Below the pieces are notes generated by a model. It saw nothing but the letters and a program-made list of their open reading frames with translations. It did no database searches and was not told the DNA's origin. Made by a program: the position numbers and the translations under genes. From Rhodosorus marinus CCMP1338 (taxonomy: Eukaryota > Plantae > Rhodophyta): a stretch of 64,000 bases of DNA. Numbering within the stretch: the stretch's first letter is position 1; every line of letters starts with the position of its first letter. The DNA is taken from positions 744,001 through 808,000 of the forward strand of contig JAMWBK010000004.1 in NCBI GenBank assembly GCA_029953675.1. Direction: 5' to 3'. This document shows, piece by piece, positions 1-64,000 of the stretch.

Positions 1-178
1 CCCCAAGCTTTGTCCTTGCCACCACCCATATTCGTCGTTCCAGCTCGTCCGTGGGCGTGGTCTTTACCGTTGCCGGACCTAATTATATCATCACCACGAG
101 CTCCAAAGACGAAGTCCCAACCCTCCTTTGAATGCAGGTAGTCGTCACCTCCGTTGCCGATTATCACATCATAACCGA
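1..178 (-). pseudogene. Fragment of an RTX-nonapeptide protein gene, paralog of 21436-22395; runs off the window edge and looks degenerate
   Basis: The minus frame reads VGYDVIIGNGGDDYLHSKEGWDFVFGARGDDIIRSGNGKDHAHGRAGTTNMGGGKDKAWG. This is colinear with ADLIFGNGGDDYIHSKQGWDFVYGGDGDDVIRAGNGKDYIYGGAGNDQINMGGGTDKAWG of the 21436 gene, with a 2-residue loss. A stop lies immediately upstream and no N-terminus was found. Confidence 0.6.
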
Positions 179-597
179 CTCATCCATCTTAGCACTGCCT
201 AATAATCGCCGCAGATGAACGTAACCAGGAACGCTCCCGGAAGAACTGCGAAGTGGAGCCCCCCTAAGGGTAAAGAAGGAACCTATCGTTGCGTTACAAA
301 CCCAAGAATAACCCCAGACGCCAGGAACCACCTCGGGCTGAGGATCAGATTCTTCGCTCCGCACTCGTGGTCAATCGTGGGATCGGTGACGAACCTGGTG
401 AACCCTGCTTGGTGGGTTAACTCCAGGTGGGCCTTTTGAACCCCCTTTCTTTTAAGCCCAGCCTCCCGTAAGTCCCCATGAAGCTGAGGGGAATGCTTGT
501 AGATATTTAAAGCATGTTTTGGTTCAAACTCGGCCTGGTTTCGAAAATAATTTAAGCCATTTAATTTCCCTAGATTTGTACAAATGGTGCACTTCCC

Positions 598-1998
598 TCA
601 CGGCAGGTCCAAGTAGCTGCAGGGTAGCTGGAACGGTGGAAATGCAGTCGCAGAGGCAATAAGCCCTACTAAGGCTCCATAGGCGCCAACAACACATATC
701 AAAACTGACAGGACGATCAAGAACGCGCAAGTCAGCTTCATGTAGATGCTCATTTCCTTGTTAAAAACAACCCAGTACGCGATGCATGGGAACAAGAACG
801 TCAGGATCGTGCTGCTGAAAGCTCCCGTCAGACCCACCAAGTCACCGATGAACGGGATGAGAAGCGCTAGGAACAGTTGCAGAGTCACGAGCGTCACCCT
901 GAGGAGTGTGCGGGTAACACCCGCTGGCATACCGTATGATATAGGTTTTCTCCAGCCGAGGAGTGGGATCTTCAGGATTGTTTGGATAGCCATCATCGAA
1001 ATAATGTTTCCGATGACGAGAGCTCCGAAGAAGGCGAGCAGCATGAGAACATTTCCGATGGTGACCGATACGTTCCAGGTAAAATTGTCGAAAATGTTGA
1101 GTTCTGCTTCAGTTCCGAACATGCCATAACCCAGGAACCCGACTACAATCATAGTAAATCCGAGCGTGGCGTAAGTCCAGTAAATCGACTGCTTGAACTT
1201 TTCTGGTTCTTTCATCTCCCTTCGGGCCTCTGGGAATATGGCATGACCTCCAAAAGCGAAACAGATTCCCGCGATTCCGTTGAAAACCGTGGTAACGTTT
1301 CCGATGTTGTAGCTGACCTCCTCAAGTCTTCCAGTGATGGCTATGTTCACCACGATCAGAACGAACAGCACCGTCATAGCAAACATACTGATTAGGTTAA
1401 CTCCGTAACTCTCATGGAACGTAGGCACCTGGGACAATACAACCGTGAATCCGTAGGAGATGACAATCCACCAGGTGTAGCACGGCTGAGGGAAGATCGC
1501 CTGGAAAAACTGGGCACAGAAACCCAGATTCGCCACGGAGATGAGAAAGTTTCCAATGGCTTGGGCAACCCATATTGTCCAGAAACCAGCTCGTCGCCCG
1601 TGTTTGCTCCCCTTGAAGAGCTTCGCGCCGACATACGCGCCCAAATCCGGATAACTCAGAATTTGTGGCTTACGTTCAGAAACTTTGTCCAGCATCAGAC
1701 CAGTGACAAGGCTGTGGGTCCAACCCCAAACCAGGACTACGACAGCCAGCACCCATCCCATGCCGGCGAAAAATCCGGGAACCATGAAGTAGTTGAGCGT
1801 CATCGCGGTAATCATAATGTAAGTTTTCCAAGGAGTAGATCGCCTCAATTTTTCTTCTTGTTCCTGCAGAAACGTATTAACACCTTCTGTGGCTTCTGCA
1901 CTACCATCCTTAATCGAAGTTTCCTCCGCATCATAGTCCGCATCGATATGCGGCTCCAGGTGCTCCGGATCCATGAAGTCCCGACCCATTTTTCCCAC
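598..1998 (-). CDS. Amino acid/auxin permease (AAAP, Aa_trans) family transporter, 466 aa, intronless
   Basis: Acidic N-terminal tail followed by about 11 hydrophobic segments. Motifs include SYPDLG, FAFGGHAIFPEARREMKEPEKF and LIPFIGDLVGLTGA. Confidence 0.92.
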   Translation of the reverse strand: MGKMGRDFMDPEHLEPHIDADYDAEETSIKDGSAEATEGVNTFLQEQEEKLRRSTPWKTYIMITAMTLNYFMVPGFFAGMGWVLAVVVLVWGWTHSLVTGLMLDKVSERKPQILSYPDLGAYVGAKLFKGSKHGRRAGFWTIWVAQAIGNFLISVANLGFCAQFFQAIFPQPCYTWWIVISYGFTVVLSQVPTFHESYGVNLISMFAMTVLFVLIVVNIAITGRLEEVSYNIGNVTTVFNGIAGICFAFGGHAIFPEARREMKEPEKFKQSIYWTYATLGFTMIVVGFLGYGMFGTEAELNIFDNFTWNVSVTIGNVLMLLAFFGALVIGNIISMMAIQTILKIPLLGWRKPISYGMPAGVTRTLLRVTLVTLQLFLALLIPFIGDLVGLTGAFSSTILTFLFPCIAYWVVFNKEMSIYMKLTCAFLIVLSVLICVVGAYGALVGLIASATAFPPFQLPCSYLDLP

Positions 1999-2384
1999 AA
2001 ACAGTAACGATACCCAAGCACCTTCTTACAAATTGCTCTTCGCAGTTCAACTTTGCAGCTCTTCTTGTGAGGCTCACCAAACATTCCAGTTGTAGGGGAT
2101 AAGCTCAAACTGCATCCATATATAGCTAGTGCTCTTGCTGCTGAGCGCTTGTTATACGTTCCACCCCTTCTAACGTCGAATCGATGCTGCATCAAGTACA
2201 TCTTTCTCCAACCTCGGAATGCCGCACAGCCTTGCGCTCCGCCTGGCGCCCAAAACGGTTTTTGTGCCTTTTTATATGCTTTTTTTATATTGTACGGTAA
2301 ACCAATCAACTCTGGAATGCTCCAAAGAGTTTCTAAAAATAGAGTTTGCTCACGTCCGTCCGGTTTTTCGATGTTCCAACTAGG

Positions 2385-2590
2385 AGCTTTATGGATTCGG
2401 TGGGTTCTCGCTGGCTTAGGGAATTGTTCCGCGAATACGTTGACCGTCTGCCCTCGTTGTTTACCCGTTTAAGTTTCTCGCTGGTGGAGCATGAACGCTG
2501 CTTTGATGTTGGAGCGCGATCTCTCGCCGCGCTTAGTGTATTTTTTTCCTCCTCAGTTTTTTTTGTTTCACCTTCCGATTAAACAAGTTT
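2385..2590 (+). mobile_element. Family A non-LTR 3'-end fragment (REL endonuclease C-terminus plus 3' UTR)
   Basis: Encodes FMDSVGSRWLRELFREYVDRLPSLFTRLSF, matching the end of ORF 25405-26016, followed by the T-rich tail ending ccgattaaac. Confidence 0.85.
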
Positions 2591-2639
2591 GTTTGATAAG
2601 GCAGGACAGTGGAGGACAATGGAGGTTTTTTTAAAAATC

Positions 2640-3010
2640 TAAACCACAACTGCTACGTGTTCACGAATGAGTATGTTCAATCGGAGACTGACAGAGAAAA
2701 CCCCGTTGGGAAAAAAAGACCATGGTGTGAAAGATATCGCGCCTCCAACATCTAAGCAGCGTTCATAGACTCCACGCCAAGGAACTGGAACTTAAGCGGG
2801 TAAACAACGAGGATTTACAGTCAGGGCGTTCGCGGAATGACTCCAGAAGGTCGACGAGTTCATGTTCGCCACAGCAGGAAATTGAAACGAGTAAACAACG
2901 AGGAGAGGCGGTCAGGACGTTCGCGGAACATCTCCCGAAGCCACCGAGCTCATATACACGCCACAGTAAGAAACTTAAAAACGAGTAAACAATGAGGAGA
3001 GAGGGTCAGG
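2640..3010 (-). mobile_element. Two or three stacked family A fragments, reverse strand
   Basis: Repeated reverse-complement core (aaacgagtaaacaacgaggagagg...gtcaggacgttcgcggaa) at about 2790-2850, 2885-2945 and 2975-3010. Confidence 0.7.
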
Positions 3011-3047
3011 ACACCCACACTCTATTTGAAGCCAAAGCACACATGGT

Positions 3048-3305
3048 GTTGTCCTGAAGAAAGAATTACCGCACCGGCAAAATGCCATAAACCGGAAAAT
3101 AAACACTCTGCACGCGAGCTGGAATTGTTGCAAATTACGCAAAAAGGGATAGGTTAATATAAAAAAAACGGTGTTCATGTCGGTAATAAACGGTAATTTT
3201 TTTGAGATCTTTCCCTGCCCGCAGCGAATCCGGCGAATCTGCAGGAATTGCTAAGGATTGAGAGAGAATCAGTCAATATCCGAGCCCATCAATAACAATC
3301 AATCA
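3048..3305. repeat. Dispersed repeat, second copy about 6465-6740; contains AATTACCG...CGGTAATT inverted 8-mers
   Basis: Both copies share gaattaccgcaccgg, ggtaataaacggtaatt, gcgaatc and atcagtcaatatc in the same order. Confidence 0.7.
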
Positions 3306-3354
3306 TTATTCTCTTCGTTTTGTTCTTCATTCATCTTCTCGAGGGGTTGGAATT

Positions 3355-3440
3355 CTGGCTCTGGCTCTGAATAGTGATCATTTCTAGGTGTGACAGACTG
3401 TCACTCTCGATTTAATGGTTTTTCTATATGCATGATGAAT
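3355..3440. repeat. About 85-bp dispersed repeat, second copy about 56935-57020
   Basis: tgaatagtgatcatttct...gacagactgtc...aatggttttt...tgcatgatgaatt occurs in both places. Confidence 0.7.
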
Positions 3441-3475
3441 TATACCGACCGTCGATTAGCGATAGATGGACGTGG

Positions 3476-4663
3476 TTTAATATCCTTCGTCCAAGTAGTG
3501 ATAGAGGGGCCAGATTGAGAAGGAGAAGAACAAGAGAGATTTCCAGTAAAGTCGAAAGTTGAAATTCTTGAGACGGGTGAGTTCTTAAGTGGATTGTCTC
3601 TATTTGCGTATTGGTGTGAGCTTCACCATCGAATCGCATAGAACGGTCAGCGAAAAGGAGTTTCACGAAAGCGGAATTGTTCGTGTCGAACACTCTTTCT
3701 CCGGTGATTTTGGAACGCGAAGTTCCATCAGATATTGCCCGTAGGATTCCAATAAGTTTGTACACTTAGTTTGTATATTCTTGGAACAGGAGGTGTAGAG
3801 CAGACAATGTACTGCGCGCATATAACTCTTTTATATATTGTCTTGGACTATCCCTGACTAGTCTGCTAACAAGCTTGTCTTATATGGGTCTCGCAGGGTT
3901 TCCTCCAAACAACTCTTAAGTCATCTCAGAGTCCATACGGTTGTGTTTAGATTTGACGCGAATGTTTCTTATCTACGGGCTGCACGTTTCATAGATTCCA
4001 TCAGCACGTTTCCGGGACATGTACTGGGATGTCAACTCTGTCAGCAAACATAGCAATGCTTGGTTACTTACAAGTCTTGGGTACACAGTCCTCATAGCCT
4101 AGTCGTCGGACCGTGGTCGATTTGCAGCTTGACCAGACCAATTTCTAACACTCATAAGCTTGGCTTATATGGGTCTCGCAGGGTTTCCTCCAAATTCCGC
4201 TAAACATTCGTGTCAAATCTAGACACAACCGTATGGACTCTTGAGATGACGTAGACATATGGACATGGTGTAATATCCTACGTCCCTTCAGGTTTATTCA
4301 GAGCCTAACTACCCTGAGAAGCGAGAGACAAGACGCTGATGACGCGCTTCTACGTCCGAGTAGTGATATATAGGGGATAGAGGATAGAGTGAGAAGGAGA
4401 AGAAGGACAAGAGAGATTTCCAGTAAAGGCAAAAGCTGAAATTCTTGAGACGGGTGAGTTCTTAAGTGGATTGTATCTATTTCGTATTGGTATGAGCTTC
4501 ACCATCGAATCGCATAGAACGGTCAGTGGGAAGGAGTTTCACGAAAGCGGAATTGTTCGTGTCGAACCCTCTTTCTCCAGCGATTTTGGAACACGAAGTT
4601 TCATCAGATATTGCCCGTAGGATTCCAATAAGCTTGTACACTAGGTTGTGTATTTCTTATAAC
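3476..4663. mobile_element. LTR-like direct repeats (3476-3788 and 4269-4663) around a non-coding ~480-bp interior; TRIM-like or solo-LTR pair
   Basis: The two copies share about 290 bp. The second starts TGTAATATCC and the first ends ...GGAACA (TG...CA termini). No coding capacity or clear PBS was found. Confidence 0.5.
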
Positions 4664-4889
4664 TTACGTCTGAAATAAAGGTCGGATCAAATTACCGCGT
4701 TTTGTGTTAACAGAATACATATCTCCGGTTACACTCGAATGCTCCATTGGTACGCGAATGTTTGCATCCAGAAGCGTTTCTGGTGTAAGTCCAGTTCCAG
4801 GACAACCATAGGCGAATCCACGGTGGGAGTAACCTATGATGTTTCCGATATTAATCGAGCTTGCAGAGGGGGAACTGAGGCGGTAGCAT

Positions 4890-5115
4890 TGTCGGACAGA
4901 GTCGGCTACTAACACAGAGGACTTGTAAGCCGTAGGTATGATTCGTAGTTTGTCAGCTACTGGAGTCATGAGGATCACGCCTGGTTAGGATTAGGGTTTT
5001 TGCACGCTTGCACCTGCATGAGCGTTTTCCCTAAGTCCAAAGATCTGAGAGCCCCTGGTATTGCATATAAAGTGATCCTAGAAGCCATCAAGTATGGTTG
5101 GTTCGGAATAAAAGA
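4890..5115. repeat. Unclassified ~225-bp dispersed repeat, second copy about 15095-15320
   Basis: Shared ggattagggttttt(g/c)acgcttgcacctgcatga...gtgatcctagaagccat(c/t)aagta(t/c)ggttggttcggaataaa. Confidence 0.75.
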
Positions 5116-5129
5116 GGGGATGAGCCGAT

Positions 5130-6079
5130 GATATAACGCATAGACCTTGTTTTGTTTAACAGGTTGTGAGCCCAGCTCACGTTTGAGCTGTGAAGAGGAC
5201 GGGGTTGATATTTGTGGTTGTAAGGAGGAATCGTGGAGGGAGATGCTGGTGATCGTTTGATTCTGCAAGCATTCATGAAATGCCCCCAGCTAGAGTCGCA
5301 CGAAGGCTACGTACGATGGGCAAATTCATGTCAAGTCACGTTTGGACGCTTTTCGGTTGACGAAACTGGTTTTTAGGGATGACGAGGAGATTGTCGACAC
5401 GGATCGGTTGTCATTAGTCGGATGTATAAAACTCACGCTTGGTGACACTCAACAACTCATGGTGGCTGAAGAGACAGAGCCCAGGATGCTATGGGAAAAG
5501 TTCGAGAAAATATATACCAATCGGACGCGGACGAACACAAAGCCCAGCTTTCTTTCCAACTGTACCATAGGAAAGCAAAGCTAGGCTTCGTTCGCCCGCG
5601 TCCGATTAGTATATATTTTCTATGGTACGGTGCTTTCCTATGGTACAGTTGGAAAGAAAGTTGGGCTTTGTTCGTCCGCGTCCGATTGGTATATATTTTC
5701 TCGAACTTTTCCCATATCATCCTGGGCTCTGTCTCTTCAGCCACCATGAGTTGTTGAGTGTCACCAAGCGTGAGTTTTATACATCCGACTAATGACAACC
5801 GATCCGTGTCGACAATCTCCTCGTCATCTCTAAAAACCAGTTTTGTCAACGGGCAAGCGTCCAAACGTGACTTGACATGGATTTGCCCATCGTCTGTAGA
5901 CTTCGTGCGATTCTAGCTGGGGGCATTTCATGAATGCTTGCAGAATCAAACGATCACCAGCATCTCCCTCCATGATCCCTCCCTACAACCACAAATATCA
6001 ACACCTGTCCTCCCCACAGTTTAAACGTGAGCTGGGCTCATAACCTGCTAAACAAAACTAGGTCTATGAGTGTTATATC
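5130..6079. mobile_element. Fold-back (palindromic) Ty1/copia 5' fragment: LTR end, PBS and start of gag, in two ~450-bp inverted arms
   Basis: Arms are 5130-5577 and 5631-6079. Opposite-strand ORFs 5342-5584 and 5457-5864 encode nearly the same gag-like peptide (EETEPRMLWEKFEKIY). Confidence 0.85.
6032..6045 (-). promoter_or_regulatory. Primer-binding site GGTTATGAGCCCAG directly after an LTR-like ...CA end; degenerate mirror copy at 5162-5175
   Basis: Complementary to CTGGGCTCATAACC, the anticodon stem-loop of initiator tRNA-Met. This is the half-tRNA priming mode established for Drosophila copia-type elements. Confidence 0.75.
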
Positions 6080-6084
6080 GCCTG

Positions 6085-6423
6085 GCTGGTACTGCGACCG
6101 ATCCCGTAACACATGCTGTACATGTATTAATCGGTCGCTCGCGTCGTACGTTGTCTCTGCAATAGAATAGAGCTCGACGTACCGAGCCTCCAACAATTGG
6201 AAAGCATCGTACAGTGATTCTCCTATCTTTGCTTTCCTATGATCAGCTGGAAAGAAAGTTGGGCTTAGTTCGTCCGCGTCCGATTGGTATATTTTCTCGA
6301 ACTTTTCCCATACCATCCTGGGGTCTGTCTCTTCGGCCACCATTAGTTGTTGAGTGTCACCAAGCGTGAGTTTTTTACACTCTCCGACTAATGACAACCG
6401 ATCCTTGTCGACGATCTCCTCGT
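6085..6423 (-). mobile_element. Copia gag fragment, un-folded version of the same family
   Basis: ORF 6038-6397 continues past the fold-back point (…RKAKIGESLYDAFQLLEARYVEL…), resembling the copia gag UBN2/Retrotran_gag_2 pattern. Confidence 0.7.
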
Positions 6424-6863
6424 GGTGGAGATGCCCGGCTTTCGTTTAACATTTTACAACAGATTTGTCCGGAACGAAGAATTACCGCACCGGTAAAATC
6501 TGCTACAAAGTAACTATCCTGAAAATACACACTAGGAAACACTAGGAATATGGGTGCTGAATCCCCAAAACTTATTCACAATAAACGTTCATTCTGAAAA
6601 AAAAGCGGATTGGTTTATATCGAAAAACGCGGTGTTTATACTGGTAATAAACGGTAATTGAGTTCTGCACCAGGTGCTGCGAATCTGTCACTAGGGTGTT
6701 GCGAGGAATATCAGTCAATATCCCCCTTCATCAATCAAAATTCCATTGGCGGTTTTGTTTTTTTGGTTGTTCTTTGGGTACGCATTGAATGCTTCGGATG
6801 CTCCACATGTTGTGAAACGAGGTGATTTGATCCGACTTTTATTTCAAACCGAAGTTTGCGGAG

Positions 6864-7993
6864 TCGGGTTGGGTGGGTTTATGGTTTATGATAGTGTGTT
6901 GTTCGTGTGGGAGGCGCTGCCTTCCGTCGTCTTTCCCCGGTTTTTTTTGGATGTGTGGCTTGTCGGCGGGCTTTCTCCCCTCCTCTTGGGTTGTGGTGGA
7001 GTTTTCGGGGTGCTTTGTATTGGGTAGTAGCCAGTTTTTTTGTGGGGCTTTTGCGGTGAAACTTCTTCCCTAACAAACCACCGGAACTGGCCGTCGTGCG
7101 TTCTTCAGAGGAGCCGCGACGAAGTACTTGGGAATAGGAGGGCCGAGAGACACTAGCAGGGGCAGGATTCGGCCCCAAGGAAAGCCCAGGGGGGTTTGGG
7201 CCGGAGTTTGGGAGGGGCACAGCAGAATTGGGCGGGATGGTCGAGTCGGACGCGCCGGACGACTGAAGGCAGGGCGGGGTGCAGACGCCAACTTTCTTTC
7301 CAACTGTACCATAGGAAAGCAAAGTTAGGCTTTGTTCGTCCGCGTCCGATTAGTATATATTTTCTATGATACGGTGCTTTCCTATGGTACAGTTGGAAAG
7401 AAAGTTGGGCTTTGTTCGTCCGCGTCCGATTGGTGCGTATTTTCTCGAACTTTTCCCATATCATCCTGAAGTCTGTCTCCTCAGCCACCATTAGTTGTTG
7501 AGTGTCACCGGAGCTCCCCCCAGCAGGAGCGGTGAGGGGGAGGACAGAGACACCCGCGTTAGCAGGAAAGTTCTCCACGTACGCAGTCAGCGAGGGCAGG
7601 CGGTTCTCCTGCGAAGCAACGACAAGAAGGCTGGTCAGTTTTGAGACGAGTATGTGCGACGACGCTTCGTCGTTGTTGCTGAGAGTGGCCTGGGTGCTGA
7701 ATGCGCCCACGCGCAGCTCCACGAGCGGAGAGACGGCAGCGCCGGCCACCGGAAGAGGTGAGGAGACCCCAGCCATCACACGAGAGTGTGGCGTGGAGAA
7801 GTTTCACTACAAAAGCCCCACAAAAACTGACTAATACCCTATACAAAGCACCCCGAAACCTCGAGCAAAACCCAAGAGGAGGAGAGAAAGCCCGCCGACA
7901 AGCCACACACCCAAAGAATCCCGGGGAAAAGAGGACGGAAGGCAGCGTCTCCCACGAACAAACACTTTGATAACCAAAACCCACCCAACCCAA
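6864..7993. mobile_element. About 200-bp inverted arms (6864-7068 and 7796-7993) enclosing an ORF1-like Ser/Pro-rich frame interrupted by a copia hairpin fragment (7287-7509)
   Basis: Opposite-strand ORFs share YKAPR...NPRGGEKARRQATHPK. The interior minus frame contains SYSQVLRR. Confidence 0.6.
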
Positions 7994-8171
7994 CACCATA
8001 AACCCTCACAAACCACCAGAAGACTTCTTCAAGTTAACCTGTGTGTAGTGTGAATACTTAGTGCCTTGTCTGGAGAATCGCTTAATGCGATTCACTCACG
8101 GGGTGGGACGCTTTGGTTCTCACGGGTGCGCTCTGTCTTTCTTGTAAAGACAGGAGTATGGAGACAGTGGT

Positions 8172-8510
8172 TTAAGGTTTGCAATGAAAGGAAATAGAAA
8201 GCAACCGATTGCAACAGCACGTCCCTATAAGCTCCCTCCAGGAGCGAAAACTGGACCGATGCTCGTCCGGTAAGGCGTTGCACCTACTGAACGCCTGTTC
8301 AAGACCATCATAGATACTCAAGAGCGGGGTCGGAAGAGCCACGGGGTCTTCTGTAGTCAGTGCTAGAGCAAAAAGGCAGACACTTCGCATCCAAAAGCTC
8401 ACCAAGGCACAAAGCGCGGTAGCCCAGGAGACGACCGCCGCGGGCGAGCATACCAGCCGGCGGCCTGCAACGCCAAATCCACCCAATCGTAACGGTAGCG
8501 AGACCTGGGC
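8172..8510 (-). mobile_element. Internal fragment of a CRE-type ORF2 (post-RT region)
   Basis: The minus frame reads SLPLRLGGFGV...SPAAVVSW, the LPxRxGGLG motif that follows the RT domain in these elements. Confidence 0.6.
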
Positions 8511-8558
8511 CCGTATTAATTCCCTGCCGGGAGCAGATTCAAGATCCAGAGGTTCATC

Positions 8559-8800
8559 TGGCTTTATTAGCTGCTAGAATGGCTTTATTAGCTGGGCTTT
8601 ACTAGCATAGCCTGAAGCGCTACGCAAGGCGTGAAAAGGAACTAAGAACTAGGGAGGGAAGCGTGCAAACCCAGGCGCCGATGCGCGCCTCGGCAAGCAT
8701 GCTGCTAGAATATCGCCACAGGGCGGCACTCAAACGCCAAGTACTCAGTAGGATGCTCAGCGAAATATTTCCGCAACCACTCTAAACCCGACTTATCCAC
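8559..8800 (-). mobile_element. Family B non-LTR 3'-end fragment with reiterated tail
   Basis: Reverse complement of ...ctgggtttgcacgcttccctccctagttcttagttccttttcacgccttgcgtagcgcttcaggctatgctagtaaagcc. Confidence 0.85.
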
Positions 8801-8809
8801 ATAACCAAA

Positions 8810-9775
8810 GCAGTGGGGGCTCTCCCATCGACAGAGTCATCGCGGACAAGGGGGAATCCAACCCCGGATCACCTGTTCCAGATCACCCGGGTATGAACCG
8901 ATTGTGGAGCTCACGCACTGATGTGATTCAGCATAGCCTCACCTGGGGCCGACATAGTGCAGCTCACGCAATCTTGCTCAACTCTCTCCTCACACCGCCT
9001 GCCACCGCCGCTCGCCTCTGCGGCCTGGGAGGCCATCTATCGCACGTGTGGTTAACCGCTTTGCCTTCGTCACTGGGACACCCTTTCGACGCCTTACAGT
9101 TCCGCACTGCCGCAAAGATCTACTTGGGTTTGCCACAAGCTCAGTGGCACTTTAATTGACCGTCTTTCCGTGAGTGATGTGAGAGTCGGATTGACGCGTG
9201 TGGTTACCATTTCTTAGGTTCATGCGGACTGCTGAGAGGTCTTCGTACGAGGCGTAACCCTCGTCCCAAGTACGTTCACAGCGAATGTTTGACTCGGGTA
9301 GGGCATATGGTTGAGGTGGAATCGGAACTGCCCAGATCGGTCTCGGACACGGCACAGCCTCGCTGCATCACAGATCTCCTCGTCTCCGACACTGTCGCCA
9401 GACGCTCAGCCTATATGGACCTCGCGATCATATGGTCTATGGCAAGCGCTCATCTCGCCTCTGCCGCCCGTCGCCGAGGAGCAGCCGCTTCGGCCCTTCG
9501 CCGAGTGAAGAACGACGGTATGCTGAGAGTATGGCCAGTCTGCCTTGCGCTGAGGGTCGTTCTCACAGGTTTCAGCCTTTCGTTGCGGAAACCTTTGGCC
9601 ACATGGATAAGTCGGGTTTGGAGTGGTTGCGGAAATGTTTTGCTGAGCATCCTATGGAATACTTGGAACTCTTACGCCGTTTCAGTGTCGCCCTGTGGGG
9701 ATACTCTAGCTGCATGCTTGCCGAGGCGCGCCATCGGCGCTTGGGTTTGCATGTTCCTCTCCCGAGTTCTTGGTT
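8810..9775 (+). mobile_element. Family B 5'-truncated copy (CCHC plus REL endonuclease region), degenerate
   Basis: Broken frames encode ARLCGLGGHLSHVWL, FQFRTAAKIYLGL, RSAYMDLAI and RFQPFVAETFGH, matching 35821-36640. Confidence 0.85.
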
Positions 9776-9881
9776 ACACGTTAGTCTGGGGCGAGATTTT
9801 TGTTCATTGAGGGTTTTCGGACTTTGAAATTTAAGTTCATTGACGCGAACTTGGAGTGTTTTACAAGGAGTTGATTTGGAA

Positions 9882-11468
9882 ATGACGTTTCCCGAGGCGC
9901 TGCCTCCGGACGGAAGAGGCATAAACCCCCTACAATCGGACGAACCTATGCACGATGCTTCTACCCAAAATTGTACCGGGCGAGAACCTGATCCTGCTGC
10001 TACTCTCCCAACTGCACCTGCTACTGCGGCGCCGGACACCAGCACTCACTATCTGAAGATCTCAATGAGCTGTGGACCGCTGCAACTACACCTCGACGTT
10101 CCCCAAGCCAAAGCCACGAAGTACAACGCCCTGATGCTGAAATTCATGGAACTTGCTGCACAAGCCCATGCCAGTGGCAACGAGGCTCAGCTCCTTCACA
10201 CTCTGACTACAACGCCCCAACGACCTACCCAGACACCGCGCCCCCTACCTGTCTACGAACCGGCATCCTACGCCAGCACAGCAGCCCGCCCCAGATCTCC
10301 CGACGCGCGCGATCTCGATGCTGATGCATATCCCGATCTCGCAGCAGACAATGACCGCACACGCCCGACACCTCGACCTAGCAGCCGGCCAATGAGTTGG
10401 TCGACACGTGTCCGAGGTAACCAGACCCCGGCAGCCGCGAATCGATCATTTTTCGCGAGCATTCAAGGTCTGGAGTTCGAGAGCAAGGAAGATATTGACG
10501 CATTTGTGCTACTCAATGCACGACCTCGCGACGGAACCAAGAGCAAGGCCCACCACGCCTGGGATATCGAGCGCCTTGCCGGCCTGCAGAAGAACACGCT
10601 GCTGCAACTCGATTATTTCGATCACCACGTGCACATCATTGCACACCGGACTGCCCTACCACGGGTCCGCGACGCAGTGAACGCAGGCGCCTTCTACCCC
10701 ACTACCGGCAACCTCCACCCAGCCGAACGCATTCAGGCAGTCAAGCTCTCTGCGAGCTCCATGGACTACCTGAGTATGCGCGAGAAACTCCGCCATCGGC
10801 CCGAGGACTACCCGCGAGTGGCCCTGATCCACAACCTGCGGCGCCATCGCCGTATCCAGCGGATCGTTGAGCGCCGTAGGGGCCTCTCCCCCAACGCTCG
10901 GGAGGCCCTGCTCGGCCACGTTCGGGCAGAACTCGACCGAACTCTGGCCAGTATCCATGCCCACGCCCAGAAGACACCTGACACCGGCACCAGGGTACCT
11001 TTCGAGGACCCTGAACTACCCCAGCTCTCGACCACCACCAACCGACAGGTAGCACGGGCTCCGGCGCGTGTAAGCACTGCACACCAACCACCAGTGGTAG
11101 CCGGGGAGAGCGCGGAACCCCCCGCGTCTGCAGCCGCATCACAAGCAGACCACCAAGCCTCGACCCCTAATGGGGCCGTACAGGCAGACCGTGAGGCAGT
11201 CGCCGCTTCGGGTGATTCCAGCGCGACACCTCCACTACCACCGGAGGACGCCGCAGAGGACAACCCGCACGCGGAGCTCCTCTCTAACCTCCCGGAGCCG
11301 CCCCAACAGAAACGCACGCGAACGACTGCAGCTGGCACCAGCCCCGACTTGGAGATGACCCCAGCCAACCACGAGGCGGCTACAACCACTGCTGCCGGAC
11401 TCACTGGCTACTCTTCAAGCTCCAATGCCATGGACCTACAAGCCTGCCCCCCCGCCTCCCAACAGTGA
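9882..11468 (+). CDS. ORF1 of element C, Pro/Ala/Thr-rich gag-like protein, intact
   Basis: Open frame 9840-11468 with first ATG at 9882 and an SYASTAA motif. No zinc knuckle is recognisable. Confidence 0.7.
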   Translation: MTFPEALPPDGRGINPLQSDEPMHDASTQNCTGREPDPAATLPTAPATAAPDTSTHYLKISMSCGPLQLHLDVPQAKATKYNALMLKFMELAAQAHASGNEAQLLHTLTTTPQRPTQTPRPLPVYEPASYASTAARPRSPDARDLDADAYPDLAADNDRTRPTPRPSSRPMSWSTRVRGNQTPAAANRSFFASIQGLEFESKEDIDAFVLLNARPRDGTKSKAHHAWDIERLAGLQKNTLLQLDYFDHHVHIIAHRTALPRVRDAVNAGAFYPTTGNLHPAERIQAVKLSASSMDYLSMREKLRHRPEDYPRVALIHNLRRHRRIQRIVERRRGLSPNAREALLGHVRAELDRTLASIHAHAQKTPDTGTRVPFEDPELPQLSTTTNRQVARAPARVSTAHQPPVVAGESAEPPASAAASQADHQASTPNGAVQADREAVAASGDSSATPPLPPEDAAEDNPHAELLSNLPEPPQQKRTRTTAAGTSPDLEMTPANHEAATTTAAGLTGYSSSSNAMDLQACPPASQQ

Positions 11469-14400
11469 TGCCCCGCAGAAGAAGGAGTACTCAACGCCGC
11501 CCGAATGAACCCCTCTTCCACGCCAACCGACCGGCATGGATCCAACGTTGGACTGACTTTGTCAATGAGCTCACGGACAGTGGACGCCTGTGGACACGTC
11601 TAGCCCACTGCCCGGTCCGAACCCGCCGATTCATCCCCTCTGCCGCCGTCAACAAATGGAGCAGCCTCTTCAGTGCCGCCCTCCAGCTTGCTCGAGACGA
11701 CACAGCCCCCGAGGACGCGAGCCTTCTCATCATCGGACTTCCTGGTCTGATCCTGGGCTATACGCACTTTCCTATTGGCAAGCAGATCGATCACATCCTG
11801 GCTGGCGATTTTCATACCGTGTGGAACGCTCTAGAGGACTCTGCAGCGCAACCGAGGCCGGCTACACCACACAGAGGTCCTGACACTACCACACAATAAA
11901 CCCGCTGGCGGCGCAAACAAGCACTCAAGCTCGCCCAACAAGGTCGCCTCTCTGACGCTGCATACCGCCTCACAGCCTCTGCAATGGCCAAACAGAACGT
12001 TGCCACCTGGAACCAGCTCGAAGACCTCTTCCCGGACCCGACAGACACCCCCCTCTCTGAGGATCTACAGCAAACCCTGCAGACACTACTTGCACAGGAC
12101 AACGCCCAACTACGGGTTAGGTGGCTGGCCGGACAAGCCTCGGATGAGAGTCTACTCGCCAAACTGACCCTGCTGCCGAAAGACAAATGTCCAGGGCCCA
12201 GCGGGCTCCGCGCAGAGCACTTACAGATGCTAACGCGTGAGGCACACCCGCACCTGGTACGGTTCCTGAGACAGTTGGCCACGACTCCGGAGCGGCTCCC
12301 GGCAGTCCTGACCAGGGCTCTCCGCAGCAGCAGGCTCCTGCCGTTTGTCAAGTCCCCTACTACTGGGCCCCCACCTGCGCACCCTGCTGTCAGACCTATT
12401 GGCGTTCCTGAAGTCCTACGAAAGCTAGCGACACAGTGGGTACTAGGTCACCTGACCACCCGACTTCGGGAGCTCCTCGTCCCCCTGCAACTAGGCCTTG
12501 CCGTCAGTGGAGGTTGCGAACGGTCCCTGCACGCAATACAGGCCCATATCTACTGTGAACCACAATCGGCAGTTCTACGACTCGACCTGGCGAATGCGTT
12601 CAACCGAATTGATCGGAGTATTGCCAAACAACTAGTCGACCGCCATTACCCAGAGCTGGCAGCCATCTACCGCCTGGGATATGGAAGCAACTGCGAGGAC
12701 TCACCTACGCTCCTTGGCTGGCGCCCCAAAGCTACAGACGGAATACTGCATCCAGATCGACTACACCTACAAGCGCAGACGGGAGTACAACAAGGAGATC
12801 CTTTGGGACCTGCCTTACACGCCCTCTCACTGGCGCCTTTTCTCGAAGCACTGCGGCAGAAATACCCTGAGCTGACTACTGTCGCCATCCATGACGATAT
12901 CACGCTCGTGGGCCCCCTGGAGTCCCTGAAAGATGCCCTACTGTGGAGTCAAAATGCCCTCCCTACTATTGGGGCGGAACTACAGCCTCAAAAGTGCACC
13001 CTATTCGGCTACCACATAGCATCCCCTCGACTGGTTACCAGATACATGCCGGACCTCAATGTTTCTCGCGAAGGAGTAACCATACACTCCATTCCCATTG
13101 GCACGAGAAAATATGTGGAAGAAGCTTTGAGAACACTACAAAACAAGCATGAAACACTGGGCAAAGAGATAGCCCATCTGCCTCCTGAAGAGCTCAACAC
13201 ACAACTGGCGCTGTTCCGATACTGCTCGGAAACGAGACTTGACTACACCCTAAGGACAGTGGCTTACCACTACGGCAGAAGTTTAGCACGAGAAGCGGAC
13301 TACAACACACGACTACAGTTGGAAAGGCTACTAGGCTGTCTACAAACAGCCCATGCGGACGACCCTGACGGAACGCACCCGGCTTGGAAGCAGGTAGCAC
13401 TCCCCTGCCGATGGGGGGAACTGGGATTCTGCACTAGAAGGCGCATCTAACCTATTTCTTTCTACACAGGTTGGATGCAAACCTTTGCAGCTAACAAGGG
13501 CTATTGGCCCCACCTACAAAAATTGTTAGAACGCACGTAGGAGGAAGCTACACCACAGCTGCTCAACCCCCCGAGGACACTACACCGCTCTACTGACGAC
13601 CTCCCCTCCCAAATCCTAGTGGCAACTACAGCCATAAGGGGGAGACTGAGACCGGAAACCAGCCCCCGAATAAGGCAGCTCCTCAACCCCGCGTACCTGA
13701 CTGCTGCCCCTGCAGCAAATTCCCCCCCTGACCAGTCTGCGGTGAAGCAAGGTTCCTTACAACAGACCCTCTCAAGAGAGGCACACCTTTCTGCTTTCAC
13801 CCGAGTGGTCACGGATCCCTTACTCGACCCGGAACATCGTAACCATTCATTCAATCCGTTCCGCTGCAGGAGCAGGTTCAGGTGTCTGGCTAAGAGATTT
13901 GCCACAATTCGGACCCCGAAAATTGAGTGGGAGAGGCATGCACCTGAATATCCGACAATTGCTGGGACTCCCGATTCCGGGACTGCGGACGACGGAGAGG
14001 TGTACTACGTGTAATAGTACACACCGTACGAACGGTGTACAAAGATTCCATCATTGTCAGACCTCGACTGGGCTCTGGCAACGGCGACATGATGAGCTCT
14101 GCACTGAGCTGGCGCGCTGGCTTAACAGATGGCAGTTCAGAGATGTTCAGCAAGAACCTACAGACTACTTCACGAACTCGAATCTACGACCTGACTTGGT
14201 AGCTATACACCCTCGAACCTGGCAACGATTTGCGATCGATGTGACGGTGGTGTCACCCCTACAGGCGAGACACCTAGCCAACAGCAAAGACAACAATGAT
14301 TATGCAGCAAAACAGGCGGAGCGTTGGAAACTTGCACACTACAAGGAGGCGATGGCGACAGAGCATCCAGATGACAAACTGATTCCGATTGCGATAGAAA

Positions 14401-14603
14401 CCTTCGGCAGAACAGGGCAGATGACCCAAGACTTTCTCCGTGAGGGCTGTGGGCACATGCTAACTAAGCAGTACGAGTTGAGCAACGTGCGGGCTCAACT
14501 AAACAGAACACTCTGGGCAGGGAACGCAGAGCTCGCGTTAGGGGCTTTGCGCGTGGATCAGTCGGACCAGCCACTGATCCCTTATTTTTCTTTTTTATCG
14601 TAG
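11468..14603 (+). pseudogene. ORF2 of element C (reverse transcriptase plus REL endonuclease), disrupted
   Basis: RT motifs: LPKDKCPGPSGLR, RPIGVPEVLRKL, LDLANAFN, GVQQGDPLGP, AIHDD. C-terminal motifs: CTTC...HHC...RRHD, RPDLV, IDVTVVSP, LIPIAIETFG. In-frame stops at 11897, 13448 and about 13538, plus one frameshift near 13840 that restores IRSAAGAGSGVWLRDLP. Confidence 0.9.
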
Positions 14604-14775
14604 CTAGAGACCCCGGGAGACGGGGTTAAACACACACATTTTCCCTAGATCTTGATAGAATTAGTGTTGCGCTGCATTAGGCAGTTGCCGAGTAAAGTTT
14701 ACAGTTACAGTCCACGAATTGCGGAGCGCTTCGGGCTATGTCAGTAGAAACCAGTGTTAGCAGATGTGCTATAAA

Positions 14776-14895
14776 TAGGGTTGTGCCGCAAGTGGCTTGG
14801 TTTTTCGCTCCTTACGACTCAGAAGTTAAACCGCGGAAACAGGGGGGTTTATCGGAGTAAACAGCGAAAAACCCGTCCTACTTGGCACAACCCTA
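14776..14895. repeat. 120-bp imperfect inverted repeat with TA at both ends (MITE-like or structured RNA)
   Basis: TAGGGTTGTGCC...GGCACAACCCTA; inner arms ggtttttcgct / agcgaaaaacc. Confidence 0.7.
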
Positions 14896-15839
14896 CCATA
14901 AATGTTCCCAGATTACGACTGATCTGCACATATCGAATGCTCTCCTGAAGCTCCAAGTCAATGCCTTCCAGGTTCGGACGGGTGTGGTAAAAGTCCAAAT
15001 CTGGGACTCGCACAGGTCAATCGAAAAGGTCAGTTTACCAATCAAGATCTTTATATTGACTGGACTTAGATGGGCGGTTTCTATCTAGGCGGACTTAGTG
15101 AGGAACAGGCTTCTAACACAGAGGCACTGCAGTCGCCACTAGAGATTCGTACTTTGTCGGCTTCCAGAGTATTAGGGATCAAGCCTGGGTAGGATTAGGG
15201 TTTTTGGACGCTTGCACCTGCATGAACGTTTTCCCTTCAAGTCCAAGGATCTCAGAAACTGGTATTGCATATATAGTGATCCTAGAAGCCATTAAGTACG
15301 GTTGGTTCGGAATAAACATGATACCTCAGTTGGTCCCCCCGTTCGCGGAACGACTAGTAATTACCGCAAAAAAATTTCAGGAATTGGGTTGTCCTTTTTG
15401 CTGAATTGTCTGCTTATTCGTAGCGGTTTAACCCCCTATCTACATTGTCCAGAGGACCCATATTCATCTCTGACTCATGTACGGAACAAAAACTCAGGTC
15501 CAATCCTGCCCTAACTAGTCCTTCATGGTACTAAAAACAGAGTAGTGGAATAATCCGGTACGATCGCAATGCTTCCATAAAGCATGCTAATTATAGGTCC
15601 ACCAACAGTCCCTGAGTGACCGGACTTTGGTAAGTAAACCTTACACCTTTTTTCATTTCCGGGTACTACCAGTAAACCACTAGTAATAAATTCCAATTGC
15701 CTACCGTTGGGACAACCCAATATATGCGTAATCAGTCAAACGCGAACGGTTAAAATCGTTCGCGTTTGTCCGAATAAACCTGAAGTTAAAATCACTGTAA
15801 CCTCTGGTTCCTAGCACGAGCCGATCAGCGGCGGGGCAG

Positions 15840-16395
15840 CTAGCCGCTCTTGGAGCGGCCAACTTCTCATTAGAAACCACCAAGTTTTGCCGTACAACAT
15901 CCTAAAGGCTCGGCTGTGGAATGGCCTTAGGGGCCACCCCCCCCCCCTATTCTTGTTTCGTTTGTATATTATTTCGCAACGCTTCATGTGCGGGGTCGCC
16001 CTCCCACGCCAACACGTCTCGAAAAAAGTCGTGCTCGTAAGCACGACTTTTTTCACAAACAACACAAAGTGTTTAAGGACGATGGTGAGCATTTCAGGCT
16101 CTCGTCGGACTTTTCCAGAATAAGCCATCCGAAAGAATCATTTTTGTCAAGCTGCTTGGTTAATAAACCCTGAAGAAACGTGAAGACGGTACTTGCCGTA
16201 GGCCGTAGTCTGGTATCATTGGTAATTTAGTATTGGAGCTTCATAGATTCTGTTGCCGCTCCCGTTGGCTTCGCGAAATGTTCTGCAATCGCGCCCTAAC
16301 CGATTTTCCCCCTTGTCAACCTCGTTTGAGTTTCCATTCTTGGCCTGTGAACGCCGCTTTGATGTTTCAAGCGTACTCTTCCCCATCAGTGGTGG
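15840..16395 (+). mobile_element. About 550-bp SINE-like unit: unrelated head plus diverged family A tail; second copy about 23520-24055
   Basis: Both copies share gccgctc...gagcggcc, ttagaaacca, tatttcgcaa, aaccctgaaga and ggattctgtt...ctcccgttggcttc...gtggtttat. Confidence 0.6.
16021..16054. repeat. Perfect 15-bp stem, 4-nt loop hairpin
   Basis: gaaaaaagtcgtgct-cgta-agcacgacttttttc. Confidence 0.9.
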
Positions 16396-16910
16396 TTTAT
16401 TAAAATAGCGTTAAGCGCTACGCACAGAGGAAAGTGAACTAGGTGCCATAGAGCCAAAAGCGGGCAAGCACAGCCAACCGTGGCGCCTCGGCGCGCATGC
16501 TGATAGTCTATCGCCAAACAGCCACGATTAATCGGCTTAGGAGTACCAGATACTCAGCAGAGTGGTCGGCAAAATTTTTCCGCAGTCACTCCAAGCTGGA
16601 CTTTCCAAGGTGAACAAAGCTTCCCACAACCTGAAGGGATGGAATCTCTGAGAAATACCCGCTGAACTGGGGCACTGATCATGTCTCGGCATACCCTCAG
16701 TCGGGAAGAACCGAAGCTGTTGCACCATGCCGTCGGGCGTCAGAGGGGAGATAGGTACTTGACGCCGGGAAAGTGACAGCGAGTTCAACATATGCTGAGC
16801 GTCTCGCGGCTGCGTCCGATACCAGGAGATCTGCAATGTGACGAGGGTCCAGATGCAGAGGCTGGTCCGCGCAGTTCCGATTCGACCTCGACCGTGTGCC
16901 AACCCTTCTC
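16395..16910 (-). mobile_element. Family B-related 3' fragment, diverged
   Basis: Minus frame includes HIADLLVSDAAARRSAYVELAV and QRFHPFRLWEAL. Confidence 0.75.
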
Positions 16911-18517
16911 AAACGTTCGATCAGGATGTACTTCAGATTGGTGTGACGCGGCACCATATTACTGTGAGTCTCCACCCACCCACGAGGGAGCGGAGGGTTC
17001 AGACATCTGCATCACAGAAGAGACCACGAGCGACCAACACTTCGTAGTATGCCCGTCTTTAGAAACATTTGAAGACTACGTTTAGAAATATTGAGGACTC
17101 TGTTTAGAAACATCGAAGACTACTTTTTTTGTATTTTCTCTCCCAGCTTAAGGCCTGGTAGGGTGCGGGCAAGCCGCCATCAAACCGGAAATGCCACTAT
17201 TGGATGCTTCAAAGAAGGGCCTTGGCCTACGACACCTAACCAGGTTTAGAAGAATGAGATCTCTCGACTATGGGTTTGCGAATGTTTAGGCGCATTGAGA
17301 ATTTTGCACAATAGGAAGTTGTTTGCCAAATAAAGCCTACGGGATCGTGAACTTCTCCAGTAAGCGAAAACGAAAACCAGGGAGGCAGGGAGCGGCGTCT
17401 TCGAGCTTCCGCTTTCACGCAACCGCCTGATACCCCCAGCTTCTAGTTCATCATGATCAATTTAATCGGAGACCAAGGTCCCCAAATGAGGTCCTCTAGG
17501 AAGAGCATAGAGAGCGTGCCAAAACCAGGGCAGCTGTCCAGCGAATCTAGTTACTAAACGTTCGGACGGATCCGGTATTGCAAAGCAGAGCTTTTCCATT
17601 TTGCGTGAAACAGAGTATAAATCCCTACGTTTTATGCTGGATATCGCACTATCTACCCTCCCTCCACCCGTTTTAATATACAATGACCTCCACCTGACGT
17701 TGGGAGTATGGGAGAACGGCAGAACGGCGGCAGAACGGCCTGGCGTTCCAAAGACGTCGTCAAACACAGAGCTCTCTGAATTGGAACTCTACAAATTCTT
17801 CAATAATATTCCTAAAAATCATTTTATGCATTTCCCATTAAAATTTATTAACAAAATGCAATACCAAGTTTTAAAATATTGCAAGTTGTGGCAAAATGAA
17901 ACTATTTAAAGAAATATTTGGAATGTATCTGTTATTATTCTGGAAATTAATATGCGGAACTATGAATTCATATGCTTTAGAAGGTCTCTAGTTTTCTCAA
18001 CTAGCTGAAATAAACCCGGCGAGAAAAGTTCAAGATTTCCCATTTAGAAATTCCGGTCTTTTTGTATGCCTTTGGTGAGCTGCTGAGCAAATCGGACGGG
18101 TAGAGTTCTAAAGGACTGTGTTTGATTGGAAGCTGCAAGGCACCACCCCCGTAGGAAGGCGAAGATCGCAAAGAGGAGATGATGTTAAGATTTACCGCAG
18201 GCTAAGAGCGGACATGCACTCAAGTGGATGGAGGGCAGCTTTACAATGAGTGCAAAAAAAGCCGTATTAAAAAGCGTCACAGCTGCCACATTTGTTGTTC
18301 GTTCGACGTTAGAAGGGTGCTGGTGCTGATTTACTATCATTACATTGGAAAGCATATCCGACGTTCAGCAGCAAGGTCATTTGCATATATATGTATATAG
18401 ATCGAGTCTGAGCTTGCCCCCTCTCACCTGGAGTGCTTAACGAGTTTCACACAAGAGCTGCAAAGTTAAACTGGAGGACGGAATTTGTAAGCAGGTGCTT
18501 GGGTATCGTCACTGTTT

Positions 18518-19918
18518 GTGGGGAGAATGGGTGGGGAGTCTATGGATCCGGAGCACATGGAGCCGCATATCGACGAGGACTATGATGCGGAGGAAACTGC
18601 AGTTAAGGATGCTAATGCAGAAGCCGCCGAAGGAGCGAATACGTTTCTTCACAAGCAAGAGCCAAAATTGAGGCGATCTTCTCCTTTCAAGACATATGTT
18701 CTAATTACCGTGGTGTCGCTCAGCTACAGCATGGTTCCCGGATTTTTCGCCGGCATGGGATGGGGGCTGGCTACCGCAATTCTGGTTTGGGGTTGGACTC
18801 ACAGCTTAATCACCGGTCTGATGCTGGACGAAATTTCTGAACACAAACCACAGATTCTGAGCTACCCGGACATGGGCGCATATGTCGGCGCGAAGCTATT
18901 CAATGGTAACAAGCACGGGCGACGAGCTGGTTTCTGGATAATATGGACTTCCCAAGCCATGGGAGCCTTTCTCATGTCCGTGGCGAGTCTGGCTTTCTGT
19001 GCCCAGTTTTTCCAGGCGATCTTCCCTCAGCTGTGCTATAACTGGTGGATTGTCATCTCCTACGGATTGGTCGTTTTATTTTGCCAGATACCCACATTCC
19101 ATGACAGTTTTGCAATTAACATAGTCAGTTGGACTGCTCTGGCGGTGCTGTTCATTCTGATAGTCGTAAACATATGCGTCACTGGAAGACTCGAGGAGGT
19201 CCGCTACAACATCGGGAACGTTACAACGGTTTTCAACGGAATCGCGGGAATCAGCTTCGCTTACGGAGGTCATGCCGTATTCCCAGAGGCCCGAAGGGAG
19301 ATGAAAGAGCCAAAAAAATTCCAGCAGTCGATTTACGGGCTGTACGCCACATTCGCAGTTGCTAATGTTGTGGTCGGGTTCCTGGGTTACGGGATGTTCG
19401 GAACCGAGGCAGACGTCAATATTTTCAACAATTTTACCTGGAACGTATCGGTCACCATCGGGAACGTTCTCATGTTGGTCGCCTTCTTCGGATCTCTTGT
19501 GATTGGAAACGTTCTTTCGATGATGGCTATCCAGACAGTGCTGAAGATCCCACTTATCGGCTGGAGAAAGCCAAAATCATACGGTATGCCAACCGGTGTT
19601 ACTCGGACACTCCTCAGGGTGGGGATGATAACGCTGCAACTGCTTCTAGCGCTTCTCATTCCGTTCATCGGCGACTTGGTGGGTCTGACAGGAGCTTTCG
19701 CGAGCACGATTCTGACGTTTATGTTCCCATGCCTCGCATACTGGGTTGTTTTCAACAAGGGAATGAGCATCTACATGAAGATGGTTTGCGCATTCTTGAT
19801 CGTCTTGTCAGTCCTGATTGGTGTTGCTGGCTCCTATGGAGCCCTGCTAGGGCTTATTTCCAATGCGACAGCATTTCCACCGCTCCACCTGCCCTGCAAC
19901 CACTTGGACCTGCCCTAA
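18518..19918 (+). CDS. AAAP/Aa_trans family transporter, 466 aa, paralog of 598-1998
   Basis: Same length and colinear with the first copy; motif FAYGGHAVFPEARREMKEPKKF. Confidence 0.92.
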   Translation: MGRMGGESMDPEHMEPHIDEDYDAEETAVKDANAEAAEGANTFLHKQEPKLRRSSPFKTYVLITVVSLSYSMVPGFFAGMGWGLATAILVWGWTHSLITGLMLDEISEHKPQILSYPDMGAYVGAKLFNGNKHGRRAGFWIIWTSQAMGAFLMSVASLAFCAQFFQAIFPQLCYNWWIVISYGLVVLFCQIPTFHDSFAINIVSWTALAVLFILIVVNICVTGRLEEVRYNIGNVTTVFNGIAGISFAYGGHAVFPEARREMKEPKKFQQSIYGLYATFAVANVVVGFLGYGMFGTEADVNIFNNFTWNVSVTIGNVLMLVAFFGSLVIGNVLSMMAIQTVLKIPLIGWRKPKSYGMPTGVTRTLLRVGMITLQLLLALLIPFIGDLVGLTGAFASTILTFMFPCLAYWVVFNKGMSIYMKMVCAFLIVLSVLIGVAGSYGALLGLISNATAFPPLHLPCNHLDLP

Positions 19919-20239
19919 GGCAAGTGCAGCGCTTGTACAAATCTGAGGAAACTATGATTAAGTTATTTTCAGACCAGACCGAGTCTCAAGTAAAATACTT
20001 TTAACTATGTTGGAATTTTCAAGGCGACATCCTGGGATAGCAGGATGTCGCCCACCGCAGACACGACATGTTGTCCGTGTATGCAACTAAGGGCATATAC
20101 TCACGTCCCTGCCAGTCTCGACGATGAACTCCTCTACCCACCTAGGGGTCGTCATCATGGCCCCCAGCGCCTGGTACTCCGCTTCCGCCGTCGATTGGGC
20201 CAACGACCGTTGCTTCCATGATCGGTAAGCTCCATCGAC

Positions 20240-21028
20240 TGTCACCAACCTGAAGTACTCCTACTGTCTTCTTGACTGGCCCATCTCGCATCAGAGTATC
20301 CGGTCACTTGATATCTGATTTGTCTCTCACCATCGTCCGAGGAGTTACCAATAGCTGGATCCGTTTTTGATTTACCACCCAATTTCATTACTTTTCCCCG
20401 CGTTCCTGCTAAATGTCCCAGGATCCGGCGCGCCTTTTCGAAATCTCCGAGTGGATAATCTGCCATTTTTCACGCGATCAAGCCGACTGCATAACTTATA
20501 TCAGGTCGCGTTCTAGTGCTTAAGTACAGGAGAGATCCAGTTAGCTCCTGAAACGGTGATGACGTCATTTCCATCGAAGTCCCTTTCGTAGAGGGTGCAA
20601 TGGAGATTGGTTTCGATAAGGGGCGGCATCCCTTCAAACCGTACGCGAGGGTAAGTTTGCGAATATAATCTGCCTGTGAGAGGTAGATTTCTCTTTTCCT
20701 CCGGTCTCGCTCTATTCTCACACCGAGGAAATCTCGTGCCGCTCTTAGATGTTTGTTGTCGTACAGGTTTGACAACATCTTCTTCGTTATCTCAACGTCC
20801 GTCCGGCTCCCAACGATAAGCATATCATCTACGTAGACCGCGACGATGCACTTCTCCTTCCGGTACACGCAGCTTTCTGTTCGCAGCTGCTGAAAACCTT
20901 GCGCAAGGAGATCGTTGCTTAGTTTCCGGTGCCGGGCTGACTTTGAGATAACGAAGAAGATGTTGTCAAACCTGTACGACACCAAATATCTAGGAGCGAG
21001 ATTTCCTCGGTGTGAGAATAGAGCGAGA
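20240..21028 (-). mobile_element. Ty1/copia reverse transcriptase and RNase H start fragment with a terminal fold-back
   Basis: Motifs AVYVDDMLIVG, FLGVRIER, YLSQADYI, GSLLYLSTRTRPDISYAV and GYSDARWA. Segment 20943-21028 is the reverse complement of 20705-20795. Confidence 0.88.
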
Positions 21029-21235
21029 CTATCTACGTCCATTCCCCTTAGTCTACACAAATTCATTCAATATCTTGAGCTTTTAGCGTTTAAGTGAGCC
21101 TGGAGTTGAAAAACGGAGAGTTCAAAGGCCCTCTCTGGAATATACGGTCACGGCTCTGTGGGCTCAAACCCTCGCGTATTTCACAAATTTGTGAGCTTGT
21201 CTAACTACGTCAAATCTGCCGTCAACTCTAATAGT

Positions 21236-21450
21236 AGATTTCACGCGACTTGTCATTTTAGTCTTGTTCTCGTTCCACGACTTTTTGACGCGCTTCTAGC
21301 TATTGAGTGAGAAGATTATTGTTAGACTGGCATTCATCTATACCCCCTACACTTCATGCGACTTAATGTTCTATTCTTGTTCTCTTTCCCGACTCTTTTT
21401 GACGTGCTTCTAGCTATTGAATGAGAAGATTATGCTTAGACTGGCCGTCC
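21236..21450. repeat. About 115-bp tandem duplication overlapping the stop and 3' UTR of the RTX gene
   Basis: gcgactt...cttgttctc...ttttgacg(c/t)gcttctagctattga(g/a)tgagaagattat...ttagactggc occurs twice. Confidence 0.75.
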
Positions 21451-22395
21451 CTCGGCTACATCTTCGATGGCTTCCCACCGGTTGTCGTTAACGTTGAAGG
21501 TATATGCCTTATCCCATCCTTCCCCACCATGCACGTAATCGTATTCACTCCCGAAGATGCTCAGGTCTTTGATTACATCGTTCCCACTTTCTCCCCAAGC
21601 TTTGTCCGTGCCACCACCCATATTGATCTGGTCGTTTCCTGCTCCTCCGTAGATATAGTCTTTACCATTCCCGGCCCTAATTACATCATCACCGTCACCT
21701 CCATATACAAAGTCCCACCCCTGCTTCGAATGAATGTAGTCGTCACCTCCGTTGCCGAAAATCAGGTCTGCTTCTTTTGTTCCGAAGATTCGATCATCAG
21801 CTTCGGTTCCAACGAAGAGGTTCAGGCATTTGACCTTCATAAAACACCCTCCAGTAATTTCTCCACAACGCGAATCGTTAATAATAGCTTGTCTGTTCAC
21901 ACCATTGTACACGATATCAGCCACAATTGTCAGCGTTCTGACGGTTTTACAGCAGTTCAAAGTCGCTGGACTCATTGTGTAGTCGTAATAGACGACCTGC
22001 AAGTTGTCTCCAGATTCGTCCAGTTGAAATTCGTCCAAACCGGCAGCGTTGTCCACTGTGCCCTCCAGGAGACCCACCCGCACCCGCTTGATGTCGTAGC
22101 CGTCTCTGGTCGGTCTGAAGGAAATCCTCGCGGTGGTGGCCCCGGTATCGCTATCGTAGTTATTCTTGACACAAACTTGAAGCTTGATATTAAACTGGTC
22201 GTACATATCTCGGCAGTAGACGTCTCTTGCCCAGAACACCCTCCGCTCGGCTACTGGCACTGTAGACGTGTCGCCCCGTGGGATCTTCGCCGGCGCAACA
22301 CTAGGCATTGGGAAGTCCGCACACGTACTCTGAGCTCGCACATAGCTCGCCGCCACTAGCATGGCCAGGAGGCTCAGCTTAATAAACATTGCCAT
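21436..22395 (-). CDS. Secreted protein, 319 aa: signal peptide, Cys-containing N-domain and about 10 RTX-type Ca2+-binding nonapeptides
   Basis: Hydrophobic N-terminus MAMFIKLSLLAMLVAASYVRA; GGxGxDxI repeats such as GNGGDDYIH, GGDGDDVIR and GGAGNDQIN. Confidence 0.85.
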   Translation of the reverse strand: MAMFIKLSLLAMLVAASYVRAQSTCADFPMPSVAPAKIPRGDTSTVPVAERRVFWARDVYCRDMYDQFNIKLQVCVKNNYDSDTGATTARISFRPTRDGYDIKRVRVGLLEGTVDNAAGLDEFQLDESGDNLQVVYYDYTMSPATLNCCKTVRTLTIVADIVYNGVNRQAIINDSRCGEITGGCFMKVKCLNLFVGTEADDRIFGTKEADLIFGNGGDDYIHSKQGWDFVYGGDGDDVIRAGNGKDYIYGGAGNDQINMGGGTDKAWGESGNDVIKDLSIFGSEYDYVHGGEGWDKAYTFNVNDNRWEAIEDVAEGRPV

Positions 22396-23519
22396 TCTTC
22401 CTCCTCAAACGAGTCGTTCACGAACAAAAACTCTCCACCAGACTCGTTGATCCTATAGCTTGATCTATGACCAATACCACCCACATCCAGGGCGCAGACG
22501 GATACCTTTATATAGCCTGGGCCGGTAGCTCCCGTGTGAAGTGAACTCGAACTTTCCACGGAAGAGTTTTCCGCTGAACAGCCAAGGGAAGAACGGCCAA
22601 CGAGTTGAACACAACGAGGTAAGGCGCCATGTTGCAACAGTTTGGAATGTCATCAACCGCCCTTAACGCGGCTGATGATATTCCAAACTAGGAGTTGTTC
22701 TGGACTTGTTGTTCTAGCCTGGATTTATAATATTACAGATTCCTCCAGTGGGAAGTGTACAGAATTCAACCGAGGTAGATCTGCTGTTCGATGCAATGAG
22801 TTCTAACGAGTGCTTTCTTTCGTTTTGCCAACCCGAGACTAACGCTCTAGTACAGCAAAGCCCGCACAAAAACGTAGATGAGTGAGTGGAGGTAGCACAT
22901 TTAGTTCTAGCCAGTGCTTTCTTTCTTTTTACCTCCAACGTAGGGAGCGGCTGTAGCTCGCCCAGGTTTACCTCATTTCCAGGTTTGGGATTGGAGATGG
23001 TCGTCCAAGCTTTGCAGCGCAAGACAATAGAAAAGTTGATTGGCCATGGACTTGTCTGCTTCTGTCCGATCCGTTCTAATTGGTATCTTGAAGCCGAAGA
23101 ATCCTTGAAAAGCAGCGAGGCTCGACCCTCGTATGCTGAGGTAACCGCACCTGAAACAAATCATGAATAAACCACCCTCTTCGGATCGCGTCTATCAACA
23201 TTTCCATCTACCGGTTCAACCGTTGAGAGAACATCCTCCTCTATCAACTGACAGTAGATGCCATTTGTACTTCTAATATTCCTAAGATTCATTTATCCGT
23301 TTCCGTCAGCTACAAAATATTTACACAATTCAATATTGCCGACAGGGCCCTGGAGATGGCTTCTTTGGTCCCTAAGCCGAAACAGGGCGTAGCGGGTGAG
23401 AAGGGTGTGACCTACTAGTTCACCGACTAGCTCGCCGGAAGTTTTTGCCTTATCTGCAATGTAATCATCAGCGGAACGTGAACCGCTAAAAAAAAAGCGG
23501 GAAACGCTGGTTCCTGCGC

Positions 23520-24055
23520 GAGCCGCTCTGCCGTTCCTGGAGCGGCCACATTTTCGTTAGAAACCAGGCAGCTTTGCCGTTCAACCCGCAATAAGCGCCG
23601 TTGTAGAGATGGCCCTAAGCGGATTGCATGTCCTGTTCTTGTTTGTTGCGTATGTTATTTCGCAAGGCCTCCCGTACGGGGGCCCTGCACTCACCAACGT
23701 ATTGAAAGTTGAGCACATTACGCACTACTTAAATGTTCACATACGATAGCGAACATTTCGGGCTCTCGTTTTTCGAAACCCGCCCAGAGATGATTAGTCA
23801 ATCAACCCTGAAGACCATTCGTTCGAAGAAAGGTGAAAAAAACAATTGTAATGCAATAGCTGGTCGACCGGTACCATTGGTAGTTGAGTGTTTTAGCTTC
23901 ATGGATTCTGTTAATGCTCCCGTTGGCTTCACAAATTCTTCCACCAGCACCCCAACCGGCTTTCTTTGTTGTTAACCCCGTTTGAGTTTCCTGCTGTGAC
24001 GCATGAACACTGCGTTGGTGTTTGGAGGCGCGTACTCTTCGCCTTCAGCGGTGGT
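23520..24055 (+). mobile_element. Second copy of the SINE-like unit of 15840-16395
   Basis: Shares the blocks listed for 15840-16395. It also abuts a family B tail in opposite orientation. Confidence 0.6.
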
Positions 24056-24059
24056 TTAT

Positions 24060-24375
24060 CGGTTTTTATTGGTTTTTATTGGTAGTTTTATTAGCCCCAT
24101 AGCCCAAAGCATAGTCTAAAGCGCCACGCAAGGCGTGAAAGGGAACTAAGAACTAGGTAGGGAAGCGTGCAAACCCAGGCGCCGATGGCGCGCCTCGGCG
24201 AGCAGGCTGCTAAAATATCGCCACTGAGTGGTCTAATAGCCTTAATCGCTACGCAGAACGGAAACTGAGTTAGGTACTAGGGCCAAAGCATGCAAGCGCA
24301 GGCGGTGATGGCACGCCTCGGCGAGCATGCTGATAGAATATCGCCAAAGAGCGACGCTTACGTGAACTCGGCAGT
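24060..24375 (-). mobile_element. Two stacked family B 3'-end fragments
   Basis: Two successive ...gcgctacgca...actag...gcgcctcggcgagca...gctg...aatatcgcca units, with tail repeats (ggtttttatt)x2. Confidence 0.75.
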
Positions 24376-25070
24376 TGAGACGCAGTATATGTTGTTGACC
24401 ATGTGCTCCGATGCCCCCGATTCCATGATGATGGTGGCATCCACCGTTTTCCTAGCCGCAGCTGGAACTCCTACTCCTCCTTTGAAACGCGCCGGCCAGT
24501 CCGAAACTCCTTTGGCTGCATCCGGACATCTCATCATAGTTGATGATGTCCATGGTCAGATCCCTAATCCTCGGGTCTGGAGTATTGCTCAGAGTCGTGT
24601 AGAGGTGAACTCTGAGCTCCTCCCTATTGTTGATACCAGACCTGAGGACTCGGGCTTTCTCGTCATCTGAAAGGTGCACCCCTTGTGCTCCTTGATCGAT
24701 GCGAACTGCTCGTCGTACCATTCGATCAGGGCTCTTACCGACCGGGTTGCTCTAAACCTTTTTTTTTCTGTGCAATTCGTTCCACAGTTGTTGCAGGTTT
24801 ACCGACCTTCTCTGTGAATACTCATCTATCCTGCAAGGCGAGCCACATCTCTAGCGCAGTGTCGCCCCCTTCCACCGCGACTTCCAGCACTCCGTCCGTT
24901 AGAGCGGAGATCATTGCTGCCCTTGCCTTGCGACTGTCCCCGTCGCTGAGGCTCTTTGCCTCCTGGCTCTTCCAGAGCTCCCCCTAGCTCAGTGTAGTCC
25001 AGGTACATCTCGACCGTTAGCTTCCACTATCTAAAGGCGAGATAACCCTTCTCCTAACCCAGGACAAAAA
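24375..25070 (-). mobile_element. Degenerate Ty3/gypsy-like gag fragment
   Basis: Broken minus frames read WNELHRKK...RSVRALIEWY and LSDDEKARVLRSGINNREELRVHL, resembling the retrotransposon gag 'LxQxxSVxxY...K...GL...LR' pattern. Confidence 0.4.
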
Positions 25071-25169
25071 TGGAGGGCGGATGGACACCCCTCATGTCTA
25101 CTGTCGACCGTAACAGGTTCGGCCTCCTCCTCCGTAAGTCGTCGCAAAGAGTTGAAATTCTCGGTTGTT

Positions 25170-25360
25170 CGTCTTCCCCAGGTCGTCGTAGTTCGGCTCT
25201 AGCTCATCGTCTGGTACCTCTGGTCATTGAGTGCTTTGGGTTTATGGGTTCCGCTGGTTCTCGTTGTCTTCGGGAATTGTTCCGCGAACGCCCTGACTGT
25301 CTCTCCTAGTTTGTTTACCCTCTTATGCTTCTTACTGTAGCGTATGAACGCTGCTTTCAC
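25170..25360 (+). mobile_element. Family A fragment
   Basis: Encodes SALAHRLVPLVIECFGFMGS...RELFRERPD. Confidence 0.8.
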
Positions 25361-25379
25361 TGCGCTTATACCTCGGCTT

Positions 25380-26155
25380 ACATCAGCCCCCTTGGCCGTA
25401 CGAGATGGGTTCGTCGTGCCCTCTCTGCTCTCAGACTGAAGACAACGCAGATTTTGGCGCCCACCTGCTCGCTAGTTGCCCGGCGGTGAAAGGTGCTCGA
25501 ACCCGCCGCCACACACGGATCTTGAACCTGTTATACCGGGAACTTCCGCCTATAGTCCGGCAAGCCGGTCTGGAAATCGAACGTGAGAAACCTTTACCCG
25601 TCGCGGACTTTCAAAATGATGAACGCCGTGTAGCCGACCTGGTGATCACCTGTGACGACAGCCGCCGTACCACATACGTTGATCTTGCTGTTCCTAACCC
25701 TCAAGCTAGTCGTTATCTCCCGGCTGCGGGGGAGCGCCGTGGATCTGCCGCCGCCAGCATGAGACGCCGCAAAGAGATCAAATACGCGGGGGCTTTGTCT
25801 TCCCCTGGTGTTCGTGCTTCGGCACTAGCACATCGCTTGGTACCCCTGATCATTGAGTGCTTTGGGTTCATGGACTCTGTTGGTTCTCGCTGGCTTCGGG
25901 AGTTGTTCCGCGAACGCCCTGACCGTCTTCAATCGTTGTTTACCTGCTTAAGTTTCCTGCTGTGGCGCATGAATGCCTCTTTGATGTTGGAGGCGCGAGT
26001 ACTTCGCCGCGCTTAGTCTTTTTTTCCCCCGGGGTTTTTTTTTTCAGCCTCCGATTAAACCATTCGTTCGTTCGTTCGATGTTGGACGCGTGATCTCCGC
26101 CGCGCATCGTCTTCGTTTCGCCTCGGGGTTTTTCTTTTAGTTTCCGATTAAACAG
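25380..26155 (+). mobile_element. Longest family A copy (open 203-aa frame 25405-26016: CCHC plus REL endonuclease, no RT) followed by a second short tail
   Basis: CPLC...HLLASC...RTRRH, VADLVI, YVDLAVPNP, KEIKY, LVPLIIECFG; (TTCG)4 tail at 26063-26078. Confidence 0.9.
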
Positions 26156-26654
26156 AGTCATTCAATAAATCATAGTGCTCTGCTGGCCTGGCAAACGACA
26201 ATCATTTGTTCTGATTGTATTCTCCAGGTGTTAGTAATCACGACACGCTTAGTACACTGTCAGCACCACCTGTCCAAGTCCAGTCACTCAGCAGCCATGT
26301 TGATTGGGTCATCCCAAATTGATATCGACCTATGGGTTGCCCGACTTATAGACTCATACAAAATCTTTCCTGATACTTACTTGCTTGCGTTGGCCATCAG
26401 GAGAGCAGTCGATAATGAAACTTTTATAGCACCCCTGCTATCAGTCAGACTCTCCTGCCAGGGGTCCTGGGCTAAGCACAGTCATTCTATTATCATGTTG
26501 GTTCGATTCATCCTATGCAATCAATCCTTGGATTTGCCAGTCTAGACTTATGCAAACTCTTCTTGATACTAACTGGGATAGGTGGACATTCAGGGGAGCA
26601 TTCCATAGTGCAGCTTTGTTGCATGTCTGCTATCACTCAGGAGCAGGTCTATCC

Positions 26655-27110
26655 TGGCCTTATTAGCATAGCCTACAGCGCTACGCAAACCGTTAAAAGG
26701 AACTAAGAACTAGGTAGGGAAGCGTGCAAACCATGCGCTGGGTCAAGTACCTATCTCCCATCTGACGCCTTGCGCCGGGATTGTGCAGCTGCTACTTTTC
26801 TTCCCCGACTGGAGGAACCACGATACGCCGAGAGTACGGCGAGCCTCCCTTGTGCTGAGAGCACGGCGCAAAGGTTTCAGCCCTTCATCTTCGAAACCTT
26901 TGGTCATCTTGAAAAGTCAAACTTGGAGTGACTGCATAAATGTTTTCTGGCCATCCTACCAAACCATCTTGTACTCCTCCTCCGGTTCAGAGTCACTGTA
27001 TGGCGATATTCTAGCAGCATGCTAGGCGAGGCTCGCTACCACCGCTTTGGCTCTTAAGTTTTTGCTCCTCGTCCCTAGTTCGGATCATCCCCTGAGTAGC
27101 GCTTAAGACT
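26655..27110. mobile_element. Family B 3' end (minus, 26655-26735) joined to a diverged family B fragment (plus, about 26740-27110)
   Basis: ttattagcatagcctacagcgctacgcaaacc... followed by aggtttcagcccttcatcttcgaaacctttggtcat... Confidence 0.7.
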
Positions 27111-27347
27111 TCGATGGCAATCACACCGCCAAGAGTCCGGCGATCGGAGGGAGAGAGGAGAGGATTGCATCCGGCCGGCAACGCTCAAGCCCGCGGATTG
27201 TTCGTCGGGATGGCCGATCAATCGAGAACATCTTCATCCTTCTGTGAAAGTTGAAATTCGTAGGATTTATTATTGAATTTATAGAACTATGAGGAAGGCC
27301 AGGTTCGGACTATATCTATCGGCTTGTCGGTGGTTGTCGGTGGGAGA

Positions 27348-27992
27348 TCAGAGCCAGGGTTTGGATTCAAATGATGTAGAAATGTTGGGTGCGTCAAATA
27401 AGGTAAATTCAAGTTGTTCAATGAGCTTTCGTCGCTCCCTGGATCTTCTCGCGGACTCTCTGTTCCTCAACTTGCGTTTGTAAAGTACAAGGTCTCTCTC
27501 CTCGGCGCTCATACTCTTCACCTTGTATGAGGTCGTTCCGCTAATGTCCGCTAGGAGCTCAGATGGGTACATCTGGGCTTCAATTGCCCTCTTTTTCCAT
27601 AGGGGCATCCCCTTCCTCCGCATCTTCTTTCCATTGGACTCTTCCCGAGCAAGATCGTTTTGGTTCATTGGCGCAGCAAGAACATCTCGAGATACAACTG
27701 GGTGCATGAAATGCTGCTCCTGTCCAGAAACATTTGACCGCATATCGAAGTCTTGACATGCCGACCGGCAGTCCTGTCCCAGACCATTGTCCAGACCGAA
27801 TTGTGATGCCAACAACGCATCCATCACATCCTGCTTGGGGTCCGAAGCCTTCTTGGCTGTGGCGGTGCCGCACAGTTCAACTACAAGCTGGCAAAAGCCA
27901 GGTATATCAGTCAACTGGCCTCCATCGTAGGCCTGCAGTCTCTCCTCAAATTCCAGCATAGTGGGATCCATCTCTCTCTGTACCTGTATCAT
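27348..27992 (-). CDS. bZIP-like transcription factor, 214 aa
   Basis: Basic region LYKRKLRNRESARRSRERRK. The zipper after it is very short (LIEQLEFTL). Confidence 0.78.
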   Translation of the reverse strand: MIQVQREMDPTMLEFEERLQAYDGGQLTDIPGFCQLVVELCGTATAKKASDPKQDVMDALLASQFGLDNGLGQDCRSACQDFDMRSNVSGQEQHFMHPVVSRDVLAAPMNQNDLAREESNGKKMRRKGMPLWKKRAIEAQMYPSELLADISGTTSYKVKSMSAEERDLVLYKRKLRNRESARRSRERRKLIEQLEFTLFDAPNISTSFESKPWL

Positions 27993-30900
27993 TTGCTCTT
28001 TCTACCATTCCTAGTTTGTGCTAGCTTGTCTTTTGCTTATCTGTCTCTCTCGCTCAACCGCCTCTCAAACAACAGTCACTCTGCTCGTGTGCATTTATAC
28101 ACTTAGCCGGATCAACAGCAACAGGTCCCACGAGCATGGGCGCTAATTTTCCGACGAGGGGTTCTCAAATTCGATTCCGCATTCGTTACCTTTTGACTTA
28201 AACTTTTTTCTTTTCTTCTGTTTCTTTGATAAGCTCCGACTCTTATTTTGTTTTCTTTATGCGCACTCGTGCCACGCTGCATAAGATAGTTAGGATGCAC
28301 ACCCAATCCACTCCAAGAGGAATCGATGAGGAAACTCCGCACAATCTGACCCGAAGGACTGTAAGACTCCAGAACCGATTCGAGAGTACCGCTTTCAGAG
28401 AACTAAAAACGAACAAAAAGGTGAAAACAAGGACGAGGGCCTAAGCGAGAAGGCGCACTCTCCAGTGGGCTCTCCTTGCAGGTTGCCGTACTCCAACTTC
28501 CTTATTCAGCCTACGCACGATTCCAACAGCACAACCCGGCTTGCCCGCCGTTTTCTACCCCTCACAAGCTAAAGCCAGGACAAGGGGAAACCCAGATCAG
28601 ACTTATCAAAAATCAACGAGGAGAACGAATTCTGAGAAAGGAATCCGGTAGCTAAACTTAACTTGCTGCCGGCATCCCTTCCCCCCCGGCTCAAATTCCA
28701 ATCCCTCCATCAACAAAGCTCGCCGTCCCAATGGAATTTAAAAGACTAAAAGAACACTAACGAGATACTATGACTCCTACCCTCAGGTGGATTGGAGTCA
28801 AGACTTGGATTCAGCTTCAGTCCTCGTGCCTGGCTCACAAGGCCACCATCATCCCCCCCCTTCAACTCTGCCGTTTCTCAATGGACGACCGGCAACCTTT
28901 TGCCAATCGATTTTTCTACAAAAACTTTAACAGTACGTTCTGAACCGTAGTTTTGACCCCATTTGCGATGAGTTTGCTTTTTAGGTGTTCGGCTTCGACA
29001 CCGGCTAGCCATTCACCAACAAAAATGAGCTCCAATTCAATATTTTCGTGAGACAAGAACATCGCGTTGGGGTCATATCCAAAGAACACCTTTTTACGGG
29101 TAGGTAGTGAATGCACTATTTGCTTTATTATTGCTTTGACGTTGTCTCATTCATTGTTTATGGAGAAGAACACTAATTGTTTAAGGGGGGGTTATGGAAA
29201 AGGAATTATAGCGTCGAAAATTTTTCGAGAGCGAGGCTGACGCTAATTATATTCATAATTCAACGCTCATCGCGAGTACCCCGCGGAGTCCGGTGTTTTC
29301 TTTTTTTGTACAAATAGAGGAGGGGCTGAATTTATTTACATAATTTAACGCTCATCGGGAACGACAGATCAATTGTTTTAAAAAATCAGAATTTACTGGA
29401 ATTAGGCAACTTCCCAAACATACGATTCCTTCCCCCTCCTCTTCGTACTGTTCAGTGTAGAATATTGGAACAAAAATTAAATGTTCGAGGTTTTCTGCGA
29501 AATCTCTGTACCCCACCCCACTCTGCTAGCGTTTGTTTTGCGGGCAACTGGAATAGGGGTTAGCCGGTTCAAGTGTAAATTACAGTATAGTACTGTTTAT
29601 AGTATATAAATAAATTATTTAATATTTTGTCTTACTCTAATACCTTCTTGGTTATCCAGTTTACAATGATTAATCACTAAGCGCAGGAGAGAAACAATCT
29701 GAGGTTCGCATGGTAAAAACGGGGTTGGTAAACGAACTCGTCTAGAGTTTCTGTCCGACTTCGTGCCTGCGTTTGTCCCCACAAATATATCAATAAACTT
29801 TTATTTTACAGAAATACCTCTAATTAGTACTTTGCGAGACGGGGGGGGTACGTACTCTCACTGACTCATACGTGAATTGCAACGAGGCCTGTAAGGGTCT
29901 CATCCAAAACAGGCAAATTCTCACCACGGTTTGGCACATCCACATGAAAATGCTAGTTCTAATTCAAGGGAAAAACTACTGCATAAATGAGTTTATTCAA
30001 TAGTTTTAGAGACGTTTTGACAACAACTACCATTATTATGAATAAATTACTCTAAAATATGACTTATAAGCCTCTTTCATGGTTCCTGCGAAAGGACGGT
30101 ATTGATGGAGTGCGTTCTTTGAGGCCTGTTCTCGTGGGTGTGCAAAGGAGTTTGCCGAAAATTCAGCCCATCGGTAATGGGAAACTGAAACCTGTTTACT
30201 TTGACGCTGCTGTGAAGCGCGTTTTTACCCAACTTGCCAATAAAACCGAAGAAGAAGATGATCCTCGCCTTGCTGGTTTTCCATGAGAGCTATCTTGTCT
30301 GGCAACTAAGAATGCTACCAGCACTGCCAGAGAGATTTGATCCTAAAGGGGCTAACCCTTCCCATGTCTCGTTTGGGGGGTCCGCGATGTGGGTTTGCGA
30401 TTGGGGGGTTTGCTTCAAGTCATTTGGGCCGTACATACCAGTTTTGAGTTCTTCGAACGCTGAGTGGTGTACGGAAGAAGGGAATTTATAGAGATTGGCA
30501 TCTGTGGGATAGAATTTCTACACCTCAACGGCTACTCGTCGTGTTTTTTTTCTACGCCCGGCCAGAGCAACAAAGAGCTTCTGGTGACGCCCGGCTACTC
30601 CCGATGAGCGCTGAAATATCTTGCGCCTTTTTGTTTTGAAGTTCGATGATGGTTGCGACTCTAGTTTGGACACTGTCCGTTGAACACTGCCTTTCGATGC
30701 TTGGATGGTCACAGTCCTGTTTCGGACAGCAAAGCTACCTGTAGAAAGTCTCGAGCGCGTACTGCCTGGGATGGCCTGGCGAAGATCCGGAGGACTTGTG
30801 GATACGTTTTCCTTGGCAATGATCATGAGTTGCAAAATTGGAAGGAGTTGTAAGTGCGAGGCCATGCGGAGTAAGCTTTTAACAATGGAAGGGCAGTTTC

Positions 30901-31522
30901 TCTAGATGTATCAAGCGTGTATCCTTTCCCTCTGTTCAGAGGGCGATCGTCTCATGCGTCGTTGGAACGGAATACCTCACCTCGTGCATGCCATGCCTTC
31001 AATTCTACCGACCATGACATAGCTAGAATATAAATTATACCATTGAAGGGCAGCATCCTGTTCCGAGGAGTGAAGGTTTATGAATAGCAGCTGATCTCCA
31101 GTACAAAACTGGTGACGACTGTGCAAGAGCTCTAGTTAGAATTTGCCTGGTTCCGACTCATCCGTTACTGGGGGAGCCCGCCTAAACCGGCTCCCTGTTC
31201 AGCGAACTGAAAACCCAAATTCAAGCGCGTCTTCTCGAGGGCAGACATCATCACCCTCAATTCAAAATTCTGAAACTTGAGTGGCGTTTGCTAGCGTCAT
31301 AGTACTCCGTCCAATGCACCGCCGGATGAGAGAAACAACCAACGTCAGCTAATAATCCCCTTATTTCGAGCCCCGGAATCTAATTCAGAAGACTTCGGAC
31401 AAGCGCGCACTGTCCGAGCATCAAATCCTCTACGACAATCCGCCCGACGGGGCTGAGCAACCCACCACGACTATGTAAGTATCTGAGCACTACTATCCAA
31501 TAGCGATCGCTAATGATGACAC

Positions 31523-31760
31523 CGCTTGGTACCCCTGATCATTGAGTGCTTTGGGTTCATGGACTCTGTTGGTTCTCGCTGGCTTCGGGAGTTGTTCCGC
31601 GAACGCCCTGACCGTCTTCAATCGTTGTTTACCCGCTTAAGTTTCCTGCTGTGGCGCATGAATGCCGCTTTGATGTTGGAGGCGCGAGTACTTCGCCGCG
31701 CTTAGTCTTTTTTTCCCCTCGGGGTTTTTTTTTTCAGCCTCCGATTAAACCATTCGTTCG
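31523..31760 (+). mobile_element. Family A 3' fragment, nearly identical to 25830-26070 and 34910-35200
   Basis: cgcttggtacccctgatcattgagtgc...gcgcttagtcttttttt...ccgattaaaccattcgttcg. Confidence 0.9.
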
Positions 31761-32044
31761 AATGATGAGAAGCTTCTAATATTGAGCTTAAATAAATATT
31801 TGTCTGGCAAAATCATTCGATTTCATGATCGTAAGACAGGGTTATCCAATTAACGTTTACTATTCTTTTCATACGCAAATCGGAGGCCAATTGTGTAGCG
31901 GTATTTGTGTGATATTTTGATATTAATGCAATTAGATTGTAACGTGCCGATTGTCTATTGCGGATATCCGGTGAGCGGGGACTTTGTTTGCGATGCTGCA
32001 GAGGCTGTGATAATTCAAGTACGAGAAAATGAGGCCAAGTAATA

Positions 32045-33165
32045 TCGGGTCGACTAGGAGGGCTGAGACTTACCTCGTGGCTCACCCGAAGCAAGCGGTG
32101 TTTGGTTCCATGGCCTTCGGAACTTCGGCCTAGGAAAGCCCTTAGTTTCGACTGAGGCGCTCGAGGACTCTCCCATCGACAGAGTACTCGCCGACGAGGG
32201 GGAAGCTAGCCCCGGATCACTGGTAGCCGATTACACGGGTCTGAGCCGATTATGTAACTCGCGCACAGATGTGATACAACATAGCCTCACCTGGGGCCAA
32301 CACAGTGCCGCTCACGCATTCTTGGTCAACTCTCCACTCACACCGCCTACCACCGCCGCTCGCCTTCGCGGCATGGGAGGCCATCTTTCACATTTGTGTT
32401 TAACGACCCTGCTGTCATCACTGGGTCACCGTCTGGATGCCTTCCAGTTTCGCTCTGCCGCACGGATTTACCTGGGTTTGCCACAAGCTCCGTGGCACTC
32501 TAATCGGCCGTCTTTCTGTCAGGGATGTGAGAGTCGGATCGATGGGCTTGTGGTTACCATTTCTTAGGTTCATGAGGACTGTTGAGAGGTCTTCGTACGA
32601 GACGTCACACTCGCTTCAAGTAAATTCTCAGCGAATGTTTGACTCGGGTAGGGCATACGGTTGAGGTGGAATCGGAACTGCCCAGATCGGTCTCGGATAG
32701 GGCACCGCCCCGCTGTATCGCAGATCTCCTCGTCTCCGATGCTGCCGCCAGACGCTCAGCATATGTTGACCTCGCGATTACAAGCCCTGTGGCAAGCGCC
32801 CATCTGACGGCTGCCGCCCGCCGCCGGGGAGCAGCTGCTTCGGCCCTTCGCCGCGTGAAGGAACGACGGTATGCTAAGAGTATGGCCAGCCTGCCTCGCG
32901 CTGAGGGTCGCTCCCACCGGTTCCAGCCTTTCATTGTGGAAAGCTTTGGTCACGTGGAGAAGTCGGGTTTGGAGTGGTTGCCGAAATGTTTCGCTGAGCA
33001 TCCTGGACTTTTGCGGCGCTTAAGTGTCTCTCTGTGGCGATATTCGAGCAGCATGCTTGCCGAGGAGCGCAGGAGGCGCCTGGGTTTGCACGCTTCCCTA
33101 CCTAGTTTTTAGTTCCTTTTCACGGTTTGCGTAGCGCTGTAGGCTATGCTAATAAAGCCAGTTTC
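32045..33165 (+). mobile_element. Family B 5'-truncated copy with complete 3' end
   Basis: Starts near RLGGL; ORF 32639-33112 encodes the REL domain; ends ctatgctaataaagcc. Confidence 0.9.
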
Positions 33166-33299
33166 GACTTAATGAATAACACAGGCGCGCAGGAGCGTTT
33201 TATACCACGCGAATTCGAGCTTCTGGTTTAGTATATTATATTGTGCCTTTCGTAATTGAGCTTTTGTTGTAATTGAGCTTTGGTCTCGTGGACCTGGTT

Positions 33300-33500
33300 T
33301 TGGTTTTCGACTCGGTTACTGGTTCTCCTTGCCTCCGCGGCGTATTTCCTACGCACCGAGAACGGCTCCCTCTCTGTTTACCCGTTTGAATTTTCTGTTG
33401 TGGCGTAAAAATTCTAATTTGTTGTTAGAAGCGCGCAATTTCCGCCATCACTAGTCCTTTTTTGTCTCGCAGCGCTTTTTCTTCTCAGTCGAAAGCTCCA
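33300..33500 (+). mobile_element. Diverged family A 3' fragment
   Basis: ggttactggttctc...ctctgtttacccgtttgaattttctgttgtggcgt...gcgcgcaatttccgcc. Confidence 0.6.
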
Positions 33501-33664
33501 TCCGTTATAAGTTTAAGCATATGTGCTTTGCGAAATATTCGAGTATGACTCGGTGTAGGGCAATAGAAAAACCTGGAGCTCTTGAGCATGACTACGAATA
33601 CAGTGTTGTGGAATTTCGACTGAGCTGGTATCTGACCTCCTATTTTATTGATTTCGACTCTACT

Positions 33665-34605
33665 TTACATGCACATCAAACGGTTTTGTCCCTTTTCTAA
33701 CGCGATTTCTGCTGCTTCTACCTCCCTCTAGGTTTGTAAAACACCTCACTCCTTGAAGCAACAAACTCTTCCTGTTTTACACACTGCTTCACGTTGATGG
33801 AGGATTCCCGAGCGGTATTCCGGGCCTCCCGTATCGCACCGCGAACGAAGTACGAAGCAAAATACCCGTTGAACATTGTGTTCGCGGTGAAACCGGAAAA
33901 GTGTACAAGGTTTTCTGCGCTGGCGGCACTAGAGAGAGCTCAGAGTTGAGCTTCGCAGCTTGTTTCACCAGCATTTGTGCGTCATCAACCTGGTGCCTGG
34001 CTTGTTGTACGGCCATCCTAGCGACATCTGCCTGAGCGTTGCACTTACGCCCCTTATGCCTCCACATATGCTTCGTATTACATACCCAAGCGTTTTCGAG
34101 GTTTTCAACCGCGAGAACCATGCTTTTTCAGCGGCTCTCATCATCTCGAAAGCCTTCTCTTGAGCGTTTGGTTTGCGCGCCGCTTCTCCAGAACGCGAAC
34201 CGCAAGATTCCTCACCGTCATGCTGCGGAACTCCTCAGAATCTACGATGGCGCCCCTGGTGATCTGCTCCGAAACCCACCTCTTCTCGTGTTCCAGGGAT
34301 ACTCGATCCTCGTGTCGACGCTCGCTTCTTCGAAAGTGCGTCTAACACTCTCCGCGGCTTCTCGTACCAGCTTTAGCTCTTTGTCTATCGCCCTCAGTTC
34401 ATATACATCCGCCTTGTTGTTCAAGGTCCACTCCTCGACCTTGTCGACTTATACTTATCGTGCGAACAACCTTTTTAGAGCGCGGCTCTTCTCTTTTCTC
34501 AGCCGTGCTGAAGACAGGTCAGCCTTCCGCTGAGCTGCCATCCTCTGTATCTCCAACTTTTCCAATTTGTGGTATTGGTGCACAAGATGGCCTCCAACCC
34601 ACTCG
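33665..34605 (-). pseudogene. Pseudogene paralog of the coiled-coil genes at 38055 and 41444
   Basis: Fragments NKADVYELRAI, ERRHEDRVSLEHEK, LAVENLENAWVCNTK and MFNGYFASYFVRGAIREA fall in different frames. There are several frameshifts, one at an (ag)n run near 33930; the paralog-equivalent stop is at 33665. Confidence 0.85.
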
Positions 34606-34909
34606 TTTGTATGGGCTAATCAAGTTTGTCTAAAGAGAAAGGGTCACATTTTATATATAAAAAGAGTAATATCGCTATTTCTACTACTGTTTCAGGGTTG
34701 GATACTGGACTAAGGCTTTCGTTCCTTGACTTTGACAGCTTTGAATCGCTTTCATGTCCATCATGGAGGTCAGCCTCTGATATGTTACTAGGAAAGTGTT
34801 ATCCGGTCTACTCCATGCAAGCCCACCGAAAACTGGGTAGTGCTTTTAGTAAGACCGCCGAGCAGCAGCTCATCGACATTCAACATCCGATCAGATTTTC
34901 TCGGTTTAG

Positions 34910-35200
34910 TCGAACGAACGAATGGTTTAATCGGAGGCTGAAAAAAAAACCCCGAGGGGAAAAAAAGACTAAGCGCGGCGAAGTACTCGCGCCTTCAACA
35001 TCAAAGCGGCATTCATGCGCCACAGCAGGAAACTTAAGCGGGTAAACAACGATTGAAGACGGTCAGGGCGTTCGCGGAACAACTCCCGAAGCCAGCGAGA
35101 ACCAACAGAGTCCATGAACCCAAAGCACTCAATGATCAGGGGTACCAAGCGATGTGCTAGTGCCGAAGCACGAACACCAGAGGAAGACAAAGCCCCCGCG
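34910..35200 (-). mobile_element. Family A 3' fragment
   Basis: ORF 34969-35190 is almost identical to the end of 25405-26016. Confidence 0.9.
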
Positions 35201-35343
35201 TGTTTGATCTAGTCAGAGCCATATTTTTACCGATTTCTAATTATAACCTGCCAAAAGTACTTTTTTCTCTTAAATTCGAGAAGTTCTGAAAAAAAAATCT
35301 AAGGAGTTATTTTCAGAAAATTGGTTTTTTGGAAGGTTTGATG

Positions 35344-36700
35344 TTTGTGTCCACTGGACTTTGTGTCCACTGGCTTTATTGGACTTTACTTGGACTTGGA
35401 CTTTACTGGACTTTACTAGCATAGCCTGAAGCGCTACGCAAGGCGTGAAGATGAACTAATAACTAGGGAGGGAAGCATGCAACCCCAAGGCAAAACTTTA
35501 CTAGCATAGCCTGAAGCGCTACGCAAGGCGTGAAGATGAACTAATAACTAGGGAGGGAAGCATGCAACCCCAGGCGCCGATGGCGCGCCTCGGAAAGCAT
35601 GTGGCTGGAATATCGCCAAAGGGAGACACTTAAACGCCTCAAGAGCGCCAAATATTCAGTAGGATGCTCAGCAAAACATTTCCGCAACCACTCTAAACCC
35701 GACTTATCCACGTGACCAAAGCTTTCCACAATGAATGGCTGGAACCGGTGAGAGCGACCCTCAGCGCAAGGCAGGCTTTATTAGCATAGCCTACAGCGCT
35801 ACGCAAACCGTGAAAAGGAACTAAAAACTAGGTAGGGAAGCGTGCAAACCCAGGCGCCTCCTGCGCTCCTCGGCAAGCATGCTGCTCGAATATCGCCACA
35901 GAGAGACACTTAAGCGCCGCAAAAGTTCCAAGTATTCAACAGGATGCTCAGTGAAACATTTCGGCAACCACTCCAAACCCGACTTCTCCACGCGACCAAA
36001 GCTTTCCACAATGAAAGGCTGGAACCGGTGGGAGCGACCCTCAGCGCGAGGCAGGCTGGCCATACTCTCAGCATACCGTCGTTTCTTCACGCGGCGAAGG
36101 GCCGAAGCAGCTGCTCCCCGGCGGCGGGCGGCAGCCGTCAGATGGGCGCTTGCCACAGGGCTTGTAATCGCGAGGTCAACATATGCTGAGCGTCTGGCGG
36201 CAGCATCGGAGACGTGGAGATCGGCGATACAGCGGGGCCGTGCCCTATCCGAGACCGATCTGGGCAGTTCCGATTCCACCTCAACCGTATGCCCTACCCG
36301 AGTCAAACATTCGCTGAGAATGCACTTGAAGCGAGTGTGACGCCTCGTACGAAGACCTCTCAACAGTCCGCATGAACCTAAGAAATGGTAGCCACAAGCA
36401 TCGATCCGACTCTCACATCCCTGACAGAAAGACGGCCGATTAGAGTGCCACGGAGCTTGTGGCAAACCCAGGTAAATCCGTGCGGCAGAGCGAAACTGGA
36501 AGGCATCCAGACGGTGACCCAGAGATGACGGCAGGGTCGTTAACCACAAATGTGATAGATAGCCTCCCATGCCGCGGAGCCGAGCGGCGGTGGTAGGCGG
36601 TGTGAGTGGAGAGTTGAGCAAGAGTGCGTGAGCGCCAGGCAGGCTGCTCAGTGAAACATTTCCGCAACCACTCCAAACCCGCCTTCTCCACGTGATCAAA
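35344..36700 (-). mobile_element. Head-to-tail array of family B copies; the longest (35774-36640) keeps an open REL-endonuclease frame
   Basis: ARLRGMGG...WLTTLP...FRSAARIYLGL...CQGC...HFLGSC...RTRRH...IADL...YVDLAITSP...FQPFIVESFG. Shorter copies lie at 35495-35777 and 35344-35490. Confidence 0.9.
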
Positions 36701-36844
36701 GCCCGTGTCCACTAGAAGGGCACGCCTACTCTCGTGCAGTTTGACCTTGTTGAGGGCCAACCTGCCGAGAGTAGAGGTGACACATTCTCCTCTATTGAGG
36801 GTCAGTCTATTCATGGAGGTAGTTATCTGTTCTGTACTGAGTGC

Positions 36845-37190
36845 AGAGGGGCAGCAGCTTCTGTACCGTGTGAAGGAACGACGGTACGCTGAGAGTATAG
36901 CCAGTCTTCCCCGGGGGGAGGGCTGGTCTCACAGGTTCCAGCCTTTCATTGTAGAAAGCTCTGGGCATCTGAAAATTCAAGCTTGGATTGGCTGCGCACA
37001 TTTTTCGCGGAACATCCTTAAGAATATCTGGCTCCTCCGACGTTTAAGTGTCGGGTCTCTCGGGCGGTATTCTAGCAACATGCTCGCCGAAGCGCGCCAC
37101 CGCCGCCTGGGCTTGCATACTGTTCTCCCTAGTCCCTGTTTACTTTTACACCTTGCGTAGAGCATCAGGCTATGTTATTAAAACTACTAC
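36845..37190 (+). mobile_element. Family B 3' fragment, diverged
   Basis: Encodes RVKERRYAESIASLPRGEGWSHRFQPFIVESSGH and ends ggctatgttattaaaac. Confidence 0.8.
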
Positions 37191-38054
37191 CACCACCAAC
37201 ATGACGGGGCTTTTACTGGTGCAAACAGAGAGCTCGGCTCCCCAGGGGAGGTGCTGACTAGCGAAAGAATTCTTTGGTCATAGCTGGATTATGCTCACAT
37301 TATCACCTCTACCACGATTTTTTTAGGTCCGGAATAGGGCTTTTTACTGGACTTTACTAGAACGCTCCAAGATCTAAAGAAATCGCTAAAGAAATCGACC
37401 CTGGTGATCATGCCTCGGGCAACCGGACAAAACAGAACATACCTGTAAGTCGGCTTTCCAGAGGTGGAATGTATGGGACAGTCCATGCCCTATAATGGTG
37501 AAGTTGGGACGCTGTCACTGAGAGCGTTTTTGCGCTTTGAAAATAAGGGTAAGCGCAGCAGTAATTTTTCTCTCCTTACTCGGGGCTGGAATTGTGAGTG
37601 CTCGTTTGGTGGGGGGTGAAAATCAGCAAGAAGGCTACTTATAAAGGTTCAGTGTATACGGAGGCGCTTACAAACGCCGAGGCTTTGCATTCTGAGGTTT
37701 TTCATCGGGTTTTCCCTTAGTTTCAGACGCCCTTAGCTTCTTGGATAGCGCTTGGGAGTTCTGGGGGGTGTTTGGGTGCCTGACCCTGAACTCCCTCGTG
37801 CGCTTTCTCGACTGCATGCTTCCTTGAGTCTGACTGTATGGCGCTATAATGCTGCCTTAGTTCTGGAAGCGCTTTCTCGGCGCACTTTCTATTGTACCTC
37901 GTTCGGGGATCTCAACCTCCAATTGAATCTGTCTGATATGTTCAGTCAATATTCCGCTCATTTCGGTGGTGGTTGTGTTCTGGAAATGTGCAAAAGGAGC
38001 TCGGTTGTAGAAGAGCGTAGACACACGATTTCGGTCTAAGGATTTCAATTTAAT

Positions 38055-39086
38055 TTACATGAATATCAGTCGGACTTGTTCCTTTTCAAGAGCAGTTTCT
38101 GTTGCTTCCACCCCCTCCTCGGCGTTTTTAACATCTGCATGGGCCTGTGAAACTTTAAGCTCTTGCTGCTCTACCAATTGTTTCACTAGGGCGGAGGATC
38201 TTCGAGTAGTTTTCAGGGCCTCCTTTATTGAACCCCGTACAAAGTAAGCTCCATACCCGTCGAACATCGTACTTGATCTGAAACCGGAAAAGTCGCCAAG
38301 GTTTTCTGCGTCGACGGCACTGGAGAGCTCGGGATTGAGGTTGTCACATTGCCTCACCAACGTTTGCGCCTCATCAACTTGGCGTTTGGCATGTTGCACC
38401 GCCATCCTTGTTACATCCGCGTAGGCGTTGCGTCTGCGTCCTCTGCGCCTCCACACCTGCTTTGTGTTGCACACCCACGCGTTTTCAAGACTCTCAACCG
38501 CGATATCCAATATTTTTCCCGCTGATATCAACATCTCCAGCGCCTTCTCTTGAGACCATTGGTCTCTCTGACGCATCTCCAGGGCGTGGAGCGCAAGATT
38601 CCTCTCCATCGTGCAGCGGCCCTCCTCGGGGTCCCGTACGGTGACAGTGAAGATCTGCGCTAGAACCCGTTTCCTCTCATTTTCCAGGAATGTTCGATCT
38701 TCCTCTCGACGCTTCATATCTTCCAAACCGCGTCGAGCGTTATCCGTGGCTTCTCGTAGCAAATCCAGCTGTGTCTCTATCCCCCTCAGCTCACAAGCAT
38801 CAGCTTTGTTTTTCAAGGTCCACTCCTCGACAATGTCGTTGTATGATTCCCGTGCAAACAACTTCTTCAGTACGTAGCTCTTCTCTTGCCGCAACCTGTA
38901 GGATGACTGGTCAGCCTTCTGCTTTGCCGCCATCCTCTGTATCTCCAGCTTGTCGGACCTGTTGGTGTTGGTGCGGACGATGGCCTCCAACGCATTCCTT
39001 TTAGCTTTGTAGCCATCAAACTCCCTGAGTTTTTCTTTCAAGTCCAGGTACTCCTCCCGCATGTACTCAAGTTCAGACGAAGCCAT
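38055..39086 (-). CDS. Predicted coiled-coil protein of unknown function, intronless
   Basis: 344-codon open frame, E/K/R/Q/L/A-rich and colinear with 41444-42514. First ATG is at 39086. Confidence 0.8.
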   Translation of the reverse strand: MASSELEYMREEYLDLKEKLREFDGYKAKRNALEAIVRTNTNRSDKLEIQRMAAKQKADQSSYRLRQEKSYVLKKLFARESYNDIVEEWTLKNKADACELRGIETQLDLLREATDNARRGLEDMKRREEDRTFLENERKRVLAQIFTVTVRDPEEGRCTMERNLALHALEMRQRDQWSQEKALEMLISAGKILDIAVESLENAWVCNTKQVWRRRGRRRNAYADVTRMAVQHAKRQVDEAQTLVRQCDNLNPELSSAVDAENLGDFSGFRSSTMFDGYGAYFVRGSIKEALKTTRRSSALVKQLVEQQELKVSQAHADVKNAEEGVEATETALEKEQVRLIFM

Positions 39087-40224
39087 CACGTCTTCTCAAC
39101 TTTGCTGGTTCTCTCTGAGGTTTAGTCCGAACTATTCTTCCGTTTCTGTTCTTTACTTCTCGTTATAAACTCTTCTATTTGTGTTTTGCCAACTCCTGGT
39201 CGTCTTCATCCATCTACCGGATGGGGGAGTTCTTTATAGGCACTCGTCCACCATCTTCATATCTGACCATCCACCTCGACCCACCTCTCGAATTCGGTTA
39301 GACGTCAGGATCAAACCACTGTCAATTCAGCTACCATCTATACAAAAACCACTCCCAGCTTATTCCATCCCATGCGCATAACGTCACCTCAGGCTCACTG
39401 TAAGTGTTCACGCGCGCAGTCCGTCTCTGTAAAAAACAACACCCAGCAGGTCACATCAAAACAGATAACATACAGGCCATTACCTGCTGCTACTGCTTTC
39501 TCTACTGCCACACGACCGGAAATCAGCAACGCACATCCGAAGAAGTCCCGCACACCATACGGGGAGGTTGATAAACCATCCGATGTAGGTGTCAGCCTTG
39601 AAGCACGTCCAGCATTTTACTGGACGTGCAATATTATGGCTGGATGACTCTACTGGCCGTGCAAAATTCATTTTGAATATATATTCAGGTTTAATCAATG
39701 GAACGTGCTATAGATACGAAATAAACATTCTAGATGATGGAAAACATGCTAGAATTAGGAACGATGGGCTCTTCGGCTGGTGGTTTTGCCGGATGTGACG
39801 GACTCTATGTCTGCCGCGTTCTTCGTCTTTGTGGCTGTACCAGCTTATCCTCAGGGCCTCACGTAGGAACTATTCAGAGAGGATCTCGTTTATATCTCAT
39901 TGGAGCTGTCCCCTAAGCTGCGTCCAGTCTCCTGGGCTGTGAAGCCGGAGGGTAGAAATGGTGACTAGAACAGGTGGAGCTGTTGGAGGATCTCGGATTG
40001 GCCCACGAATCTCTTCCTTAGCCAAATCGTCGCAGAAATATTTCAGAATAATGTAATAACGTGCGGTCTGACAGCCACCGACGAGAGTGGAGGGGGGCGG
40101 AAGAAGTTGCGGGGAGTGAATCAAGCAGAGGAGAAGGATGAAGAGTTCCAAAGAGTTTACAAAGAAGACGTCTTCAAAAGCATCCAGGTAGACTCAAACA
40201 AGGATGAAAGCCTCTTCAACAAGG

Positions 40225-40709
40225 TTAGTTACATGGCAGATCTCCTGGCAACGGACCCCCGCCGCCAGACGCTCAACATATGTGGACCTCGCCCCCAAAC
40301 ACCCCGTGTCAAGTACCTATATCCCCTCTGCCGCTCTCCGCGGGGGGCGGGGTGAGGGGGGAGGGGGGGCCAGCAGCTTCTGTACTTCGCCGACCGAAGG
40401 AACGACGGTATGCCGAGAGCATTGACAGTCTCCCATGGTCAGGGGCCCGTTCTCACAGGTTCCAGCCTTTCATTGAGGAAAGCTTTGGGCATCTGGAAAA
40501 GCCCAGCTTTGAGTGGCTGCGGATTTTGTTTTTATAACCATCCTGTTGAATATCCGGGACTCCTCTGCCGATTAAGTGTCGCTCTCTGGCCATATTCTAC
40601 AGCATGCTCGCATGTCACGCCACCGCCGTCTGGGTTTGCACGCTTTTCTCCCTAGTTCCCACTGCCCCTGCACGCCTTGCGAAGCGCTTCAGGCTACGCT
40701 AGTAAAACC
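40225..40709 (+). mobile_element. Family B-related 3' fragment with complete end
   Basis: Encodes RRSTYVDLA, KERRYAESI and RFQPFIEESFGH; ends ggctacgctagtaaaacc. Confidence 0.8.
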
Positions 40710-41135
40710 TCGTGGTCACCTGTGACGATAGCCGCCGTACGACCTGCGTTGATCTTGCTGTTCCTAATTCTGAGGCTAGTCGCTATTTGCCGACTGCGGG
40801 AGAGCGCCGTGGATATACCGCTGCCAATATCAGACGTCGCAAAGAGTCGAAATATGCGGGGGCCTTGTCTTCCCCAGGGCATTCGTGCTTCGGCTCTAAC
40901 TCATCGCGCCTGGTACCTCCGGTGATTGAGTGCTTTGGGTTTGTGGATTCCGATGGTTCCCGTTGCCTTCGGGAATTGTTCCGCGAACGCCCTGACCGTC
41001 TGTCCTCGTTCACCAGCTTAAATTTCTTTCTGTGGAGTATGAACGCTGCTTTGATGTTGGATTCGCGCGATCTTCGCTGCACTCAGTCTTTTTTTTCCCT
41101 CGGGTTTTCTTTCTTTCGGCCTCCGTTTAAACAAA
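40707..41135 (+). mobile_element. Family A 5'-truncated fragment fused directly to the preceding family B end
   Basis: Starts mid-motif at (D)LVVTCDDSRRTTCVDLAVPN; 3-nt overlap ACC at the junction. Confidence 0.85.
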
Positions 41136-41443
41136 TACATTCAGTAAAACCACCGTTCTTATTCTATTTTATTTTATTTTATTTTATCCAATGAATAACC
41201 GTTATTTCACATGATAGGCAATCATTCAATTTCCCGCCAATTCAAAACCAATCTGAATCAATCTGAATCAAGGTGGGTTTATTTATATGTGCATACTCGA
41301 TTCCGCCCAATCGATAGCGGGGGCAAATTCATTCTTGAAGAGGTGGGGGGGGGGTTGAACGGAGAATTCCAACACCTGGCTCGGGGAGATGGGAAGTATT
41401 CCCCAACTATATATCGCCCGGCCCGCGTAGGGAATTTATTTAC

Positions 41444-42514
41444 TCACCGGGGGAGTGAATCCCCCCTCCCAACTGTTTGCATAAATGCCACTCGGACCTG
41501 CTGATTTTCTAGAGCAGTTTCTGCTTTTTCTACCTCCTCCTCGGCCTCTTTGACATCTGTAACGCACTCTTGGACCAAAAGCTCTTGTTGCTTTACGCAC
41601 TTTTCCACGACGATGGACGATTGCCGGGTGGTTTTCAACGCCTCCTTGATCGCACGGCGTACACGGTAGGCACCATACCCGTCAAACTTAGCATTCGACT
41701 TGAAACCGGAAAAGTCACCAAGGCTATCTCCGCTGATGGTTTTTGATAGTTCAGAATTGAGTTTGGCAGCTTGTTTCGCCAACGCTTGAGCCTCCTCAAC
41801 CTGTCGCCTGGCTTGTTGCATGGCCATCCTCGCTACACTCGCGTCAGTCTTGTTGTACTTACGCCCTTCTGCGCTCTTTACCACCTGCTTCGTATTGCAC
41901 AGGAACGCGTTCTCAAGATTTTCAACCGCAAGACCCATGTTCTTCTCTGCCGATTTCATCTGCTCGAGTGCCTTCTCCTGAGAAGTTTGGTGGGTTCGCC
42001 GTCTCTCCAGGACATGTAGCGCAAGGTTCCTCTCCTTACTGCAACGGGTGACTTCAGAGTCTGCTGCGACAGCACTTAAACAGCGCTCCAAAACCTTTTT
42101 CTTCTCCATTTCTAGGAACAATCGGTCTTCGTTTCGAAGTCTCACATCTTCTAAACTCTTTCGAGCATTTTCCGCGGCCGCTCGCAGCGACTCGAGCCGT
42201 TCGTCTATTATGCTCAGCTCGTTCAAATCCAGCTTGTTCGTCAAGGTCCACTCTTCGACCTTCTCGTTGTATGGTCTTCGTACAAACACCTTCTTCGATG
42301 CGCGCTTCTTCTCCCTTACCAACCTTTCTGATGACTGGTCAGCCTTCTCCTGAGCCGCCTTCCTCCGCACCTCTAGTTTGTCCGATTTCTCAGCATTGGT
42401 CCTCATGATGGCCTCCAGCCCAGTCATTGAGCTTCTACAATCGTCATACCCCTTCAACTGTTCTTTAATGTCCAGGTACTGGTGTCTCATGTACTCAACT
42501 CGACCAGGTTCCAT
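41444..42514 (-). CDS. Predicted coiled-coil protein of unknown function, paralog of 38055-39086
   Basis: Shares AVENLENA, GDFSGF...FDGYGAY.VR..IKEALKTTR.SS with its paralog. First ATG is at 42514. Confidence 0.8.
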   Translation of the reverse strand: MEPGRVEYMRHQYLDIKEQLKGYDDCRSSMTGLEAIMRTNAEKSDKLEVRRKAAQEKADQSSERLVREKKRASKKVFVRRPYNEKVEEWTLTNKLDLNELSIIDERLESLRAAAENARKSLEDVRLRNEDRLFLEMEKKKVLERCLSAVAADSEVTRCSKERNLALHVLERRRTHQTSQEKALEQMKSAEKNMGLAVENLENAFLCNTKQVVKSAEGRKYNKTDASVARMAMQQARRQVEEAQALAKQAAKLNSELSKTISGDSLGDFSGFKSNAKFDGYGAYRVRRAIKEALKTTRQSSIVVEKCVKQQELLVQECVTDVKEAEEEVEKAETALENQQVRVAFMQTVGRGDSLPR

Positions 42515-44405
42515 CTCGTCTGCTTCACGTCTCACCACCAGTAGGGATGTCTGTTCAGGTGATTCCTTTTCGTCAAAGTGTCTCCTTGCCGTCGCGTCCT
42601 CAACCGCGTCTTGTCACCATCTGGTGAGCTCTTCATTCTGCCGTCCCGCTACCATAGCAATCGCTCCTTATATCTTCTCTATCACGTTCCCGTTGTATCC
42701 CAACAATCTTAGGTCGAATTCGTTTCGATATGCAAGTCTAACCGAATTCACGAAACGTTCGGAGCGGCGATCGTCTATAGGCATCCTCCTTTCGCTCTTG
42801 ATCTACGCCATTAGAAGGTACGGCCCCACAACTCTTACACAAGTCTTCAAATAGAAAGGACCCTCGATTCCCTCTTGCCGCAGACCAGGAGTAGCTAACT
42901 TCCGTCCTCAAATTAGTCTAAGAAAGAACCCTTCTGAACATACACACCCTTCAGAACCAGTAAGTAGATGCAACAACGTTTAGAGTGGTCATCACATCGC
43001 ACTTAGTTGGAATGGCGCCCAGGCCACTCAGCAAAAACGATTGTATTCAGTCAATATAATCGTCATGAATTTGAATTGTGTAAAAAGTCACCTGTTTCCA
43101 TTTATAGGAGTTCGATCTATTTCGTCATTTTTGCATTTAAATTCGTGTGGATTTGGAGTTAGTAACTAGACAATGCTTTATCTGGGGTCACATAAGTCTA
43201 TAATAAAGCCAACTAGTCAAAATTAGTTTTATTTCGCATTCATAGTTTTAGTTTAGAAGATTTGGAGACAATTTTTGGTGGGCGCTGTACAGATCTGGCT
43301 GACAGCTTCTTTTAAACCAATCCAGATCAGTGTTTGAAAGAGGTACCAATCAACGTGAGACTTAACTCTTATGGGATCATCACCCTTGTTTTTTCTTCAT
43401 TTATAAATGTATTTCTTTTCCCTACCGTCAATATAACAATAATGTATTGGCGACTACTTTCCTGATGAACCAGTTAATTAAATGTACTTCGTCTTAAACC
43501 AATAATAGTCTACGATTTTGAAACAGAAGTATTTTGTATTTAAAAAGTGTAATATTCCGTTTGCTAACTGTCAGTCAGAAAAACGGTGTCGATCTCGACA
43601 TGAACATAATGGCTGCCTGCGTTCTGTTCGAAGGGGAGATTGCCATTCAACTTCGTCCATACCTCAGCTTACTGGAAGATGCATAGTTCAGCAACATCTA
43701 TGGAGTCCAATCGAGGCCAGTGGATAGTCTTGGTCATTGGGGAAAGCTCTTGTCCAGCTTTCATCCGTTTGAAAAGTATCGCCTTAGGAAACCAAATGTG
43801 AAGGTCAAAGAGAAAGCAACGGTGTCAGCTGGAGAGCGTAGCGAAATTGGATCGTCTGTCAACTTCTACGGATAGATGTGAAGACACCTGCTAGGTTACG
43901 GATGGTTCACTTTGAGTTAGGAAATATGAGGAGGAAACCTCGTACTTCCCCGGAGATTGGACTGAAATCAACCTTCGCTTGTGGATTGCGTCACCTCCTT
44001 GATTCGGCTGATCGTGAATGGCAGTTCTAAATGGGCGCGCTGCACCATTAGTCTTTTTTATGGCTTGGTGGTGTTAGAAAAATAGTCTTAAGCGCTACTC
44101 AGGGCGGCATGCGAACTACGTACTAGGGACAAGTATGGTATATACAGTGTACTGGTGGTTTTGCTAGCATAGCCTTAAGTTGTAGTGCTCTAGAATATTC
44201 TTCTTCCAAGGAATGGGGTTTGCACACACATAGCGTATGTGCTCATCAATGAACACTGCAATGTAGTTGCTACGTTTGGGTGGGTGCTTTCATGAGGACG
44301 AGTTCATCCGTGTGGATGGAGGCACCCACTACTGGTGTCTCTTCCATCCTCGTGCGCAGTTATATCTGGTGCTCCTCGTCGCTTATGGAACAGGGACGGT
44401 GGTGG

Positions 44406-44566
44406 GAGCTCCTGTCTGAAGATGACACTTGTTGGGACCCAAGAGGAAATGCTCCAAAATATGGATAATCGAAGAGCAAAATCGAGCCCAGATGTCCTCC
44501 GGAGTATCCATGTTTTGGACAGTTTCCTCTTGCGAGCCAGCAAGTGTCATCTTCAGACAAGAGCTC
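44406..44566. repeat. Inverted repeat with 62-bp arms (44406-44467 and 44505-44566)
   Basis: gagctcctgtctgaagatgacacttg...aaaatatggata versus tatccatgttttgg...caagtgtcatcttcagacaagagctc. Confidence 0.85.
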
Positions 44567-44904
44567 ACTATCCACTTGCAACCACAGCCAGTGGCGCTAA
44601 AGAAAGCTTAGACAAGCAGGGAATGTAAGGTTTGGTTCTGGTTTGTAACACGTTTCCTTGAAGGGGCAATGGCATCTCCAACAAAAGTTCCTGCGATGGA
44701 GAAAAGATTTTCAGTGAAAATCGTACAAAATCTGTACAACTTTCAAAGGTAAAATCTCCCTCTAGCTGAGCTGTGAAGAAGGAAATATAGGTAGGTCAGA
44801 AATTGCTCAAGGAGGAACTGTACGCAGTACATTTAGTTCGAATCCTGGACAAATTTCAAAGACAACGTTCTTCATCGCCAACATGCAGCGCAGAATAGAT
44901 TAAG

Positions 44905-45095
44905 GATGTTGGCTCCTCGAAGCGTTCCGTGAGCGCCCCGACCGGATCTCCTCGCTCTTCACCGGGTTCAGTTTCCTGTTATGACTTATGAACGCGGCCT
45001 TGTTGTCCTAGGCGCGTGATCTAACTCTTGCAGTGATTTTCCTCTTGCAGTGATCTTCCTCTTGCAGTGATCTTTTCTTTTTAGTCTCCAATATA
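44905..45095 (+). mobile_element. Diverged family A 3' fragment containing a 17-bp x3 tandem repeat (45025-45075)
   Basis: gttccgtgagcgccccgaccgg...; (ctcttgcagtgat(t/c)tt(c/t))3. Confidence 0.7.
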
Positions 45096-46319
45096 AAAAC
45101 CACCTTTCCTATGTCCCTTTATAGATTTCCGAATCCACTACAGGCTATCGTAACCCCTGGCGTCCGCTATCTAAAATCTAAGAAACAACATCGGGATCCG
45201 TTCAACCTTCTCAACCCTTGTCCTTCCCCGCCTCCAGCTCCTGTCACCACAATTGCGCCCTCCCTTCCCATCCCTCCCATCCGACACATCCCACAAGAGT
45301 TGTAAGCAAAAACAAACAAATTCACGTTTCAAGAAGAATTACACCAATTCTCTTTTCGCAACTCCAAATTCAACAAAAAGCGGTAATTACGCTTTATTGA
45401 TTGAATATTCAGTCCAAAACTCTTGCAATTTTTTCTAGGAAAGTACGTCATTATTTAAGATGCAGTCCAAAGCGGATTTTTGTATTTCATAATTTTTAGA
45501 GCACTGCTTGTTCAGATTTACGAGGATCTTAAGTTCTATATTTAGAATATTCACGTAGAGCGTGTCCCATGTACTTTAAAAATGGTAGTGATGGCCACGT
45601 CAACAACACGTTTATTCAGAGCCTATTGGGGCAGCAGGTGTATTAAGATAAATTAGATACCTCCAAAAACAAAGATTGTAATTTGGAAGAAATTAGTTGA
45701 AGCTTAACATCAAATTTTTGCCCATTGTTTTTTCGCTTTAAAAAGCTAGCTTTGCCCCGTTCTTTTATAATGAATATTTTATCAAGGAAGTCGGCGAAGA
45801 TCCTCATAAAATGTTTCGAAAAAGGGAACAGACTTACATCAGTATATTCTGGTTCCAATTATCATATATTCGTTCAAGAGCGCAGATCTAAAGAGGGGGT
45901 AATTAACGGTTTATTTCCATGAAGATAATCGAATATATTACATAAAATAGAATAAAAGATTTTTACTCAAGGGGTATATGATTTTGATCGATATTGCGTT
46001 ACGATATTAAAAAACTGTATGAGGTTGAAGGATCTGTATCTCCCGTATAATTGTTTAGTAGTAATTTCTTTCCGTGTGTGTAAGCAATGTTAACTAGATA
46101 TGTTTTAGAATGAAATTATCAGAGTAACCCTGAAGTCGGAATTTTTTTCATTTGGTATTTGGGTTGAGTTGAGGAGAGTGGAGTTACGGACCTGAGGATA
46201 TAGGAGCAACGGGGGTGGGGTGGGGAAGGGGAAGGGTGAGGAGATTGATCGGGTATTGAAGATATACTGGGCGAGCAAGCTTGTTTTTTTTTGCTTTTGT
46301 ATTTTCTATTGAAGGAAAT

Positions 46320-47669
46320 ATGAAGAATTTTGGGATGGTTGGGATGGCGGTGGGTTGGGTAGTGGTTTTGTTGTTGCTGGGAGATGTGTTGGGGGTGAGG
46401 ATGCAGGGAGGGACGGCGGGAGCTGGCGTGTCGAGACAGGTGGGTTCGACGTGTCAGGCGGAGCTGTTGGCGTCTCAGTTCGTTCAATCATTTGCTGAGA
46501 AGTGCTACGATCTGCTCGATGGAAGCGACGTCGTGGGTCAGTTCTGTTCGTCAAATTTGGTGAAGGCAGGACTGAACTGCGCGAAGATCAAGTTCACTGT
46601 CAACGTCGGGAACCTTCGGAGCATTAAAGTCGGGATATACCAGGACTGCAACATGGTACCGAACAGCAATCAGGCCAAGTTTACACACACGCGAACGCTA
46701 ACTGGGACGGTGAAGTCAAAGTCAATGACCGTGTGTCCGGACGAGATTGGGTCCGGCTCTAACTGCTGTGATGCCAGTCAGTGCATGGTGGCCGAAGCCA
46801 GGTTCAGGAAGAACGGCGTGGAGAAGAAAATCAAGCCCGGAAACGGCTGCTTTAACGGTGGAAACGGCAACGGCAATGGTCGCATCTGTCCTCTTAAAAT
46901 GAACTGCGTGAACGTCATCAACGGAACGAATGGGGACGATAATCTTGTGGGGACCAAGTTCGTCGACTATATTTACGGTTTCAACGGTGACGATACTATC
47001 GATGCTCTGGGAGGCAATGATCGAATCTTCGGTGGCCTCGGAGATGACAATATCGAGGGTGGTAGTGGAAAGGACTACATTCGAGGTGACGATGGGAACG
47101 ACCACATCGATGGGGAGGACGGGAAGGACTATATATACGGTAACGGTGGTTACGATATCATTCGTGGTGGCTTTGGGAATGACGTTTTGGATGGAGGCAA
47201 CCAGAACGATCTCATACAGGGGGAAGAAGGTAATGATGATATCATGGGAGGGAATCAGAACGATACACTGGAGGGCGGTGATGGGGACGATAGGATCCGA
47301 GGTGGTAACGGCGACGACTTTATGTATGGTGGGGATGGAGCTGACAATCTCGGAGGGAACGACGGAAATGACGTAATCTATGCCGGGCGGGGTAACGATA
47401 TCCTCAACGGAATGGATGATAATGACTTCTTATACGGAGAAAAGGGCGATGATCGGATCCAAGGTGGACGCGGTGACGACACCCTGCGTGGCTATGACGG
47501 AGACAACTACGCTAACGGCGGAAGTGGTGACGATTACTTCAACTTTGGCGACGGAGACGATGAGATCCTCGGGGGTGCGGGCAATGACTTAATTGTGAGC
47601 GGCGGAGGGTTCGATGCTATTGATGCCGGAACAGGTAGTAATACGGTAGATGGCATACCAAACCTCTGA
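46320..47669 (+). CDS. Secreted protein: signal peptide, Cys-containing N-domain and 27 in-register RTX-type nonapeptides
   Basis: ATG at 46320 (MKNFGMVGMAVGWVVVLLLLGDVLG); nonapeptides from GTNGDDNLV to AGTGSNTVD counted by hand. Confidence 0.9.
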   Translation: MKNFGMVGMAVGWVVVLLLLGDVLGVRMQGGTAGAGVSRQVGSTCQAELLASQFVQSFAEKCYDLLDGSDVVGQFCSSNLVKAGLNCAKIKFTVNVGNLRSIKVGIYQDCNMVPNSNQAKFTHTRTLTGTVKSKSMTVCPDEIGSGSNCCDASQCMVAEARFRKNGVEKKIKPGNGCFNGGNGNGNGRICPLKMNCVNVINGTNGDDNLVGTKFVDYIYGFNGDDTIDALGGNDRIFGGLGDDNIEGGSGKDYIRGDDGNDHIDGEDGKDYIYGNGGYDIIRGGFGNDVLDGGNQNDLIQGEEGNDDIMGGNQNDTLEGGDGDDRIRGGNGDDFMYGGDGADNLGGNDGNDVIYAGRGNDILNGMDDNDFLYGEKGDDRIQGGRGDDTLRGYDGDNYANGGSGDDYFNFGDGDDEILGGAGNDLIVSGGGFDAIDAGTGSNTVDGIPNL

Positions 47670-48234
47670 TGAGTAGAGTAGAAGGCGAGGCACGATTGAC
47701 CCTTCACAACTTGAAAAATAACTCCTAGCGGCGATGAACATACAACTTTTATTAAAAAGAAAGATGTATCCCCTCATACCCTCCGTACTTCTGCCGTGTT
47801 TGTTACGCAGCCCGCGAGCTGGGAGCTAATCTGAGTTGCTCCTCTACAGTAGGATGGGATCCAGAAGCGGTCCTACACAGCACCGACCGTGGACGGGTTT
47901 GAGACCGAATATGAAATCATACTCCTGACCCCGTCTGTTAGGAGCGCGTCGTCAAGTTCATTTTGGCAATGGCCATGGTATCCGACCTCCGCTCATCGGA
48001 TATGGAAGGAAGGAACGGGAGCGCCGAAGTGATCGAGTTGAACTGTCAACACTGCTCCTCATGCAACAGATAGGTTGACGGGCAAAAAGCTTGGACGTTT
48101 AGGCTCCAAACACGTTGACCAAGCGGAAAGGTTGATTTATTAGTTCGTTAAAGGCGGTATGCCTTATCCTTTGTATAATCGAATTGAATGTGGGGAAGCT
48201 GCAGAACATGTTCGGACAGATCCTGTTTAAGGCT

Positions 48235-48635
48235 TGCTTGCGAAGCGCGCCATAGGCGCCTGGGTTTGCACGCTTCCCTACCTAGTTCTTAGTTCCTTTT
48301 CACGTCTTGCGTAGCGCTTCAGGCTATGCTAATAAAGCCAGTTTAAGCCTTCCAGGAGAACTTCCTCAACCCGGATGTTCCTTTAAGCCGCCTTCCGCAG
48401 TGACCATGATTCGGTGGCTCTAGTCCTGCACTAGAAAATTCCGCTGGTTCTCGTTGGCTTCGGTAATTGTTCCGCGAGCGCCCTGACCGTCTGTCGTCGT
48501 TGTTTACTCGTTTAAGTTTCTTGCTGTTGCGTATGAACATTGCTTTGATGGAGGGGCGCGATCTTCGCCATACAGGGTCTTGTTTAGTCCTCGGGGTTTT
48601 TTCTCAGTCCCCGATTGAACGAATTCATTCAGTCC
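48235..48635 (+). mobile_element. Family B 3' end (48235-48342) followed by a family A fragment (about 48435-48635)
   Basis: ...ggctatgctaataaagcc followed by gctggttctcgttggcttcggtaattgttccgcgagcgccctgaccgtc. Confidence 0.85.
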
Positions 48636-49381
48636 AGCTCCGGTCAAGGAAACTTTGTGTTCCTTAGTACAAACTACTATTCAAAATCCACTTAGGCTCA
48701 TACCGTATCTTGTGCTTAAAATATGAACCTATGGGAGACCAATGCTCTAAATTACGTCATCTGGAAGCTCATTACTTTTATTTTAGAACGTAACAGCCCC
48801 ACTCCACCTATATAAACGCAACTACAATATTTAATTTAAGATCTTTAAACTCACATACAGCACAAATTTTGGACACAACAGCGTGCTATCACTATACAGG
48901 GGTAAATATCCAATAATTCGTAAAAGTTTACTCCCTTGATTTCAATATATAGTGAAATTTACAGTAAGATATATGCTAATTAAAAGTTAGACGTCGTATA
49001 TTTTGGGATTCAAACAGGATAGAAAATGGATTTGAATGGATGGGCAGACTCTTGTCCAGGTTTGATGGTTGCGATCGTCGGCAAGGCTCTTGTGGCTCCC
49101 ACTGAAGAGTTTTCCGTGGTCTCAGAGGCATAGACTTGTTTCAGATTTCCACGATAGCATGCTATTGTCACCAAGCACAAAAATATTTCTAAGAGTCAGT
49201 TTGATAGCCACAAAAAGGCCCAGTTGTCCTCCCGTTTGCCCCGATCTGATTCAGATCTAATTTATCGTGGGTTCATACTTTGGTTGTACATCAAATAGCG
49301 ATACACAGTTTCCAAAGCGATAGTTAGAAAGTGTCATAACCCGCATAGAGAAGTGCCTAGGCTGCTGGCAAGAGTTTTCTC

Positions 49382-51433
49382 TCACGGACGCGGGATTGGA
49401 GTCGGGTGAGGTCTAAGCTTTCCAGCGTCTATGTTCGCAGGGCAAGGTTTTCTGTTCTTCCGATTCCCCAGTACGCAACAGGAGGAATTAGAGCACTGGT
49501 CTATTTCAAGGACGACGGAGACAGACCATCCACCACTGTCTGGGTAGGAGACCGAGACCTTTGGGAACTGCCTTTTGACGATATCCTCAAGGTTGTAGTG
49601 GAAGATGAAAACGCCATAGTACTTGCCGTCGTCGAACTTTTTGTACCCACCGGCAACCTCGGCGCTGAACGACTCAGGCGGAACTCGGACATCGTTGACG
49701 AAGACGCTGGGCTTGTCTTCACTTCCATAAGCGCGAGAATGAGAAATACGAATCGCGACGACGCCACCAGGAGTGTTCGGGAGGTTTTCAAAGTAGTAGT
49801 GCACTTTCTTGTTCTTTTCAATGGGCGCGGGGAAGTCAGGCTTGTTGTTGTTGTGGTCTCTTACGTACGAAGCGTAGTGTCTCGACCTGTTCACTTTCCT
49901 CCGCTCACGAGATGGTTTGTCGAAGGCTACCTCAAACACTGTAGTCTCATAGGGGAAGAGGACCACCTGAGATGGGAGAAAGATTCTATCACCCTTCTTC
50001 TCCTGTCTAGAAACCGTCCACCACAAGTCACCGCCAACCAGGATGCTCTGAGCCCTCTCCTGTGGTGATAGCGGCTTCTTGTTTATTCGCAGTCGGCGTC
50101 GCTCGAACCATTTGAGCGGATCTCTGCCGTGCGGAAACAGCAAGTTCACCGTAGCTTCTGAGTCTATAAGGTTTTGCATTATAATATAGCCCTTGAATCT
50201 CGTCGAGACTGCGTTGACGCTGACCTGAACGTTGTTCGAGCTAGTGTAGATGAACTCGCCGTCCAAGCCCTTGAGAAGCTCAAAGTATTTCACCAAGTTC
50301 GTGAACTCGACATTTCCATTCCGTTTCTCATTAATAAGGCTCCATGGGTAGTGGTTTCCGTTGTCGATATCTCTCTGCTCCTGGGTTTCCATATTGATGA
50401 AGGTAATGACCTGGAGAACGTTATTGGGAATTCTCATTAGCATCATGAGCACCTTAAGAGCCTCGTTCATGATCGAAAAATCCCTGGAACTCAGGGGTGG
50501 AGCCGCCTCACGCCTGGCTCGACTGTACCAGTTGCTTATGTACTGCCCCATCTCACTGACGAGGTATGGTTGTGGCTTCCCATTCTCGCTGAGCCATGAA
50601 CTGTAGGTCTCTATTAGGTCCAAGTTGGCCTCAGCATAAGAGCCACCGATGTTATAGACGTGCTCAGAGATGAACTTTTGGCACCGCTTCTTTGCTGCGC
50701 CGTCGAGCCAGATCTTCATTCGCTTCTTGAACAGAGCAAAGTCCTTGAACGATGGCCTTACGAAAGCGGCTGCCGGTCCTCCCGTCAAAACCTTCTTCGA
50801 GTATCCCTCAAGCTCCTCGCAGAGCTCAGTACAGAGCTCGGTGATTCTCGCGACGAAGTCATCATGGCTCTCGTGCGCCTTCTTGAGCCTCGAGGCCTTT
50901 CCCATTGGTTCATTGAAGCACTCGTAGTAGGAGGGTAGAACATACTGATCATCGAAAAAGTACCTGAAGAAATTCCCAGCGTACGAGACTGCCTTTTCAC
51001 GCATGCTCTTGTTGCGAGTGATCCGCGGGATCATGAACGGATCGTCTGCAACCACCCGCTTTTCACTGAGGAATCTAAGCTGATAAGTGTTGCACCTCTT
51101 GCATTGTTTGTTATTGAGGTCCCTCTTTCCATCCTCCTCCACCAGAAATCTCGCCGCTCTCGTCGGGAATGTTCCCTCCTTGAACGGTCCCTTTGTAGAC
51201 CGGCTGAAAGAGACCTGCAGGACTGTAGTCAGGTAGTCCAACATGCGCTGAGGAACCACATCAGTATCTGGCTTGAACGTTCCGTGTCCATTCACATACT
51301 GCCTCCTCGAAAATACGTCCACGTTCCCAGTTCGCAGCGTACACCCAAAATCAGCCCTTACTGTAACGCTGTACGAAGTGACGCTCGATGTGGTCACAAG
51401 GACCACGAATACGGTCACCCAACATGCCTTCAT
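49382..51433 (-). CDS. GH86 beta-porphyranase/beta-agarase-like glycoside hydrolase with signal peptide, intronless
   Basis: Clan GH-A catalytic contexts YECFNEP and YLVSEMG. GGPAAA, F..RMKIWLDGA, GSYAEANLDLIETYS, FELLKGLDGE...SSN.QVSVNA and a C-terminal YPDSGGWSVSVVLEID parallel Bacteroides plebeius porphyranase A as I recall it (comparison from memory). Confidence 0.8.
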   Translation of the reverse strand: MKACWVTVFVVLVTTSSVTSYSVTVRADFGCTLRTGNVDVFSRRQYVNGHGTFKPDTDVVPQRMLDYLTTVLQVSFSRSTKGPFKEGTFPTRAARFLVEEDGKRDLNNKQCKRCNTYQLRFLSEKRVVADDPFMIPRITRNKSMREKAVSYAGNFFRYFFDDQYVLPSYYECFNEPMGKASRLKKAHESHDDFVARITELCTELCEELEGYSKKVLTGGPAAAFVRPSFKDFALFKKRMKIWLDGAAKKRCQKFISEHVYNIGGSYAEANLDLIETYSSWLSENGKPQPYLVSEMGQYISNWYSRARREAAPPLSSRDFSIMNEALKVLMMLMRIPNNVLQVITFINMETQEQRDIDNGNHYPWSLINEKRNGNVEFTNLVKYFELLKGLDGEFIYTSSNNVQVSVNAVSTRFKGYIIMQNLIDSEATVNLLFPHGRDPLKWFERRRLRINKKPLSPQERAQSILVGGDLWWTVSRQEKKGDRIFLPSQVVLFPYETTVFEVAFDKPSRERRKVNRSRHYASYVRDHNNNKPDFPAPIEKNKKVHYYFENLPNTPGGVVAIRISHSRAYGSEDKPSVFVNDVRVPPESFSAEVAGGYKKFDDGKYYGVFIFHYNLEDIVKRQFPKVSVSYPDSGGWSVSVVLEIDQCSNSSCCVLGNRKNRKPCPANIDAGKLRPHPTPIPRP

Positions 51434-54400
51434 GGTTTCGCTCTGCAGCAACTCTTACATCACATGTTCCTCTCAGTCCTCGTTTCCTTGTTGTCGCTCA
51501 TCGTAGTCCCCTCGACCGGAATTTATAGTACAAGCGATTGTCTAGGGTTGATTAAATCACTGCGGTTTTAGGCAAGAGGAAGGCCCAAACACGAGCAGTG
51601 TTTTGTTTCTCACACGGTTTTTCTCCGTTTATTTTTTGACCGTAGGCTCATCCCCTGTACATGGCTCGATTTCAAGAGCGACGATTTCATACGGTGTGGA
51701 CTTCAACCTGGCGGGAGGCTGGGCGGAGCCAGCACTTCCCCATATTAGAATAGAGTTAAAGATCAAGTCATATAAAGGGGTAAAAGTGATCTTTGATCGC
51801 AGAACATGGCCACAACTGTTTGCTCTAGGAGGAGCGATATTCGTCCCAAAAATGAATTCTGCACGTTTTGCGGTGGAGACAGGAGTTTGTTGTGGATAGG
51901 CGGGTTGGACAGTTAAATTGTTTTTGTAGCGTGGTTTGTTACAGTCGCGAGAACTCAACACAGATGATAAGAGCGTTTCATACTCTACAACCCGCTCGCC
52001 CTTTTTGTTTATCCGTCAAAATCTTCAATGTACTTCATCTAGGGAATCGCACCCTATTACTTGCGACGGTTCTAGCCGATCTCCACCGGTCTAATCATTT
52101 TACACGTACCCCATCACACCACAACAACGCACGTGTCCCCTGCCAACACCATCGTTAATCATTGGCTGCGGCGCTGACGTGCATTGGACATCGGCAGAAA
52201 GAGAGTCAACATGCGCTGACCTAGTTCTGAAAATTTTGTGTTATGGGGTCGTCCGCTCCAAGCCATGCAAACCAAGAGTCTGGCAACGCTCGCAAATGCC
52301 CTGTAAAAAACTTTGCAAATCGAAGCAGCAACCTCGACTCTCAGAAGCTATTTCTGTGTTGAAGATCAATTGGCAAACAGAGTTTGATGCGAATTATCTA
52401 AAGAAGTGCCCAATGGTAGACGTCCCTGTCTGACAGTGTGGGGAAAAACCCGACGTGAAGTGAAGGAAAATGTCTAGGATTATGTTGACCTCGCCACAAT
52501 CTCTGTAGCCTTTATACCCGTTTCTCCAAAAGTAACTCAGCTCGTGTCTGCACGCCACAATGCTGAGAAAAGCCCCGCGCATAAAAAAATAAAAATCACC
52601 CCTAGAGTTGAAGAGGACGAACGTTGGAGAGATTCGAGACAGTCGGGATTGGACATCCGCAAAGTCCAATCCCTGATGCGGTTGCGATTTGTGCCTTGCC
52701 CAAGTGGTTGTTCTACCACCTCAAGCAGAAAATCTACCTCTGTATGATCCGATACTCAACGTTTTTCGACGTGTGCTAGTGGAAGTCAAGGGAAAATTTT
52801 CCCTTTGGGACTTACTCAGAAACACGTGAATTGGGTGAAAAGTTTTAGCAGTCAAAATATTGCTACAAGACTTGGCAGCATCAAGAGTGCCATTCGAAAA
52901 GGTTGAAAAGTATAGTCCTAGTTTCGAGCTCTCCTGCTTCTCTCCCTGAGAGAAATTACCCCGTTGATCTTGGCCCACAGTCATGGTGCCGCGTTATGTT
53001 GCCACCTGTAAAATTTTCCCACGAAGAGCCAGTCCCTTCCTTCTCCCTCGTAGCCCTTGGCACAGGGGAGATACTTTTCAGACACCAACCCTACACAACG
53101 AGAGACAAAAAACCAAAAAAAAAACAAAACGCGGGCACTCTAAGGAAGATCCAATGTGATAAAATTCGCTCTCCTCTCCCCCTGCGCTCCGTTTCTTGAA
53201 TTCAGCCGTTATCCCTGAACTTGAATACGCTAGCCGAATCGTCGGTGATGATGCAACCATATGTACACATCCCCTAGCTCGAGACAGTGGACGTAATTTT
53301 CGACACACCCTAGCGTACTGACAGCAAGACAAAAAATAATGAACCCATTTACCTAAATATGAAAATCGCCTGGACACTCCCCAACGCCTATCCCTCTTTC
53401 CCCGCGAAAACATCCCTTCCTTCCCCCCCCCCCCTGTGGCCCTTTAAGTTTACTTAATGGGAACTAGGAAGCCGGGTAATGTGCGATTGAACATCTCACA
53501 CACAACAAAAACACAGCAAGAGCACGAAAAAAGGGTTTTCCAAATCGGAGACTTCTTTTCTCTGCTTCTTATGGGAGTTTCTCGAACACCTCGCGCTCTT
53601 CTCTGGAGGGAGCTGGCAAGCTTTCTAATGCGATATCTCTCCCTCTCTCTCACTTCACCGGAAGGAGCCAGTGTGGCCTCTCCTCAGTTTACTCGTGGGA
53701 GCTATAGCAGCCCTCATGTTCGCTACTAGGGAGAGAGAGAGAATATAAGAGAAACAAGGTGAGGCGGTTTCCTCAAGGAGAGGGGGTGGGAGTGGATGAT
53801 CGTTTCTCCAAGGCATTCCAATCCCATCCTTACCCGGTAAGCGCGTTTAATGAACCCCCCCTTTACTACACTACGAAACATATCATTTAGTTATTCAATT
53901 ATTTGTTTAATTCTATTCTTATAGCAAATCGGGAGAAAATTTGGAGCCCCTTTTCATTGTCCACCGCAATGGAGATTGATTGATTTGATCTTCCTACAGA
54001 TTCCTGATCTGTACGTGGATATACTGTTCTTTGAAAATATATAGTTTTTAATGCGATATTAGCATCACCGGATTTACGCTGTATGGATTTATCAAAATAC
54101 GAGAAGGTACGTCTTGCGTTAATTTTATTTTCTACCCGGTAGCGGTGGAGTTGTGAAAAACTATAGATACCGATTATTCATATATATTTCAACAATATTT
54201 GGGTGGTAATCAATTAAATAGTTTCACCCAGAGGAGGAAAAAGAATAAGCCGGAATATCCAGTCATTTTACAAGAAGATGAAGCATTGTGAGAAGTCAAC
54301 AATAGAATCAAATATTAAAATTGCATCCAATTATATTCCAAGAATTTAAACGTTCGCGGAATGAGGTTGAATGACTGAGCAACACGCTTTTTTTGGTTTG

Positions 54401-56134
54401 TATTCACCAATTATATCATGAGTAACATTTATTTACCTAAATCAACCAAAATTGTCATTTTCGTCTCTAGAAGATTTTTCGGACCTAAAATTATCAAAAT
54501 TGTAAGTAATAGAATCCTTTTCCCAACCCAACAGCCAAAAATAAAATAAAACGTATGAGTCTATGGGACAGGGGGCCCAAAAACCTCAACTCTGTTTTTT
54601 ACTTGAATTTAGTCCGCAATTTTTTTTGCGTGGAATAATTTTGAAACGTGCTCATATTCCATGGAGGGGTCCGTTGGTGAAAATTGATAAAATAAGAAGT
54701 TTTGTCTTTTGTTGTAATGGCTATGTGGGGGGGGGGTTCCGAGTATTTTATTGAATGAATTTATTTTATTGAGGTTTACAAAAATTGACAAAAAGCAATT
54801 CTTTTCATTCTTGATAGTTTTAGTAAGGGGGTGATAGTTGTTTTCTTTCCTCGGTCTATTTGTTCGAAATTTGAAACGATTTATTTGGAAGAGGATTTTG
54901 TCGATGGAGTGATAAGGAGGGATGGGGGTTTTATGTTGTAGAATGTTTTTTGTTTTTTTAGGAGGGGCGTTTGGGCTTGGGATTGTTGATTTTTTTCTGG
55001 AGGTTTGTTTCCCGTTCGGAAGATGTGACCCGGAAGGTTACACTATCGGTTGGGGTAGGAGAGATGGACCACCAGAGTTTTGGAGGCTGACTTTGAGTAG
55101 GTTGAGTCCCTAGGGGAAAGAGAATTCCTTATGGATATTGGGAGGATCAGGGTGCGACCACGGAACGTTTAGTTTTAGTCTGGGCAATGGAGGTTGTGTT
55201 CGGTCATGAGCAGTCCAACGTTGCGAGTTGGTTGGTTTTAGCTTCCAACGACGTGGAGATTCAGAGGAGGGTGAATGTTTGCTTATGCACCGTGTCTTGC
55301 TAGAAGACTAAAGCCTAGAGTGTGGGAACATGTTGTCACCCTTATGGGCAGCCGGTTCAGTGCTAAGGACGAGTACCTCTTGCCCGAACACAAATGACAG
55401 TACCTCCGCGTCTTCGGGGACGACCTTTGCCCATACCTATTCAAAGACTGTGCTTATGGCAATCTATCACTCGATGCGTCGTTTGGGCTCTCTCCAGGAC
55501 CTTGCCGGAACCCTGAGTTAGCACCTTTACTGAATAGCACTACACCTGAACCAACATCAGGTACCACTGCAACCGAACCAACATCATGTACCACCCGAAA
55601 AAAAACACGAGCTTCAAGCACTCGCCTCTCACAAGGTTTTGGTCTTGTGGGCAGTCCTCACCACTGGGAGCTTGATACATCACGTCAGGCCCATTTAACA
55701 ACCTCAACAGGAACTGTGTGACGGTGGCATCCCCGCTCGGTTAAAAAAGCGGGTCTATTTCGTCCGTTTGTTCCCTGATGAGCAATCCAGACACCGAAAA
55801 GTTCAGTGCACAATTTCGTCCCAGCTCAGGGCGGGACCCGGACGACAGAGTTGGCATACAAGCACACAGAATGAAGCTTTCTAACTAACCCTACCGCGCT
55901 GTGCGCTCCAACTCTTCACCACTATAACCATCACCGCCCCGGCTGCTTCTTCTTCCTCAGACCCTAACCACCTGAGTCTTTCCAGAGCCCAAATCCACCG
56001 TGGCGCTTAATCAAATCGATGATATCCCTATCCTCTGCATTTTTGAAGTCCACTACACACCCTAGCTGGTAAACCAGCACCGTCATGTCCCCGCGTCAAA
56101 ACGAATAACCCCTCCTTCCCCTAGCCTCACTCTA

Positions 56135-56845
56135 CGGCGGATTTTGGCGCCCACCTGCTCGCCAGCTGCCCCGCTGTAAAAGGCGCCCGAACCCGACGAC
56201 ATACGCGGATTTTGAACCTGTTATACCGCGAACTTCGACCTATCGCACGGTAAGCCGGTCTTGAAATTGAACGTGAGAAGCCCCTGCCTGTCCTGGACTA
56301 CCAGAGTGATGAACGCCGCGTGGCTGACCTCGTGGTCACCTGTGACGATAGCCCGCGTACGACATACGTTGATCTTGCTATTCCTAATCCTCAGGCTGGT
56401 CGATATTTGGCTGCGGGAGAGCGAGGTGGATTTGCCGCTGCCAATATGAGACGTCGCAAAGAGTTGAAACTTGCGGGGGCGTTGTCTTCCCCAGGCATTC
56501 GTTCTGCGGCTCTAGCTCATCGCCTGGTACCTCTGGTCATTGAATGCTTTGGGTTTAATCCATCGATGGCACTTTTCGTTTGCGAGAGATGTTTCATGAT
56601 CGCTGAGTCTCCTGGTACCTCTGGTCACTGTGTGCTTTGGGTTTGTGGATTCCGTTGGTTCTCGTCGGCTTCGGGAATTGTTCCGCGAACGCCCTGACCG
56701 TCTATCCTCGTTGTTTACCCGCTTTAAGTTTCTTGCTCTGGCCTATGAACGCTGCTTTGATGTTGGAGGCGCGTGGTCTTCGCCGCGCTTAGTCTTTCTT
56801 TTCCCTTCGGTTTTCTTTCTTTCAGCCTCCGATTAAACCAATTCA
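56135..56845 (+). mobile_element. Family A copy (56135-56560) plus a second stacked tail (56600-56845)
   Basis: DFGAHLLASCPAVKGARTRRH...VADLVVTCDDSPRTTYVDLAIPNP...LVPLVIECFG. Confidence 0.85.
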
Positions 56846-57029
56846 CTCACTCGACCAAGCATATGTTCAACGCTTCAATCAACAATTTCATTCAATCAAC
56901 GAACTGTCAAATCAATCTCCCCAAAAATATGTTCTGCCGGCATTGAATAGTGATCATTTCTGAGCTTTGACAGACTGTCGCTACAATTCAATGGTTTTTC
57001 TGTTTGCATGATGAATTTTGTTCAGTCGG

Positions 57030-57210
57030 AGTCTGAAAGAAAAACCAGGAGGGGAAAAAAAGAACTAAGCGTGGCGAGGATCGCGCGCCTCCAACATCAA
57101 AGCAGCGGTCACACGCCACAGCCAGAAACTTAAACGGGTAAAAAACGACGCCAGACGGTCAGGGCGTTCGCGGTTAACAATTCCCGCAGCCAACGAGAAC
57201 CAAAGGAATC
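57030..57210 (-). mobile_element. Family A 3' fragment
   Basis: Reverse complement of ...ccgcgaacgccctgaccgtc...tttgatgttggaggcgcg...cttagttctttttt. Confidence 0.8.
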
Positions 57211-57629
57211 CGTAAACATGTAGAACTGTTTGAGCCGATGCTTTGTGGCACCTTACAGACGCTGGTGTTCATCCTGCCGTAGTTTTGGAGGCGCTCTCTC
57301 CACGCTCTTCCAACAGTACCTAATTCCGGGACCTGAAGTGAGGGATTGGGATGACAACAATTTTGAAAAATCCCAAGGGTACGTGTATATCGACTATTTA
57401 TAGCCACCTGCCGACGTTGACTCCGTTCTCAACCTTTCGAAGAAGACGTCGCCACAAAACGCCTACGCAATGATAATAGGCTCAATGTCGGAGATGGCCT
57501 ACATTGCGCCGCGTGCTGCCAATTAGACTGCCGATGACACCGTCGGGAATAAACACATCTCGCTCGCTGGCCAGGCTATCTCGATCAGCTCACAACCTCG
57601 ACGGTGAGGCCCGTGAACGAGGTCAGCGT

Positions 57630-58400
57630 GATGAGCTTTGAGTTTCATCTAGACTATCTTGAGTATAGCCGTGAACTCTGAGCTGCACTTTCAGAGGCAC
57701 AATCGATGACAAGGAGGCCTCGATGAGAATGCTCACCAACGCGACTAAACAACGCGTAGAACGGAGTTTTGGCGCAGCTGACGAAGCAGGAGGAGCTCCT
57801 GGTGCAGATTCAGGAGGTAGATCGGTCGATCCTCGTTGCGGAGGAGAACATTGGGAAATACTACTGGGAGATAGACCTGGAGCAAGTCGCTATAGACGAG
57901 TGCAAGAAGAAGATGCGCTCAGTTGATATTCGAAACGGTCTGGAGTTTACGAGCTTCGCCATGAACGTCTTCGACACTGGTTTCCTTCATGACGCGAGTC
58001 ATGTCAAAGCCTGGGATCTCTTCAACCAGCTCGAAGTCCGACTAGACAAAAACCGCGTTCAAGGGTATTGAAAAGTTCAGCAGGTTCAAGTTCAAATCGG
58101 TAGTCGACCTCGCCTTCGGATCTACTTCACTGGAAGCTACATGACTTCAAACTTTGCTGACTCCCTTGAAGACTCTATACCGATCATTTGCAACTCGTTC
58201 TCGCGGGAAGAAACAATCACTCCCTCGCCGATGCCGTCAGTCGAAGCGGCGCCAACCTCAACTCCGGACGCATAGAGGAGACGAGGACTTCAACACGGCC
58301 CTGGTCGGAGATGCTCGAGATGGATTGGGATTGGTCCGATAAGCTGAAGAGGACGCAGTGGAAGAGGCCATAAAGCGTTACAGTGAGCTCCAGCAAGAAA
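57630..58400 (+). pseudogene. Possible decayed coiled-coil-like coding remnant
   Basis: ORF 57769-58071 (LTKQEELLVQIQEVDRSILVAEENIGKY...) has protein-like composition, but the neighbouring frames are broken. No family assigned. Confidence 0.3.
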
Positions 58401-59187
58401 TCTGTAATCCTCAACCTCACAGCCGCCGTCCTGACTAGAAATTTGGTGGGGGCCAAGGTACTGCCGTCTCTAAGAGCTGCCTGGCATGTGTCTAGGTAGT
58501 ATCTTCTTGAATATTGCAAGTAGTCGACCTAGCCGCAGAGGATTCGAGGCAATGACAAACAAAATAATTTTACTGTAGCAAACACAAGAGTTTCAACACA
58601 GATCCGCCTCCTAGTCTATCCATGAATCCGACTCGAAGAGGAAGGCTGCGTTGACGTCCTCTTCGAAGTTAGAGCTTTTTTATATCTCCATGGATGGAGG
58701 GAAGATTGCTCTCAGAATTTCCCTGCCTTAAAAGCGCTGTGCGACTCGGACAATGACTCCCCCTTGAGTTCCACGGAGACATAAAATACCTGTTACTTTA
58801 AAAACCAGCAGTTCCAGGTGGTTTTACTAGTCAAGGTGATTCTGCTAGAGAACCCTGACCAGGATGCTATCACAGCGCGCTGGCGCTCAAGCGAAGTATA
58901 TACAGAATCAGAGGCCCATGTCCTCCGCCGTCTCTATGCAAGCCAAAGACGAGAGAATGGAGCATTGACCTATTGTCTTTCCCTTACTTCTGTGCGCTAC
59001 AGGGCCTTAAACAAGTAGAGAAGGTAGTTGGGCCTCCTCATGTTTTCTTTTAGGGGGTTTTGTAGGAATCAGGCAAACTACTTGAGTTTGTCCGGGGGCT
59101 TACGGGGCCAATGCATTTTTAACTGAAAATCTCAACGCCGGTTTACCAACAAGATCTTGTAATCGGATCGCAACCCTTGTCACCACT

Positions 59188-62100
59188 TCAAGAGCAAATG
59201 CATTCAGTTGCATTGGGTCCAACTTCCTGTTCCCCGCCAACATGTAGAAAACCAATTATTTGTGAGCAAGCCGGGTCGCCTTCATCTCCTGCAAACCACA
59301 TACAACTTGATACAAAACTCACGGCTCCAGACGGGCAGTTTGCGGTTGCAAAGTCAACTATATTCACGCAGCGCTGAATAGACGAATCGCGACACTCTCC
59401 AGGATTGATGCAACTGCACTCGCAAGACTCCGACGGAACTCCAACCTAAAGCGCGAAAGGACGTGATCACAAAGGGATTCGGCAATGATTCAGATTGACA
59501 ATTTCCGAAAAAAAAGTCAGCCGTTGTCCGATCGGAGGCAAATGCAGATGAGATACAGGTTACGTACGCATGACGTCCCCGGAATAACAAAGTCGCCTGC
59601 GCTGTGGCAGTTCCCGTTGATAAGGCACTCGGAATTTGGGCAACAGTCGCACTTCCCGGTGCTCGGCCTTCGAAAAACCTACGGAACAGATTTTACAAAG
59701 GCATCCCCTCTGTTCAGCTAAACAACGACTGAGTAATCCGCAATTTCACCCGAGCTTCCTAACGTACGTTGCCTTCCGACCCACAGAAATCCGTCATGCC
59801 TAGGCCAACACATTCCGCAACTCCCCCATTCCCTGGGTCGAGGGCACATTGCTCCTCCAATGGAAGGCAATCACACGTGCATTCACCGGTCTCAGGTAGT
59901 CGAAACTGTTGAAAAGAAGCAAAAGAATGCAAGAACGTCCCTTCAATTACGATATGCTTCCTCATCTGCCAATCAAGTGCAAAATATCGCGCGCTAGGAC
60001 TCACGGCTCCAAATACACAAGCATTCTCAGTTGAATACGTCTGAGCGAGCTTGCACAATCCAGTAACGGGATCAACGCACTCGTCAACACCACAAGAGCA
60101 AATGCATTCAGTTGCATTGGGTCCAACTTCCTGTTCCCCGCCAACAAGTAGAAAACCAATTAAATGTGAGCAAGCCGGGTTGCCTTCATCTCCCGCAAAC
60201 CACATACAACTTGATACAAAACTCACGGCTCCAGACGGGCAGTTTGCGGTTGCAAAGTCAACTATATTCACGCAGCGCTGAATAGACGAATCGCGACACT
60301 CTCCAGGATTGATGCAACTGCACTCGCAAGACTCCGACGGAACTCCAACCTAAAGCGCGAAAGGACGTGATCACAAAGGGATTCGGCAATGATTCAGATT
60401 GACAATTTCCGAAAAAAAAGTCAGCCGTTGTCCGATCGGAGGCAAATGCAGATGAGATACAGGTTACGTACGCATGACGTCCCCGGAATAACAAAGTCGC
60501 CTGCGCTGTGGCAGTTCCCGTTGATAAGGCACTCGGAATTTGGGCAACAGTCGCACTTCCCGGTGCTCGGCCTTCGAAAAACCTACGGAACAGATTTTAC
60601 AAAGGCATCGCCTCTGTTCAGCTAAACAACGACTGAGTAATCCGCAGTTTCACCCGAGTTTTCTAACGTACGTTGCCCTCTGAACCACAGAAATCGTTCA
60701 TGGCTATGTCAACGCATTCCGCACCACCACCGTTCACTGGTTCAAGGGTGCATTTTTCCTCTACTGGAAGGCAATCACATGCGCATTCGCCGGTCTCAGG
60801 TACTAGGAACTGTTGAAAAGAAGCGAAAGCAGGGAAGAACGGCCAATCAGTTACGATGCGCGTCTCCTGCGGAACTTGGATCGAACCCGACCAAGTTTTA
60901 AATTGCTTGATAACATCCTTGGGAACAGGAACAGCGGAGTAGTCCAAGCGAAAAACAGGTACGAGCCTTCTAGAGAGAGGGAAACACTCACCGCAGAACC
61001 AAGGGGACAGTTTTCGGTTCCAAATTCTGAGATCGTTTTGCATCTCTTAACTCCGGATGCGTCGGTCGTCGAACAGTTGGGCGTGGTACAGCACTCGCAA
61101 ACACCGTCATCTCTCACGGTAGTGTTTCCGTCCTAGCAAGTCAGAATAACCCCAACAACAGACGTTTCAGTGCATGCGAGGCACACGCACGCAATAACAA
61201 ATACTTCAATTCTTAGAAAAGGTGATCAAACTTACGCAGCCAGTAACTAACGATTGATCTAGACAGACGCTCGAGTTCTCTGGGTCAATGCAACTGACCA
61301 AGGAGTCACAGCAGGCGCAGCTACCATCTTCCGCGATGTAGACCTATTGGAGTGGATTTAGATGCGCAATATTCAGTTCAGCACCGTGCCTTCCCGCCTT
61401 GGAACACGAAGAAGGGAAAGTAAGTAAAATGAGGACAACGCTCACAGCAGACGTAGGGGCACAATCAGAATAATCTGCCTTCGCAATACACCTAGGTACT
61501 CCTATTTCATCCGTGATCCTGCAGCTGTCCGGTGGGTTACAGCACTCGCAAAACCCTTCACTGTCTATACCAGCACTCTAATAGGACAAAACGACAATCT
61601 CTTTTCCGTCAGTAGCTAGTAGATAGGGCCACACGGATTCCTTTCCTCGACATAGGGCCATCGAGCTTACGCATCCTTTTTCACTTTCAAAAAACGATCT
61701 CGCTGCACAGAGGTTTTTTTCGGGTGGTCTAATGTCGGGTGGCAAGAAGCACGCAACGACTAAGCCACAACAGGCGCACCTGTAAAGCGGGGGAAGGGTT
61801 GTATACGGCTGCGAGGAGGTTCGAAAACATGCACCATTTAGCTACTGCATTCTGTTTCCAAATCAGATAAGGGTGAAAACAAATGCGAGCAGTTGCTCAC
61901 CGCCATATCGGGTCCATCGCACGTTTCAGCGTGCGGAGTACATATAGTCGGTGGTCCGTTCGTAGGCGTAAATAAGCAATTCGGTCCTTGTACGTCACAG
62001 CATTCGCATACGCTACTACTTCCCACCACGGCGCTCTAGAGCAAAAAACCAAAAACGTAGCAGCTTCTTTCTTTCAGCAGCATGACGGCTGTCATAGGCA

Positions 62101-62998
62101 GGCAAGTCCTTGCCAGCGTATGCATAAACTTACATCTAGACATCCACCCTCATCCCCATAGTCTGATGTAGACATACACCGGCTCAGGTCATCTGGGTCG
62201 AAACACTCATTTTCCGAGGCAAGGCAACAGGCACAGTTGTAGGATGTGTTGATATAGCCCTTTGGGTATAGCGGAGAATACACTCTTTAAGCGATGGAGC
62301 GAGATTCCGAGAAAAGCTGATATTCTCACCTCGGAGGTTTCAGCACATGTCGAGCTCCCGAAAGCTTCCGGGGAAAGACATTCTCCTCCAGACGCGCACA
62401 AGCCTGTGACGCAGCAGCTCTTTAGCATTTGGCATACTGTGATGTTGGGACCAGTGGCTTGCCTAATCACGCAGGCGCCATCTGGACCCGGATCCATTGG
62501 TTTCATCTCCGCCCTGATAGTGGTTGAATCTGGTCCTTCGATGATGGCATGGGCGATGATTGATAGAGACGGGACGTCACAGCACCCAAGCTCATTTGCT
62601 TGTATATCATTGGCGCAGAAGATAATGGACAGCTTTCGCACCTCAGTGTCCGCAGCAAGGCCCCTATTCGCCAAGTAATTGGTCTTGTTCTTCCGCTTTG
62701 GGTAATTCACTGGTATCGGAATGAGAGACTCCTCGGCGAAGATCCCCGCCCGTACCGATACCAGGTCAGCATCGTTCGACAAGAAGGTAATCCTCACACA
62801 GTTTTCCCCATCCCTCTCTTTGTTTCGAACCCGAACCTGACCAACAACTTCTCCATTGTACACGAGGTCTCGGTTAAAGCCCTCCACGAACTCCAGCGCT
62901 ATGGTGGTGTCAACGTCCGCGCAGGTGTTCGGACCGAACTGTGCCGCAACGAAGGCAGCAAACAGCGGCAACACGAGGATACTGAACACCAACCTCAT
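59188..62998 (-). CDS. 15-exon secreted protein (~785 aa): signal peptide, N-domain and tandem six-cysteine modules, one per exon
   Basis: Exons read by hand: 62998-62330, 62259-62134, 62035-61901, 61808-61671, 61577-61446, 61343-61236, 61132-60992, 60809-60672, 60582-60472, 60349-60227, 60130-60005, 59905-59768, 59678-59568, 59445-59323, 59226-59188 (TGA). All 14 introns are GT..AG, 70-182 nt and phase 0, and the spliced frame has no internal stop. Confidence 0.85.
59190..60830. repeat. Internal tandem duplication with 904-bp period inside the Cys-module gene
   Basis: 59190-59770 is almost identical to 60094-60674, introns included. The flanking exon pair 59905-59768 / 60809-60672 is visibly more diverged. 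Confidence 0.92.
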
Positions 62999-63124
62999 TG
63001 CTGATCAGAACTCTCACAAGACAAGTTCCCACTTCCACCTCAACCCTCGCCCCAACCAAGCAAAAAGATCATACCAAAAACGGCAAAAAAATCCAAAAGC
63101 TTCTCGTTCGGCTTCCTCCCACAA

Positions 63125-63338
63125 CCCCTGCACACCAAAATGGTCGACACCTCTCTCCTCACACACCTCGTCTACCGTTTGCGTGGTTTATATAGACGAG
63201 AACAAACGGGCAGAAGTGTGTGACCAAATCAAACTCCACGGTTTTCGCTCGTTTATTTCTTTCCTGTTGGCGGGTCGTTCAGGTTGTCAATTTCTTACCC
63301 ACCTCTCCTACCCCAGCCCCTGCACACCAAAATGGTCG
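63125..63338. promoter_or_regulatory. Exact 22-bp direct repeat upstream of the Cys-module gene (63125-63146 and 63317-63338)
   Basis: cccctgcacaccaaaatggtcg occurs twice. The regulatory role is only inferred from position. Confidence 0.35.
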
Positions 63339-64000
63339 CCGCGCTCTGCGGGGTGGGGGAACCCTCAAACTAAATATCTTGCAACTGGTCTTTTGATTAA
63401 TAGACACCCTTAACCGGAGCTAACAGAGAGAAATTTCTCTCCAACTTCCCCGCTTCCAAGCAAGGGGATGAACCATATCGGACACAATACCTTTTCCTTT
63501 TTGGGGGTGGTGTACTTGACAACAACTCCCCATTCCTCTCCCGAAAGATTCGAGACCGGAAAAACGTTTTTTAGGAAAAATATAGACGACTTCTAGTGTA
63601 CCCAGTTCTCTGGCGTTCAGCTTAAGGCTATGTTAGTAAACTACCACTTCTCGATTGGAGGCTTTCCAAATCCTTCCTCAGCAACTCTATATCGAGCAAT
63701 TGTCTTCTAGGAGAGATCCCTGCAGAGTTTACCTTCTTATCATCTCCCTTGGGAAGAAAAAATGTCCTCTTTGAAAAAGGTTTGGAATGCTAAAAAAGCT
63801 GAACAAGTCACTATTGCAACCTTTGTTCGCATCATCTAGCCCGAGGAAAAGATGGTTTGGAAAGGGGGAGAGTGCGATGATGTGAAAACCTTTGATAGGA
63901 ACTTGCGAGCTCACATCCAACCCGATGAGGAAGGCCAGCAATCAGATCGCCATACTGATTCTCTGAGTGGCAAAGCAGACAAGCTACACCACCACCCCCT

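What the first reader, a model, noticed from the sequence alone, without database searches (positions are those of the whole stretch)
49382..51433. Eukaryotic, signal-peptide-bearing GH86 beta-porphyranase-like enzyme
Seen: an intact intronless 683-codon frame with a hydrophobic N-terminus, both clan GH-A glutamates in NEP and SE contexts, and a C-terminal beta-domain. It sits among eukaryotic retroelement debris, which argues against a bacterial contig. Established: the characterised GH86 enzymes are bacterial agarases and porphyranases that degrade red-algal galactans. Inference: if the host is a red alga, this is a candidate endogenous wall-galactan remodelling enzyme, acquired from or ancestral to marine bacterial GH86s. 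Unstudied algal homologues may already be in databases.
Basis: partly seen in the sequence, partly recalled or inferred. Interest (0 to 1): 0.72.

Follow-up and report, generated by a model that had tools for sequence, protein, structure and literature searches.

The report
Red-algal GH86 galactanase-like gene family
This is a real, intact nuclear gene of the unicellular red alga Rhodosorus marinus for a secreted enzyme of family GH86, a family otherwise characterised only in bacteria that digest red-seaweed galactans. It is one of about ten copies in that alga and probably trims the alga's own galactose-rich coat, though nobody has tested this.

Summary
Window 49382..51433 (-) is an uninterrupted 683-codon gene with a signal-peptide-like N-terminus. 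It matches solved GH86 enzymes and no other family (E=1e-20). Both catalytic glutamates are present (E175 in NEP, E294 in SEMG), as are the two GH86-type C-terminal beta-sandwich domains.

The window is from the Nanopore chromosome-scale nuclear assembly of the red alga Rhodosorus marinus CCMP1338 (3.19-Mb contig). The gene's GC content and codon usage match neighbouring host genes, so it is not bacterial contamination.

It belongs to a multigene family: at least 7 loci in this genome, several MMETSP transcripts from other R. marinus strains, and one from Bangiopsis. All of these fall in one clade (100% NJ bootstrap) set apart from bacterial GH86.

The inner algal clade keeps the catalytic core. 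It has replaced about ten residues that are conserved in bacterial GH86 and has gained cysteines, so agarase or porphyranase specificity cannot be assumed.

The most likely role is a secreted retaining endo-glycanase (or transglycosylase) acting on the galactose-rich cell-bound polysaccharide of Stylonematophyceae, acquired by old bacterial gene transfer and then duplicated. This would parallel the GH16 enzymes of red seaweeds. Substrate, expression of this copy and direction of transfer are untested. Interest is moderate.

The parts
49382..51433 (-). Complete single-exon coding sequence of the GH86-family protein (683 codons plus TGA stop at 49382-49384).
   Evidence: ORF list. The annotated gene in GCA_029953675.1 translates to exactly this protein. 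GH86 matches in the PDB.
51374..51433 (-). Predicted secretory signal peptide (residues 1-20, MKACWVTVFVVLVTTSSVTS, probable cleavage before YSV).
   Evidence: Hydropathy of the N-terminus. Comparable hydrophobic N-termini occur in all full-length family members. No dedicated signal-peptide predictor was available, so the cleavage site is an inference.
50234..51373 (-). (beta/alpha)8 catalytic module of clan GH-A type (about residues 21-400).
   Evidence: Aligns to the catalytic domains of 8H97, 5TA1 and 4AW7. Invariant R43, R78, E171, N174, E175, H258, Y260, D272, E294, F345, Y362.
50909..50911 (-). Codon of E175, the predicted general acid/base (FNEPMG motif).
   Evidence: Aligned with the NEP motif of all solved GH86 enzymes. 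Glu in 109 of 111 relatives.
50552..50554 (-). Codon of E294, the predicted catalytic nucleophile (LVSEMG motif).
   Evidence: Aligned with the residue that is Gln in the BuGH86 E322Q nucleophile mutant 5TA0. Glu in 111 of 111 relatives.
49844..50233 (-). First beta-sandwich (Ig-like) domain, about residues 401-530.
   Evidence: Pfam PF18206 Porphyrn_cat_1 at residues 404-453, 25.4 bits, just below the cut-off. Above the cut-off in paralogues. Collinear with the solved structures.
49490..49825 (-). Second beta-sandwich domain (BPA_C-like), about residues 537-648.
   Evidence: Pfam PF18040 at residues 548-644, 16.1 bits, below the cut-off. phmmer domain 2 against 8H97 covers residues 537-648. 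Invariant R567, N580, G635.
49385..49501 (-). Alga-specific C-terminal tail: four-Cys motif (C647, C652, C653, C664) followed by a Pro-rich end. In longer paralogues a linker and a CBM4_9-like module follow here; in this gene nothing follows.
   Evidence: Cys positions. The motif is shared with P0002, P0003, P0004, P0005 and P0007. No CBM-coding sequence downstream or elsewhere in the window.
51522..51527 (-). TATAAA hexamer about 90 nt upstream of the ATG; a possible core promoter element.
   Evidence: Read directly from the sequence. Inference only, not tested.

Best explanation
The gene encodes a secreted, catalytically competent family-GH86 enzyme of the red alga Rhodosorus marinus. It would work as a retaining endo-beta-glycanase: E175 protonates the leaving group and E294 forms the glycosyl-enzyme intermediate.

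It is one member of a family of roughly ten genes that, among the sequences whose source I could name, occurs only in Stylonematophyceae (Rhodosorus, Bangiopsis). The family most likely descends from one old transfer of a bacterial GH86 gene, followed by duplication and adaptation to the eukaryotic secretory pathway (extra cysteines, host codon usage).

Its most probable substrate is the alga's own extracellular, galactose-rich and partly sulfated polysaccharide. It would cut or re-join this during growth, division or mucilage turnover.

Shown here: the gene is intact; it belongs to GH86; it sits in the nuclear genome; the family is expanded; the catalytic core is conserved.

Inferred: secretion, enzymatic activity, substrate, physiological role, and direction of transfer.
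For: - Intact ORF identical to the annotated gene.
- GH86-only matches in the PDB. The family profile aligns end to end with three solved GH86 structures at E of 1e-130 to 1e-142.
- Catalytic Glu pair and the clan GH-A signature residues are invariant. E294 aligns with the experimentally defined BuGH86 nucleophile E322.
- Host is a Nanopore chromosome-scale red-algal assembly. GC 0.51 and GC3 0.64 compare with 0.50 and 0.60 for neighbouring transporter genes, and RSCU correlation is r=0.64.
- Paralogues in the genome: NDN08_000131, _000651, _000604, _007293, _004409 and _002142/_002144. There are also poly(A)-derived MMETSP transcripts of R. marinus and Bangiopsis.
- The algal clade has 100% NJ bootstrap support, with bacterial outgroups such as Lentimonas, Marinoscillum, Sediminitomix and Agaribacterium.
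- Cys content is four-fold higher than in the other (mostly bacterial) GH86 sequences.
- Some paralogues carry CBM4_9 modules.
- Stylonematophyceae hold a cell-bound polysaccharide with up to 78-87% galactose, and a sulfated galactan has been reported from Chroodactylon (PMC9031348).
- Precedent: red-seaweed GH16 enzymes of bacterial origin, one of them a proven beta-porphyranase (PMC9771727).
Against: - No expression evidence for this particular copy. The MMETSP transcripts found are of paralogues only 34-38% identical to it.
- No activity data exist for any algal GH86.
- Ten positions conserved in at least 80% of bacterial GH86 are replaced in the inner algal clade (W235F, N266Y, R335I, P344T, K349E, W352E, W387L, R394F, R602D, and a loop Arg deleted). 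Substrate recognition may therefore differ from any known GH86.
- The polysaccharide of Rhodosorus itself was not described in the papers I could read.
- The structure model failed (pLDDT 36.7), so catalytic geometry was not checked in 3D.
- The tree is neighbour-joining and unrooted, and four clade members come from unidentified samples.
Confidence: 0.6

Rival explanations
1. The enzyme is secreted but acts on foreign polysaccharides, for example galactans of other red algae or bacterial exopolysaccharides. The purpose would be nutrition, competition or control of epibionts rather than remodelling of the alga's own matrix.
For: All characterised GH86 enzymes are degradative agarases or porphyranases. 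Some family members carry CBM4_9 modules typical of degradative enzymes. The Rhodosorus matrix composition is not documented in what I read.
Against: The host is a photoautotrophic unicell. About ten paralogues kept over long divergence in a lineage that itself makes galactose-rich bound polysaccharide fit a housekeeping wall role better. The red-seaweed GH16 precedent is interpreted as endogenous.
Confidence: 0.15
2. The protein is mainly a transglycosylase. The same retaining mechanism is used to cut and re-ligate matrix galactan chains, as plant XTH enzymes do with xyloglucan, rather than to hydrolyse them.
For: A retaining mechanism with both Glu residues conserved permits transglycosylation. 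Several cleft-lining residues conserved in the hydrolytic bacterial enzymes are replaced in the inner algal clade. Wall-building transglycanases are the known use of bacterial-type GH folds in plants and green algae (cited in PMC9771727).
Against: There is no direct evidence. No known GH86 transglycosylase turned up in the literature I searched.
Confidence: 0.15
3. The direction of transfer is the reverse, or GH86 is ancestral in red algae: marine bacteria obtained GH86 from a red alga.
For: The NJ tree is unrooted. The algal clade is deep and is not strongly nested inside any bacterial group (nodes joining it to particular bacteria have 55% support or less).
Against: Bacterial GH86 sequences are far more numerous and span several phyla (Bacteroidota, Verrucomicrobiota, Gammaproteobacteria). 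Among the hits whose source I could check, the eukaryotic ones come only from Stylonematophyceae. The gene is a single exon in a genome averaging about 3 introns per gene.
Confidence: 0.08
4. The gene is a decaying or non-catalytic copy (a pseudoenzyme or lectin-like wall protein) of the family. It lacks the CBM of its longer paralogues and is not expressed as an enzyme.
For: It has no C-terminal CBM although the linker-like Pro-rich tail remains. Many bacterial-conserved positions are changed. No transcript of this copy was found.
Against: 683 codons are open. The catalytic pair and all clan GH-A signature residues are intact. Its 60-63%-identical paralogue NDN08_000131 keeps the same features, which indicates purifying selection.
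Confidence: 0.05
5. The gene is bacterial contamination or an assembly chimera.
For: Bacterial-type family; single exon; a neighbouring gene carries bacterial-type RTX repeats.
Against: It lies about 790 kb inside a 3.19-Mb long-read contig with eukaryotic genes on both sides. Composition and codon usage match the host. Paralogues sit on at least four other Mb-scale contigs and in independent transcriptomes of other strains. Identity to any bacterial protein is only about 25-28%.
Confidence: 0.02

Closest known systems
Bacterial GH86 beta-agarases and beta-porphyranases with solved structures: Aga86A-type beta-agarase 8H97, Bacteroides uniformis BuGH86 (5TA1/5TA0), Bacteroides plebeius BpGH86A (4AW7)
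   Same: Same three-domain layout: a (beta/alpha)8 barrel plus two beta-sandwich domains. Same NEP acid/base and SE(x)G nucleophile motifs. Same further invariant residues (R43, R78, E171, H258, Y260, D272, F345, Y362, N580). All have an N-terminal secretion signal.
   Different: - Only about 23-28% identity.
- Eukaryotic nuclear gene.
- About four-fold more cysteines and a four-Cys C-terminal tail.
- The 10-residue loop after the H-x-Y motif is deleted, including a conserved Arg.
- Bacterial-conserved W235, N266, R335, K349, W352, W387, R394 and R602 are replaced.
- At the published -2 subsite positions it has Thr80 (as in agarases, not the Phe of the porphyranase) and Asn347 (neither the Ser of the porphyranase nor the Met of BuGH86).
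- Substrate unknown.
Red-macroalgal GH16 enzymes (Chondrus crispus CcGH16-1/2/3, with Gracilariopsis and Porphyra homologues); CcGH16-3 is a proven beta-porphyranase (PMC9771727)
   Same: A red-algal nuclear gene family with signal peptides. It is related to marine bacterial galactan hydrolases, is explained by bacterial gene transfer followed by duplication, and is proposed to act on the alga's own matrix.
   Different: A different fold and family (beta-jelly-roll GH16 versus TIM-barrel GH86). A different algal lineage (Eurhodophytina seaweeds versus unicellular or filamentous Stylonematophyceae). So this would be an independent acquisition, and no biochemical data exist for the GH86 family.
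Rhodosorus marinus paralogue NDN08_000131 (KAJ-series entry; P0002)
   Same: 60-63% identical over the full length. Same signal peptide, catalytic motifs and Cys-rich tail. Also a single continuous ORF in the genome.
   Different: It lies on another contig (JAMWBK010000013.1). Its database model is 586 aa because an in-frame 303-nt GT..AG 'intron' was called inside conserved coding sequence.

Membership tests
Glycoside hydrolase family 86 (CAZy GH86, clan GH-A) | Significant sequence similarity of the catalytic module to characterised GH86 members, and not to another GH family. | tested here: met
   phmmer against all PDB chains returns only GH86 entries at E up to 1: 8H97 1.3e-20, 5TA1 2.4e-12, 4AW7 4.8e-8. 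The exhaustive search gives 208 relatives, and the named ones are GH86-type proteins.
Glycoside hydrolase family 86 (CAZy GH86, clan GH-A) | Two catalytic glutamates in clan GH-A positions: acid/base in N-E-P after strand 4, nucleophile in S/T-E-x-G after strand 7. | tested here: met
   E175 and E294 are present. E175 is conserved in 109/111 and E294 in 111/111 relatives. E294 aligns with the BuGH86 E322Q site in 5TA0.
Glycoside hydrolase family 86 (CAZy GH86, clan GH-A) | Two C-terminal Ig-like beta-sandwich domains (Pfam PF18206 Porphyrn_cat_1 and PF18040 BPA_C). | tested here: met
   This protein scores just below the Pfam cut-offs (25.4 of 27 bits; 16.1 of 26.2 bits). It aligns over residues 537-648 to the last domain of 8H97. 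Its paralogues pass both cut-offs. The family profile is collinear with the whole of the solved structures.
Glycoside hydrolase family 86 (CAZy GH86, clan GH-A) | Three-dimensional catalytic geometry: TIM barrel with the two Glu about 5 angstroms apart across the cleft. | tested here: inconclusive
   The AlphaFold2 model, built with the only three admissible sequences, had mean pLDDT 36.7 and pTM 0.27 and is unusable. No fold search was run on it.
Glycoside hydrolase family 86 (CAZy GH86, clan GH-A) | Endo-beta-1,4 cleavage of agarose or porphyran (EC 3.2.1.81 / 3.2.1.178). | not testable with these tools
   Needs enzyme assays. Sequence hints are mixed: agarase-type Thr80, a novel Asn347, and loss of several residues conserved in bacterial GH86.
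Endogenous red-algal matrix glycanase of bacterial origin (the kind represented by CcGH16-3) | Encoded in the algal nuclear genome rather than by an associated bacterium. | tested here: met
   The exact protein is on a 3.19-Mb contig of the R. marinus long-read assembly. Eukaryotic neighbours. Host-like composition.
Endogenous red-algal matrix glycanase of bacterial origin (the kind represented by CcGH16-3) | Algal sequences form a clade related to bacterial enzymes, consistent with one transfer followed by duplication. | tested here: met
   A 16-sequence clade with 100% NJ bootstrap contains all Rhodosorus and Bangiopsis sequences, and its neighbours are bacterial. Rooting and donor are unresolved. 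Four clade members are of unidentified origin.
Endogenous red-algal matrix glycanase of bacterial origin (the kind represented by CcGH16-3) | Expressed and secreted by the alga, and active on a matrix polysaccharide. | not testable with these tools
   Only indirect support: a signal-peptide-like N-terminus, MMETSP transcripts of paralogues, and galactose-rich bound polysaccharide in the class.

The most novel reading that the evidence does not exclude
Stylonematophyceae independently domesticated a bacterial GH86 and expanded it into a family of about ten secreted enzymes with a rebuilt substrate cleft. These would act on a still undescribed, lineage-specific sulfated galactan or xylogalactan of the cell sheath, some of them as transglycosylases. 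That would make them the first eukaryotic GH86 enzymes and possibly a new GH86 specificity. It would also be a second, convergent case (after GH16 in red seaweeds) of red algae building their matrix-remodelling toolkit from the genes of their bacterial degraders.
Probability: 0.4. Interest if true: 0.65.

Novelty: new variant of a known kind. Interest (0 to 1): 0.55.

Why it matters
GH86 is treated in the literature I could search as a hallmark of bacteria that degrade red-algal agars. None of the papers retrieved by my four GH86 searches of the library links it to a red-algal or other eukaryotic genome.

A conserved, expanded GH86 family in an early-branching red-algal class would have several consequences:
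- It would give a handle on how red microalgae remodel their poorly known extracellular matrix.
- It would add an independent parallel to the GH16 story in red seaweeds.
- It could provide enzymes with new specificity for structural analysis of red-microalgal polysaccharides, which are of commercial interest.
- It flags a practical problem for marine metagenomics. GH86 counts are used as markers of bacterial agarolysis, but some hits may be algal.

It also shows that at least one deposited gene model of this family (NDN08_000131) is truncated by a mis-called intron.

Tried and rejected
1. Word-index homology searches performed badly here. The single query found only itself and one paralogue. 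Profile queries A1 and A2 returned only hits to their first sequence. The exhaustive HMMER search was what revealed the family.

I did not pursue this, because the donor lineage is unresolved anyway.

3. Structure prediction could use only the window protein, P0002 and P0014. The model was useless (pLDDT 36.7), so no fold search was run.

4. I tried to identify the organism behind Logan contig SRR22824290 (P0014). The contig has about 500 nt of non-coding flank on each side and no neighbouring gene. The accession appears in no paper and is not listed in the R. marinus genome paper. It remains unidentified. P0005, P0015 and P0019 could not be looked up.

5. I looked for a downstream CBM-coding exon or a second GH86 copy in the window. 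Neither exists.

6. NCBIfam gave no hit. Rfam found nothing in the window.

7. Contamination was rejected on context, composition and paralogue distribution.

8. I checked whether the RTX neighbour travels with GH86. No RTX sequence lies near paralogue NDN08_000131, so no conserved gene pair.

9. dN/dS between the paralogues was not computed, because synonymous sites are saturated at 60% protein identity.
Full report
**Observation**

The minus strand of window 49382..51451 carries an open reading frame. From its first ATG at 51433 it runs 683 codons to a TGA stop. It is the longest ORF in the 64-kb window; the next longest is 542 aa. By my own arithmetic, 683 consecutive sense codons have a chance probability of about 6e-15.

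The first 20 residues (MKACWVTVFVVLVTTSSVTS) form a short charged start followed by a strongly hydrophobic core, with Kyte-Doolittle means up to 2.75. This is the pattern of a secretory signal peptide. No dedicated predictor was available, so the cleavage site is inferred.

**Family assignment**

A phmmer search against every PDB chain returned only GH86 enzymes, even at E up to 1:
- the beta-agarase 8H97, E=1.3e-20
- Bacteroides uniformis BuGH86 (5TA1/5TA0), E=2.4e-12
- the Bacteroides plebeius beta-porphyranase BpGH86A (4AW7), E=4.8e-8

The alignment places FNEPMG (N174-E175-P176) on the NEP motif and LVSEMG (S293-E294) on the ISEYG motif of these enzymes.

The Bacteroides paper states that the BuGH86 nucleophile is E322 and that 5TA0 is the E322Q mutant (PMC5849685). 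In the profile alignments, 5TA0 reads ISQ exactly where the algal proteins have SE. E294 is therefore the homologue of an experimentally defined nucleophile.

In a MAFFT alignment of 111 near-full-length relatives, E175 is Glu in 109 and E294 in all 111. An 18-sequence alignment has further invariant residues typical of clan GH-A barrels: R43, R78, E171, N174, H258, Y260, D272, F345 and Y362.

The C-terminal third matches the two GH86-specific beta-sandwich domains:
- For this protein the Pfam scores fall just under the curated cut-offs: PF18206 25.4 of 27 bits, PF18040 16.1 of 26.2 bits.
- Paralogues pass both cut-offs.
- The family profile aligns end to end with all solved GH86 structures, E of 1e-130 to 1e-142. 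That profile includes bacterial sequences, so it shows collinearity rather than independent significance.

NCBIfam has no model that hits the protein. I conclude that GH86 membership is met on every criterion that sequence can test. The three-dimensional check failed for technical reasons, described under dead ends below.

**Host and context**

The exact protein is recorded once, on contig JAMWBK010000004.1 (3,191,941 bp) of assembly GCA_029953675.1, Rhodosorus marinus, at about 783-805 kb. The genome paper (PMC10250338) describes the assembly:
- strain CCMP1338, a Nanopore long-read assembly
- 13 contigs over 1 Mb, 31.2 Mb in total
- telomeres on 12 contigs
- 8,392 BRAKER gene models with 24,821 introns

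Rhodosorus is a unicellular member of the red-algal class Stylonematophyceae.

The window also holds two amino-acid transporter genes (Aa_trans, E=1e-42 and 2e-38), a reverse-transcriptase ORF and a bZIP ORF.

The GH86 gene has GC 0.51 and GC3 0.64, against 0.50-0.51 and 0.60-0.61 for the transporter genes. Its codon usage correlates with theirs (RSCU r=0.64), at least as well as two host genes correlate with each other.

Contamination or a chimeric join is therefore very unlikely. What flanks the gene are copies of a dispersed ~550-nt repeat at 48232-48602 and 56327-56849.

**A gene family, not a single gene**

The exhaustive HMMER scan of 1.84 billion cluster representatives found 208 relatives at E<1e-3. 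Cluster look-ups showed that the best hits are all from Rhodosorus marinus.

- Genome models: NDN08_000131 (60% identical), _000651, _000604, _007293, _004409, and the fragments _002142 and _002144. The two fragments are on the same 3.19-Mb contig but outside the window.
- Transcripts from the MMETSP poly(A) transcriptomes of other R. marinus strains: P0003, P0154, P0004/P0152/P0153 and P0026.
- One transcript from Bangiopsis sp. CCMP1999, another Stylonematophyceae (P0013).

UniProt already labels several of these automatically as 'Beta-porphyranase A C-terminal domain-containing protein'. Some members carry C-terminal CBM4_9-like modules. The window gene ends in a Pro-rich stub with no such module, and none is encoded downstream.

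The closest paralogue, NDN08_000131, is deposited as a 586-aa protein. In the genome it is a continuous 687-codon ORF. The annotated 303-nt in-frame GT..AG intron removes conserved residues of the barrel. I regard this as a probable mis-annotation.

**Phylogeny**

I built a neighbour-joining tree from 620 trimmed columns of the 111 sequences, with 100 bootstraps.
- All Rhodosorus and Bangiopsis sequences, plus four sequences from Logan read-set assemblies, fall in one clade with 100% support.
- An inner clade of ten, containing the window gene, also has 100% support.
- The next sequences out are bacterial or metagenomic. Named examples among the close hits are a Lentimonas 'beta-agarase', Marinoscillum, Sediminitomix, Agaribacterium and a Rikenellaceae MAG.
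- Nodes linking the algal clade to any particular bacterium have 55% support or less, so no donor can be named.
- The tree is unrooted.

Three observations favour one old bacterium-to-alga transfer followed by duplication: the breadth of bacterial GH86; the absence of any named eukaryote other than Stylonematophyceae among the hits I could check; and the single-exon structure in an intron-containing genome.

Within the family, identities fall to 22-38% between subclades, so the duplications are old.

One of the four unidentified clade members (P0014) lies on a 4.1-kb contig of SRR22824290. It has about 500 nt of non-coding sequence on each side and no neighbouring gene. This fits a eukaryote, but I could not identify the sample.

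**How the algal clade differs from bacterial GH86**

- Cysteine content is 1.39% against 0.34%. This includes a C-x2-C pair near residue 111 and a four-Cys tail (C647, C652, C653, C664), shared with P0002, P0003, P0004, P0005 and P0007. This is what one expects of a protein adapted to the eukaryotic secretory pathway.
- Of the columns conserved in at least 80% of the bacterial sequences, the catalytic core is kept.
- The inner algal clade has replaced W235 (F), N266 (Y/V), R335 (I/V/T), P344, K349 (E/D), W352 (E/S/D/Q), W387 (L), R394 (F) and R602.
- It has also deleted the ten-residue loop after H258-x-Y260, which carries a conserved Arg.

The Bacteroides study names two positions that set the -2 subsite:
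- Phe77 in the porphyranase against Thr82 in the agarase. In the alignments this is two residues after the invariant Arg; the window protein has Thr80 there.
- Ser326 in the porphyranase against a Met in the agarase, at the base of the sulfate pocket. This is two residues after the invariant Phe; the window protein has Asn347 there.

The paper's number for that Met (396) did not fit my count of the chain, so I rely on the alignment with Ser326 rather than on the number.

Taken together, the machinery for catalysis is intact but the cleft has been remodelled. The label 'beta-porphyranase-like' should be read as a fold and family statement, not as a substrate prediction.

**Likely function**

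Characterised GH86 enzymes are retaining endo-beta-1,4-galactanases of agarose and porphyran.

A survey of red microalgae reports that Stylonematophyceae keep their polysaccharide bound to the cell, and that it is rich in galactose: Bangiopsis 78%, Rhodaphanes 87%, Chroothece 58%. [quoted passage not shown] Rhodosorus itself was not analysed there.

The nearest precedent is the GH16 family of Chondrus, Gracilariopsis and Porphyra. Its authors attribute that family to bacterial gene transfer plus duplication. One member, CcGH16-3, proved to be a beta-porphyranase (PMC9771727). That paper does not mention GH86.

My best explanation is therefore a secreted retaining glycanase, or transglycosylase, that cuts or rearranges the alga's own galactose-rich matrix.

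My confidence, by step:
- It is a genuine nuclear GH86 gene: about 0.95.
- It is secreted: about 0.8.
- It is catalytically active: about 0.75.
- It has the endogenous-substrate role: about 0.45.

**Known or new**

My four GH86 searches of the held library (7.99 million PMC papers plus bioRxiv) retrieved no paper that connects GH86 with a red-algal or other eukaryotic genome. The sequences are public but uncharacterised and only auto-annotated. I could not consult CAZy itself.

I rate this as a new variant of a known kind: a eukaryotic, expanded, cleft-remodelled branch of a family known from bacteria. It plays the part that GH16 plays in red seaweeds. Interest is moderate (0.55). A CAZyme or algal cell-wall specialist would find it worth an assay, but it does not overturn anything.

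**Dead ends**

- The three word-index homology searches gave almost nothing.
- The structure model, limited to a three-sequence alignment by the tool's admission rule, was unusable (pLDDT 36.7), so no fold search was made.
- Rfam found nothing in the window.

Noticed in passing
window 46317-47669 (+); 21436-22395 (-); 3-170 (-); 62207-62998 (-): A local family of secreted-looking proteins with a Cys-containing N-terminal domain that has no Pfam hit. Three of the four pieces carry bacterial-type RTX calcium-binding nonapeptide repeats (PF00353: E=1e-49 with 10 repeat stretches in the first, E=1e-18 in the second). The first is an annotated 422-aa gene, convergent with the GH86 gene and 1.7 kb from it. 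The piece at 3-170 is cut by the window edge. The ORF at 62207-62998 has only the N-terminal domain. This may be another bacterial-derived extracellular family in this alga. No RTX sequence lies near the GH86 paralogue in L001.
   Followed up: partly
L001:10001-12064 (R. marinus contig JAMWBK010000013.1, gene NDN08_000131): The deposited 586-aa model splices out an in-frame 303-nt GT..AG 'intron' (CDS nt 903-1205). The genomic sequence is open throughout (687 codons), and the removed 101 residues are conserved barrel sequence. This is a probable annotation error, or less likely an alternative splice.
   Followed up: yes
window 41444-42514 (-), 38055-39089 (-), 33760-34571 (-): Three tandem copies of a coiled-coil-rich protein without any Pfam domain, at 54% and 46% identity to the first. 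The third copy is split over two frames, so it has an intron or is a pseudogene.
   Followed up: partly
window 40600-41143, 48232-48602, 56327-56849, inverted copy 57049-57173; related tandem units 25983-26153: A dispersed repeat of about 550 nt at 64-91% identity, with copies on both sides of the GH86 gene (0.8 kb downstream and 5 kb upstream). It is probably a non-autonomous transposable element. There is no sign that it mobilised the gene.
   Followed up: partly
window 598-1998 (-) and 18518-19918 (+): Two 466-aa amino-acid transporter genes (Pfam Aa_trans) in opposite orientation, 16.5 kb apart. They flank a GC-rich (0.56-0.61) stretch at 10-14 kb that holds the reverse-transcriptase ORF (11984-13450) and a 542-aa ORF without Pfam hits. 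This may be a duplication around a retroelement insertion.
   Followed up: no
window 35410-36057: A tandem repeat with a 280-nt unit (2 copies, 86% matches) containing a perfect 85-nt sub-repeat. It overlaps a 292-aa ORF that has no Pfam hit.
   Followed up: no
L003 (Logan contig SRR22824290_164471, 4144 nt): A 1043-aa GH86 protein with a CBM4_9 module (P0014) belongs to the algal clade, but its sample could not be identified. About 500 nt of non-coding sequence lies on each side.
   Followed up: partly

Follow-up and report, generated by a model that had tools for sequence, protein, structure and literature searches.

In a window of 64,000 nucleotides (64 kb) of genomic DNA from the unicellular red alga Rhodosorus marinus, the locus analysed here is a nuclear gene of 15 exons, intact and annotated. 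It encodes an array of six-cysteine repeats, which arose as a unit of one exon plus its intron, ~227 bp long, was duplicated in tandem. The array is still under remodelling, by duplication of a four-exon block, partial homogenisation through gene conversion and truncation of the last copy by a stop codon. The repeat type and the head domain that precedes it are undescribed while the gene layout is ordinary, which makes this repeat family new in itself but familiar in kind. We consider it likely that the product is an extracellular, secreted head on a stiff repeat stalk, whose length changes by tandem exon duplication and not by regulated splicing.

The rebuilt splice model comprises the following exons; exons 2 to 14 are each in phase 0-0 and each contain 6 Cys.

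59188..62998, minus strand: whole coding region, 15 exons, 14 introns, 785 aa
62998-62330, minus strand: exon 1, 669 nt
62134..62259, minus strand: exon 2, 126 nt
61901..62035, minus strand: exon 3, 135 nt
61671..61808, minus strand: exon 4, 138 nt
61446..61577, minus strand: exon 5, 132 nt
61236..61343, minus strand: exon 6, 108 nt
60992..61132, minus strand: exon 7, 141 nt
60809-60672, minus strand: exon 8, 138 nt
60582-60472, minus strand: exon 9, 111 nt
60349-60227, minus strand: exon 10, 123 nt
60130-60005, minus strand: exon 11, 126 nt
59905-59768, minus strand: exon 12, 138 nt
59678-59568, minus strand: exon 13, 111 nt
59445-59323, minus strand: exon 14, 123 nt
59226-59188, minus strand: terminal exon, a copy of the start of exon 11 ended early by TGA (EVGPNATECICS, then stop)

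Its spliced translation is, letter for letter, the GenBank protein NDN08_002098 (P0001; 785 aa, hypothetical; R. marinus, contig JAMWBK010000004.1). The GT-AG-spliced gene with a secretory, modular, Cys-rich product, which a preliminary description had proposed, is supported. All 14 introns are of the GT..AG type (70-182 nt; donors GTGAG, GTAAG or GTACG), and over 3.8 kb the reading frame, all 92 Cys and all 28 splice sites are preserved. The same description held that every other gene in the window is intronless and that the list of open reading frames misses this gene almost entirely. The former is true of the three annotated neighbours that could be checked, in a genome of 8392 genes and 24,821 introns (~3 introns per gene on average) that was annotated with BRAKER trained on RNA-seq (PMC10250338); the latter fails for exon 1, which is caught as a 263-aa ORF. 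Exact look-up of the window ORFs 11984-13450 and 27348-27992 returned no gene-product record. None of the MMETSP proteins is at least 90% identical to NDN08_002098; the transcripts in the protein collections are those of its paralogues.

The 13 internal exons of 108-141 nt, all multiples of 3, in phase 0-0 and with exactly six Cys, are thus confirmed by an independent rebuild. Translated in six frames, the 64 kb contain the pattern C-x-C-(x)-C-x4-6-C-x5-13-C-x6-12-C 13 times, always within NDN08_002098; in 20 shuffles it did not appear once. Cys makes up 11.7% of the whole protein and ~15% of the repeat region. The residues between the cysteines are as widely divergent as first described, with a mean column identity of 28-30% at non-Cys positions, though the modules have a conserved [DE]-[FY] and many hydrophobic residues. 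Spacing from acceptor to acceptor is 211-234 bp in 12 of 13 cases. Every exon is in phase 0-0 because the array descends from one duplicated founding exon-intron unit, and the uniform phase hence does not represent 13 independent coincidences. Tandem Repeats Finder called no repeat, since divergence between the units is too high and the recent copy has too long a period. In the pairwise matrix of non-Cys identities between modules, noise hides the order of duplication except for the pair exon 8/exon 12.

That exon duplication has acted in the array, as suggested at the outset, is demonstrated by a block whose two copies align by blastn over 775 bp without gaps, at 93.8% identity and an offset of 904 bp:

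60083..60857, minus strand: copy A, from the 3' end of intron 7 through exons 8-10 and their introns to nt 48 of exon 11
59179..59953, minus strand: copy B, exons 12, 13, 14 and the terminal exon
59104..59187, minus strand: what is left, in decayed form, of the exon-11-like copy past the stop; a relic GTAAG donor lies at 59103

Exons 12-14 are copies of exons 8-10. At the nucleotide level exon 13 equals exon 9 and exon 14 equals exon 10, whereas exon 12 is 72% identical to exon 8; the 13 modules first counted hold as exons, yet as distinct sequences there are 11. The differences are unevenly distributed. A 356-bp core, which spans exon 9/13, intron 9/13 and exon 10/14, has none; its flanks differ by 4-6%, and exon 8/12, like the intron that precedes it, by 17-20%. 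This mosaic fits an older four-exon duplication overwritten in part by a recent gene-conversion tract. Past the stop codon, the remainder reads ..CS-stop-SGDKGCDPITRSC versus ..CSCGVDECVDPVTGLC. Exons 8 and 12, the sole diverged duplicate pair, have retained every Cys, and their dN of 0.14 and dS of 0.72 (dN/dS ~0.19) show purifying rather than diversifying selection.

Exon 1 encodes three parts:

62939..62998, minus strand: putative signal peptide, aa 1-20 (MRLVFSILVLPLFAAFVAAQ), with one Arg, a 17-residue hydrophobic run, then VAA/Q
62414..62938, minus strand: head domain, aa 21-195, an 8-Cys beta-sandwich with the last strand ..GPNITVC-x5-C
62330..62413, minus strand: end of exon 1, aa 196-223, with the first four Cys of repeat unit 1 (CVTGLCASGGECLSPEAFGSSTCAETSE)

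From its composition, the N-terminal leader is probably a signal peptide; UniProt labels the paralogues P0004 and P0011 'Secreted protein', and NDN08_002098 contains 8 N-glycosylation sequons. It has neither a transmembrane segment nor the hydrophobic C-terminus needed for a GPI signal, and attachment to the cell surface is therefore conjecture. The AlphaFold2 model of the head (pLDDT 82, pTM 0.78) is all-beta. Foldseek against the PDB matched it to generic Ig-like sandwiches only (ApaG, NPC2, Asf1, SOD-like; best E 0.015, TM at most 0.32), which gave no functional lead.

The head, and not the repeat, defines the family. Phmmer against 1.84 billion representatives returned 5 relatives, all from R. 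marinus and all through the head (E 1e-22 to 4e-33), and a profile search added 4 more. Altogether ~10 proteins share the head, all of them from Rhodosorus (the R. marinus genome and MMETSP transcripts). They are unnamed hypothetical proteins: NDN08_004880, NDN08_002776, NDN08_004058, NDN08_000281 and MMETSP0315 transcripts (P0002-P0011). The family motifs LVS[IV]R[AG]GIF, P.PV.Y..R.N, GCC and VC-x5-C are present in NDN08_002098, and a local HMM of the head-family alignment matches exon 1 at E 9e-88. Like our gene, paralogues have the 8-Cys head (34-45% identity), the six-Cys repeat, one repeat per exon in phase 0 and a terminal C-x-C stub. Indeed, in NDN08_004880 and NDN08_002776 exon 1 encodes the head and 4 further Cys, after which the modules come one to an exon, with introns of ~97 nt and GTGAG or GTACG donors; paralogues of this layout occur as MMETSP transcripts. 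What differs is that which follows the head: 14 repeats in NDN08_002098, but 0, 2 or 3 in the paralogues, or RTX calcium-binding repeats, which in P0007 come after the Cys repeats (E 2.5e-48) and are the only Pfam match among six relatives. Between paralogues the modules are 69% identical and the head 79%, so the modules diverge only slightly faster. The index-free phmmer search of the 1.84 billion representatives found no protein with modules but without the head, which is the stronger of two negatives. A module-profile search of a 5.8-billion protein set, with 6 candidates through the word index and none scoring, is a weak negative. Searches of the literature for Rhodosorus or red-algal Cys-rich repeat proteins turned up no account of the family.

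Each exon had been described as an exact module. This is right for the sequence period but probably not for the fold, for Cys bookkeeping across the family suggests that the structural unit is two Cys out of register with the exon. The tail after the eighth Cys of the head tiles exactly into 14 units of the form C-x4-6-C-x5-13-C-x6-12-C-x7-16-C-x-C, which abut with 0-1 residues between them and leave one residue over. Five head-only paralogues end 3-4 residues past VC-x5-C, both Cys of which lie in the last head strand of the AlphaFold model. All four complete long members have exactly 1+6n Cys after VC and a repeat array that ends in a C-x-C stub, which in P0007 precedes the RTX repeats; in every complete family member the total is 8+6n. 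The offset tiling explains the terminal stub in all long paralogues. AlphaFold2 of one module, from a 12-row module alignment, gave one short hairpin at pLDDT 61, and the best Foldseek match of this model (E 3.7) is meaningless.

That the module lacks a match to known domains is supported by hmmscan of the 785-aa protein against Pfam-A, with 0 families at E<=10 (EGF, granulin, metallothionein and RTX included), and by a search of the module profile against PDB sequences (0 at E<=10). Among the closest parallels are the tandem EGF-like and laminin-type EGF arrays of the animal extracellular matrix, which form the rods of fibrillin, Notch, tenascin and laminin. In common with these, NDN08_002098 has six-Cys units of ~40 residues in long head-to-tail runs, predicted secretion, symmetric-phase exons that hold one repeat each, an array lengthened by tandem exon duplication and, by analogy, a proposed role as rod or spacer; its units abut almost directly, as in tenascin and laminin. 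EGF modules are spaced C1..C2..C3..C4-x-C5-x(about 8)-C6, with disulfides 1-3, 2-4 and 5-6 and a two-stranded beta-hairpin core, and in animals their phase is typically 1-1. Here, in contrast, the exons are in phase 0-0, C-x-C adjoins the next Cys (0-1 residues) in either register, and the lineage is red-algal, with relatives within one species or genus only. An EGF register obtained by rotating the repeat was rejected, as no rotation yields C-x-C, ~8 residues and Cys. Progranulin, too, is secreted as a chain of Cys-rich modules in which pairs of Cys are adjacent, but a granulin has 12 Cys with four CC pairs, whereas the period here has six and there is no Pfam granulin match. Exons of the GRN gene are out of register with the modules, each carrying parts of two neighbours; the offset of our exons from the putative structural modules resembles this, which we take as a lead only. 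RTX (HemolysinCabind) proteins have GGxGxDxUx nonapeptide repeats, which are absent from NDN08_002098.

A founding exon plus intron of ~227 bp was duplicated in tandem into the Cys-repeat array, and the four-exon block was duplicated later, then partly homogenised by gene conversion, its final copy being cut by the stop codon. We propose that the protein would be secreted, N-glycosylated and fully disulfide-bonded, each of its 14 folding units presumably running from the third Cys of one exon through the C-x-C of the next, so that introns would fall in the longest loop of each unit. By analogy, the repeats may form a disulfide-stapled stiff stalk or spacer that would hold the head off the cell surface or cross-link it into wall or mucilage. 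Paralogues would vary chiefly in how many units the stalk has (0, 2, 3 or 14), or would have a calcium-binding RTX beta-roll in its place, and length would be adjusted over evolution by exon duplication and loss rather than by regulated splicing. A further reading, which we hold to be rather unlikely, takes the six-Cys unit to be a new disulfide-rich fold, with units that straddle exon junctions, stack into a continuous rod and have their number tuned fast by gene conversion, by duplicating exons and possibly by skipping them.

The preliminary description had instead seen a combinatorial cassette array, in which skipping or choice of exons would yield many surface or defence isoforms. Any subset of the exons would indeed stay in frame and keep the Cys pattern, even under the offset register, as all are in phase 0-0 with a full Cys period, and introns 10, 11 and 14 are multiples of 3 without an in-frame stop, so their retention stays in frame as well. 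The phase symmetry is, however, accounted for by descent from one duplicated unit. Dscam-type arrays produce transcripts with varied exon subsets or choices and contain intronic selector or docking elements; self-comparison of the region revealed the 775-bp duplication only, and no shared element resembling these. Moreover, the annotated model includes every exon, exon lengths are unequal (108-141 nt), the duplicated exons are under purifying selection and two exon pairs are identical, adding no diversity. This reading thus finds no support, and we judge it improbable. It is very unlikely, too, that the protein is a polyprotein precursor, cleaved between repeats into ~14 small disulfide-rich peptides (antimicrobial, inhibitor or signal) as multi-domain inhibitor precursors and granulins are. 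Secreted Cys-rich units of ~4 kDa in tandem, with variable loops, would suit such a precursor, but between units there is no recurrent cleavage motif, dibasic or other, the likely structural register with its 0-1 intervening residues provides no linker for cutting, and paralogues with 0, 2 or 3 units or an RTX tail suggest that the units are an appendage of the head, not a payload.

The C-x-C and CC motifs and the Cys content of the repeat region recall metallothioneins, and C-x-C-C clusters might sequester or sense metal outside the cell instead of forming a disulfide scaffold. Metallothioneins are, however, small, cytosolic and ~30% Cys, with no leader and few aromatic residues. NDN08_002098 differs in its aromatic and hydrophobic residues, the conserved [DE]-[FY] among them, and has no metallothionein match in Pfam; its signal-type leader and 8 sequons point to the oxidising secretory pathway, and the 8+6n Cys of each complete member are what full pairing predicts. 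We therefore give the metal reading a very slight chance. Most improbable of all is a decaying or mis-predicted locus, that is, a pseudogene or an ab initio model without product: protein collections hold no transcript evidence specific to NDN08_002098, and at its 3' side the gene ends in a truncated module copy, past whose stop the sequence has decayed, but the cysteines, splice sites and frame are all intact over 3.8 kb, the diverged duplicates have a dN/dS of 0.19 and same-layout paralogues are present as MMETSP transcripts.

Red algae have small gene sets with few introns and, to our knowledge, little is known of their extracellular proteins. The gene offers a clean, datable case in which a matrix-type protein of a red alga was built by duplication of symmetric Cys-repeat exons, a textbook animal mechanism, from a repeat and a head that only one genus has. 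Exon and fold are likely offset, a reminder that one exon, one module by periodicity need not equal one exon, one fold. The practical value is limited to better annotation of ~10 hypothetical proteins and two candidate new Pfam families. If the rod reading is true, head plus variable stalk, together with the RTX variants, would constitute a lineage-specific extracellular toolkit for adhesion or matrix, of de novo origin in a red alga with few genes.

Within the window, the neighbouring gene at 46317-47669 has an RTX match (E 1e-49) and the head-plus-RTX architecture of P0007.

Taking the ATG at 62998 as the start and enumerating strong donors (GT[AG][AC]G) together with in-frame acceptors, we obtained a single consistent splice model for NDN08_002098, composed of:

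62998-62330, minus strand, exon 1
thirteen internal exons of 108-141 nt, minus strand
59226-59188, minus strand, short terminal exon

All 13 internal exons are multiples of three, in phase 0-0, and encode exactly six Cys, while the 14 introns are without exception GT..AG, 70-182 nt long and of lower GC content than the exons (0.42-0.49 vs 0.53). The translation of the model equals, at every residue, the 785-aa R. marinus hypothetical protein already deposited in GenBank as NDN08_002098 (contig JAMWBK010000004.1, assembly GCA_029953675.1). The R. marinus annotation was produced with RNA-seq-trained BRAKER (PMC10250338), so that an independent gene finder arrives at the same model. In a six-frame translation of the window the Cys pattern matches 13 times, exclusively in this gene, and it occurs in none of 20 shuffled sequences. 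The rebuilt model, the GenBank identity and the confinement of the pattern thus confirm the 13 symmetric six-Cys exons of the preliminary description. Its remark that every other gene is intronless holds for the three annotated neighbours in the window (683, 422 and 356 aa), whose ranges are all exactly 3 x (aa+1) long. Across the genome, however, 8392 genes contain 24,821 introns (PMC10250338); 14 introns in one gene are hence high, not exceptional.

The protein begins with M-R, 17 hydrophobic residues and VAA|Q, predicted to be a typical secretory leader. Residues 21-195, the head, form an all-beta sandwich in a confident AlphaFold2 model (pLDDT 82, pTM 0.78), whose structural neighbours are only generic Ig-like sandwiches (E at least 0.015, TM at most 0.32). 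The chain beyond the head is Cys repeat; the 785 residues include eight N-x-S/T sequons and neither a transmembrane segment nor a hydrophobic C-terminus. Leader, sequons and a Cys count of 8+6n argue for a predicted secreted, fully oxidised glycoprotein. Given these secretory features and the Cys parity, a metal-binding protein is very unlikely.

An index-free phmmer search of 1.84 billion representative proteins retrieved only five relatives, each matched through the head and all from R. marinus (genome or MMETSP0315 transcripts); a head-profile search added four, again exclusively from R. marinus. Five relatives consist of leader and head only (~200 aa), NDN08_004880 and NDN08_002776 carry the head and three repeats each, and the transcript-derived paralogue P0007 combines the head, two repeats and a C-A-C stub with RTX calcium-binding repeats (Pfam PF00353, E 2.5e-48). 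No repeat without a head was found by phmmer among the 1.84 billion representatives or by a module-profile search. The preliminary description could not match the module to EGF, sushi, LDL-a or metallothionein, and the repeat indeed matches no known domain: Pfam is empty at E<=10, as are PDB sequences searched with the repeat profile. Head and repeat are both absent from Pfam, and no description of them was found in the searched literature.

The exon-per-repeat layout is a family trait. In both genomic long paralogues, NDN08_004880 and NDN08_002776, exon 1 encodes the head and the first four repeat Cys, each later repeat occupies one phase-0 exon (150/168 nt and 147/165 nt), and the introns of ~97 nt use GTGAG and GTACG donors as in NDN08_002098. 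According to the MMETSP proteins, the repeats are contiguous in mRNA, for the paralogues at least. The paralogue P0005 (126 aa; NDN08_000281, JAMWBK010000013.1, positions 5757-6378 of locus L003) comprises only the C-terminal two thirds of the head; the rest of the domain (HMM positions 1-47) is encoded directly upstream but in a different frame, which would fit either a pseudogene with a frameshift or an error in the gene call.

Paralogues that consist of the head alone stop 3-4 residues past VC-x5-C, and AlphaFold places the two Cys of this motif of NDN08_002098 in the last sandwich strand; together, paralogue ends and modelled placement assign eight Cys to the head. Every complete long member has 1+6n Cys after VC (85, 19, 19 and 13) and a repeat array ending in C-x-C, followed in P0007 by the RTX repeats. 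Past the eighth head Cys, NDN08_002098 tiles exactly into 14 units of C-x4-6-C-x5-13-C-x6-12-C-x7-16-C-x-C, separated by 0-1 residues, with one Ser remaining. In the register of the exons, by comparison, the first module would need to borrow two head Cys and two Cys would stay unpaired at the C-terminus. On the simplest reading, the folding unit would thus begin at the third Cys of an exon and close with the C-x-C of the following one, placing the introns within the longest, most variable loop, and an exon on its own would probably not fold autonomously. We hold this offset register with moderate confidence. The exon as exact six-Cys unit therefore stands as a sequence period (13 of 13 exons), but probably not as a fold, considering the tiling and the 1+6n count. 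The sole long member breaking this rule is P0002 (MMETSP transcript, 287 aa), with 11 Cys after VC and a final 29 residues without Cys; it looks like a transcript that, past the sixth Cys in the second exon-register module, continues into intron sequence left unspliced.

Successive acceptors lie 224, 227, 231, 234, 211, 323, 227, 233, 219, 225, 227, 233 and 219 bp apart, a spacing that marks the array as the product of serial tandem duplications of a ~227-bp exon-plus-intron unit. The common 0-0 phase is then inherited and does not reflect 13 separate coincidences. Exon duplication, suspected earlier, is indeed visible: 60857-60083 and 59953-59179 align ungapped over 775 bp at 93.8% identity and an offset of 904 bp, the newest event in the array. 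Within the block, exons 8-10 and the first part of exon 11 have their counterparts in exons 12-14 and the terminal exon. The two copies are identical over the 356 bp that run from exon 9 through intron 9 to exon 10, and differ by 4-6% in the adjoining introns and exon 11/15 and by 17-20% in exon 8/12 plus the preceding intron. This uneven mosaic suggests that an older duplication of four exons was followed by a recent gene-conversion tract over part of the block. The terminal exon is a copy of exon 11, with TGA at the position of the third Cys, beyond which the copy persists in decayed form up to a relic donor at 59103. Exons 8 and 12 retain all six Cys, and with dN 0.14, dS 0.72 and dN/dS 0.19 both are under purifying selection.

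This selection is contrary to the diversifying role that had been proposed for combinatorial splicing of the symmetric exons. Exon symmetry allows such splicing, and since skipping or duplication keeps the Cys pattern in the offset register too, it is not forbidden there; nothing in the data speaks for it, and we regard it as unlikely. A polyprotein processed into peptides would call for linkers or cleavage motifs, of which the array has neither, and is improbable. That the gene is a pseudogene or annotation artefact is hardly credible, with reading frame, Cys and splice sites all intact and dN/dS below 1. Introns 10 (60226-60131), 11 (60004-59906) and 14 (59322-59227) are 96, 99 and 96 nt long, multiples of 3 free of in-frame stops, whose retention would add 32-33 residues in frame; an open frame of 194 aa (60349 to 59768) spans introns 10 and 11.

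Across the family the head is constant, whereas the C-terminal part is absent, made of 2, 3 or 14 Cys units, or an RTX beta-roll. This suggests that the head may be the working end and the repeats a length-adjustable stalk, spacer or cross-linker of wall or mucilage, by analogy with the closely abutting EGF-like units of tenascin and laminin, which serve as stalk or spacer. As an architecture this is classical: Cys repeats in tandem within a secreted protein, each encoded by one symmetric exon, with growth by exon duplication. We consider this overall account of NDN08_002098 probable, with high confidence in gene, family and duplication history and moderate confidence in the stalk role.

Elsewhere in the window, an intronless gene at 46317-47669 (plus strand) fuses a distant head copy (hhalign probability 88.9%, E 2.4e-6; local HMM E 6e-6) directly to RTX calcium-binding repeats (PF00353, E 1e-49). 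GenBank calls it at 46401-47669 (422 aa); the in-frame ATG at 46317, upstream of that start, would supply a signal-type leader, MKNFGMVGMAVGWVVVLLLLGDVLG, there omitted. Near both head-domain genes, at 49382-51433 (minus strand), a gene without introns encodes a 683-aa protein that starts with a signal-type leader; its weak porphyranase beta-sandwich match (PF18206, E 2.4e-5) is below Pfam's cut-off, and it may be another cell-wall-related protein. Two 466-aa ORFs for amino-acid transporters (598-1998, minus; 18518-19918, plus) match Pfam Aa_trans with E 1e-42 and 2e-38. They are inverted relative to each other, share 84% identity over 1.6 kb of DNA and 77% in protein, and flank a block that contains a probable retroelement. 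This element is a GC-rich stretch (9840-13450, plus strand; 0.56-0.61, strong skew): its 488-aa ORF has a reverse-transcriptase domain (RVT_1, E 8e-10), its 542-aa ORF has no Pfam match, and neither is recorded as a called gene product. Three ~1-kb segments (33650-34608, 38041-39070, 41476-42498) share 71-72% identity, and two of them correspond to ORFs or genes of 344-364 aa without Pfam match; together they resemble a small gene family arranged locally. Dispersed repeats (200-960 bp, 75-98% identity) are also numerous in the window.
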